Position numbers and translations under genes: made by a program. This document shows, one piece after another, positions 1 through 32,759 of a DNA stretch of 32,759 bases. Position 1 is the stretch's first letter; every line of letters begins with the position of its first letter. Under the pieces are notes generated by a model. The model did no database searches. It was not told the DNA's origin and saw nothing but the letters and a program-made list of their open reading frames with translations. Origin of the DNA: Patescibacteria group bacterium (GTDB taxonomy: Bacteria > Patescibacteriota > Minisyncoccia > Phycocordibacterales > CAIZLB01); NCBI GenBank assembly GCA_030917685.1, contig JAUPUG010000038.1, positions 1-32,759 on the forward strand. Direction: 5' to 3'.

Positions 1-1023
1 ATCGCTGCAATGCCGAATGGAAAATTTATCACGCTTGGAGGATACTTGGTGTCGACTAGTTCTTCACAGATATATAGAGGAATAGTTCAGTTCAATTCAG
101 ATGGATCAATTGATGATTCGTTTGTGGCTACACCAGGATTTGTGGTCACTTCGGGTTATCCATATACCGTAACTCTTGATTCTCAAAATAATATATATGT
201 TGTTGGGTTGTTCACTTCATACAATGGTGTTTCTAGAAATAATGTAGTAAAGATTTTCGGTACAACAGAGGTTGAAGTCGTAGCCTCTGTACCTTCAGGT
301 GGTGGAGGTGGAGCATCTGGTGGTGGTTCATCAAGTGGGGGTGGTGGCGGAGGAAGTCCTTTCATTATTTTGACACCAGCTCAGACAGCAACCTCTACTA
401 CAAATATAAATGCACTGTCGAGAGCAGTTTCAAAACTCACTCCTGCACAACTCGCTACCTACGCTGGTTCTATTACGGTAAAAGAGACACAACAATTCTT
501 GAATCGAAATGGATTTAGTATTTCACAAAAAGGAGCTGGATCACTTGGGAATGAGACAAATTTCTTAGGTGGACTCACTCGAGCAGCATTAGTTAAATAT
601 CAAAAATCTCGTTCATTGCCGACTACAGGTATCCTTGATTCTGCAACACGTCTCTCTATTGCTAAAGAGAAAAATCCTGCAGTGCAAACTCCTGCTGTTC
701 AAAACCCTGTCGTCCCACAAAACAATAAACTGACCTGTACAGACCCAAAGTTCGCAGTATTTCCTAAGAATATAATCAGATATGGATATAAGAATAACGC
801 TACAGATGTTAAAGCCTTGGAAATGTTTTTGAATGCATATGAAGGCTTGTCATTGCGGGTTGATGGTATCTATTCCGCAGCAGATAGAAATGCAGTTATA
901 AAATGGCAAGAAAAAAATGCAAAGACCGTACTTACACCTGCGGGACTACGAAAGGGTACAGGTAATATCTTCGCTAATTCGCTACGAACTATGGCGGATT
1001 TGGTGGTGGCTAAGGGGTGCTAA
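1..1023 (+). CDS. Surface protein, 5'-partial: beta-propeller-like repeat, Gly/Ser linker, two peptidoglycan-binding-like domains
   Basis: The frame is open from base 1. FNSDGSIDDSF resembles a delta-60-type repeat, followed by a poly-Gly linker and PG_binding_1-like segments (GGLTRAALVKYQKSRSLPTTG; VDGIYSAADRNAVIKWQ). Confidence 0.75.
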   Translation: MAAMPNGKFITLGGYLVSTSSSQIYRGIVQFNSDGSIDDSFVATPGFVVTSGYPYTVTLDSQNNIYVVGLFTSYNGVSRNNVVKIFGTTEVEVVASVPSGGGGGASGGGSSSGGGGGGSPFIILTPAQTATSTTNINALSRAVSKLTPAQLATYAGSITVKETQQFLNRNGFSISQKGAGSLGNETNFLGGLTRAALVKYQKSRSLPTTGILDSATRLSIAKEKNPAVQTPAVQNPVVPQNNKLTCTDPKFAVFPKNIIRYGYKNNATDVKALEMFLNAYEGLSLRVDGIYSAADRNAVIKWQEKNAKTVLTPAGLRKGTGNIFANSLRTMADLVVAKGC

Positions 1024-1061
1024 ATAGTTGCGAGTTTTTCAAATATGCTACAATTTAATGT

Positions 1062-1658
1062 ATGAACATACATCCAATATTTGTACATTTTCCAATCGCA
1101 TTACTTACATTATATGCAGTGCTCGAAATAGCTATTCCTCTAAAGATTAAATTCTATAAGCTCTGTAAATGGGATAGACCTGAGTCTTCTCCTCGTCTAG
1201 CAAAACTGTATCAACTACTCATTACTCCAGTTTGGAATTATATAAAAGCATTTTTGGTAATAGTGGGTACAGTGCTCGCACTACCAACTCTACAGACAGG
1301 GGAATGGGCAGAGGAAAAGTATATGAGTTACGCATCTGACTATACAACTTTTGCACAATCAGAAGTAGGACAACTCATTGAACTCCATTCAACATTTGCA
1401 ACTACTACAGTCATCGTCTTTGCAATACTTGCTATAGCATACCTATTACGTCTTTTGCCTTCACTAATTTCATTACCACAAAGTGTGCAAGCTGTCAGTA
1501 CAAAAATACAGAGCATTGTTTTAAACGCATACATTGCTCCATTACTCGCGCTTCTTGGAATCATTGCGGTTACTATTACTGGTGCGCTCGGTGGTGCTAT
1601 AGCTCATGGTGCTGATACTGATCCAGTAGTGCAGATGATATATTCTTTGTTTTTCTAG
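1062..1658 (+). CDS. DUF2231-family membrane protein
   Basis: N-terminal HPIFVHFPIALL signature, about four TM helices, C-terminal TGALGGAIAHG. Confidence 0.8.
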   Translation: MNIHPIFVHFPIALLTLYAVLEIAIPLKIKFYKLCKWDRPESSPRLAKLYQLLITPVWNYIKAFLVIVGTVLALPTLQTGEWAEEKYMSYASDYTTFAQSEVGQLIELHSTFATTTVIVFAILAIAYLLRLLPSLISLPQSVQAVSTKIQSIVLNAYIAPLLALLGIIAVTITGALGGAIAHGADTDPVVQMIYSLFF

Positions 1659-1682
1659 TACTCCTCCCAGATAGATTCCGCC

Positions 1683-1731
1683 AATAAAAAAAACGCTACT
1701 TTAGATGCAAAAGAGTAGCGTTTTTTTTATT
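1683..1731. terminator. Bidirectional intrinsic terminator
   Basis: Perfect 18-bp inverted repeat AATAAAAAAAACGCTACT/AGTAGCGTTTTTTTTATT between convergent genes. Confidence 0.85.
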
Positions 1732-1779
1732 GTGTAAAATTTCTTAAATATACAGCGCGAGTGGGAATACTAGAGGATA

Positions 1780-2310
1780 CTACTTCGCCAACTTTCCAAT
1801 CTCATGTCCTGCAAGTTCTTGTTCAGGCTCTGGTCGGCCAGCATGTTTTTTAGTAAATGCACTTGTTCCGTCCTTTCCACAAATCTTGAGAATATTAGCG
1901 GCTCCTCCTGGGTGCTCTGTTATGAAATTTGTTAGATCATATACTGTGCCTCGAACTGCTGTATAACAACTACTTGCGTTTAGATGCTTAGCGATTTCGG
2001 CGAGGGTATATGTTTTTGCTGATGCTTGTGTGTTCGTCTGTACAGTTGGCTGTGTCACACTTTTTTCTGACTGCGCATCACTTTTTTTCTGAGCCTCATC
2101 TCTAGCTGATTGCTCCTGAAGTTTTTGAATAGTTGCAGCGTCATCCTCTTCACCATCAGCACCAAAGTCTCGAGTTTCTTCCTCGATTTCAGTTCCAGAT
2201 ACTTCAGGATTAGAAGGGGAGTATGCTTTTTGCACGCCCAACACCTCATATCCGATGTATGCACCTGCGATAGCTAGTAATACGATTAGTGAAATTAATA
2301 TGTGTTTCAT
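1780..2310 (-). CDS. Cytochrome b5-like heme/steroid-binding protein with N-terminal membrane anchor
   Basis: YTLAEIAKH...CYTAVRGTVYDLTNFITEHPGG...CGKDGTSAF..H motif; hydrophobic N-terminus. Confidence 0.9.
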   Translation of the reverse strand: MKHILISLIVLLAIAGAYIGYEVLGVQKAYSPSNPEVSGTEIEEETRDFGADGEEDDAATIQKLQEQSARDEAQKKSDAQSEKSVTQPTVQTNTQASAKTYTLAEIAKHLNASSCYTAVRGTVYDLTNFITEHPGGAANILKICGKDGTSAFTKKHAGRPEPEQELAGHEIGKLAK

Positions 2311-2330
2311 GATGTGTGTCTTATGTATGT

Positions 2331-2990
2331 TTACTGCTTATCTACTAGTATATCAATAAATTGTCGAATATCCTGCTTGTAGGTGTTGAAGAGGTAAATA
2401 AAATCATCAGTGAATGAATCTGTGTTTTTAACAATCTCTTTCTCAATTTCCTCAAATGAATATAACAACACTCCTTTAGCTTCTCGGTCTACTGGTTTGG
2501 TGGCACCTCCATATATACCAAAGAATAGATGCATCTTGTTCGCAATAGTTATTTTTTCATTTTTAATAACTTTTGGAATAGAGACGAGCTTTACGTCGTG
2601 ATATAAAATCACAGCAATAGTATCTAAATAGTTTTCGAGTAGAGTGTAGGTCTTTTTAAATTCATCTTTAGTATTTAATACAATAGATGGAGTCTGAAGT
2701 TCCTGAACACTTTCAATCATAGTTGTGTAGTATGGTTGATCACCAAACTGAATATGTCCACCAATAGTCTTATCGAGTAAATCAGGATTATGATTTTTTG
2801 TAGAAGATCTTTTTTGTACTAAAAATTCACCAGAGCGGTTAAATAGAAAAACGTCTATTACTTCAACTGCTTCAGTTGGTGCACCTGTATCTTTAAAAGC
2901 TTGTATTTGCTCAGAGTAAAATTCAGCTCTGTCTTTTGAATAAGACTTAAAAGGATTGTCGATTTTACATACAGAAACTTGTTCAGACAT
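2331..2990 (-). CDS. NUDIX-fold hydrolase (IDI-like, degenerate Nudix box)
   Basis: VFLFNRSGEFLVQKRS..K..PDLLDKTIGGHI...ESVQEL pattern. Confidence 0.75.
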   Translation of the reverse strand: MSEQVSVCKIDNPFKSYSKDRAEFYSEQIQAFKDTGAPTEAVEVIDVFLFNRSGEFLVQKRSSTKNHNPDLLDKTIGGHIQFGDQPYYTTMIESVQELQTPSIVLNTKDEFKKTYTLLENYLDTIAVILYHDVKLVSIPKVIKNEKITIANKMHLFFGIYGGATKPVDREAKGVLLYSFEEIEKEIVKNTDSFTDDFIYLFNTYKQDIRQFIDILVDKQ

Positions 2991-3112
2991 ATTGAATCAT
3001 TATGGCGTTATTTACCCGCTTTTGCAAAGGGTGGGTTGGATAGGAGTGTCACTTTGAAAGGGGATAGTTCGCTGTCCAGACTGCGGAGCCATTACCTACA
3101 AATGCTTCCAAA

Positions 3113-3141
3113 TTGATTTTCACAAGCAAAAATGGTAATCT
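3113..3141 (+). promoter_or_regulatory. Sigma70-type promoter for tRNA-Gln
   Basis: TTGATT-17 bp-TAATCT, ending 10 nt before the tRNA. Confidence 0.55.
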
Positions 3142-3151
3142 AACCGAACAT

Positions 3152-3222
3152 TGGGAGATCGTCTAATGGTAGGACGAACGGTTCTGGTCCGTTTAATCGG
3201 GGTTCGAGTCCCTGTCTCCCAG
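3152..3222 (+). tRNA. tRNA-Gln (anticodon CTG), CCA not encoded
   Basis: Acceptor stem TGGGAGA/TCTCCCA plus G discriminator, D arm GTC-TAATGGTAG-GAC, anticodon arm AACGG-TTCTGGT-CCGTT, T arm with GGTTCGAGTCC. Confidence 0.95.
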
Positions 3223-3305
3223 CAGCCATGTGAGATAGACTGAGACGCCTAAATCAGTCATATTTCTCAACACATTTTAAACACGAGTCATGGGCTCGAA
3301 CTTTT
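3201..3305 (+). repeat. att-like element, copy 1 (tRNA 3' end plus about 83 bp downstream)
   Basis: Ungapped match to 5990-6094 at offset 2789: GGTTCGA.TCCC, AGCAG.CATGTGAGA, ACGCCTAAA, AGTCATGGGCTCGAACTTTT. Confidence 0.8.
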
Positions 3306-3420
3306 GTGATTTTTACAAAATCCAGAGTAGCCTTATTTTAAGGCGTTTTGTTGGTTCGAATCCTAGAAGGTTTTTTTATTGTAATGTGTGATTAGAAGGT
3401 TAAGGTCTGCTGAAAGTAAT

Positions 3421-3461
3421 TTGACGCCGGATTCATATTTATGTAAGATACTTACATAAAT
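3421..3461 (+). promoter_or_regulatory. marR operon promoter with overlapping palindromic operator
   Basis: TTGACG(3421)-17 bp-TAAGAT(3444); perfect inverted repeat ATTTATGTAAG-ata-CTTACATAAAT at 3437-3461 covers the -10. Confidence 0.8.
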
Positions 3462-3468
3462 CATAAAT

Positions 3469-3897
3469 ATGAATCGTTCCAAAAATGTCGAAGAAATAGT
3501 TGAGGGATTTAAGTTAATGAGACAACACTTGCGTGGATCGTCTTGCTCCGTATCTGAACTACCTCTGACACACTCACAATGGCTTGCGCTCATGGTGATT
3601 GGTCGTGGCCATTTGGTGACTATAGGAGACGTAAAGAAAACACTTGGAATATCAAGCAGTGCGGCAACACAGCTAGCTAATACTCTGGAGGAGAAAGGTC
3701 ATGTCATACGCACACCACTCTCCACTGATGCCCGTGCTTCAGTACTCGTGCTTTCATCTGACTCTAAGAAGAAGTTCGAGCACATGCGAACAAAAAAACT
3801 AAAGGAGTTTACAAAGTTATTTGATGTGTTCACGGACAATGAATTTTCTACATATGTACAATTGCAAGCTAAGCTAACAAAATCTATTTCCAAATAA
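3469..3897 (+). CDS. MarR-family transcriptional regulator
   Basis: LTHSQWLAL...LGISSSAATQLANTLEEKGHVIR...DAR winged-helix pattern. Confidence 0.9.
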   Translation: MNRSKNVEEIVEGFKLMRQHLRGSSCSVSELPLTHSQWLALMVIGRGHLVTIGDVKKTLGISSSAATQLANTLEEKGHVIRTPLSTDARASVLVLSSDSKKKFEHMRTKKLKEFTKLFDVFTDNEFSTYVQLQAKLTKSISK

Positions 3898-3900
3898 CTT

Positions 3901-5322
3901 ATGAACGAACGATCTAAAAAATTTCTAGAGGGACCTATCTTGACTTCATTGCTCACACTGGCTATTCCGATAGTTCTGGCAAATATCTTGCAGAGTCTCT
4001 ATCAGCTAACTGATGCTTTCTGGGTAGGACGATTGGGCGGTTCCGCGGTTGCTGCTGTTTCGGTGAGTTTTCCTGTCATTTTCTTGATGATAGCAGTTGG
4101 CGCAGGACTTGCAGTGGCTGGCTCAACACTTATCGCACAGTATGTGGGAGCAAGGAATGAAAAGATGGTCAGTCATGTAGCTTCACAAACCCTACTTATG
4201 GTTATCATTACCTCTGTAGTATTGGGAGCTATCGGATACGTTCTTGCACCGACAATTCTCCATGCGATAGGTGTTGCGCCAGATGTATTTGATCATGCAC
4301 TAGGATATATGCGGGTGTCATTTGTTGGTTTGGTATTTATGTTCAGCTTTGTAATGTTTCAGTCGATTATGCGCGGTATTGGACAAGTGACTCTGCCGAT
4401 GTTTATTGTTCTCGGCACTGTCCTACTAAATCTGGTACTAGATCCACTTTTTATATTTGGTTGGGGACCATTTTCAGGGCATGGTGTAATGGGAGCAGCG
4501 ATGGCTACATTGGTCACACAAGGTCTTTCAGCTTTGATTGGATTCGCAGTTTTATTTAAAGGAAAGCTTGGTATTCAGATACGGCTTCCCGATTTCAAAC
4601 CAGATTTTGCATTTATCAAAAGAGCATTCTTCTTGGGATTTCCTGCATCCATTGAACAATCGGCTCGCGCTCTTGGACTGGTCGTTATGACCGCTCTGAT
4701 TACTAGTTTTGGAACTTTGGCGATTGCTTCATATGGAGTAGGATCAAATATTCTGCAATTTATTATCATTCCGGCCATGGGAGTTTCTATGGCCGTCTCA
4801 ACATTAGTCGGTCAAAACATTGGCGCAGGAAATATAGAGCGAGCTTCTAGTATTGCAAAACTAGGAGCAATTATCTCATTTGTTGGTCTGACTCTTATTG
4901 GAGTTATAACTTTTATTTTTGCACCACATCTTATTGCTTTCTTTGTGCCTGGAGATGATGCGGTAATAGCGCTTGGTACAACGTTTGTACGTACTATGTC
5001 ACTTACATTCGGTTTTATGGGAGCACAATTGGCACTTACGGGGGTATTTCGTGCCTCAGGAAATATGATTGCCACTATGGTGATTGCACTAGTGTCGCAA
5101 TGGGGGTTGCAACTACCATTGGCTTTCATCTTGTCTCGGTACACGTCACTTGGTGTGAACGGATTATGGTGGGCATTTCCAATATCGAACGTCATCATTG
5201 CTGGTATTGCAATTGCTTGGTATGCAAAGGGTGACTGGAAAAAGAAACGACTCACCGATGATGAGCAGCTTGTAGAGGCGGTAAGTGAAGAGATTCTTGT
5301 TGAGGAGGGTATTAGAAAATAG
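3901..5322 (+). CDS. MATE-family efflux transporter
   Basis: 473 aa, about 12 TM; LAIPIVLANILQSLYQLTDAFWVGRLG and VGQNIGAGN motifs. Confidence 0.93.
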   Translation: MNERSKKFLEGPILTSLLTLAIPIVLANILQSLYQLTDAFWVGRLGGSAVAAVSVSFPVIFLMIAVGAGLAVAGSTLIAQYVGARNEKMVSHVASQTLLMVIITSVVLGAIGYVLAPTILHAIGVAPDVFDHALGYMRVSFVGLVFMFSFVMFQSIMRGIGQVTLPMFIVLGTVLLNLVLDPLFIFGWGPFSGHGVMGAAMATLVTQGLSALIGFAVLFKGKLGIQIRLPDFKPDFAFIKRAFFLGFPASIEQSARALGLVVMTALITSFGTLAIASYGVGSNILQFIIIPAMGVSMAVSTLVGQNIGAGNIERASSIAKLGAIISFVGLTLIGVITFIFAPHLIAFFVPGDDAVIALGTTFVRTMSLTFGFMGAQLALTGVFRASGNMIATMVIALVSQWGLQLPLAFILSRYTSLGVNGLWWAFPISNVIIAGIAIAWYAKGDWKKKRLTDDEQLVEAVSEEILVEEGIRK

Positions 5323-5376
5323 GTTAAGAAGTAATGATCAAAAGCAATTTAAAAATTATTAAATAATAAAAATAAC

Positions 5377-5967
5377 ATGGAACAAAACAAAATAAACATT
5401 AAAGTAATTGCAGGCAGTACCCGTGAAGGACGTTTTTCAGATAAAGCAGCTATATGGATTGCAGAAGAGGTTAAAAAACAAGACGGTGTTACCGTAGAGA
5501 TACTTGACCTACGTGATTATGAGATGCCATTTTTCAATGAGGCCGTCAGTCCTTCATTCAAAAGGGAACCGTACGAGAATGAAGCTGTTGCTCGCTTTAC
5601 AAAAAAAATTGAGGAAGGAGATGCGTTCATTATGGTAACTCCAGAATACAACCACAGCACTTCCGGTGTCTTGAAAAACGCTATTGATTGGGTCAGCCCA
5701 GAATGGAATAACAAACCTATTGCATTTGTGAGTTATGGATCTGTTGGTGGAGCGCGTGCTGTAGAGCAACTTCGTCTTATTGTCGTTGAACTCCAAATGG
5801 CACCTATCCGGGAAGCAATTCACATGAATGGAGAGCAGTATTTTCCAGTTGTTATGGGTAAAAGTAGTGCAGATGATTTATTTGCCAACTATGTTGAGAA
5901 AGCAGATGCGATGATTAAGCAGTTATTGTGGTGGACAAGCACATTAAAAGATGCGCGAAGTAAGTAG
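5377..5967 (+). CDS. NAD(P)H-dependent FMN reductase
   Basis: GSTREGRFS, VTPEYNHSTSGVLKNAIDW and SYGSVGGARAVEQLR motifs. Confidence 0.93.
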   Translation: MEQNKINIKVIAGSTREGRFSDKAAIWIAEEVKKQDGVTVEILDLRDYEMPFFNEAVSPSFKREPYENEAVARFTKKIEEGDAFIMVTPEYNHSTSGVLKNAIDWVSPEWNNKPIAFVSYGSVGGARAVEQLRLIVVELQMAPIREAIHMNGEQYFPVVMGKSSADDLFANYVEKADAMIKQLLWWTSTLKDARSK

Positions 5968-5989
5968 ACCAGTCAAGGGCGACCGAGAC

Positions 5990-6094
5990 GGTTCGAATCC
6001 CGTTGCGGCAGCAGTCATGTGAGACCTACCTAAACGCCTAAAACGGCTGTTTAGGAAGAATAGTTTTGAGAGCCAGTCATGGGCTCGAACTTTT
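5990..6094 (+). repeat. att-like element, copy 2, starting with an orphan tRNA 3' fragment
   Basis: GGTTCGAATCCCGT-TGCGGCA-G (T arm plus acceptor 3' strand), then blocks shared with 3201-3305 at identical spacing. Confidence 0.8.
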
Positions 6095-6156
6095 CAAAAA
6101 GGTACATCACAAGATACTATTCCGTTAATTGCATACCTGCTGAGTGCAGTATCCAG

Positions 6157-6190
6157 AACATAAAAGCACCCGATTGGGTGCTTTTATGTT
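6157..6190. terminator. Intrinsic terminator-like hairpin
   Basis: Perfect 15-bp stem AACATAAAAGCACCC-gatt-GGGTGCTTTTATGTT. Confidence 0.75.
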
Positions 6191-6218
6191 TATGCTTCAA
6201 AAATGATAAAATTGTGCT

Positions 6219-6986
6219 ATGGAATTGTCTACACAAAATAAGATCTCCCTACTCAAGACCGCTCTTGAAAAAGTAGACGATTTTTCTACTGAGTTTGGTT
6301 CTCAAATACAGAACATCTCTAATCAACACAAGACTAGTGGTGGTCACCTTGAGTATGCGTATGTTCAGCATTTCCATAAAGAAATTATAGGTCTGTCTAA
6401 GCTGTTTCAATATCTTCTAAAAGATGATTTTAATCAGAAGTATGTTTTCTTTGCTGTAAGAGGTTCGTTTGAAGTTATTTTCTACTTAGAATATGTGTTG
6501 AGATTGGCAAAAGAGGACAGTAAAAAAGTGCTTGAGTTACTCTCTCGGGATATGGCACAAATAGGAGCTGCACTTGATGTCGCAATTCCTCCAACAGAAG
6601 AACATGATATGCATAAGACATTGAAAGCTGTTGGTGTTGTAAATAAAATTCTCAAGACGGATTTTGATCTGACTAAAATAAAATCAAACACAAGAGTGTT
6701 TCCTTCGATAAAGGATCTGTGCGATAAAAGCTCGCTCAATCTTAAAGATTTAAAAGGGTCAGCTATGTACAGCATTTATGCTCTTTATAGTGAATCAAAT
6801 CATCTTCGTTTGGGCAATCAGCATGCCATCACTGACGATGTAGATTTGTTGACCTGTTGGGCTTTGGAATATTTCTTAGAAATCTATATTAAATTTTACC
6901 AACAGCTCATAGATACAAAAATCTTTCCTGAGAAATACGCCAATGGTTTGGCATCAATCAAGCAATCAGTGGGTATGAATTGGTAG
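6219..6986 (+). CDS. Hypothetical helical protein, DUF5677-like
   Basis: 255-aa ORF with R..E (VRGSFE) and YALYSESNH patterns reminiscent of DUF5677; the family call is tentative. Confidence 0.5.
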   Translation: MELSTQNKISLLKTALEKVDDFSTEFGSQIQNISNQHKTSGGHLEYAYVQHFHKEIIGLSKLFQYLLKDDFNQKYVFFAVRGSFEVIFYLEYVLRLAKEDSKKVLELLSRDMAQIGAALDVAIPPTEEHDMHKTLKAVGVVNKILKTDFDLTKIKSNTRVFPSIKDLCDKSSLNLKDLKGSAMYSIYALYSESNHLRLGNQHAITDDVDLLTCWALEYFLEIYIKFYQQLIDTKIFPEKYANGLASIKQSVGMNW

Positions 6987-6988
6987 GA

Positions 6989-7504
6989 CTAGCTTACTAG
7001 GCTCAACTGCTTCTCTTTAAGAATCAGCTTGCTTCTTAGGTGACTCAGTAATTCGCGCTTCTCATATAATGGTCTCTTTCTTAGAATGTGCTTTGCATAG
7101 TTTCTAATGTCCACTTCCTTTATCTTCACTTTCTCTTTGACCTCTCTTCCTAGTACTGATTCTTGGAATTCATTATGTGATTCAATCTCTGTTCTAATTC
7201 TGTCTTTCATCCCGATTTCATCTAGCGAAATTGTGTCCAGAACCATCGCTAGTTGTTCAATCAGATCTTCCTCTCGTATGTATCCGCATGGACAATCTTT
7301 GTCTTTAAACTTCGTGCATCCGTAGTAGACGTAGCGATTTGTCGTTCCATCCTTAAGCTTTTTGAATTTCTCATCAGCTGTTATTCCAGATCCGCATAGT
7401 CCACAAGTGATCATCTTAGTAAAGGCGAACTCCTTATCCTGAGTCCTTGTAAGGTGATCGTTGCTTATCTTGTCTTGCACTTGGTTATATAAGTCTTTGG
7501 TGAT
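6989..7504 (-). pseudogene. Large serine recombinase C-terminal remnant (zinc beta-ribbon)
   Basis: The frame extends upstream of the called GTG as ITKDLYNQVQ (end of the recombinase domain), followed by FTKMITCGLCGS...YVYYGCT...C. The catalytic N-terminus is absent. Confidence 0.85.
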
Positions 7505-9145
7505 GGTTCGGGAAACAACGGCTATGGTCTCGGTCTTGCGAGTGATGGTGGTGTGATTGTCTCAGGATATTCACAAGGGTCACTCGATCTTGATCCAGGT
7601 GCCGGTGTCGTTATGTCTACTCATGTAAATACATATGACGTATTTACGGTAAAGCTCAATAGTGCTGGTGAATATGTTTGGGGAAATAGTATTGGCGGGC
7701 AAGGAGACGATCGTCCTATAGAGCTTGCCGTTGATGCGTCTGACAATATTTATCTCCTGGGTTATTTCAATAATACAGTTGATTTTGATGCAAGTTCAGG
7801 AACAACCACTGCTGCGTCGCAAGGAGGTTCAGATACTTTTATTTTGAAATTGCAAAGTAATGGTCAGTTTGCATGGGTAAAGACTTTTGGTGGAAATTCA
7901 TATGATGAGGGGACAGGGCTCGCTGTTGATTCTGATGGTAATGCGTATGTCGCTTTTTATACCGTATCAACAAGCATCGATTTGGATCCTGGAGTTGGCA
8001 CAGATATTTATGAGCCTATAAGTGGAAATGCTTTTTTCTCAGTAGTGAAGCTTGCCACAAACGGTGACTACATATGGGGAAAGCCTTGGCGATCATCTCT
8101 TGATGCGTTTTATATATATCAAATAGCGCTCGACGAGCAGGGGGACGTGTATCTTGCTGGATATTCAGATGTAGCATTCGATATGGATCCAGGAGCTGGT
8201 ACGACGACACTCACTCCTCAACATGCAAATGATACATTTATAATCCGAATGGATTCGACGGGGGAATATATTTGGTCTGCACAAATAGCGGGACAAGCAG
8301 ATCAGGTTCCGTATGATATATCGGTCCGAGATGCGGGTGTGTATGTTGTTGGAATAACTGCAGGTAGTACCGACTTTGATCCTACTGCCGGCAGCTATCC
8401 TGTAGTCCCTACAGGCTCTGAGCAGTTTTTACTCAGACTATCTACTGATGTGACTGCACCTACGCTCGCTGAAGTATCATCTGTATCATCTGTTGGTACA
8501 GATACAACCCCTGATTATTCATTTAGTACCAATGAAGCTGGGACAGTTGTATATAGTGTGAATTGTCCAGGCTCACTTACAAATGCTCTAGTTGGTACAA
8601 ATGCTGTAACACTGCAGGAGCTCGCTGCGGGTACATACAGCTGTACTGTTGCGGTTCGCGATTCGTCTTACAATATAACTACGCTTGCACTATCACCATT
8701 TAGAATTGATTCAATTGCTGTGCCTTCTAGTTCAGCTACTGCGGGAGGTGGAATTATCCGAGGATGTACTGATGCAAAAGCAAAGAACTTTGCTTGGTTC
8801 GTACAACATGATCCATCGCTTTGTGTATACGGCGGTATGACTTTATCTACACAGGACACGACTTCAACAACTGCACCTAGTATATCAACTACAACAGTTG
8901 GCATATTTACACGGAATCTAACCGTAGGTTCTAAAGGAGCTGATGTACAGTCCCTTCAGAAATTATTAATTAGACTCAACCTTGGTCCATCTGCAAAACG
9001 TCTCATGGAACACGGTGCTACAAATCTATACGGTCCATTAACTCGAAATGCGGTGCGTGAGTTTCAGACTGCTGAGGGTATTAAACCATCTCATGGACTC
9101 ATGGGGCCTCTTACTCGAAATGCTCTTAGTTTGAAGGGGAGGTAG
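7505..9145 (+). pseudogene. 5'-truncated surface protein: SBBP-like beta-propeller repeats, Ig-like segment, GCTD motif, peptidoglycan-binding domain
   Basis: Repeats of the form D(L/F)DPGxG..D.F..KL.S.G.Y.W. The frame reads mid-repeat back to about 7505 with no signal peptide. C-terminal RNLTVGSKGADVQSLQ...YGPLTRNAVREFQ. Confidence 0.7.
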
Positions 9146-9231
9146 TTTAAAATCACAACATTGCAACATTCAGACGGGCACGCACATTCTCATGAACATA
9201 CTCACTAGATTTGTAGTATAATTGGATCAAT

Positions 9232-9594
9232 ATGAAAAACATCGCAACAATTATCGTTATATTACTTATTGGCTTTGGGATTTACTATTTTGCAAATGAA
9301 TATGCTGTCACAAGACAGATGAATGAACAGATGATGGAGGAGTCATTTATGGACGAAAGCTTAGAAGGAGACTACCAAGAAAATGTACAAGGAGACGTAC
9401 AGACAGGCTCTCAAGGAAATGTGCAAGGAAAAATTAATATCAATGAAGTGTGTCAGGGTGCTTTGATTCGTATGACATTCCCTGACGGTGCTGCAGCAGA
9501 AAAATTTGTTGCAGAGTGTAAAGAAGGTAAGCACCCAGAAGTGATTGAACAGTTCAAGGCGGAGATGAATTTGGGGGATGGAGCGGAGATTTAG
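9232..9594 (+). CDS. Small membrane-anchored hypothetical protein
   Basis: N-terminal TM helix, two-Cys C-terminal domain, TATAAT just upstream. Confidence 0.75.
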   Translation: MKNIATIIVILLIGFGIYYFANEYAVTRQMNEQMMEESFMDESLEGDYQENVQGDVQTGSQGNVQGKININEVCQGALIRMTFPDGAAAEKFVAECKEGKHPEVIEQFKAEMNLGDGAEI

Positions 9595-9640
9595 TTTTAA
9601 GTATAAGAGTCGAGATTCAAATAAAATATTACCTATACAA

Positions 9641-10573
9641 ATGAATACAAACCAAGATGTCGAAAAAATGAAAAAAGAAGTTTCTAGAAGTGGAAGTTTT
9701 ATATATGCTGTGGGGTGGCTCACAATTGCAGTCAATATGGGAATATATATTTGGAGCCTTGTTGACGATGAAAGTTTTAGGAGTAGTGGATTGTTTGCAT
9801 CTGATCTCTTTGGTGTACTTATTACAATTTTTGGTGCAAGTATCTTTATTATCCTAGGTCAACGTATCAAAAAACTTGTCGACGTGAACACTCAAAGATA
9901 TTTATATATAGTGCTTTGTCTTGCGTTCTTGTTCTTAATTGGCTCTATTGCTACAGGAGGTCGTGTAGGTGTCATTGCACTCCTTTTGTTCGGATACATC
10001 ATTTACGGGCTCATGTTAATGCGCAAGTTAATGAAGATTCCAGAGTTTACTTCTACCTTATTAAAACCAAAGTATGTTCTTGATAAAAAGGGTTGGTTTG
10101 TATATATCGTTGGTACTTTCCTGTTGCTAGTAGTAGTTGCCAGTTTCATTACTATAGGGACAGAACCAACCGCTCTGACAACATCAGATACAGCGAATAC
10201 AAATTATATGACTAAAGAAGACTCAGCTAGATATGAAAGAATTGTAGAGACAGTAGAATATCTTAAGAGTGAATCCCCTTTGCCTCTCGAGGCTGACAGT
10301 GTCTTAACTTTAAGAGATATTGTTGCAGAGCCACAAGCAATTCGTTATGAATTCATTATCAATAGTATAAATACTGATGCATTGAGTAAGCTCTCCAGCG
10401 ATGATTTTAAGAAAAGACTAACTTCTGTATCTTGTAACGATGAAGGAACTATCGAGATGCTACGAGACGGTATTACAATTAAGAATCATTATAGTGTAAA
10501 AGATTCAGAGCAGACATTTGCTGCTGAAATAACAGAGGCTGATTGTATATCTGATGAAAAACTCTCAATCTAA
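9641..10573 (+). CDS. Membrane protein (about 5 TM) with C-terminal extracytoplasmic domain
   Basis: ATG 9641 is preferred over 9578, which overlaps the previous gene. The two-Cys C-terminal domain loosely resembles PA3611/AspS-like folds. Confidence 0.65.
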   Translation: MNTNQDVEKMKKEVSRSGSFIYAVGWLTIAVNMGIYIWSLVDDESFRSSGLFASDLFGVLITIFGASIFIILGQRIKKLVDVNTQRYLYIVLCLAFLFLIGSIATGGRVGVIALLLFGYIIYGLMLMRKLMKIPEFTSTLLKPKYVLDKKGWFVYIVGTFLLLVVVASFITIGTEPTALTTSDTANTNYMTKEDSARYERIVETVEYLKSESPLPLEADSVLTLRDIVAEPQAIRYEFIINSINTDALSKLSSDDFKKRLTSVSCNDEGTIEMLRDGITIKNHYSVKDSEQTFAAEITEADCISDEKLSI

Positions 10574-10610
10574 AATAGAATTCTCCAGTTTGGGGTGTAT
10601 AATATTCGGC

Positions 10611-11888
10611 ATGCACACCTCCAAAAATATCTTCCTCTGGGCGCTATACGACTTCGCGAACTATCTCATTTAGATTGTCTTATTTTTGTATTTTGCCCAG
10701 TGGATTGTTATTGAAAAAGGTTTGTCTGATCTTGCATTCAATCTTACTTTTACTGTCTCTACAATATTTTTGATCTGTACTGCACCATTTCTTGGGGTGA
10801 TGCTTGATAAAAAAATGAGAAGAATTACGGGGCTACGATGGACGACACTTTCAACTGCCATATTGTATGGAGCCTGTGCATTTTTTGCAGTTTCGGGTTC
10901 TGCTATTCCAGCCCTTATATTTTTTACTCTTGGTATGTTTTCATACCAGCTTACATTTACTTGTTATACACCTCTTATAAATGACATCGCTACACCAGAG
11001 AGACGAGGGCGAATTTCGGGTTATGGAATCGCTGCGAATTACTTCGGGCAATTTGTGGGCCTCTTGTTTGTACTTCCATTTTCAAAAGGAGCTATTAGTT
11101 GGTTTGAATCATCTCCTCGAGTTGAGACACTTTTTCCTGCGGTGATAGCTTTTGTATTGGTGTCTTTGCCTATGCTTATTTGGTTTAAGGAAGATCACAA
11201 AGCGTCACTTGGTGAGACTGGCAAAGAGTCGGGTGGCGAGGCTGTCGGTGCAAATAGTACCGAAATACAATTCGCATCAAGTACAAAAGAATTAATTCAC
11301 AAGACAAAACAATTGTTTGCAGTTCCTGGTGTTGGATTATTTATCCTCGCATATTTCTTTTTCAATGATGCGATTCTGACAGCTTCAAATAATTTTCCAA
11401 TATTCATGCAACAAGTGTGGGGAGTTTCTGATACGACGAAGACTTATATATTACTGGGGATTATTTTAACCTCTGCTATCGGAGGCTTGGTTTCTGGATT
11501 TGTGGCTGATAAGTTCGGACACAAAAGAACTCTATTTTACATTTTGGTGGGCTGGGTGTTCATTTTGCCTTTTGTAGGATTCATTCAAGATTTCACTTTG
11601 TTTGTAGTTGCGACTACAGTGATGGGTTTATGGTTTGGTTCAAACTGGGCAGTGTCACGGTCAGTTATGTCATATCTCACCCCGTCAGGATCCCACAATC
11701 TTGCGTTTTCATATTTTAATCTTATTGAGCGTGCATCATCGCTTGTTGGCCCTATTGTATGGGGACTTGTCGTTACAGGCTTGATATCTATGGGAAGTTA
11801 TCGATACCGGCTAGCTACACTTGCAGTGACCCTATTTATATTGTTGGGTCTTTGGTGTTTGACGAAGGTGAGGAGTGATAGGGTATAA
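10611..11888 (+). pseudogene. MFS transporter (UMF1/Atg22-like) with in-frame TAG at codon 21
   Basis: ATG 10611 reads MHTSKNIFLWALYDFANYLI*IVLFLYFAQW. The WALYDFAN family motif lies upstream of the TAG (10671-10673), in frame with the 10686 ORF. Confidence 0.8.
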
Positions 11889-11914
11889 TAACTATATAAT
11901 TTAATCATAAAAAT

Positions 11915-12163
11915 ATGAATTGCGAACAAAATTGCCAAAGTTGTTTAATGCCATTTACTAAAGATAAGGGAGTTAGAGAATCTGACAAGTACTGCAGTCT
12001 TTGTTTTAAAGACGGTAAACTTTGTTATGAAGGAAATAATCTGAAGGAGTTCCAAGATGTTTGTTATAGAAGCATGTTGGCGAATGGAACTAATCCAATA
12101 CTCGCCTGGTTTTATACAAAGATGATTGCGAGGGCACCAAGGTGGAAGAACACTGCAAAGTAG
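11915..12163 (+). CDS. Putative zinc-ribbon protein
   Basis: CQSCLMP...YCSLCFKDG...PRWK pattern. Confidence 0.8.
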   Translation: MNCEQNCQSCLMPFTKDKGVRESDKYCSLCFKDGKLCYEGNNLKEFQDVCYRSMLANGTNPILAWFYTKMIARAPRWKNTAK

Positions 12164-12184
12164 TTTGGACGGCGAGGTAATCTT

Positions 12185-12270
12185 AATGTTATTGAATTCA
12201 ATAACATTTAAATGAGAACAAAGTGTGAGTGTCAACTATCTAAAGTATATACTTCGGATAGTTGACACTC
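12185..12270. repeat. Two adjacent palindromes
   Basis: Perfect 24-bp AATGTTATTGAATTCAATAACATT (12185-12208); 44-bp GAGTGTCAACTATC-ta-AAGTATATACTT-cg-GATAGTTGACACTC (12227-12270). Confidence 0.9.
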
Positions 12271-12356
12271 TACTCACAGAAGGAGAACCTTTGCTATACT
12301 GATTGATGACCAAAACTAATTTGTAGCACTAATTTGCAACCAAACAAAAACTTATA

Positions 12357-12689
12357 ATGAAACACCTTATCCCATCAATTCAAGATCCGCTCGGTTCACA
12401 TATACATGCCAATTCTACAGCGCAGGTTATTGACCTTGCTGAGGAACAAAAACTCGCACGTGAGGTAGAGGGGCTTATTGAACTTCATGATTTTATAAAA
12501 GCTCATCCTGATGCGCCAGTGAAAGATATTGCAAAGTTTATGCCACCTGTTGATGCGCGTGTGGTAAATAAAGCGATACAGGCTCTGGCTATTCGAGACA
12601 AAAATCTCACAGCTGAAGAAAAAGAAGCTATTATACAAAGAGCTCGTTCAATACAGCTTGATCCAAAGGTGAAGAAGTGGGGGAAGTAG
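12357..12689 (+). CDS. Hypothetical protein
   Basis: 110-aa helical ORF; extended -10 TGCTATACT at 12292-12300. Confidence 0.6.
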   Translation: MKHLIPSIQDPLGSHIHANSTAQVIDLAEEQKLAREVEGLIELHDFIKAHPDAPVKDIAKFMPPVDARVVNKAIQALAIRDKNLTAEEKEAIIQRARSIQLDPKVKKWGK

Positions 12690-12720
12690 GTTTTTTTATC
12701 ACACAATCCACACCCATCAC

Positions 12721-12749
12721 TTGCACGTTAGATAGTATCCACGTATATT
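12721..12749 (+). promoter_or_regulatory. Promoter for leader peptide/cysDN
   Basis: TTGCAC-17 bp-TATATT; the leader ATG follows 7 nt later. Confidence 0.7.
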
Positions 12750-12756
12750 GTCATAC

Positions 12757-12831
12757 ATGAATGCAATAGCAAAGACAAAAACAACTGCAACAGTATCTGT
12801 TTGTATGTGTAACTCTAGAACTCATATCTAG
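12757..12831 (+). CDS. Cys/Met leader peptide (24 aa, MNAIAKTKTTATVSVCMCNSRTHI)
   Basis: Consecutive TGT-ATG-TGT codons at 12802-12810 upstream of cysD; the stop codon lies inside the antiterminator arm. Confidence 0.8.
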   Translation: MNAIAKTKTTATVSVCMCNSRTHI

Positions 12832-12909
12832 GGTTAGTCTTGCTATCACCATTTCCTCCACGAGTATTGATATCAGAAACAAGCCCTAGAGATAGGGTTT
12901 GTTTTTTTT
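12811..12909 (+). terminator. Transcription attenuator (protector, antiterminator, terminator)
   Basis: 1:2 AACTCTAGA/TCTAGGGTT; 2:3 TCTAGGGTT/AGCCCTAGA; 3:4 AAACAAGCCCTA-gaga-TAGGGTTTGTTT followed by a T-run. Confidence 0.8.
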
Positions 12910-12976
12910 ATTAATTAACTAATGAAAGAAAGTCGCACCATAAGGACGGTCGTGTGGCTTGATTTCGCAAAATCAC

Positions 12977-13882
12977 ATGACACAGAAACACAATAATCAT
13001 TTAGACCAACTTGAGTCTGAAGCAATATTTATTTTCCGAGAGGCAGTAGAACAGTTTGAGAATCCCGTGCTCCTATTTTCTGGAGGAAAAGATTCAATCA
13101 CGCTTGTTCATCTGGCTCACAAAGCCTTTTACCCAGCCAAGATTCCATTCTCATTACTCCATATAGATACTGGACATAATTTTACAGAGACATTGGATTT
13201 TCGTGATGAGCTTGTAAAAAAGTATGGCGTTGATCTTGAGGTCGGGTATGTACAAGACTTGATAGATAGAGGGGTGGTACAAGAGGAAAAGGGAATTAAT
13301 CCAAGTCGAAACGGCCTCCAGTCCGCGACATTGCTCGAAAAACTTTCACAAAAAAAGTATGACGCTGCATTTGGTGGTGGAAGACGTGATGAAGAAAAAG
13401 CGCGTGCAAAAGAACGATTCTTTTCACATCGAGACGAATTCGGTCAGTGGGATCCAAAGAATCAAAGACCTGAAGTGTGGAATCTGTTTAACGGCAAAAA
13501 AGCACCAGGAGAATCGTTTCGAGTATTTCCTATATCAAACTTGACTGAGACTGATGTGTGGGAGTACATACAACGAGAAAAGATAGATTTACCAAGTTTG
13601 TATTTTGCACATGAGCGTAGTGTGGTTGAACGTGACGGCACCCTGCTCGCAGAATCGTCATACAACACACTGCTTCCAGGTGAATCATATGAGAAGCGAC
13701 GTATTCGATATCGAACACTCGGTTGTGTGACTATAACCGGCGCTGTTGAATCAGATGCTGACACGATAGACAAAGTAATAGAAGAAGTTAGAAGCTCAAA
13801 AGTAACTGAAAGAGGGACGCGGGCAGATGATGCCCGTTCAGAAGTTGCGATGGAAGAACGAAAGAAACAGGGATATTTTTAG
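12977..13882 (+). CDS. cysD: Sulfate adenylyltransferase subunit 2
   Basis: LESEAIFIFRE, LFSGGKDS, HIDTGHNF, GGGRRDEEKARAKER, MEERKKQGYF. ATG 12977 is preferred over TTG 12959. Confidence 0.96.
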   Translation: MTQKHNNHLDQLESEAIFIFREAVEQFENPVLLFSGGKDSITLVHLAHKAFYPAKIPFSLLHIDTGHNFTETLDFRDELVKKYGVDLEVGYVQDLIDRGVVQEEKGINPSRNGLQSATLLEKLSQKKYDAAFGGGRRDEEKARAKERFFSHRDEFGQWDPKNQRPEVWNLFNGKKAPGESFRVFPISNLTETDVWEYIQREKIDLPSLYFAHERSVVERDGTLLAESSYNTLLPGESYEKRRIRYRTLGCVTITGAVESDADTIDKVIEEVRSSKVTERGTRADDARSEVAMEERKKQGYF

Positions 13883-13922
13883 AAATAGTTGATGGAAATT
13901 ACATAAATTAAATAACAACCAA

Positions 13923-15413
13923 ATGAAACAAAAAGAATATATAGAACCTTCGCCAGTTAGGCATACAGGAACGGAGAGTGCCATAGCTGCACAAGCACCG
14001 CATTATAAAAAAACTCACCAAGTAGACCTCTTGCGGTTTATAACAGCAGGTAGTGTAGATGATGGAAAAAGTACACTCATAGGGCGACTGATGTACGATA
14101 CAAAATCAATATTTGAAGATCAGCTTAAAGCAATAGAAGCTTCTAGTAAAAAGCGTGGAGATGCACAAGTAGATCTTGCACTTCTGACCGACGGGCTTAA
14201 AGCTGAGCGTGAACAGGGTATTACTATCGATGTAGCATATAGATATTTTTCTACACCAAATAGAAAATTTATTATGGCAGACACTCCAGGACATATTGAA
14301 TATACACGTAACATGTTCACTGGTGCATCAACTGCTGATGCTGTAATTATTTTAATAGATGCACGACATGGAGTTATTGAGCAAACGCGAAGACATACTT
14401 TTATAGCTACGTTGCTCGGTATTCGTCACATCATCGTTGCTATCAACAAGATGGACTTAGTAGATTTTGATCAAAAAATTTTTGAAAAAATAAAAGAGGA
14501 ATATCAAACTTTGATAGCTTCGACGCTGTCTGGTTCAACGTCAAAAAATAAACACGAACTTCATTTCATTCCAATAAGTGCATTGCGTGGTGATAATGTA
14601 GTAGATATTTCAAAACACACACCATGGTATAAAGGCGATACGATTTTGGAGACTTTAGAAAATGTGGATGTGCATTCAGGTGTAAATGTAAATCAACACT
14701 CGCTGGCAGCAGACGCGAACCCTGTGTCTCTCGGTAGATTTCCAGTGCAGAGAGTAATACGTCCGCAGTCAGCTGAGTTCCCAGATTTTCGAGGTTATGC
14801 AGGGCGGGTCGAGGGTGGAGTATTTCGTCCTGGCGATTCGGTTGTGATATTTCCCTCAGATCAAAAGACGCGAATCGATAAGATATATAAATATAAAAAT
14901 GAGCCCACTGAAGCAGTATCTTCCGATTCGATTGTAATGACTCTAGTGGATGATATTGATATTAGCAGAGGGGATATGATAGTTCAGGATTATTTACAAA
15001 AATCTGCGCGACAACCTATACACCAGATACATCAACCTATACACCAGTATGCATATCAATCTTTGCCTCAAGTAAGTAATGAGCTGAATGTATTAGTGAA
15101 TTGGTTCAGTGCTACCAACTTGCAAATAGATAGGCTGTATATATTGAGACATACAACACTTGAAACAAAAGCAGTTGTGAAGTCAATTGAATACAAAATA
15201 GATATTCAGACACTTACGCCGATACATACCATGGAAAACAGAGTCGGCACCGATATTGATGTAAAAATTGGGAAAAACGATATCGCGCGGATACAAATAA
15301 AAACTGCAAAGCCATTATATTTTGATTTATTTTCTCAAAATAAAGTTACCGGTTCGATATTACTCATTGATTCGTATACAAATGAGACAGTGGCGGCTGG
15401 TGTTGTTGTGTAG
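13923..15413 (+). CDS. cysN: Sulfate adenylyltransferase subunit 1 (GTPase), no APS kinase fusion
   Basis: GSVDDGKSTLIGRL, EREQGITIDVAYRYF, DTPGH, NKMD; ends at TNETVAAGVV. Confidence 0.96.
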   Translation: MKQKEYIEPSPVRHTGTESAIAAQAPHYKKTHQVDLLRFITAGSVDDGKSTLIGRLMYDTKSIFEDQLKAIEASSKKRGDAQVDLALLTDGLKAEREQGITIDVAYRYFSTPNRKFIMADTPGHIEYTRNMFTGASTADAVIILIDARHGVIEQTRRHTFIATLLGIRHIIVAINKMDLVDFDQKIFEKIKEEYQTLIASTLSGSTSKNKHELHFIPISALRGDNVVDISKHTPWYKGDTILETLENVDVHSGVNVNQHSLAADANPVSLGRFPVQRVIRPQSAEFPDFRGYAGRVEGGVFRPGDSVVIFPSDQKTRIDKIYKYKNEPTEAVSSDSIVMTLVDDIDISRGDMIVQDYLQKSARQPIHQIHQPIHQYAYQSLPQVSNELNVLVNWFSATNLQIDRLYILRHTTLETKAVVKSIEYKIDIQTLTPIHTMENRVGTDIDVKIGKNDIARIQIKTAKPLYFDLFSQNKVTGSILLIDSYTNETVAAGVVV

Positions 15414-15577
15414 AGATCTTATTGTGATGTCTATATTTCAGGTCATCCATCTTGTCTATTGGCGAATTAATTCTTCACACATCCTTCATATTTGCAGATA
15501 TATAGTAGTGTTATACTAAAGTAGTAATACAGTAAAAAAAGACTTACAAATAATATAACTCATAACATATACATAAT

Positions 15578-16054
15578 ATGCAAAAAAATAAAGTAATCGC
15601 GATTGCAGTTCTAATGCTCATAATCGGACTCGTGCTTGGCTCTGTATTAGATAATAAAATGGATAAGAAAGGTAAATATGGATATGGTAAAGACCGCGGA
15701 GGCCAGATGATGAATAAAGGTGAATTTGCGGGCGATATGAAAGGTGGTCATCAAATGGGTTCACATATGATGCCAAACGGAGAAATGATGAGCAATGGTA
15801 CAGAGAGTATGAGTATGGCAGATATGATGCAGAGTATGAATGCTGAGCTACAAGGAAAAACTGGTGATGCATTTGATCAGGCTTTTCTTTCTGAAATGAT
15901 TATTCATCATCAAGGTGCTGTGGAGATGGCGCAGCTTGCACTGACAAATGCAAAACATCAGGAAATTAAGGATCTAGCTAAAGCTATAATCGCGGCACAG
16001 AACAAGGAAATTGCAGATATGAAAGGGTGGATGAAAGAATGGTATCAGAAGTAG
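15578..16054 (+). CDS. DUF305-domain Met-rich protein (CopM-like, possibly metal binding)
   Basis: FDQAFLSEMIIHHQGAVEMA...IIAAQNKEI..MKGW; N-terminal TM; Met/His-rich linker. Confidence 0.88.
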   Translation: MQKNKVIAIAVLMLIIGLVLGSVLDNKMDKKGKYGYGKDRGGQMMNKGEFAGDMKGGHQMGSHMMPNGEMMSNGTESMSMADMMQSMNAELQGKTGDAFDQAFLSEMIIHHQGAVEMAQLALTNAKHQEIKDLAKAIIAAQNKEIADMKGWMKEWYQK

Positions 16055-16224
16055 TTATTTGTTGATTTTTCTCGATTTTAAAATTTAGTCAAAATCTCTA
16101 GATTGGTTGCATTTTACAACCTTATATAAAAGTGTATTATCCTAGCTAGATTCATCTGCGAATCGAAATATCATTTTGTGTTCAGAAAATAAACATTAAC
16201 TTAAACAAAAGAAAGGACGAGCCA

Positions 16225-16818
16225 GTGAACAGTACTATACAAGAAAATACAAGTGTTACCTCAGAAAACATCATTCTAATCCAGAGGCTTCTAAAACAGG
16301 GTGAGGGTGGAATTCTGACTGTTGATTTGTTTTGGGAGTCTGATCCGTCTCATGGTTGCCATATGTATCTGTATAATCGGGCTGAGATCGAGCAGGTAGA
16401 TGGTAATGGCCCCGCAAGGTGGACTATTTCCACCGAAAGAGGAACTAAGAAAGTTGAAGGTGCAGACTATCAAACAGGCTGGGAGCATGACAGATGGTAC
16501 ACGTTTCGACCTCGCAGGATCGGAGAGGAAACTTTTCCAAATAAGATACTCGCTGATGAAAAGATTGCCTTCTTTCTTGGAATGCATAGCACCACACAGA
16601 AAGGTTTTGGTTTTACTGACCACAATCTGGCAATCTATATCCCCAATGTTGGTGGAAATCGTGAGCATGCTGTGCGGCAAGGATTGATGCATATCATCGA
16701 TGAAGTGCTTAAGATGCGTGCTGATATTGCTGACTCAGAATTCGATGAGCTCTGGCGGTATATCAGTCAAGATCTGAAAGATGGAAAAGCAGTCCTTGCG
16801 AGTCTTATTGGGTGTTAA
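16225..16818 (+). CDS. Hypothetical protein
   Basis: 197-aa ORF; GTG start preceded by GAAAGGA; own terminator downstream. Confidence 0.6.
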   Translation: MNSTIQENTSVTSENIILIQRLLKQGEGGILTVDLFWESDPSHGCHMYLYNRAEIEQVDGNGPARWTISTERGTKKVEGADYQTGWEHDRWYTFRPRRIGEETFPNKILADEKIAFFLGMHSTTQKGFGFTDHNLAIYIPNVGGNREHAVRQGLMHIIDEVLKMRADIADSEFDELWRYISQDLKDGKAVLASLIGC

Positions 16819-16856
16819 CTCACTGAGTGCCCTGAGGTTTTGTTAGTCTATCTGTT

Positions 16857-16895
16857 AACCCGATAGTGTTCTTCATTGAATGCTGTCGGGTTTTT
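16857..16895 (+). terminator. Intrinsic terminator
   Basis: AACCCGATAGTGTTC/GAATGCTGTCGGGTT stem with G-U pairs, followed by a T-run. Confidence 0.7.
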
Positions 16896-16917
16896 GTTTG
16901 ATATACTTATTTTGCAG

Positions 16918-17496
16918 ATGACATTTAAACTCCTCTACAACGAAATAGGTCCACTTGGTACACCATATCAAAAAGGAGATTGGAAAAAGTTTGCCATACA
17001 TATTGATACGGAGGTAAAAGGATTTTTTGGTGACTATCAGTTTTTGAGTAATTTTTGGCCGTGCCACGTGACCCTTGATGGCGTCTCGTACAAAAGTGTA
17101 GAGCTCGCATATCAAGCATCAAAGTGGAAAGCGGGTACAGACCGTGAATATTTTACAAACTGCACCAGTCTTCAGTCTATCGAATACAATAGAACTCACA
17201 CTGGATCCAGTGCCAGTGCGGGTGTTGACGGCGGTGCTCATGTAAGTGCTCCAAATGGATATACCCCTGACGAGTGGAATGCAGTTAAAGTTTCAATTAT
17301 GCGATCTCTCCTTGAACAGAAGTTTGATAGAGAGATGAATCCAGAGCTCTACGCACAACTGTTGGCGACTGGTACAAAACACCTAGAGGAAATGAATTGG
17401 TGGGGTGACACCTTCTGGGGTACTGATAAGGAGGGGAAGGGTGACAATATGCTGGGGAGGTTGTTGATGGAGGTTAGAGATAGGTCGGATCAATAG
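16918..17496 (+). CDS. NADAR (YbiA-like) family protein
   Basis: FLSNFWP, SVELAYQASK, LEQKF, LLATG..LEE.NWWGDTFWG, GDNMLGRLLMEVR. ATG 16918 follows a TATACT. Confidence 0.88.
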   Translation: MTFKLLYNEIGPLGTPYQKGDWKKFAIHIDTEVKGFFGDYQFLSNFWPCHVTLDGVSYKSVELAYQASKWKAGTDREYFTNCTSLQSIEYNRTHTGSSASAGVDGGAHVSAPNGYTPDEWNAVKVSIMRSLLEQKFDREMNPELYAQLLATGTKHLEEMNWWGDTFWGTDKEGKGDNMLGRLLMEVRDRSDQ

Positions 17497-17568
17497 ATCA
17501 TCGCATAGACGGACAGTATAGTTCTATAGTTTGTAAAAGTACACACATTGGTCTACACTTGATGTATT

Positions 17569-18462
17569 ATGGCAATTCCAAAATTTGATGAGACAATGCT
17601 TCCTATATTAAGAGTTTTGAGTGATGGTAAACCAAGACAATTAATAGAGGTTTCTGGAATCCTGGAAAATGAATTCGGAGTAACGGATGAGGAGAGAGAA
17701 CAGACTGTTTCAAATGGGTATACAAAGTTCTATGACAGAGTCTCATGGGGAAGAACGTATTTAAAGAAAGCTGGATTAATAGTGCAAGAATCGCGAGGGT
17801 CAGATGTTTGTATAACAGAGGAGGGTTTAAAAATTATAAATGCAAAAATCGATAAAATGGATATAGATTTTCTTAAAAGATATCCATCTTTTATGTTGTT
17901 TGTAGACGGAGGAACTAAAACGCCCGAAGAGATAAATAATACTTTGTCAGGAAATCTCTCACCTCAAGACATGATTGATCAGGGTTTTGCAAGATTCTCG
18001 AATACCCTCAAGAGTGATCTTTTGGAAAAACTGCAGAGTACAAATCCATATTTCTTCGAAAGAGTTGCATTGATACTCTTCCAAAAAATGGGTTATGGTG
18101 ATTTTCAAGAAACTTCAAAATCGGGCGATGGAGGAATTGACGGAGTTATTAGTCAGGATAAGTTAGGTCTAGAGAAAATCTATATTCAAGCAAAGAGATT
18201 TGCGAGTACAAATAAAGTTAGAGAGCCAGAAATTAGAAACTTTATTGGCGCAATGAGTGGAGATGTAAGTAAGGGAATTTTTGTCACGACTTCATCTTTT
18301 GATGAATCTGCAGTACAGAAGGCTAAGAATGCAAGTCATAAGATTGTATTAATTGATGGCGATGCACTCACAGATTTAATGATTAAATATGGAGTAGGTG
18401 TTCAAACTGCCTCAGTCTATGAATTGAAAGAGATCGATACTGACTTTTTCGAAGTATCCTAA
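17569..18462 (+). CDS. mrr: Mrr restriction endonuclease (type IV)
   Basis: Mrr_N (MAIPKFDETMLPIL...WGRTYLKKAGL) plus Mrr_cat (SGDGGIDG...IYIQAKR...GIFVTTS). Confidence 0.93.
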   Translation: MAIPKFDETMLPILRVLSDGKPRQLIEVSGILENEFGVTDEEREQTVSNGYTKFYDRVSWGRTYLKKAGLIVQESRGSDVCITEEGLKIINAKIDKMDIDFLKRYPSFMLFVDGGTKTPEEINNTLSGNLSPQDMIDQGFARFSNTLKSDLLEKLQSTNPYFFERVALILFQKMGYGDFQETSKSGDGGIDGVISQDKLGLEKIYIQAKRFASTNKVREPEIRNFIGAMSGDVSKGIFVTTSSFDESAVQKAKNASHKIVLIDGDALTDLMIKYGVGVQTASVYELKEIDTDFFEVS

Positions 18463-18506
18463 AATCTAGCCAAAATGCATATAAAATATGCTAAAATACC
18501 CTACAC

Positions 18507-19973
18507 ATGTTCGAACAAGCCTTTAAAAATATAGATGATTCTCTGCGGAAAGATGCCGGTTCATCAAGCGAACTCGACTATATCGAGCAGACTTCATGGA
18601 TACTCTTTTTGAAGTATTTGGATGATTTGGAGAAAGATAGAGCTATCTCTGCAAAGCTAGCTGGTAAAAAATACCAATATGTACTACCCGAGGAATTGCG
18701 ATGGGAGACTTGGGCGTGTCCAAAAAACGCAGAAGGGAAGCTTGATCATACAAAAGCTCAAAATGGTGAAGACTTGAAAGATTTTGTTGATCAGAAGCTT
18801 TTTCCTACTCTCAAGAAGTTCAAAGTAGATGCAGAACATGCTGATACTATCGAATACAAGATTGGAGAGATTTTTAGTGAATTGAAAAATAAGATTCAAA
18901 GTGGATATACAATTCGAAATGTTTTAAATATTATCGACAAAATGCACTTTCGTTCGCAAGAAGAAAAGCATGAACTCTCACATCTTTATGAAGGAAAGAT
19001 CAAAAACATGGGTAATGCTGGTAAAAATGGAGGTGAGTACTATACTCCGCGTCCACTCATTAAAACTATTGTACAAGTAGTTGGTCCAAAGATCGGCGAT
19101 ACTATATATGACGGTGCTGTAGGCTCTGCGGGTTTTCTTGTAGAAGCTTTTGAGTATCTCAAAATGAGCAAGGGAAGTATTGAGAAACTTTCTGTAAAAG
19201 AAATGAATACTCTACAAAAAGAGACCTTCTATGGAAAAGAGAAAAAGTCTCTTGCGTACATCATTGGTATTATGAATATGATCTTGCATGGTATCGATGC
19301 ACCAAATATTATTCATACAAATACGCTGGGTGAAAACTTGATGGATATTCAAGAGAAAGATAGATACTCTGTAGTGCTCGCAAACCCGCCTTTTGGAGGT
19401 AAAGAACATACAGAGGTACAACAAAACTTTCCTATAAAAACAGGAGAGACTGCTTCATTGTTCTTGCAGCATTTTATAAAAATCCTCAAAGCAGGAGGAA
19501 AAGCTGGTGTGGTTATTAAAAATACTTTTCTCTCAAATACTGATAATGCATCTGTGGCTCTTCGAAAGCTTTTGCTTGAAAGTTGTAATCTTCATACAGT
19601 CCTCGATCTCCCAGGAGGAACTTTTACAGGTGCAGGGGTAAAGACTGTTGTACTTTTTTTCGAAAAAGGAAAAACGACAAAGAAAGTGTGGTTCTATCAG
19701 CTCAATCTCGATAGAAATCTCGGCAGAACTAATCCACTCAATGAAAAAGATTTGGCTGATTTCATAACTCTTCAAAAGACTAAGGCTGACTCTGAAAATT
19801 CATGGTCGGTGGATGTTTCGACTATTGATCAGAATACATTTGACCTTTCGGTAAAGAATCCAAACAAAGGTGGGGAAGTGAAGCTTCGTGAGCCGAAGGA
19901 TATTTTGAAGGAGATTTCTGAATTAGATAAAGAAAGTATAGAAATATTATCAGTAATAAAATCTATTATATAA
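18507..19973 (+). CDS. hsdM: Type I R-M N6-adenine methyltransferase
   Basis: GEYYTPRPLI, YDGAVGSAGFL and NPPF motifs. Confidence 0.95.
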   Translation: MFEQAFKNIDDSLRKDAGSSSELDYIEQTSWILFLKYLDDLEKDRAISAKLAGKKYQYVLPEELRWETWACPKNAEGKLDHTKAQNGEDLKDFVDQKLFPTLKKFKVDAEHADTIEYKIGEIFSELKNKIQSGYTIRNVLNIIDKMHFRSQEEKHELSHLYEGKIKNMGNAGKNGGEYYTPRPLIKTIVQVVGPKIGDTIYDGAVGSAGFLVEAFEYLKMSKGSIEKLSVKEMNTLQKETFYGKEKKSLAYIIGIMNMILHGIDAPNIIHTNTLGENLMDIQEKDRYSVVLANPPFGGKEHTEVQQNFPIKTGETASLFLQHFIKILKAGGKAGVVIKNTFLSNTDNASVALRKLLLESCNLHTVLDLPGGTFTGAGVKTVVLFFEKGKTTKKVWFYQLNLDRNLGRTNPLNEKDLADFITLQKTKADSENSWSVDVSTIDQNTFDLSVKNPNKGGEVKLREPKDILKEISELDKESIEILSVIKSII

Positions 19974-19977
19974 AAAT

Positions 19978-20235
19978 ATGAACGGCATAAAATTTTCAGA
20001 TATAAAGACAGAGTTGCAGGCTGCCTTAGGTGAAAAATTAAAACAGACCCCAATTCTCGGGGAGGCCGGTTTTACGTTGATTGATGGTTTTATGACCTTG
20101 TCACTTAACGGTGAGTTATCAAACAATTTAATCATTGGTGGTCCAAGCATTCCTACTGTTGGAATTGTCGGTAACACGTCTGGTCGAATCTATACTTTTG
20201 CCTTGAAGGTTATTCTTCCTAATATTAAGATTTAA
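19978..20235 (+). CDS. Small hypothetical protein inserted in the hsd operon
   Basis: 85 aa; starts 4 nt after the hsdM stop and ends 1 nt before the next ATG. Confidence 0.7.
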   Translation: MNGIKFSDIKTELQAALGEKLKQTPILGEAGFTLIDGFMTLSLNGELSNNLIIGGPSIPTVGIVGNTSGRIYTFALKVILPNIKI

Positions 20236-20236
20236 T

Positions 20237-20767
20237 ATGAATGAAAATACTACAGAGGTATCATCAGATGTAAACGCTAAGCCTGCTGATTCTTCACAAA
20301 TTAGTGAAAATTTAGCTATTCAGAATACCGTAAATACCGAAACTTTTGATAATTTAAAGAAAGAAGTATTACAACTTAAAGATGATTTTAATAATGAAAA
20401 AAATAAAATTGTCTCGCTTAAAACAGATTTTGAAAAAAGTAAATTTGATCTAATTACGCTCATTGGTATTTTTGTAGGTTTAATTACTTATTTAGGTCTA
20501 GAAATTCAGGTGTTTAAAACTATTAACAATCCACTTTTAATCATTGGTGTATCAGTATTTTTTATCGCCTCGATCTTATTATTCATTCTCGGTATAAATT
20601 CAGTAATGAAGAAGATGGAGTCACTCACATGGAGAGATTTTAATAATCCTCTATACGTTATACTCACAGTTTTATTAATTATATCTATATTTTTTATTCT
20701 TATTGGTTATAAAGACTATTCAAATAGTAATCTCAATATTCACTATATAAGCAATTATGAAAACTAA
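20237..20767 (+). CDS. Coiled-coil plus 3-TM membrane protein inserted in the hsd operon
   Basis: Coiled coil FDNLKKEVLQLKDDF..., three hydrophobic segments; overlaps the hsdS start. Confidence 0.75.
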   Translation: MNENTTEVSSDVNAKPADSSQISENLAIQNTVNTETFDNLKKEVLQLKDDFNNEKNKIVSLKTDFEKSKFDLITLIGIFVGLITYLGLEIQVFKTINNPLLIIGVSVFFIASILLFILGINSVMKKMESLTWRDFNNPLYVILTVLLIISIFFILIGYKDYSNSNLNIHYISNYEN

Positions 20768-21968
20768 CTGGCAAACGAAAAAACTTGGAGAAGTTTGCGA
20801 GATTGTAAACGGCTCAACCCCATTGAGAAGTAATAAGGATTTTTGGGAGGGCGGTAATATTGATTGGTTTACAATTGAGGATATTAGGAAGCAGGGGAGA
20901 GTTATAAGGATTACTGAACAAAAAATTACTCAAAGAGCATTGAAAAAGATGGGTGATAGATTATTGCCGCCTGAGTCGGTATTGTTGTGCTGTACTGCAT
21001 CGGTGGGAGAATATGCCATAACAAAGGTACCTCTCGTAACAAATCAGCAATTCAATGGTTTGGTTATAAAAGATTCTAGAATTCTTAACCCTATGTTTTT
21101 GTTTTATTTTTCCTCAATGCTTAAGGATCATCTCCTGACACTTAGTGGCAAAGCTACAATTGATTTTATTCCTATAAGTAGATTGAAGAATATTGATATA
21201 AACTATCCTCAAATCTCTGAACAAAAGAGAATAGTCAAAATCCTAGATGAAACTTTTAAAAAAATTGAAAGAATAAAGAAGAATTTAGAAGCAAATCGGA
21301 GCAGTTCTATAGAGTTTTTTGACTCCTATTTGCAGGATGTGTTAAAAATGAATGCAAAAAAATGGAAAAGTTCAATTTTGAAGGAGTTGTCCATCAAAAT
21401 AGGGAGTGGGGCCACCCCTAGAGGAGGAAAGGATTCTTATACCAATGAAGGCACTTCTCTTGTTAGGAGTATGAATGTGCACGATAGATTTTTTAAAGAA
21501 AAGAATCTTGCTTACATAAACGAAAAACAAGCTAAGGATCTATCGAATGTTACTCTTGAAGAGAATGATGTGCTTGTAAATATTACAGGTGCATCAGTCG
21601 CGAGGTCGTGTGTATTTCCTGGAAAGTATTTGCCAGCAAGAGTCAATCAGCACGTATCAATCATCAGAGTGGATCAAGATGTGATTGATCCAAAATTCTT
21701 AAACTTCCTTTTAACTTCTAATTTTTATAAAAAGCAACTCCTTGCTACAGGTGAGCAAGGATCGACTCGACAAGCAATAACTAAATCGCAGCTAGAGTGT
21801 TTTGAGGTTGAATACCCATCTCTGGTAGAACAAAAATCCATCGTCAAAAAACTAGACGCCCTCTCAGAAAAAACTAAAAAACTAGAAGAAATCTACAAGA
21901 GAAAACTCCAGAATATAGATGAGCTTAAAAAGTCTATTTTGCAGAAGGCTTTTAATGGGAAGCTATAG
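20757..21968 (+). CDS. hsdS: Type I R-M specificity subunit
   Basis: Two target recognition domains (W..KKLGEV...GSTP; WK..LKEL...GSGATP) with P..EQKRIV..LD conserved helices. Confidence 0.93.
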   Translation: MKTNWQTKKLGEVCEIVNGSTPLRSNKDFWEGGNIDWFTIEDIRKQGRVIRITEQKITQRALKKMGDRLLPPESVLLCCTASVGEYAITKVPLVTNQQFNGLVIKDSRILNPMFLFYFSSMLKDHLLTLSGKATIDFIPISRLKNIDINYPQISEQKRIVKILDETFKKIERIKKNLEANRSSSIEFFDSYLQDVLKMNAKKWKSSILKELSIKIGSGATPRGGKDSYTNEGTSLVRSMNVHDRFFKEKNLAYINEKQAKDLSNVTLEENDVLVNITGASVARSCVFPGKYLPARVNQHVSIIRVDQDVIDPKFLNFLLTSNFYKKQLLATGEQGSTRQAITKSQLECFEVEYPSLVEQKSIVKKLDALSEKTKKLEEIYKRKLQNIDELKKSILQKAFNGKL

Positions 21969-22045
21969 GTTTGTATACATCTCTTGACTCAATGTATACA
22001 AACCTATATACTTTCTATACATTCAAAAAAAGATGTATACAAACC
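21964..22045 (+). promoter_or_regulatory. fic-hsdR internal promoter with three operator boxes
   Basis: 17-bp perfect inverted repeat 21964-21980/21992-22008 flanking TTGACT(21984)-17 bp-TATACT(22007); third ATGTATACAAACC at 22033. Confidence 0.8.
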
Positions 22046-23199
22046 CTAAAATCATGCAAATAGGCCAAAATATCCCACAGAAAGGAGGTTTTAAAGCTTT
22101 TATTCCAGACACCTTTCCACCAAAGGCTGGCTTTGAATTTGATTCAAGCATTATAAAAAAGAGTAATGAAGCTACACGACTTCTTGGTAAACTCGATGGT
22201 ATTACCAAGCTTCTTCCTGATGCTGACTTCTTTTTGCTTATGTATCTTAGAAAAGATGCGGCATCTTCAAGTCAGATTGAGGGAACAATGGCAACTATGG
22301 TAGATGCAATAGAAGTTGAAATACAACAAAGCTCAAATATTCCGCAAGATGTGGATGATATTTTGCATTACATAAAAGCACTCAACTACGGAATAAAAAG
22401 AGTGACCGACGAAGACTTTCCTATTTCACTCCGTTTTATTTGTGAGTTACATAAGCAACTTATGGACCAGGCTCGTTCGACACATCATGCGTATCCAGGT
22501 GAGTTTCGTCGAAGTCAAAACTGGATTGGTGGTACTAAACCAGAAACTGCTCGTTTTGTTCCACCGCCAGTAGAAGATATGCAGCGAGCACTCAATGATC
22601 TTGAAAAATTTATTCACTCAGAGGATTCTCTGTTGGATATTATTAAAGCTGGATTAATTCACTCGCAGTTTGAAACCATCCACCCTTTTACTGATGGTAA
22701 TGGAAGAACAGGGCGAATGCTTATTACGTTCTATCTATGGAAAGTTGGTCTACTTGAAAAGCCCGTTCTATTCCTCTCGTCATACTTTAAAAGACACCAA
22801 GAAGTGTATTACGAAAAGCTAGCAAGCTATCATAGTGATAACGGTAATATTTCAGATTGGATAAACTTCTTTCTTGATGGAGTTATTGAAATTGCAAAGG
22901 AAGCAATATCAACAGTTGAAAAAATCACTATTCTTCGAGAGAAAGATATGCTCAAGATCCAAAAACTTGGTAAGCGTGCATCAGAGAGTGCTTCTTTGGT
23001 GTTGCCAAAATTATACGCGCAGCCGATTATAAGTGTATCCCTTATCCAAAAGTGGACAGGTTTTACAAGAGCAGGAGCGCAGGCTGTTATTGATCGTTTT
23101 ATTGAACTCGGGATATTATCTCCTAAAGATAAGGATAAAAAGTATGGACAGTCGTATATTTACAAAAAGTATATTACTATATTCAGTGAGGGTGAATAA
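22033..23199 (+). CDS. Fic-family protein (Fic_N plus Fic, likely AMPylase, C-terminal wHTH-like region)
   Basis: Canonical HPFTDGNGRTGR and N-terminal inhibitory SSQIEG. The start may be ATG 22054. Confidence 0.92.
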   Translation: MYTNPKIMQIGQNIPQKGGFKAFIPDTFPPKAGFEFDSSIIKKSNEATRLLGKLDGITKLLPDADFFLLMYLRKDAASSSQIEGTMATMVDAIEVEIQQSSNIPQDVDDILHYIKALNYGIKRVTDEDFPISLRFICELHKQLMDQARSTHHAYPGEFRRSQNWIGGTKPETARFVPPPVEDMQRALNDLEKFIHSEDSLLDIIKAGLIHSQFETIHPFTDGNGRTGRMLITFYLWKVGLLEKPVLFLSSYFKRHQEVYYEKLASYHSDNGNISDWINFFLDGVIEIAKEAISTVEKITILREKDMLKIQKLGKRASESASLVLPKLYAQPIISVSLIQKWTGFTRAGAQAVIDRFIELGILSPKDKDKKYGQSYIYKKYITIFSEGE

Positions 23200-23218
23200 A
23201 ATCAATTAATCTATTACC

Positions 23219-25591
23219 ATGAACGAATCCGAAACAAGAGCTGAACTCATAGACCCACAACTGCGTGAAGCTGGATGGGGTGTTATTGAGGACACAAAGA
23301 TACTTCGAGAATTTCGTATCACTCCTGGGAAAATAGAGATGGGTGACAATAGACGTAATCCTGAGATTGCGGACTATATTTTGGTATATAAAAATGAGAA
23401 GTTGGCTGTGGTTGAAGCAAAAAAAGAGTCACTCGACTATACCGAGGGTGTAGCTCAGGCAAAGACGTATGCGAAGAAGCTTACAATCCCTTTTGGATAT
23501 TCTACAAATGGAAAGGGAATCTATGAGATTTCCATGAATACCGGTGCTGAGCTTCCTGTATTAAAATTTCCAACACCTGCAGAACTCTGGGATAAAATAT
23601 ATTCAAAAGAATTACAAGCACGAAATGAGTGGAAAGAAAAGTTCCAGGCTGTTCCTTTTGAAGATGTGAATGCAACAAGACCTGCTCGATACTATCAAGA
23701 GATTGCAGTGAATTGTGTGGTCAATGCTGTTGCTGAAGATAAGCAGAGAATTCTTCTGACACTTGCAACTGGTACAGGTAAAACATTTGTTGCATTTCAA
23801 GTTGCTTGGAAACTATTCCAAGCTAGATGGAACAAGGCGAGAGATGGACAGAGACAACCTCGAATCCTCTTTTTGGCAGATAGAAATATTCTCGCAGATC
23901 AGGCGTACAATTCTTTCGGTGCATTTCCAGAAAATTCTCTAGTACGTATTACTCCTGCAAATATTAGAAGACACGGTGAAGTACCAATGAATGGAAGTGT
24001 ATTCTTTGCAATCTTTCAGACATTCATGAGCGGTCCAAATGAAACTCCATACTACGGTGATTATCCATCAGACTTTTTCGATTTCATTATCATAGACGAG
24101 TGTCATCGAGGTGGATCAAATGACGAATCAAATTGGCGTGGAATCTTGGATTATTTTTCACCTGCTGTACAACTCGGTCTTACGGCGACACCTAAGAGAG
24201 ATGACAACGCAGACACTTATAAATATTTTGGTGAGCCAGTCTATGTATATTCTCTCAAAGAAGGAATTAATGACGGGTTTCTCACGCCATTTAAAGTTAA
24301 GCGAATAAAAACTACACTCGATGAATATATCTATACACCTGATGACCGAGTAATAGAGGGAGAAGTAGAAGAAGGAAAAGTATATACCGAAGACGATTTT
24401 GCCAAAGGTGATATCCATATACAAGAACGAGAAGAAGCTCGTGTAAAAGTGTTTCTCAAGCAAATCAATCAGAATGAAAAGACCCTCGTGTTTTGTGCAA
24501 CCCAAAGTCATGCTTTGCTTGTTCGAAATTTGATCAATAAACACAAAGAGAGTGTTGACCCTGACTATTGTCATCGAGTAACTGCGAATGATGGAATGCT
24601 CGGTGAACAATATCTACGAGAGTTTCAGGATAATGAAAAGACAATTCCAACAATACTTACTACATCGCAGAAACTTTCTACTGGAGTAGATGCACGAAAT
24701 GTCCGAAATATCGTACTTATGCGACCTGTAAATTCAATGATTGAATTCAAGCAGATTGTTGGGCGAGGAACTCGACTTTTTGATGGTAAGAAGTACTTTA
24801 CGATTATCGACTTTGTCGATGCATATCATCATTTTCTTGATCCAGAATGGGATGGTGAGCCTGCAGAAAAAACTGATATAGAAGAAGGGGATGATGGGGA
24901 AACTGGAGAAGGAGACGAAGGTGGAAATACTCCACCAGGTCAGTCAAAAGTATGCGGTGATTGTGGGGAGAAACCGTGCGTATGTGAGACTGAACCAAAT
25001 CCTCCGAGAGTTGAAAAGCTAAAGATCAAGCTCGCTGATGGAAAAGAGCGAAAAATACAGCACATGGTTTCAACTTCATTTTGGAGTGCTGACGGTATGC
25101 CTATTTCAACAGAGCAATTTTTGCAGAATATGTTTGGTTCCTTACCTCAATTTTTTAAAGATGAAAACGAACTGCGACAGATTTGGTCAAATCCAACTAC
25201 TCGAAAGATATTCTTGGATAAGATTGCTATGGAAGGCTTTGAAATTGAACAGCTTGAAACACTGCAAAAGATGGTAGATGCTGAAAATTCTGATTTGTTC
25301 GATGTTCTCGCTTATATCGCTTTTACTAAAAAGCCTATCACTCGACTCGAACGTATTGAGAATACCAAGTACGACATTCTCGAAGGTCTTGATCAAAAGC
25401 ATAGAGAGTTTATTGAATTTGTACTCGCGAAATATCAAGAACGAGGAGTAGAAGAGTTGGATGAGGAAAAGCTGCCAGACCTTTTGAATCTCAAATATCA
25501 CTCTATTAGTGATGCGGAACGATTGCTTGGAGGTGTTGACGCTATTCGTACACTCTTCTTTAATTTTCAAAAGAATTTGTATTCGAAATAA
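23219..25591 (+). CDS. hsdR: Type I R-M restriction subunit (EcoEI/EcoAI-like)
   Basis: ADY..VVEAKK nuclease motif, ATGTGKT Walker A, DECH, TATP, QIVGRGTR. Confidence 0.95.
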   Translation: MNESETRAELIDPQLREAGWGVIEDTKILREFRITPGKIEMGDNRRNPEIADYILVYKNEKLAVVEAKKESLDYTEGVAQAKTYAKKLTIPFGYSTNGKGIYEISMNTGAELPVLKFPTPAELWDKIYSKELQARNEWKEKFQAVPFEDVNATRPARYYQEIAVNCVVNAVAEDKQRILLTLATGTGKTFVAFQVAWKLFQARWNKARDGQRQPRILFLADRNILADQAYNSFGAFPENSLVRITPANIRRHGEVPMNGSVFFAIFQTFMSGPNETPYYGDYPSDFFDFIIIDECHRGGSNDESNWRGILDYFSPAVQLGLTATPKRDDNADTYKYFGEPVYVYSLKEGINDGFLTPFKVKRIKTTLDEYIYTPDDRVIEGEVEEGKVYTEDDFAKGDIHIQEREEARVKVFLKQINQNEKTLVFCATQSHALLVRNLINKHKESVDPDYCHRVTANDGMLGEQYLREFQDNEKTIPTILTTSQKLSTGVDARNVRNIVLMRPVNSMIEFKQIVGRGTRLFDGKKYFTIIDFVDAYHHFLDPEWDGEPAEKTDIEEGDDGETGEGDEGGNTPPGQSKVCGDCGEKPCVCETEPNPPRVEKLKIKLADGKERKIQHMVSTSFWSADGMPISTEQFLQNMFGSLPQFFKDENELRQIWSNPTTRKIFLDKIAMEGFEIEQLETLQKMVDAENSDLFDVLAYIAFTKKPITRLERIENTKYDILEGLDQKHREFIEFVLAKYQERGVEELDEEKLPDLLNLKYHSISDAERLLGGVDAIRTLFFNFQKNLYSK

Positions 25592-25607
25592 AATATAAGG
25601 TTTAAAA

Positions 25608-26090
25608 ATGAAACCCGATAAAAATAACATTGGAAATGCAGGAGAATATTATGTCGCTTCCAAGCTCTCTGCAATGGACTGTATTGTGACTGTGACGCTG
25701 GGTAGGGCAGAAGCGTTTGATTTGCTAATTGTTACTAAGAATGGAAAAGGTTCGCATTACAAGGTTTCTGTTAAAACTGCTTGGAGTGCGACGGCAGGTT
25801 CTTTTGTCTTAAATGAAAAAGCTGAATTAATCAATTCACCAGATTTATTTTATGCATTCGTTAAGATTAATGAGAATGTCAGTAGTCCAGAAGTTTGGGT
25901 AATACCTAGCTCTTTTGTTGCTTCTGTAGTTAAAAAATCTCATCAAAACTATATTGAGTCTGGTCATAACCAAAATTCATTACGTGGATTTCCTATTGCA
26001 AAGCCAAGGGGTTCATATGATAAATATTACGACTTTGTTGATTTCAATAAGATTGATAAGTACAAGGGTAATTATTCTGTTTTTGAATAA
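25608..26090 (+). CDS. Putative PD-(D/E)XK nuclease
   Basis: GNAGEYYVASKL...FDLL...VSVKT layout. Confidence 0.65.
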   Translation: MKPDKNNIGNAGEYYVASKLSAMDCIVTVTLGRAEAFDLLIVTKNGKGSHYKVSVKTAWSATAGSFVLNEKAELINSPDLFYAFVKINENVSSPEVWVIPSSFVASVVKKSHQNYIESGHNQNSLRGFPIAKPRGSYDKYYDFVDFNKIDKYKGNYSVFE

Positions 26091-26107
26091 TCATTAATAC
26101 ATATCTT

Positions 26108-26659
26108 ATGAATCCTACAAATCTAAACCCAGAAATAAAAGAATTCGGCACACCACGTGAAAACGAAGAACGTCGTGATGGTGGATGCGGTATTGTGTAT
26201 GATCCTGCTACAAAGCTTTTTGCAGTTGGTAAACAACATCAGACTGACCCAGCGACTGGAGCACCTCTGCCTACAGATGGAGCACTTCGAATATTCTCAG
26301 GAGGAGTAAGTGCAGATGAAGATATTACAGAAGGAATACTCCGAGAGGTCCAAGAGGAAAGTGGTCTCTACGATTTCGCTCAAGTTGAACTGATTGGCCA
26401 AGCTTTTACCCATTATCACAATAGTCTGCGAAATGTGAATCGTGTAGCTCTCGCCACATGTCTCCTCATTGTATTGAAAAGCGCCGATGTGCGAGCTGTT
26501 GAACTTGAAGAACATGAAAAGTTTTCTCTCGTATGGGTAACTGCCGAAGAACTACTCGCTGATATGAAAGCTCGAAATGGAAATAAGGACAATGACCATT
26601 GGATATATTTTATGGAAAAAGCTACCCTGAGATTAGGGGAGTTGGGTTTTGGGATATAA
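26108..26659 (+). CDS. NUDIX hydrolase
   Basis: Nudix box GGVSADEDITEGILREVQEESGL. Confidence 0.85.
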   Translation: MNPTNLNPEIKEFGTPRENEERRDGGCGIVYDPATKLFAVGKQHQTDPATGAPLPTDGALRIFSGGVSADEDITEGILREVQEESGLYDFAQVELIGQAFTHYHNSLRNVNRVALATCLLIVLKSADVRAVELEEHEKFSLVWVTAEELLADMKARNGNKDNDHWIYFMEKATLRLGELGFGI

Positions 26660-26689
26660 TTTGAATACAAACAGTATATAAAGACTACT

Positions 26690-26968
26690 ATGATTATCCT
26701 CGACGTACGAACACCAGAAGAATTTGAAGAAATGCACATTGCGAGTGCTTTGAATTTGCCGTTGAATGATATATACGAAAACACTGCACATGCACAAGAA
26801 GTGCTTGGTAAAATCGCGGCACTTGGAAAAGATGCGTCAATCAAAGTGCATTGTGCATCAGGTGGTAGAGCAGCTATTGCGTGTCAGTTGTTGAAACAGC
26901 AAGGCTTTACGAATGTAGAAAATCTCGGAGGATATGATGATGCATGTAAGTGTGTAGAGAAGGCTTAA
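26690..26968 (+). CDS. Single-domain rhodanese-like protein
   Basis: LDVRTPEEF..HI..ALNLP, active-site HCASGGRA, GFTNVENLGG. Confidence 0.9.
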   Translation: MIILDVRTPEEFEEMHIASALNLPLNDIYENTAHAQEVLGKIAALGKDASIKVHCASGGRAAIACQLLKQQGFTNVENLGGYDDACKCVEKA

Positions 26969-27025
26969 TAAAGTGTCGTGCACTAGTTCTATGTGCTAAG
27001 TCTGTACGCAAATATTTTTGATAAT

Positions 27026-27070
27026 AAAAAGCCCGCGCACTCAGTGAAGAGTACGCGGGGTTAATTTTTT
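27026..27070. terminator. Bidirectional terminator
   Basis: A-run, CCCGCGCACTC/GAGTACGCGGG stem, T-run, between convergent genes. Confidence 0.75.
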
Positions 27071-27119
27071 GACGAATCCTGTCACCTAAGCCTGATGAGC
27101 CTAAGTGGGTTGAATCAAA

Positions 27120-27650
27120 TCACTTCGCTTCATCTTTTGTCGGCTGAATGAGCAGTTTGTGAAGTCCTCGAATTATTTGGTGAGCTTCTGACTCCCAGAA
27201 CTCTTTATGTTTCACTCCGTCGACTACTTTGCCTCCTGATGATGTCATCATCTTATCGTTTTTTGGATCAAATGCCGCGTCGATTGTTCCATCGAGGTGA
27301 AGCGAAATAAACCAATCAGTGGTCGCTCTGACTTTTTTGCCTGGGTCATTCCAGCTAAACGAGATGTTCCCGATGCTCTCACCATTCACAGCTGGGATGT
27401 GTTGGATGGTCAGATGTTTACCACAGACTTCTTTTGAAATCTGATAGACTACCGCGGAAGCAGTAAGTGTCTCAGTGCTCAATCCTGAGTGTGTCACCAT
27501 CTTGTTGCTGTCCACTTTGATGACTTTGATGATCTGATCAAGCATCGTTGCGTATTCGCTTTGTTCCTGTGCAGTGGAAGCTTGAGTTCCGATGCCGAGG
27601 AAGAAACAAAAAAGGGCGATTGCTAGTGTGAGGGTCTTGGTCGTTTTCAT
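27120..27650 (-). CDS. Secreted hypothetical protein
   Basis: Signal peptide MKTTKTLTLAIALFCFFLGIGTQA. Confidence 0.7.
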   Translation of the reverse strand: MKTTKTLTLAIALFCFFLGIGTQASTAQEQSEYATMLDQIIKVIKVDSNKMVTHSGLSTETLTASAVVYQISKEVCGKHLTIQHIPAVNGESIGNISFSWNDPGKKVRATTDWFISLHLDGTIDAAFDPKNDKMMTSSGGKVVDGVKHKEFWESEAHQIIRGLHKLLIQPTKDEAK

Positions 27651-27930
27651 GAGTATGTAATTGTCAGGGTGCTGTTGATTTGTTGGCTGCTGTTCGTTGA
27701 TCTGAATCTCTGTCTACTTTGACTATTGCAATGAATCTTGCAAAGTTGACCAATAGTAGAACATTGATTCGATATATTGTCAAAGCTTTGGGAGGGTGAA
27801 TTCAGAGGGAAGGCTCTTTGGAGGACATTAATTTGAGCCTCGTGAAATACAAATCAGTCTCGCTCGTCTCTATGTGATACAATTTAAAAAAATAAACACG
27901 CGCTACACTCATAACTAACTCACACCAACC

Positions 27931-28140
27931 ATGAACCACCTCACACACAAAAAACTATATAGAAGTAAAACAGACCGAGTTTGGACAGGAGTATGCGGAG
28001 GACTAGCGGAATATTTAAACATAGACTCAAACTTCCTCAGACTTATTTGGGTGTTTGCAGTAATCATAACTGGACTCGTTCCAGGTGTACTTGTGTATTT
28101 TATTGCTCTCGCAATTGTTCCAGAAAAGTTAGCGGAATAA
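27931..28140 (+). CDS. pspC: PspC-domain protein
   Basis: KKLYRSKTDRVWTGVCGGLAEYLNID...RL motif. Confidence 0.9.
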   Translation: MNHLTHKKLYRSKTDRVWTGVCGGLAEYLNIDSNFLRLIWVFAVIITGLVPGVLVYFIALAIVPEKLAE

Positions 28141-28192
28141 CATACTGTCACTAAATACCTTTACTCTCATAACACAGACACAAACAGATATC

Positions 28193-28732
28193 ATGAACAC
28201 AAAAACTACTATCGTCATTCTAATTATCCTACTCGTACTTGTAGGGTGGTTTGCGTATGACAAAGGATACAAAAATGGCGTCTTAAAAAACTCAAACCCC
28301 GTAATTGCGTCATTAAAAAACGAGCAATCCAACAGTGTTCCGGCAAACAGTGTGCCATCAAACATCACTCCTGCAACTCCCACATCCCCGGATATCGCAC
28401 AGATAGTTAGTCAAAGTATTGTCGGAGTTTGGAAAAGTACTCAGGACGAAAAATTTACTCGAGAGTTTACAAATGCAGGTGTGATTGTTGATTATTACGA
28501 CAATAAAGCAGTTACGACAGGTACATGGGTTGCTTTTACAAATCAGAAGCCTCTCAAGGTTTCATTTCCTCTAGAAAAAGAAGTGGTATATATTCAAATG
28601 ACTACAACTGATAATCATGCAGGTATTCCCGATAGTACGCTCAACTTTAAACTTACAAAATTAACTCCTGAAATTTTGGAACTGATATATATGGATCGAG
28701 GAGGGATGAATACATTTACACGGATACAGTAG
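28193..28732 (+). CDS. Membrane-anchored hypothetical protein
   Basis: N-terminal TM, Pro/Ser linker, IVGVWKS beta-rich domain. Confidence 0.75.
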   Translation: MNTKTTIVILIILLVLVGWFAYDKGYKNGVLKNSNPVIASLKNEQSNSVPANSVPSNITPATPTSPDIAQIVSQSIVGVWKSTQDEKFTREFTNAGVIVDYYDNKAVTTGTWVAFTNQKPLKVSFPLEKEVVYIQMTTTDNHAGIPDSTLNFKLTKLTPEILELIYMDRGGMNTFTRIQ

Positions 28733-28824
28733 CTGGTGTTTGTTAGCACTAATTACTGTTGCTCAGTTTTGGTCAGATGTTGCTCGTTTGGTAATGGTAC
28801 ACATATTCAGTCGGCTTATAATGT

Positions 28825-29943
28825 ATGAATAAAAATATACTTATCGGAGTGGTAGTCACAGCACTTGTCCTTGTTTTGGGATATGCAGCTTTTAAAAATA
28901 ATCCAACTGACTTAGCTGTTATCGATACTACTACAAATACGCAGGGTACTTCTACATCTACTAATACAAATCCACCAAACACTACTCCACCTCCGACAAC
29001 GACTACTCCTCGAGCAATAGCCGCGCCTTCTGTTGAAACAAATATCCAAGCAATAATCTCGAATTCAACAGCGCTGGTATCTGGAAAAATTACTCCAAAC
29101 GGAGCACAGACTGCGTACTGGTATGACTATGGAACAAATACATCCATCACAAGTCATACGTCAAAACAAAATATTGGTAGTGGATATACACCTATTGCGG
29201 CGCCTACAAATATCATTTCGCTTAGTCCTAATACACAATACTATTTTCGTTTAATTGCTGAAAACAGTGTAGGTATCACAAGAGGTGAAGTACGATCATT
29301 TACTACAAATAATACGCCTGTAGTTTCAGGTAAGTTGCCAACATCACAAACAATTACTGCTACAAACATTACTCGTGGAAGTGTAAGTCTAAATGGTAAA
29401 ATAAATTCAAATGGTACAGCTACAACTTGGTGGTTTGAATACGGAGAGAATACAGCATTTGGTAATCTCACAACTTTCGGAAATATAAATAGTGATCAAG
29501 TTACAACTTCAGTGACATCTGCAGTGTCAGGTCTAAAGCCATTCACAAAATATTATTTTAGAATCAACGCTCAAAACCAATTTGGTACAGTGAACGGTGC
29601 AGTATCAAGCTTTACAACAATGGGTCCTATTGATTTAGGTGCACCTATTATCAAGACAAACAATCCAACAAATATCAGTACTTCTTCTGTGACCATGAAT
29701 GGAAGACTCGATCCAAATGATAGTAATACTACTTACTGGTTTGAATACAGTGATGAATCATTTGTAGGAGGCATAATCGGCACCATGACAGCTACTCAGA
29801 CAATGAATGGAGCAGATGTGGCTATCGGTGTAAAGTCTGATGTAACTGGCCTACGAAAAAATACAAAGTATTACTATCGTATGGTTGCACGAAATGAGTT
29901 TGGAACAGTTGCGGGTGGAACTGTATCGTTTAAGACTAAATAA
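28825..29943 (+). CDS. Membrane-anchored protein with three fibronectin type III-like repeats
   Basis: Three repeats of G.I..NG..T.YWFEYG...L.P.T.YYFR..A.N..G. Confidence 0.85.
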   Translation: MNKNILIGVVVTALVLVLGYAAFKNNPTDLAVIDTTTNTQGTSTSTNTNPPNTTPPPTTTTPRAIAAPSVETNIQAIISNSTALVSGKITPNGAQTAYWYDYGTNTSITSHTSKQNIGSGYTPIAAPTNIISLSPNTQYYFRLIAENSVGITRGEVRSFTTNNTPVVSGKLPTSQTITATNITRGSVSLNGKINSNGTATTWWFEYGENTAFGNLTTFGNINSDQVTTSVTSAVSGLKPFTKYYFRINAQNQFGTVNGAVSSFTTMGPIDLGAPIIKTNNPTNISTSSVTMNGRLDPNDSNTTYWFEYSDESFVGGIIGTMTATQTMNGADVAIGVKSDVTGLRKNTKYYYRMVARNEFGTVAGGTVSFKTK

Positions 29944-29951
29944 TAACCAAC

Positions 29952-30119
29952 ATGCAAAACAATAATACAAACACAAATACAATTCTCATCGTTCTTCTGA
30001 TTATAATTGTCGTAGCTTTAGGTACCTTTTGGTACAAAGGAATGGATGCAGAGCCAAAGGGTGAAGATAATGGTGCGTCACTCCAGATTGATTTAGGCGG
30101 GAAAAATGATACACAGTAG
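29952..30119 (+). CDS. 55-aa single-TM small protein (not in the ORF track)
   Basis: MQNNNTNTNTILIVLLIIIVVALGTFWYKG...; starts 8 nt after the previous stop. Confidence 0.7.
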   Translation: MQNNNTNTNTILIVLLIIIVVALGTFWYKGMDAEPKGEDNGASLQIDLGGKNDTQ

Positions 30120-30187
30120 GTGGGGTAAATTTGGGTCACATCACATACTACTTGATAATATCTAATCTAGACTGGTAAGATATAGGT

Positions 30188-30931
30188 ATGAAAAAATTCT
30201 TTCTAGTCCTGTTGGTTCTGGTTCTGCTGGTTGGGTTGACCGCTTACTACCAGCATCAGAAAAAGTGGTCATATCCAAACTATATTGATAATGAGCCTGT
30301 GATGGACAACCAAGTCAGTTACGGTGACTATAAAATTACTGATGCCACTTTAGAGAGTGTTACTGAGGATTCGGATGCTTACAAATTTGAGTCAAATATA
30401 CGAGTGTTATGGAGTACTGGAGCAGTTACAAACCATACTCAGAAACTTGATGAAAGAGTGATGTCAGTTGAAGTTACAGATATCAACTTTGATGGGCGAG
30501 ATGATCTTGAAATAGTTGTTAGTACTGGTGCATACAATATTGCTTCGTATTTTTACACATTTGATAGTGCTAAGGGCGAGTTTCTTGAATATATGAGTTT
30601 GGACGGAGCTGTATCACTAGATATAGAAAAAAGACAAATCGAGACTTTCTATAAAGGTAGGGGATTAGGAGATATGTACAGTATAGATAGGCATGTTTTT
30701 AGAAATAATATATGGCAGATCGTACAACAGGAGAGACAAGATATTGTAGATGACAGTCTCACAGAGGCAGGAGGTCCAACGTATTATATTAAGACTCTTG
30801 AAGATTTCGAGAATGGTACTTCGACTAAAAAAAACCTTACATACTACAAGGTCGAATCTTTAGATGAAGAGCCTTGGGATTTCATTGAGGTTTCAAAATC
30901 TGAGCTAGTGCAAAATGGAATTTTGAAGTAA
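30188..30931 (+). CDS. Exported acidic protein with DINFDGRDDL Ca-binding-like motif (possibly XAC2610-related)
   Basis: Signal/anchor sequence plus DINFDGRDDLEI..GAYN...YFYTFD. Confidence 0.55.
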   Translation: MKKFFLVLLVLVLLVGLTAYYQHQKKWSYPNYIDNEPVMDNQVSYGDYKITDATLESVTEDSDAYKFESNIRVLWSTGAVTNHTQKLDERVMSVEVTDINFDGRDDLEIVVSTGAYNIASYFYTFDSAKGEFLEYMSLDGAVSLDIEKRQIETFYKGRGLGDMYSIDRHVFRNNIWQIVQQERQDIVDDSLTEAGGPTYYIKTLEDFENGTSTKKNLTYYKVESLDEEPWDFIEVSKSELVQNGILK

Positions 30932-30939
30932 CACAGGAT

Positions 30940-31554
30940 ATGTCTCACTACACCTACATCCTCGAATGTGCTGACGATACACTATATGTGGGTTCTACGA
31001 ACGATCTAGAAAAAAGGTTGCATCAACACAATAACCTTAAACAAGGTGCGCATTACACAAAGATTCGTAGACCTGTCGCGCTGGTGTATTCTGAAGCGTG
31101 TGAAAGTTTCAGTGTTGCGCGAAAGCGTGAAGCTGAACTAAAGCGACTGTCGAGAGCTGAGAAATTAGATTTGATTAAAAGTGGGACGGTGCGTGCTGCG
31201 AAAGCTCCCAAGAAGTCTCGTGTCAAAAATATTTCGGCGAAAGTTCACACTGCGAAAATTCCCGCAAAAAAGATTCCTTCAAAATACACAATCAACGCAA
31301 AAGTCTGGAAATGGGAAGAGGATATGGCTTGGTATTTTATCAATCTAGACACGGCACTTTCAGAAAAGATACGAGAATCACGAGGAAAAGGCATGGTCAA
31401 AATACAGGCACAGATTGGGAAGTCATCATGGAACACATCACTTCTGTATCACACCGAAGCTCGAACCTATTTGATAGCCATAAAGAAGCTTATTCGGAGG
31501 AAAGAACAACTCATTGAGGGGAGTGAAGTCAAGGTGAACTTTGCCCTAATATAA
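30940..31554 (+). CDS. GIY-YIG nuclease (UPF0213-like) fused to a DUF1905-like domain
   Basis: YTYILECADDTLYVGSTNDLEKRL..HN; Lys-rich linker; WYFINL...GMVKIQAQIG..WNTSLL...YLIAIKKLIR. Confidence 0.8.
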   Translation: MSHYTYILECADDTLYVGSTNDLEKRLHQHNNLKQGAHYTKIRRPVALVYSEACESFSVARKREAELKRLSRAEKLDLIKSGTVRAAKAPKKSRVKNISAKVHTAKIPAKKIPSKYTINAKVWKWEEDMAWYFINLDTALSEKIRESRGKGMVKIQAQIGKSSWNTSLLYHTEARTYLIAIKKLIRRKEQLIEGSEVKVNFALI

Positions 31555-31568
31555 TATATAATCGATAT

Positions 31569-32261
31569 ATGGATTTAGCTCTTATATCTACCTCAGGCTG
31601 GTTTCTTCCCGTTATTCTGAGTGCTGCACTTATCGATAGTATCAACCCGTGCGCATTTTCTATTCTCTTTTTGACCATTACATTTTTGTTTAGTCTGGAA
31701 AAAGACCGAAAGTTTATTTTGAAAGCTGGAGGACTATATGTGTTTGGAATTTTCTTAGTATATACACTCATTGGAGTAGGTCTTCTTCAGGTCCTCTCTA
31801 TTTTAAATATTCCAAACGGCCTCGCCAAAGTTGGTGCGGTCATTCTCATTGCATATTGTGTGATCGGTATTATCAATGAGTTTTTTCCAAAGTTTCCAAT
31901 CAAGCTCAAAATACCTGCAAGTTCACATCAAACTCTTGCAAAAGTAATTCATAAAGCATCAGTGCCCGCATCTTTTTTCCTCGGAGTGCTTGTTGGACTA
32001 TTCGAATTCCCATGCACGGGCGGTCCATACCTATTTGTACTCGGTTTACTTCATGATCAGGCGAACTTCTGGAAAGGGTTTATGTATTTGGTAATTTACA
32101 ATATTGTCTTTGTTGCACCTCTCATCGTGATTCTACTAGTGGCGGTCAACAAGGCGGTTCTCGAGAAGCTTGACCGATTGCGGAGACTTGAGACCAAGAA
32201 ATCCCGTCTAGTACTGCTTCTAGTATTACTCGCAATCGCTATCTTTATCTTTAATTTATAA
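31569..32261 (+). CDS. CcdA/DsbD-like transmembrane thiol-disulfide protein
   Basis: DSINPCAF and EFPCTGGPY cysteine motifs; about 6 TM. Confidence 0.8.
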   Translation: MDLALISTSGWFLPVILSAALIDSINPCAFSILFLTITFLFSLEKDRKFILKAGGLYVFGIFLVYTLIGVGLLQVLSILNIPNGLAKVGAVILIAYCVIGIINEFFPKFPIKLKIPASSHQTLAKVIHKASVPASFFLGVLVGLFEFPCTGGPYLFVLGLLHDQANFWKGFMYLVIYNIVFVAPLIVILLVAVNKAVLEKLDRLRRLETKKSRLVLLLVLLAIAIFIFNL

Positions 32262-32311
32262 AATTTTGAACCGCGCATAAATCGCAAATTTACTAAACAT
32301 AATTAACACAT

Positions 32312-32759
32312 ATGACAAACACATCCGAATCACACAAACCCGAGCTTCCAAAAAACTTTGAAGAACTCAAACAAAAAATTCAGGATTTCAAAGAAAATAG
32401 AGGCGTGGATCTTTCAACAGAAGAAGATCTTGCTATTGGAGTTATGAATCTCATTAGTCTTGAAGAGCACTTTTTCTTTACAGGGGCAAAGACTGCCAAA
32501 AATGAATACTACGATATGTTGTATGAAGTGCGAGAAATGCGAAAAGTTTTGCTTGCGCGAATGATTGATAAGACTGAAGGGGAAAGTTGGTGTATTTCGA
32601 AACATCTTCTCGCTACAACTATGCGACTCATGGAGGTTGGTACAAAGCTAAACTCTGATGGTAAAAAAGAAGAAGCACGACAGATGTTCGAATTTGCATT
32701 TAAGACATTCAATATGTTCTTTGCACTACGTCTCAAAATCATTTCTGCGCCAGATGTTG
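32312..32759 (+). CDS. Hypothetical protein, 3'-partial (not in the ORF track)
   Basis: ATG 32312 is open to the window end: MTNTSESHKPELPK...EDLAIGVMNLISLEEHFFFTG...WCISKHLL. Confidence 0.75.
   Translation, partial: MTNTSESHKPELPKNFEELKQKIQDFKENRGVDLSTEEDLAIGVMNLISLEEHFFFTGAKTAKNEYYDMLYEVREMRKVLLARMIDKTEGESWCISKHLLATTMRLMEVGTKLNSDGKKEEARQMFEFAFKTFNMFFALRLKIISAPDV

Follow-up and report, generated by a model that had tools for sequence, protein, structure and literature searches.

The window analysed here, a stretch of 32,759 nt from a member of the Patescibacteria, contains two related repeat copies on either side of a three-gene cassette, which raises the question of what the repeats are and how the cassette came to lie between them. 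The repeats are probably att-type junctions within a tandem array of integrative elements that are mobilised by a large serine recombinase (LSR) at the 3' end of a tRNA-Gln(CTG) gene.

Table 1. Features of the locus, with positions in the window
Feature	Position	Strand	Evidence
tRNA-Gln(CTG), proposed integration target	3152-3223	+	ARAGORN; Rfam tRNA 56.8 bits
Repeat copy 1, attL-like junction	3201-3305	+	Repeat search, profile match, module identity
Type-B module tail	3306-3385	+	Homologues behind type-B modules in other genomes
Perfect 14-nt inverted repeat, 18-nt spacer, at MarR start	3430-3475	.	Repeat search
Cargo gene 1, MarR-family regulator	3469-3897	+	Pfam MarR_2, E 1.7e-12
Cargo gene 2, MATE efflux transporter	3901-5322	+	Pfam MatE, E 4.6e-62
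Cargo gene 3, NADPH-dependent FMN reductase	5377-5967	+	Pfam FMN_red, E 1.3e-42
X1 arm, putative right-end (P) arm of cassette	5968-6014	+	Homology to other arms
Repeat copy 2, internal junction: X1 arm + type-A module (6015-6094)	5990-6094	+	Repeat search, profile match
Conserved trailer GATACTATTCCGT...GCATACCTGCTGAG.GCAGTATCC	6095-6190	.	Repeat search; relatives
Cargo of older LSR-bearing element, hypothetical 255-aa protein	6219-6986	+	G007 homologue
LSR gene remnant, residues 268-438 only	6989-7504	-	tblastn, Pfam

The repeat pair and its presence in independent metagenomes

The two copies align without gaps at an offset of 2789. A repeat search recovered one block of 53 nt with 74% identity (3201-3253 and 5990-6042) and one of 31 nt with 84% identity (3275-3305 and 6064-6094), both at a spacing of 2789; between 3217-3305 and 6006-6094, 58 of 89 positions are identical (65%). 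GTTCGA lies at 3202-3207 and 5991-5996 and TCGAAC at 3296-3301 and 6085-6090, so that the outer edges of each pair are 100 bp apart. AG(C/T)CATG occurs twice per copy (3224-3230 and 3286-3292; 6013-6019 and 6075-6081). A central hairpin is predicted in both, built from GACTGA/TCAGTC in copy 1 (z = -2.3 against shuffles) and from CCTAAACGCC/GGC-GTTTAGG in copy 2 (z = -3.4). A first-pass annotation had described the gapless repeat of about 105 bp, the inverted motifs, the doubled AG(C/T)CATG and the hairpins of differing sequence; repeat search and sequence checks confirmed them, the hairpins as predictions. When the 728.7-kb assembly was searched with a profile of 16 such elements, including both window copies, the only matches were these two copies (E ~1e-23). 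As aligned, the similarity of the two copies is far beyond chance.

Such a pair could be the product of local duplication or of an assembly chimera at the repeat, given that the source MAG is fragmented into 86 contigs and that repeats can cause mis-joins. However, the module in copy 1 is 88-89% identical to modules of G128 and G153, genomes of other families, and the module in copy 2 is 92% identical to modules directly 3' of tRNA-Gln in G007 and G010. Since each copy is closer to copies elsewhere (88-92%) than the partners are to each other (65%), a local duplication does not account for the pair. Across 2300-7700 the window is tiled by contigs from another run of the same study, and the pieces listed show no differences; the cassette with both of its ends is present in other studies. 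Duplication or mis-assembly is thus extremely improbable as the origin of the pair.

In three other studies, contigs span 3220-6028, 3278-6014 and 3256-5816, in pieces with gaps (no piece of X8 is listed for 5239-5497; X17 pieces cover ~1.9 kb of their span), and the pieces listed carry 0-4 differences each. Two X6 variant pieces of lower depth, with 33 and 17 differences, were set aside. The X6 contig diverges from the window after ~6024, and its adjoining tRNA piece differs at 6 positions in 60 nt. The MarR-MATE-FMN-reductase cassette is a discrete unit, nearly identical in independent metagenomes, and its flanks differ. Neither an excision-circle joint nor a same-strain empty site was seen in the assembled contigs of public runs. 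Direct joints of tRNA-Gln to module A were found, 3175 to 6009 in X2 and 3214 to 6006 in X6, both from other tRNA-Gln variants.

Architecture of the junctions

Copy 1 starts within the T-arm of a genuine tRNA-Gln(CTG) gene, a detail not given in the first-pass annotation; ARAGORN and Rfam found the gene intact. The T-arm and the 3' strand of the acceptor (3201-3223) make up the left (B) arm of junction 1, followed by CAGCAG (3220-3225) and an 80-nt type-B module (3226-3305). The tail behind this module holds two terminator-like hairpins, a third T-loop-like sequence, GGTTCGAATCC (3353-3363), and a T-run; its homologues lie 3' of type-B modules in G038, G078, G223, G363, L085 and L062.

At copy 2 the place of the tRNA is taken by the X1 arm, which resembles the 3' half of tRNA-Gln: ACCAG is followed by an enlarged variable region, GGTTCGAATCC, an acceptor-like stretch and CAGCAG. 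ARAGORN did not call X1 as a tRNA. Homologues of X1 were found in G078, L062 (2 arms), L074, L077, L079 and L085 (2 arms), despite differing cargo. In 13 of 14 non-tRNA arms, the T-loop-like GGTTC is located at -25 to -21 from the junction. In some copies the tRNA arm (TAGTCTC) and the module start (GAGACCTA) make an imperfect inverted repeat around CAGCAG. The trailer behind the type-A module contains a bidirectional terminator hairpin (6157-6171 and 6176-6190), and in L072, L078, L097, L109, L112 and L114-L116 this trailer separates the tRNA from the stop codon of the LSR gene.

The conserved unit at the junctions is ~105 bp long. Within it, the module runs from CATGTGAGA... through a hairpin to a GTCATGG.C.CGAAC block, at a fixed length of ~80 nt with no indel among 35 copies; the minus-strand GTTCGA is a portion of its invariant 3' block. 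These properties bring up the question of whether the module acts mainly as a structured non-coding RNA, be it a tRNA-linked 3' trailer RNA or a processing or terminator signal, that was duplicated because every mobile element must provide a working tRNA trailer. The constant length directly 3' of a tRNA would fit such an RNA, as would the folding of single copies (z -1.8 to -6.0, better than shuffles), a hairpin of 10 bp in type A, in which one pair covaries (UA in 5 copies, GC in 5), and the type-B 3' block, a hairpin followed by a T-run. However, RNAalifold gave 0 consensus pairs over all 35 modules, the best-conserved parts are sequence blocks rather than stems, and in 2500-7000 the tRNA alone passes Rfam, with no family matching the module. 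Moreover, module copies stand behind X arms with no tRNA attached, and ~89%-identical modules occur in different families with a sporadic distribution, which points to mobile DNA. We therefore regard a chiefly RNA function as decidedly unlikely, although an RNA role of the module and accretion by an LSR may coexist. The conserved structure noted in the first pass thus holds for the hairpin predicted in each copy but not for the family, where the hairpin register differs.

Cargo and the adjoining LSR element

The cassette (~3226-6014) has no recombinase gene in the Pfam scan and adjoins an LSR element. The inverted repeat at the start of its MarR gene overlaps a promoter-like site and is probably the MarR operator. 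In the adjoining element, the 255-aa protein matched no Pfam family and shares 96% amino acid identity with the gene in the same place in G007. The LSR remnant is 98.8% identical to residues 268-438 of the G007 LSR (tblastn). It keeps the zinc ribbon and the C-terminal part, with Zn_ribbon_recom as the only Pfam match; the catalytic domain is missing, and relatives have the full 438-aa gene. As read from its sequence, the window's own LSR is a dead, truncated remnant. The truncation junction at 7505 is also present in the independent run, and tblastn found no second LSR copy in the assembly (79% complete).

Linkage of the recombinase family to tRNA genes

A search for relatives of the LSR yielded 416, and 80 loci were kept for linkage counts. 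Downstream of the LSR stop, tRNA-Gln is the first convergent tRNA in 45 of the 80 loci (41 of the 62 with at least 3 kb of room), and no tRNA-Gln was found elsewhere in these 80. A convergent tRNA sits no more than 250 bp from the LSR stop in 19 of the 80 (13 Gln, 2 Arg, 2 Leu, 1 Met and 1 Lys). The first-pass annotation had expected the repeat to accompany tRNA 3' ends and LSRs in other genomes, and it does: 24 of the 80 loci carry 30 modules, all on the tRNA strand, 17 of which abut a tRNA 3' end (that of a tRNA-Met in the case of L081) and the rest of which follow X arms. Two groups of post-tRNA sequence were seen, ...ATGCTAAGTCAGGTGAC... behind Gln, Met, Leu and Lys, and CATGT.AGTGAGACCTACCGAG..., which resembles the module start, behind Arg and Leu. 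Conservation of this sequence does not depend on which tRNA precedes it (Gln, Arg, Leu, Lys or Met), so the sequence is part of the element.

Proteins of 438-446 aa from G007, G010, G006 and G153 have the domains PF00239, PF07508 and PF13408 (Resolvase, Recombinase, Zn_ribbon); the YARKSTEQ serine motif is shared without change by all 5 aligned sequences, and SPbeta SprA/YokA is the closest relative with a solved structure (E 3e-14). Two hallmarks of an LSR integrative element were found, in the domain set of the relatives and in the recombinase gene beside the attachment site. The proposal that the repeat is a recombination site for this serine recombinase family is thus supported by comparison, through the tRNA-Gln linkage and the strand of the modules, but the nearby recombinase to which it had been tied is a dead remnant.

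A Pfam scan for recombinases covered 22+15+13+20+50+47 ORFs from the window and 12 related loci. The site-specific recombinases in it were LSRs only, with no tyrosine recombinase domain among the ORFs scanned. Transposase domains were also recorded, Y1_Tnp/IS200 in G038 and a 91-aa DDE_Tnp_IS1595 ORF in L119.

Comparison with related loci

Window positions 6009-7505 are 93% identical to G007:C6 15539-17035, where the matching module lies directly 3' of tRNA-Gln(TTG) and the LSR is intact. Homology begins at 6009. The upstream flank of the window matches a separate G007 locus with tRNA-Gln(CTG), including a syntenic Cyt-b5 gene 5' of the tRNA. The breakpoints of homology are at CAGCAG, ~20 nt from the left inverted motif. 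Between module and LSR, G007 has the 255-aa gene, G008 a 210-aa ORF, G010 HamA and a helicase, and G006 DUF305/DsbA/DsbB/P-type ATPase/M23. Cargo of relatives differs exactly at the repeat edges, in line with the gain or loss at these boundaries that the first reading called for. Many Patescibacteria have modules of this fixed length bordering variable cargo, placed either immediately behind tRNA-Gln or after an X arm. The pattern CATGTGA-N48-62-AGTCATGGNNNCGAAC had matches in 10 of 401 genomes of the order, and the reversed control had 0.

If no site-specific recombinase acted at the repeats, the cassette could have been gained by homologous recombination via the tRNA-Gln and the module plus trailer. 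Both flanks are conserved between genomes (the tRNA over 72 nt; module and trailer over ~180 nt at 82-93% identity), the window LSR is dead, and several modules have no LSR nearby (G078, G223, G324, G405 and G038, within ~6-8 kb on each side or to the contig end). However, homologous exchange would not produce internal junctions of X arm and module, and junctions of many independent types all share the same CAGCAG position. The X arms are kept across unrelated cargo with GGTTC at its fixed offset, and the LSR gene lies close to the tRNA end in the 19 loci counted above. We thus consider homologous exchange unlikely.

Arrays and end duplications

Stacking of cassettes behind tRNAs, as the first-pass annotation suggested, was observed in other genomes as arrays that range from 2 modules to at least 4. 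Four were counted in L085, where the locus end cuts one and another lies past the LSR; L062 and L079 have 2 each, G128 has 2 and a third junction, and in G078 two modules flank NUDIX and LD-carboxypeptidase genes. X-plus-P' junctions lie past the LSR in L100 and G128. The marks of tandem accretion were all seen: an intact target, a tRNA-3'-end-like arm at the joints and a recombinase-less unit beside an LSR element.

An attR with a repeat of at least 12 nt was found in 5 of 49 loci tested. In three events, in L119, G078 and L014, 19-22 nt of the tRNA end, beginning in the T-loop, are duplicated exactly; the duplicate in L119 is a 21-nt repeat of the tRNA-Leu 3' end, 5.4 kb past the LSR start. 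These duplications look more like the behaviour of a tyrosine integrase, for which tRNA 3' ends are classic targets, and would fit junctions made by such an integrase, or by another unseen recombinase, with the LSR as a passenger. This origin is highly improbable: no island scanned has a tyrosine recombinase domain, the linkage of LSR and tRNA is strong and oriented, and the tRNA-adjacent sequence tracks the LSR element rather than the tRNA.

A proposed history of the locus

Under accretion by LSR elements, a family of ~438-aa LSRs (Patescibacteria, Paceibacteria/Parcubacteria-type MAGs) would insert small islands at tRNA 3' ends, mostly of tRNA-Gln. Each element would bring its own module to the position right behind the tRNA, and its opposite end would be an X arm that imitates the tRNA 3' end, with GGTTC equally far from the joint. 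In the window, an LSR element (type-A module, trailer, 255-aa gene, LSR) would have settled first behind the tRNA. A recombinase-less cassette of 2789 bp (~3226-6014), comprised of type-B module, MarR, MATE, FMN reductase and X1 arm, would then have entered between the tRNA end and the type-A module, presumably moved in trans by an LSR. Later, the resident LSR gene would have been truncated at 7505.

We infer that the LSR catalyses the insertion events, with a crossover somewhere from the T-loop to ~10 nt beyond the end of the tRNA, most plausibly at CAGCAG. The idea that the T-loop serves as a binding half-site agrees with the fixed offset of GGTTC in 13 of 14 arms; GGTTC would be a recognition element. 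LSR att sites measure ~40-50 bp and have imperfect inverted half-sites flanking a 2-bp crossover. Textbook attP and attB share this crossover only, with no long identity, and attL does not normally serve as a target. Here, an existing attL must be assumed to have received the insertion.

Discussion

The best reading of the system is tandem accretion at tRNA-Gln, which is only loosely integron-like. Integrons use an IntI-type tyrosine recombinase with an adjacent attI and promoter; attC cores are RYYYAAC ... GTTRRRY, the cassettes are mostly single promoter-less ORFs, and cassette edges fall inside the core site. Shared with integrons are stacked cassettes and, between them, sites of ~60-140 bp with inverted end motifs, conserved spacing and a variable interior. 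The integron-like mode proposed in the first pass nevertheless fails: no IntI was found among the ORFs scanned in the window and 12 related loci, the end motifs GTTCGAG/CTCGAAC misfit GTTRRRY (C at position 4 is not R), and the cassette edges are at the tRNA end (CAGCAG) rather than in the inverted motif. In addition, the cassette has three genes with their own MarR regulator, a promoter-like site and an operator-like palindrome, and a folded single-strand substrate is not supported by RNAalifold across the 35 modules.

CIMEs accrete beside ICEs in streptococci through tyrosine integrases and conjugative elements. As here, an att-bounded recombinase-less element stands in tandem with a recombinase-bearing one, leaving an internal att site, but no conjugation genes were seen at our locus. 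SCCmec/SCC composite islands are reportedly moved by the serine recombinases CcrA/CcrB at the 3' end of rlmH; they have direct repeats at each joint and form tandem arrays that include recombinase-less 'pseudo' elements. Our system likewise combines a large serine recombinase, the 3' end of a conserved gene left intact, direct repeats at joints and tandem arrays with recombinase-less elements. It differs in its target (a tRNA, not a protein-coding gene), in having one recombinase gene instead of a ccrAB pair, and in its ~105-bp repeat with a conserved distal block, as against a site of ~18 bp.

In Prochlorococcus, Hackl et al. (bioRxiv 10.1101/2020.12.28.424599) describe tycheposons and tRNA-proximal islands, small integrative elements that carry cargo and insert at tRNA genes of a streamlined genome. 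Newcomers push older elements outward, partial tRNA copies remain between elements, many integrases are degenerate, and the cargo serves adaptation or defence, all as at the present loci. In that work, 910 of 937 elements use tyrosine recombinases and the rest LSRs, whereas here the linked enzyme is an LSR, the hosts are Patescibacteria, and the junctions carry a fixed-length 80-nt module past the tRNA copy. For Patescibacteria, many genomic islands and high expression of ccrB-like recombinases have been reported (PMC12455944, PMC9938205), in passages that name no integration site or mechanism for the islands. Our full-text literature search, whose coverage left out most subscription journals, found no description of this LSR/module system.

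Gene exchange in the tiny-genome Patescibacteria (CPR) is poorly understood, and the data point to a testable system: a defined LSR family, a tRNA-3'-end target (mainly tRNA-Gln), element ends and travelling recombinase-less cassettes. LSRs that use a tRNA end and tolerate repeat insertion at one joint would also be of interest for genome engineering with serine integrases. We tentatively suggest, as a possibility rather than an expectation, that Patescibacteria have a cassette system built on a serine and not a tyrosine recombinase, in which one LSR family serves a pool of recombinase-less cassettes. If so, the site that this family reads in the chromosome would be the universal T-loop of tRNAs together with their 3' end, and all cassettes would have ends of one standard form, with the 80-nt module at one end and an X arm that mimics a tRNA at the other. 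Every insertion would regenerate a competent target, arrays would grow behind tRNA-Gln, and these arrays would be an exchangeable, shared accessory genome (efflux, metal resistance, defence) of ultra-small bacteria.

An inserted cassette between two unlike repeats

The repeats at the two ends of the cassette (copy 1 and copy 2) are direct and align without gaps at an offset of 2789, as found by both a repeat search and direct reading. The alignment splits into blocks of 53 nt at 74% identity and 31 nt at 84%, and 58 of 89 positions are identical between 3217-3305 and 6006-6094. Direct reading agreed with the first-pass annotation on the repeat itself, the inverted GTTCGA motifs, the doubled AG(C/T)CATG in each copy and the central hairpin that differs between copies. 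ARAGORN and Rfam both called a genuine tRNA-Gln(CTG) at 3152-3223, so that copy 1 begins in its T-arm. A profile search of the whole assembly (728.7 kb, 86 contigs, 79% complete) returned these two copies only. By Pfam, the three genes between them encode a regulator of the MarR type, a MATE transporter and an FMN reductase that is NADPH-dependent; past copy 2 lie a 255-aa gene without a known family and a 163-aa ORF on the minus strand, whose one recognized domain is the zinc ribbon of a large serine recombinase (LSR).

Neither copy is a duplicate of the other. Each contains a module, defined as the ~80 nt following CAGCAG. The module of copy 1 is 88-89% identical to modules of two other genomes (G153, G128) and that of copy 2 is 92% identical to modules of G007 and G010, while copy 1 and copy 2 share 65% identity. 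Window positions 6009-7505 correspond to G007:C6 15539-17035 (93% over 1497 bp), and the homology begins at the CAGCAG that closes the G007 tRNA. The order in G007 is dnaX, tRNA-Gln(TTG), module, trailer and terminator, the 255-aa gene (96% at the amino acid level) and a full 438-aa LSR (L030:16519-17835). The left flank of the window (Cyt-b5) is syntenic with the other tRNA-Gln locus of G007, which has the CTG anticodon. Compared with G007 and G010, the window thus has an extra 2789 bp inserted between tRNA end and module. The entire cassette was not found in 400 sampled genomes of the order, where only separate homologues of the FMN reductase and the MATE transporter were found (63-85%).

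Two further features were seen in this region. An 11-nt sequence, GGTTCGAATCC, occurs exactly on either side of the cargo genes; the T-loop of the tRNA-Gln(CTG) itself reads GGTTCGAGTCC, and the type-B module tail, TTATTTTAAG.C...GGTTCGAGTCC, is similar to the left portion of the tRNA-like arms at loci L085 and L062. The shared 11 nt and this likeness hint at "empty" units or a second level of cargo exchange. In addition, an inverted repeat overlaps the start codon of MarR as well as a promoter-like site; it probably serves the cassette as an autoregulatory operator.

Coordinates of features in the window
Feature	Position	Strand	Remark
tRNA-Gln(CTG)	3152-3223
Copy 1	3201-3305		type-B module; GTTCGA starts at 3202, complement ends at 3301
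Inserted cassette	~3226-6014		MarR, MATE and FMN reductase genes
11-nt exact repeat	3353-3363; 5990-6000
Inverted repeat	3430-3475		perfect, 14 nt, 18-nt spacer
X1 (tRNA-like arm)	5968-6014
Copy 2	5990-6094		type-A module; GTTCGA starts at 5991, complement ends at 6090
Trailer and terminator	6095-6190
LSR remnant	6989-7504	-	residues 268-438, all that remains
Fusion of LSR remnant and beta-propeller/peptidoglycan-binding gene	7490-9145		frame of the second gene opens only at ~7493
PAPS-reductase-type and EF-Tu-like GTPase genes	12959-15413		side by side
Defence-type cluster	17569-25591		Mrr; type I R-M HsdM/HsdS/HsdR; PD-(D/E)XK protein after

The cassette in independent metagenomes

The stretch, or part of it, was present in 20 runs from 13 studies among the matches listed, and the contigs of four runs were compared over 2300-7700. 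The source samples are from freshwater, and contigs of X2, a second run from the source study, cover the interval from end to end. In X6 (groundwater, 2017), contigs extend over 3220-6028; the main pieces have 0-4 differences each, two variant pieces of lower depth have 33 and 17, and the tRNA piece has 6 in 60 nt. One X6 contig departs from the window after ~6024 into a different P'-type sequence. Pieces from X8 (wastewater, 2020) span 3278-6014 but leave 5239-5497 uncovered, and those from X17 (groundwater, 2024) are scattered within 3256-5816; each listed cassette piece from these two runs has 0-1 differences. Positions 2300-3150 and ~6300-7300 had no cover in X6, X8 and X17 and were excluded from the evidence. 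In other genomic contexts, too, the cassette thus stands as a discrete unit whose edges lie at the repeats.

Two joints link tRNA-Gln directly to module A; their source is other tRNA-Gln variants, not an empty site of this strain. The joints 3225->7347 and 3244->7362 (X8, X6) have short sides of 22-34 nt and were set aside. No circle joint was found in the contigs of the four runs, which are assembled, so that rare forms would drop out.

A gapless module family behind tRNA genes and tRNA-like arms

A strict module pattern matched 10 of 401 genomes of the order, in several families, and the reversed control pattern matched none of the 401. Thirty-five modules from many genomes aligned without any gap. 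The module has a CATGTGAGA start; across the 35, invariant blocks lie at the start (CA.C..CATGTGA) and the end (GTCATGG.C.CGAA), with a variable middle whose hairpins differ by subtype. The module stands straight 3' of tRNA-Gln, of either anticodon, in ten genomes (G007, G010, G006, G008, G164, G128, G405, G223, G324, G363); the remaining modules stand behind a tRNA-3'-end-like arm (X arm).

A single conserved RNA fold was rejected, as RNAalifold over all 35 modules gave no consensus pair; a run on 7 sequences gave weak support with one compensated pair. Subtype A has a 10-bp hairpin with one covarying pair. In type B, the invariant 3' block consists of a hairpin with a T-run behind it; this block may end the tRNA transcript or serve as a second protein site. 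A search of Rfam over 2500-7000, at E up to 10, returned the tRNA and chance-level matches only, with no family for the module, and Rfam returned only tRNAs at four other tRNA-Gln loci. Permuted tmRNA, split tRNA, SRP RNA and 6S RNA were dropped, being unsupported by ARAGORN or Rfam; so was a small ORF, for which there were only ATG-TGA and peptides of 4-9 aa.

Four other loci (L008, L012, L014 and L018, in G017, G009, G029 and G022) have a different conserved non-coding block of ~110 nt, which comes after tRNA-Gln and the terminator of that tRNA. In L014, the last 19 nt of the block repeat the tRNA 3' end exactly, beginning in the T-loop. The block has no Rfam family and is probably the remnant of another element type that used the same tRNA.

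X arms imitate the T-loop region of a tRNA

GGTTC lies at -25 to -21 from the joint in 13 of 14 non-tRNA arms (among them those of G000, G078, G128, G153, L062, L074, L077, L079 and L085), the exception being G038, and this distance to the joint is that of the T-loop in a tRNA. The commonest arm is that of the window, X1, with the core GACCGAGACGGTTCGAATCC....GCGGCAGCAG. It is common to cassettes with unrelated cargo, following the FMN reductase stop codon in the window and an LD-carboxypeptidase gene in G078.

X1 resembles the 3' half of tRNA-Gln, and copy 2 could be read as what decay has left of the 3' end of a former tRNA-Gln(TTG). This reading was rejected, as X1 is conserved in many genomes whose cargo differs and is unable to pair with the acceptor stem at this locus. 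Since ARAGORN also gave no call for it, X1 is element-borne rather than a decayed host fragment.

LSRs are linked to tRNA-Gln

An alignment of five LSRs was used to query a collection of species-representative genomes, which yielded 416 relatives, of which 80 loci were kept. By record title, all are from Patescibacteria, mostly Parcubacteria/Paceibacteria-type MAGs. The LSRs have the three LSR domains and an invariant serine motif, and their nearest solved relative is SPbeta SprA. The first convergent tRNA past the LSR stop was tRNA-Gln in 45 of the 80 loci (41/62 where at least 3 kb of sequence was available there), and tRNA-Gln was found nowhere else in the 80. A convergent tRNA was lacking in 24 loci, 14 of which had less than 3 kb of room. 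In 19 loci, no more than 250 bp separate the LSR stop from a tRNA (13 Gln, 2 Arg, 2 Leu, 1 Met, 1 Lys). The LSR loci held 30 modules, across 24 loci and every one on the tRNA strand, and 17 of the 30 abut a tRNA 3' end. An attR in the form of an exact repeat of the tRNA end was found in only 5 of 49 loci.

In the 19 close-tRNA loci, the sequence immediately 3' of the tRNA is conserved regardless of which tRNA it is. It reads ATGCTAAGTCAGGTGAC in one group and CATGT.AGTGAGACCTACCGAG, like the module start, in another. Several of the 19 have the trailer and terminator of the window in the space from tRNA to LSR. Module and trailer thus belong to the element and not to the host tRNA locus. LSRs were the only site-specific recombinases in the window and 12 related loci (Pfam); two transposase domains were found, an IS200-like Y1 (G038) and a 91-aa DDE_Tnp_IS1595 ORF (L119).

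The LSR of the window stops at 7505, where it continues in all four relatives compared, and is fused at about this point to the beta-propeller gene, which begins straight in SBBP-type repeats. Given the late-opening frame and the LSR break, both genes look truncated by a single deletion or rearrangement. The junction recurs in X2 with 0 differences. One X2 contig passes 7505 as an intact LSR; an intact variant therefore co-exists in that sample. The ~75 bp upstream of the LSR start are conserved in G007, G010 and G006; with variable cargo on both sides, they more likely reflect gene and promoter conservation than an element edge.

Arrays and turnover of cargo

Relatives differ in cargo at these boundaries: between module and LSR lie a 255-aa gene in G007, a 210-aa ORF in G008, HamA and a helicase in G010, and Cu/disulfide genes in G006. 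Cassettes also stack, with two to at least four modules per array in five cases. In G078, tRNA-Gln(CTG) is followed by a 175-bp insert, a module, NUDIX and LD-carboxypeptidase genes, X1 and another module. The insert (L056 10630-10810) is flanked on both sides by 22 nt that repeat the tRNA 3' end exactly, and it holds an inverted copy of the tRNA end, giving a long hairpin. G128 has tRNA-Gln, module B, a further X/P' junction, the LSR and, 17.8 kb on, an X/module A joint. L085 has four modules, of which one is truncated where the locus ends and one lies beyond the LSR, and its cassettes of 0.9-1.3 kb encode a serine hydrolase with NUDIX and an HXXEE protein; L062 and L079 have two modules each. 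In L119, an island of ~6.8 kb is bounded by 21 nt that repeat the tRNA-Leu 3' end exactly and lie 5.4 kb past the start of the LSR.

At L029 (G038:C1 120000-134000), tRNA-Gln(TTG) is followed by an element-type trailer without a module, then by 9.5 kb with type I R-M genes and the IS200-like Y1 transposase, and then by an X'/type-B module junction; no LSR was found in this interval. The window has a defence-type cluster of its own, with a Fic/DOC gene between S and R of its type I R-M, which may be further island cargo; a profile search found no module or X arm in the remainder of the window. The PAPS-reductase-type gene and its EF-Tu-like neighbour look like CysD/CysN sulfate adenylyltransferase, unexpected in so reduced a genome.

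Proposed mechanism and relation to known systems

Passages of two reports describe Patescibacteria as having numerous genomic islands and ccrB-like recombinase genes at high expression, and give no integration site or mechanism (PMC12455944, PMC9938205). The tycheposons, or tRNA-proximal islands, of Prochlorococcus have similar workings (Hackl et al., bioRxiv 10.1101/2020.12.28.424599). We found no account of the present tRNA-end LSR/module system in the full texts searched.

Most likely, insertion of elements at the tRNA 3' end is the work of the LSR. In this reading, the module would be the element arm adjoining the tRNA, and X the arm at the element's far end. A second element would enter at the tRNA/module joint of the resident, leaving X/module as an internal joint, and the MarR-MATE-FMN reductase cassette, having no recombinase, would owe its movement to an enzyme acting in trans. 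From sequence, the crossover can be placed within a bracketed range, in which CAGCAG at the tRNA end is favoured because the homology breaks at 6009 and because contigs of X6 and X8 have ends at 3220 and 6014-6028; duplications of 19-22 nt that begin in the T-loop were seen in three other events. The first-pass annotation had proposed a recombination site of the serine recombinase family working in an integron-like way. In direction this largely holds, since the repeats are recombination joints of a serine recombinase family, the arms imitate the T-loop region and the cassettes stack, by a mechanism that is a proposed one; as an integron it is wrong, each integron test run having come out negative. 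The system also works like CIME accretion and like SCC composite islands, the products of Ccr serine recombinases.

Follow-up and report, generated by a model that had tools for sequence, protein, structure and literature searches.

A putative leader-peptide transcription attenuator with cysteine control codons upstream of cysDN in a Patescibacteria group bacterium and its homologs in the order

Leader-peptide attenuators are classically known from enterobacteria, in which trpL, hisL, pheL, leuL, thrL, and ilvL are the standard examples, and most attenuators carry more control codons than two. Bacteria of the CPR/Patescibacteria are mostly uncultured and, to our knowledge, gene regulation in these organisms is almost unexplored; a literature search retrieved no publication on attenuators in CPR bacteria. 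The trp-type attenuation model is summarised in the introduction of 10.1101/834739. According to this study, the mycobacterial element Ms5788A and its relatives are polycysteine leaderless short ORFs upstream of sulfur-metabolism genes, in which stalling at runs of consecutive Cys codons relieves a repression that acts on translation via occlusion of the Shine-Dalgarno sequence. In the same study, these elements have no terminator and a transcriptional reporter is described as insensitive to cysteine. A comparative genomics study (PMC1262725) predicted, upstream of cysteine-metabolism genes, short ORFs whose Cys codons lie close to the stop codon; it describes no conserved terminator hairpins and suggests that termination depends on Rho. 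The mycobacterial system, which is translational, is the only experimentally studied Cys leader-ORF system found in the literature search. No terminator-based Cys attenuator was found in the literature either, while the supplements of 10.1101/834739 and PMC1262725 may list further Cys leader ORFs; this agrees with a preceding sequence-only reading of the locus described here, according to which no terminator-based Cys leader is known to have been described for a CPR genome.

The window analyzed here is the whole stretch of 32,759 nucleotides of contig JAUPUG010000038.1 from a Patescibacteria group bacterium (GCA_030917685.1; genome label G000). It contains an attenuator-like element directly 5' of the genes cysD and cysN, and all features of this locus are located on the forward (+) strand. 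Judged by its sequence features, its conserved and covarying positions, and the match of control codons to the genes that follow, this element quite probably controls the cysD-cysN operon as a ribosome-mediated (leader-peptide) attenuator of transcription of the trp/his type. While this type is known as such, the predicted terminator-based Cys leader has no match in the searched literature. As in enterobacterial attenuators, a short ORF with cognate codons near its 3' end is combined with overlapping protector, antiterminator, and terminator pairings, with a stop codon at which a finishing ribosome would cover segment 2, and with an intrinsic terminator that ends in a U-tract. Unlike in enterobacterial attenuators, the cysDN leader frame seems to lie at the 5' end of the transcript with no Shine-Dalgarno leader, the system concerns cysteine and cysDN in ultrasmall CPR-type hosts and matches no Rfam leader family, and homology and a common scaffold link the CPR elements across amino acids. 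With the mycobacterial Ms5788A type, the element shares a predicted leaderless short ORF with Cys codons 5' of sulfur-metabolism genes, but it combines an intrinsic terminator with an antiterminator that competes with it, and its only two Cys codons are not adjacent. It is further set apart from polycysteine translational attenuators by a Cys region that pairs locally in the predicted fold and by the presence of the terminator. In contrast to the ORFs of PMC1262725, the terminator and antiterminator of the cysDN element are explicit and covarying.

The element is preceded by a putative promoter (12721-12749) with a -35 hexamer TTGCAC (12721-12726), a spacer of 17 nt, and a -10 hexamer TATATT (12744-12749). 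Between the end of the -10 hexamer at 12749 and the ATG at 12757 are 7 nt (gtcatac), which is the arrangement that the sequence-only reading had claimed and from which the transcript is expected to be leaderless or nearly so. With matches at only 3/6 consensus positions, the -35 hexamer is weak, and for this reason the promoter is absent from the list of a consensus promoter scan. The leader ORF (12757-12831) consists of 24 codons and the stop codon TAG (12829-12831) and reads MNAIAKTKTTATVSVCMCNSRTHI. It is placed at the predicted 5' end of the transcript and is thereby positioned for translation during transcription of the leader.

In the genus, cysD is present in three of ten genomes, all of which have the element at the same place; thus, it is found before cysDN in both other cysDN-bearing genomes (G008 and G009). 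The leader peptide reads MNAIAKTKTTTIASVCMCNSRTHI in G008 and, from the ATG located 6 nt after the -10 hexamer, MQMKAKAKSNMCSCSSRKNI in G009. The same scaffold is found on a metagenome contig (L097) with the leader MTGKAKFNICSSSSRIHI, which contains the codons Cys-Ser-Ser-Ser-Ser. The gene downstream of the L097 leader encodes a serA-like 2-hydroxyacid dehydrogenase, whose two best NCBIfam matches are phosphoglycerate dehydrogenases, both under the curated cut-off. The promoter layout of the cysDN leader is common to G008, G009, and L097, and these sequences also retain the reading frame, the position of the stop codon, and the Cys codon. The N-terminal residues of the leader peptide vary non-synonymously among the relatives.

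The putative control codons TGT-ATG-TGT (Cys-Met-Cys) are found at 12802-12810, so that the claim of a 24-codon ORF with adjacent Cys-Met-Cys codons is borne out, and they are kept in Cys-type leaders. This subtype is represented by four sequences, three of which come from one genus and two of these are nearly identical. A Cys codon nine codons 5' of the stop codon is found in 4/4 of these leaders, either as TGT or as TGC, and a Cys codon seven codons 5' of the stop codon in 3/4. An alignment of the regions upstream of cysD in relatives, which had been suggested as a check, shows conserved Cys codons with a synonymous TGT/TGC change. The Cys codons are located 25 and 19 nt upstream of segment 2 and thus inside the window in which a stalled ribosome would leave this segment free. 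Co-sensing of Met-tRNA had also been proposed. A Met codon is located beside the Cys codons in all three cysDN leaders, which fits this proposal, but it is absent from the one serA-like leader, and the codon pattern is only suggestive of Met co-sensing by the cysDN leader.

Downstream of the control codons, segment 1 (12811-12819) forms the 5' arm of the protector and pairs with 12827-12835 in a hairpin of -10.5 kcal/mol. This protector has 9/9 standard pairs in all four Cys-type sequences, among which two positions are switched from A-U to G-U. Segment 2 (12827-12848) contains the stop codon, can pair with either segment 1 or segment 3, and is the best-conserved block of the attenuator family described below. 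Segment 3 (12868-12890) can pair with segment 2, resulting in the antiterminator (-18.0 kcal/mol), or with segment 4. The region 12827-12890 folds into a single long hairpin of this stability that uses 10/13 nt of the 5' arm of the terminator; antiterminator and terminator share these bases and are thus mutually exclusive. The intrinsic terminator (12877-12912) follows the leader ORF, precedes the first structural gene, and consists of the stem 12877-12888:12893-12904, with 12/12 pairs and -17.2 kcal/mol, and a T-run to 12909; a consensus scan calls it at 12875-12906 plus T's with 14 pairs. Thus, the leader anatomy of the sequence-only reading, consisting of promoter, ORF, three mutually exclusive pairings, and terminator, matches the sequence base for base. 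The whole leader (12757-12915) folds with -48.5 kcal/mol compared to -28.3 ± 3.6 kcal/mol in 200 shuffled sequences (z = -5.58), none of which folds as well.

Folding under ribosome masks, which had likewise been suggested, yielded the predicted switch. The mask was taken to reach 13 nt, counted from the first nucleotide of the A-site codon, an assumption based on ribosome footprint data. In G000, a ribosome stalled at the Cys codons leads to sequestration of 10/13 nt of the terminator 5' arm, versus 0/13 nt with a ribosome at the stop codon. In all 12 curated elements of the family, a stall at the control codons leads to the segment 2:3 hairpin (-17.0 to -28.0 kcal/mol), which ties up 7/9 to 13/16 nt of the terminator 5' arm; with a ribosome at the stop codon, 0 to 6 nt of this arm are paired. 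At equilibrium during a stall at the second Cys codon of the cysDN leader, the terminator state is slightly favored over the antiterminator state (-22.9 versus -20.8 kcal/mol), so that the switch must be kinetic.

For the cysDN leader, we infer the start site, stalling, termination, and cysteine response from these features as follows. Transcription would start at or beside the ATG at 12757, and the leader frame would therefore be translated from a leaderless mRNA. With ample charging of Cys-tRNA, the ribosome would reach the TAG at 12829 and cover segment 2; segments 3 and 4 would then form the terminator, and transcription would end at about 12905-12912. Upon a shortage of Cys-tRNA, the ribosome would stall at 12802-12810 and cover segment 1. 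Segment 2 would then be free to pair with segment 3 before segment 4 exists, no terminator would form, and RNA polymerase would enter cysDN. If no ribosome is on the leader, segments 1 and 2 would pair as the protector, the terminator would form as well, and transcription would stop.

The covariance models R1 and R2, built from these element sequences, were searched in 151 genomes of the order. R1 has matches in eight other genomes, and R2 in 25/151 including G000. The resulting family has a common layout, in which a near-leaderless promoter beside the ATG is followed by a short ORF and then by the antiterminator and terminator pairings; the -10 hexamer is located 6-7 nt 5' of the ATG in 11/12 curated members, as judged by eye. 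In ten cases, the codon run fits the identified downstream gene. Phe/aromatic codons precede a gene for DAHP synthase in six of these (L117, L118, L123, L124, L135, L149), His codons precede hisG (L122) and hisI (L153), Lys codons precede dapA (L125), and Leu codons precede leuA (L144). A second, Leu-rich member is present in the G000 genome itself (C73:4500-4652). Across 12 members, the antiterminator comprises 18 pairs with 93.4% of cells paired and eight pairs changed on both sides; none of 500 shuffles equals the observed pairing or covariation score, and slid controls are 32-52% paired. The terminator helix of these members is 98.5% paired, with three pairs changed on both sides. In L120 and L122, the conserved RNA block is read in different frames, so that its conservation concerns the RNA rather than the encoded peptide. 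Thus, the cysDN element appears to be one member of a homologous family, in which the scaffold is retained and the control codons are swapped per operon.

Several candidates were rejected or doubted during these searches. In 50 genomes of the taxonomic family, R1 has real matches only in G000, G008, and G009. Ten of the weaker R1 matches were read and turned out to be common terminators at gene ends, including one behind a tRNA. The R1 match L121 is false, and L098, which originates from a pattern scan of metagenomes, is a chance match within a coding region. The R2 matches L146, L148 (Ddl encoded 215 nt downstream), and L151 (UvrB encoded 182 nt downstream) are doubtful.

A transcription attenuator could also report general translation capacity, such as the supply of ribosomes and tRNA or stringent conditions, with the Cys codons being incidental or minor. 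In line with this, the cysDN leader has only two sensor Cys codons, which are not adjacent, and the L097 leader has one. Also, masks on Met, Asn, or Ser codons expose segment 2 as well. Furthermore, no cysteine-synthesis genes were found in G000, G008, and G009, which were covered by the sulfur-gene search and are 79%, 91%, and 94% complete. PALP-family enzymes (cysK, cysM, CBS) were detected in 0/3 of these genomes, PAPS_reduct matches beyond cysD, and thus cysH, were not detected in any of them, and an APS kinase match was found in one, where it is a 109-aa open frame of G009. Without detected cysK and cysH, the physiological (end-product) logic is incomplete. The proposed control of sulfate activation is in agreement with the gene order, but it lacks the counterpart of cysK- and cysH-type genes in the three genomes. 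Against a mere report of translation capacity, the share of Cys codons is 0.62% in a set of 322 long ORFs from the G000 genome, so that two Cys in any three-codon window of a 24-codon frame are expected about 0.25% of the time, and yet Cys is found at the same position in all four leaders with synonymous TGT/TGC usage. Moreover, the ten family cases carry runs of the very amino acid that the downstream enzyme serves to produce, and L097 has Ser-Ser instead of Met-Cys before its serA-like gene. Taken together, a general-capacity sensor is unlikely, and an attenuator that responds to Cys-tRNA is preferred.

The region behind the terminator bears on a second alternative, according to which the leader is a separate short transcript for a small protein or RNA with a constitutive terminator, and cysDN is transcribed from a downstream promoter, for example in 12925-12976. 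The first gene, cysD (12977-13882), encodes sulfate adenylyltransferase subunit 2 (Pfam PAPS_reduct, E = 4.2e-42); alternatively, cysD could start with the in-frame TTG at 12959. It is followed by cysN (13923-15413), which encodes the GTPase subunit without a fused APS kinase (Pfam GTP_EFTU, E = 1.4e-45, and GTP-eEF1A_C). Between terminator and cysD, a module of a strain-variable hairpin and a conserved pre-start block is located at 12925-12976. Further copies of this module are found in the genome before gltX, aspS, and other ORFs, and it is a repeated genome motif and not part of the switch. Its recurrence before several unrelated genes is compatible with a separate transcript, and the hairpin module of G000 may harbor a weak promoter or an additional layer of control. 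The consensus promoter scan found no promoter-like site between the terminator (12910) and cysD (12977), so that a separate cysD promoter downstream of the hairpin, which would have spoken against attenuation, did not appear; the same scan missed the leader's own promoter too. The hairpin half of the module is missing in G008 and in related strains from public runs (joints 12908/12917 to 12962), and the distance from the U-tract to the ATG of cysD is only about 25 nt in G008 and about 30 nt in G009, which has no module. In addition, the peptide sequence is not conserved beyond the frame and the control codons, whereas the antiterminator, which overlaps with the terminator, shows both conservation and covariation. 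A separate transcript is therefore very unlikely, and attenuation of cysDN itself remains the preferred reading. A single study provides two metatranscriptome runs in which a contig from a related strain spans the leader, the terminator, and cysD-cysN; these data are assembled contigs with no RNA ends and possibly with DNA in the library, and they are silent on transcription, termination, and read-through.

Rfam searches yielded no match at gathering score and only chance-level matches for positions 12000-13600 of the window (E up to 10), and none at gathering score for ten family loci (E up to 1) except tmRNA and a tRNA gene elsewhere in these loci; the matches at the family elements themselves are likewise chance-level. 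The leader and riboswitch families considered comprise the Trp, His, Leu, Thr, and Phe leaders, the T-box, and the SAM classes. A riboswitch or protein-binding leader that uses a metabolite, a tRNA, or protein antitermination and has only an incidental short ORF would agree with the strong structure of the RNA (z = -5.58) and with blocks conserved at the RNA level, but it is highly improbable in view of the missing Rfam match, T-box and SAM classes included, of the constant spacing between the -10 box and the start codon, and of one scaffold before aro, his, lys, leu, cys, and ser-type genes in which only the codons change, since a single ligand pocket would not serve all these pathways.

The Cys leader is absent at all four other cysD genes that were found among 400 sampled genomes of the order, which counts against the attenuator reading. 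Likewise, the 80 best non-lineage cysD loci, which have 62-69% identity and come from Bacteroidota, Verrucomicrobiota, and others, show no comparable leader. Some short ATG ORF with at least two Cys is present within 400 nt upstream at 14 of these 80 loci; six of the 14 were inspected and lie in or beside the upstream coding sequence, none with a hairpin and T-run. The cysDN pair was probably acquired horizontally, and the attenuator scaffold appears to have been recruited to it in this genus. It is rather likely that one portable cassette has been copied before many operons, reprogrammed by codon exchange, and recruited to the acquired cysDN genes as a terminator-based attenuator that possibly responds to Cys and Met. 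The codon classes of such a cassette would, with similarly restrained confidence, comprise Phe/aromatic, His, Lys, Leu, Thr/Ile, Cys, and Cys+Ser.

If true, a terminator-based Cys version would close the set of amino acids that classical attenuation is known to sense. It also raises the question why sulfate activation is tied to the charging of Cys-tRNA in cells without recognisable cysteine-synthesis genes. A family of attenuators whose codons can be read offers a testable handle on the amino acids that are monitored by such reduced cells, and it may aid the assignment of functions to unknown genes behind these leaders. Finally, it would represent a natural case of a modular, re-programmable RNA switch.

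Upstream of cysD (12977..13882) and cysN (13923..15413), the plus strand carries the -35 hexamer TTGCAC (12721-12726) and, after a 17-nt spacer, the -10 hexamer TATATT (12744-12749). Seven bases past the latter, the ATG at 12757 opens a leader ORF of 24 codons (MNAIAKTKTTATVSVCMCNSRTHI), which ends with the TAG at 12829-12831 and contains the adjacent control codons TGT-ATG-TGT (12802-12810). Three pairings follow. In the protector, segment 1 (12811-12819) faces the beginning of segment 2 (12827-12835) with nine of nine standard pairs and a fold energy of -10.5 kcal/mol; the antiterminator is a single long hairpin of segments 2 and 3 (12827-12890; -18.0 kcal/mol); and the terminator stem joins 12877-12888 to 12893-12904 by 12 of 12 pairs, is followed by T's to 12909 (-17.2 kcal/mol), and is also called by a terminator scan. 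Promoter, spacer, start codon, reading frame, and Cys-Met-Cys codons had been proposed in the sequence-only reading and were all recovered when the sequence was read, and the three pairings that it named proved real by pair counting and folding. The leader RNA folds with -48.5 kcal/mol versus -28.3 +/- 3.6 kcal/mol for shuffled sequences (z = -5.58), and none of 200 shuffles equaled it. Across 322 long ORFs of this genome, 0.62% of codons specify cysteine, and a 24-codon frame would be expected to have two Cys codons in some three-codon stretch with a chance of about 0.25%. The -35 hexamer matches the consensus at three of six positions, and the leader promoter is absent from the list of a consensus promoter scan.

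The effect of a stalled ribosome was calculated by masking everything 5' of a point 13 nt past the first base of the A-site codon, a footprint assumed from ribosome-footprint data, and by folding the transcript as far as the point where the terminator 3' arm begins. When the mask is placed at the control codons, the hairpin of segments 2 and 3 forms in all 12 elements of the family described below (-17.0 to -28.0 kcal/mol) and ties up between 7 of 9 and 13 of 16 nt of the terminator 5' arm. A mask at the stop codon covers segment 2, and the arm then keeps only 0 to 6 paired nt. In the cysDN leader, 10 of 13 nt are paired under the stall mask (-18.8 kcal/mol) and 0 of 13 under the stop mask; the switch predicted from the sequence was thus obtained in every element folded. 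At equilibrium, the full-length RNA with a ribosome stalled at the second Cys codon slightly favors the terminator (-22.9 versus -20.8 kcal/mol for the antiterminator), so that the decision must be kinetic, as it is in the trp attenuator. Formation of the antiterminator before segment 4, the terminator 3' arm, is transcribed would decide the outcome. A metatranscriptome contig from a related strain (two runs of one study) bridges leader, terminator, and cysDN; contigs of this kind can neither show ends nor prove transcription.

The element is found directly 5' of cysD in both other cysDN-bearing genomes of the genus. In G008, whose cysD is 96% identical, a -35/-10 pair lies 7 nt before the ATG of the leader MNAIAKTKTTTIASVCMCNSRTHI, whose N-terminal half differs from that of the source genome G000 at two synonymous and three non-synonymous sites; the Cys codons and stems are unchanged. 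In G009 (cysD 81% identical), TTGATT, 16 nt, TATAGT, and 6 nt precede the ATG of MQMKAKAKSNMCSCSSRKNI. One further true copy, L097, came from a pattern scan of metagenome contigs; its promoter lies 6 nt before the ATG of the leader MTGKAKFNICSSSSRIHI, and the downstream gene encodes a 394-aa 2-hydroxyacid dehydrogenase whose top two NCBIfam matches are phosphoglycerate dehydrogenases, both under the curated cut-off. Alignment of these regions, which the sequence-only reading had suggested for related cysD genes, shows that a Cys codon (TGT or TGC) is kept at position -9 from the stop in all four leaders and at position -7 in three. Column identity of the four RNAs from the Cys codons to the U-tract is 82%; two protector pairs change from A-U to G-U and two terminator pairs from A-U to G-C and from G-U to G-C, each with pairing intact. 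The Cys leader is absent from all four other cysD genes in 400 genomes of the order and from all six loci inspected among the 80 nearest foreign cysD loci, and the Cys subtype, with four sequences and none at the other cysD loci inspected, is narrow.

The scaffold itself is more widespread. A covariance model built from the four Cys-type sequences (R1) found nothing further in 50 genomes of the family, where ten weak matches, when read, were ordinary terminators. Among 151 sampled genomes of the order, it gave matches in eight other genomes at E ≤ 0.001; one of the nine matches read (L121) lies inside a coding sequence and is false. The remaining eight share a layout of a promoter adjoining the ATG, an ORF of 20-30 codons, a long hairpin overlapping a terminator, and a U-tract, with differing codon runs in the short ORF. 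When the first identifiable downstream gene is assigned by NCBIfam, DAHP synthase (aroFGH) follows the runs FNFFFFSFY (L117), YYSFFISFW (L123), and, with a small ORF between, FNFFLW (L124); SFFYFFF (L118) is followed by a DAHP synthase that matches the B. subtilis type below the cut-off; hisG follows GHHH (L122) and dapA follows KKDKK (L125). FTFFFFGF (L119) and THH (L120) precede small ORFs without a family. A second model (R2), built from 12 curated members, matched 25 of the 151 genomes, including G000. Of the 22 further matches read, at least 13 have runs drawn from a single amino-acid class: Phe/aromatic in nine, Leu in two, His in one, and Thr/Ile in one or two. Ten proteins downstream of R2 matches were scanned: four are cognate enzymes (DAHP synthase behind L135 and L149, hisI behind L153, leuA behind L144), two are unrelated (UvrB and Ddl, both behind doubtful matches), and four gave no family.

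Inspection by eye showed that, in 11 of the 12 curated members, 6-7 nt separate a -10-like hexamer from the ATG, and that this hexamer is preceded at 16-17 nt by a -35 containing TTG; at L123 the gap between -10 and ATG is 10 nt. For G009, L117, L118, and L123, the ATG following the -10 was taken as the start over a longer in-frame ORF. The reading frame through the conserved RNA block differs between L120 and L122, which indicates that the block is conserved as RNA and not as peptide. The source genome itself holds a Leu-rich member, MHKVCAQISLLNLNLVLKTGGDFTCAKL (C73:4500-4652), with 28 codons, five Leu within eight of them, an antiterminator-like pairing, and then a terminator; in this region (C73:4455-4660) a -35/-10 pair is present, with 7 nt between its -10 and the ATG. 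The contig breaks off about 90 nt past the element, before any regulated gene. Covarying stems, which the sequence-only reading had suggested looking for, are present: RNAalifold on the 12 antiterminator hairpins gave 18 pairs, eight of them with compensatory changes, and 93.4% of cells are paired by pair count. None of 500 shuffles reached the observed pairing or covariation score, 3 of 500 reached the number of pairs changed on both sides, and slid controls were 32-52% paired. In the terminator helix, 98.5% are paired and three pairs are changed on both sides. Because few and related sequences were compared, these figures speak for the structure but should not be read as probabilities.

Cysteine is the best-supported signal, somewhat less certain than the attenuator mechanism. 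Cys is rare in the genome, keeps its position, shows synonymous change only, and lies 19-25 nt before segment 2, a distance within the range seen for Phe, His, and Lys runs of other members. All three cysDN leaders have a single Met codon beside the Cys codons, its position varying (C-M-C in G000 and G008, M-C-S-C in G009), and the serA-like leader L097 has C-S-S-S-S. These few sequences are suggestive of Cys plus Met for the sulfur operon and Cys plus Ser for a serine-pathway gene. Of the joint sensing of Cys and Met first proposed, the cysteine part is supported by rarity and conserved position, while the methionine part is suggestive on few sequences, and co-sensing of Met appears rather doubtful.

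A point against a simple Cys-charging logic for cysDN is that typical cysteine-synthesis genes were not found. In G000, G008, and G009 (79-94% complete), a PALP-family enzyme of the cysK/cysM type was not found, nor was a PAPS_reduct match besides cysD that could represent a cysH-type gene, and an APS kinase match occurs in G009 only. A tRNA-Cys(GCA) gene is present in the genome. The cysD gene downstream of the element matches PAPS_reduct (E = 4.2e-42), and cysN encodes a GTPase of the EF-Tu type that lacks a fused APS kinase. In all three genomes the operon consists of cysD and cysN alone, and the genes beyond differ. The gene cysD occurs in 3 of 10 genomes of the genus, in none of 51 other sampled relatives, and in 4 of 400 other genomes of the order (49-64% identity). 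Its rarity in the lineage, together with closest outside cysD genes that are 62-69% identical (Bacteroidota, Verrucomicrobiota, and others), suggests, short of proof, horizontal acquisition. The G000 assembly comprises 728,700 bases (79% complete; the window is its contig C25), and the relatives' genomes of 0.4-1.2 Mb fit a CPR-type organism.

In G000, terminator and cysD are separated by a hairpin module of 44-53 nt, which does not overlap the switch; as a repeated unit of about 55 nt it spans 12925-12980 here. Further copies are found at C26:560-629, C18:5929-5975 (minus strand), C62:3767-3811, and C16 near 11560-11640, as a looser variant in C19, and also in genomes G008 and G006. The genes whose start codons the module directly precedes, cysD, gltX, aspS, and other ORFs, are unrelated. 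The module consists of a GC-rich hairpin with a covarying stem and an AGGA-type motif in the loop, followed by a short inverted repeat ending at the ATG. Strains differ in the hairpin half, which some have, some lack, and some carry enlarged by 24 nt; it is missing 5' of cysD in G008 and in related strains of public runs. An in-frame TTG lies at 12959, 12 nt past an AAGGA. The module might supply a ribosome-binding site or an additional control layer, and it could represent a mobile cassette for translation initiation or an unknown kind of cis-regulator. On the other side of the leader lies an ORF of 110 aa without a Pfam family (12357-12689), which has another genomic context in metatranscriptome contigs of the related strain; the loose ends at both its borders show that this neighborhood is not conserved. 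Between this ORF and a minus-strand ORF (11945-12235), a near-perfect inverted repeat of about 44 nt (12227-12270, 18-20-bp arms) gave chance-level miRNA-type Rfam matches only and could be a bidirectional terminator or operator.

The element would work in the manner of the classical trp, his, phe, and leu leader attenuators, all sequence-level features of which it possesses; no Rfam family matched the elements in the window region and ten family loci. Folding, conservation, and covariation, all computational, support the initial trp/his-type reading, and such a mechanism probably operates at cysDN. A mycobacterial polycysteine leaderless ORF regulates translation via Shine-Dalgarno occlusion, a transcriptional reporter there was insensitive to cysteine, and, according to its authors, no uORF-mediated attenuation had previously been described for cysteine (10.1101/834739). 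That system acts on translation, whereas the element at cysDN is a candidate transcription terminator switch. Likewise, another study describes Cys leader peptides 'without obvious terminators' (PMC1262725), in contrast to the explicit terminator present here. Full-text searches of incomplete coverage found no paper on leader-peptide attenuation in Patescibacteria and, among the papers listed, nothing relevant on that of cysDN; the one paper found on attenuators in the candidate phyla radiation is, by title and abstract, a ribosome structure study. This agrees with the earlier remark that no terminator-based Cys leader was known in CPR-type genomes.

Judged by its sequence, the cysDN leader belongs, as a cysteine-type member, to a family of leaderless attenuators in CPR-type bacteria that share one scaffold; a textbook mechanism appears here in a setting and with a specificity undescribed in the literature searched. 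At eight loci of this family (L119, L120, L137, L138, L141, L143, L147, and L155), mostly Phe/aromatic-rich leaders are followed by small ORFs of about 75-135 aa rather than by biosynthetic enzymes, and neither of the two such ORFs scanned matched a family. The codons of these leaders may give a clue to the function of the small ORFs behind them.
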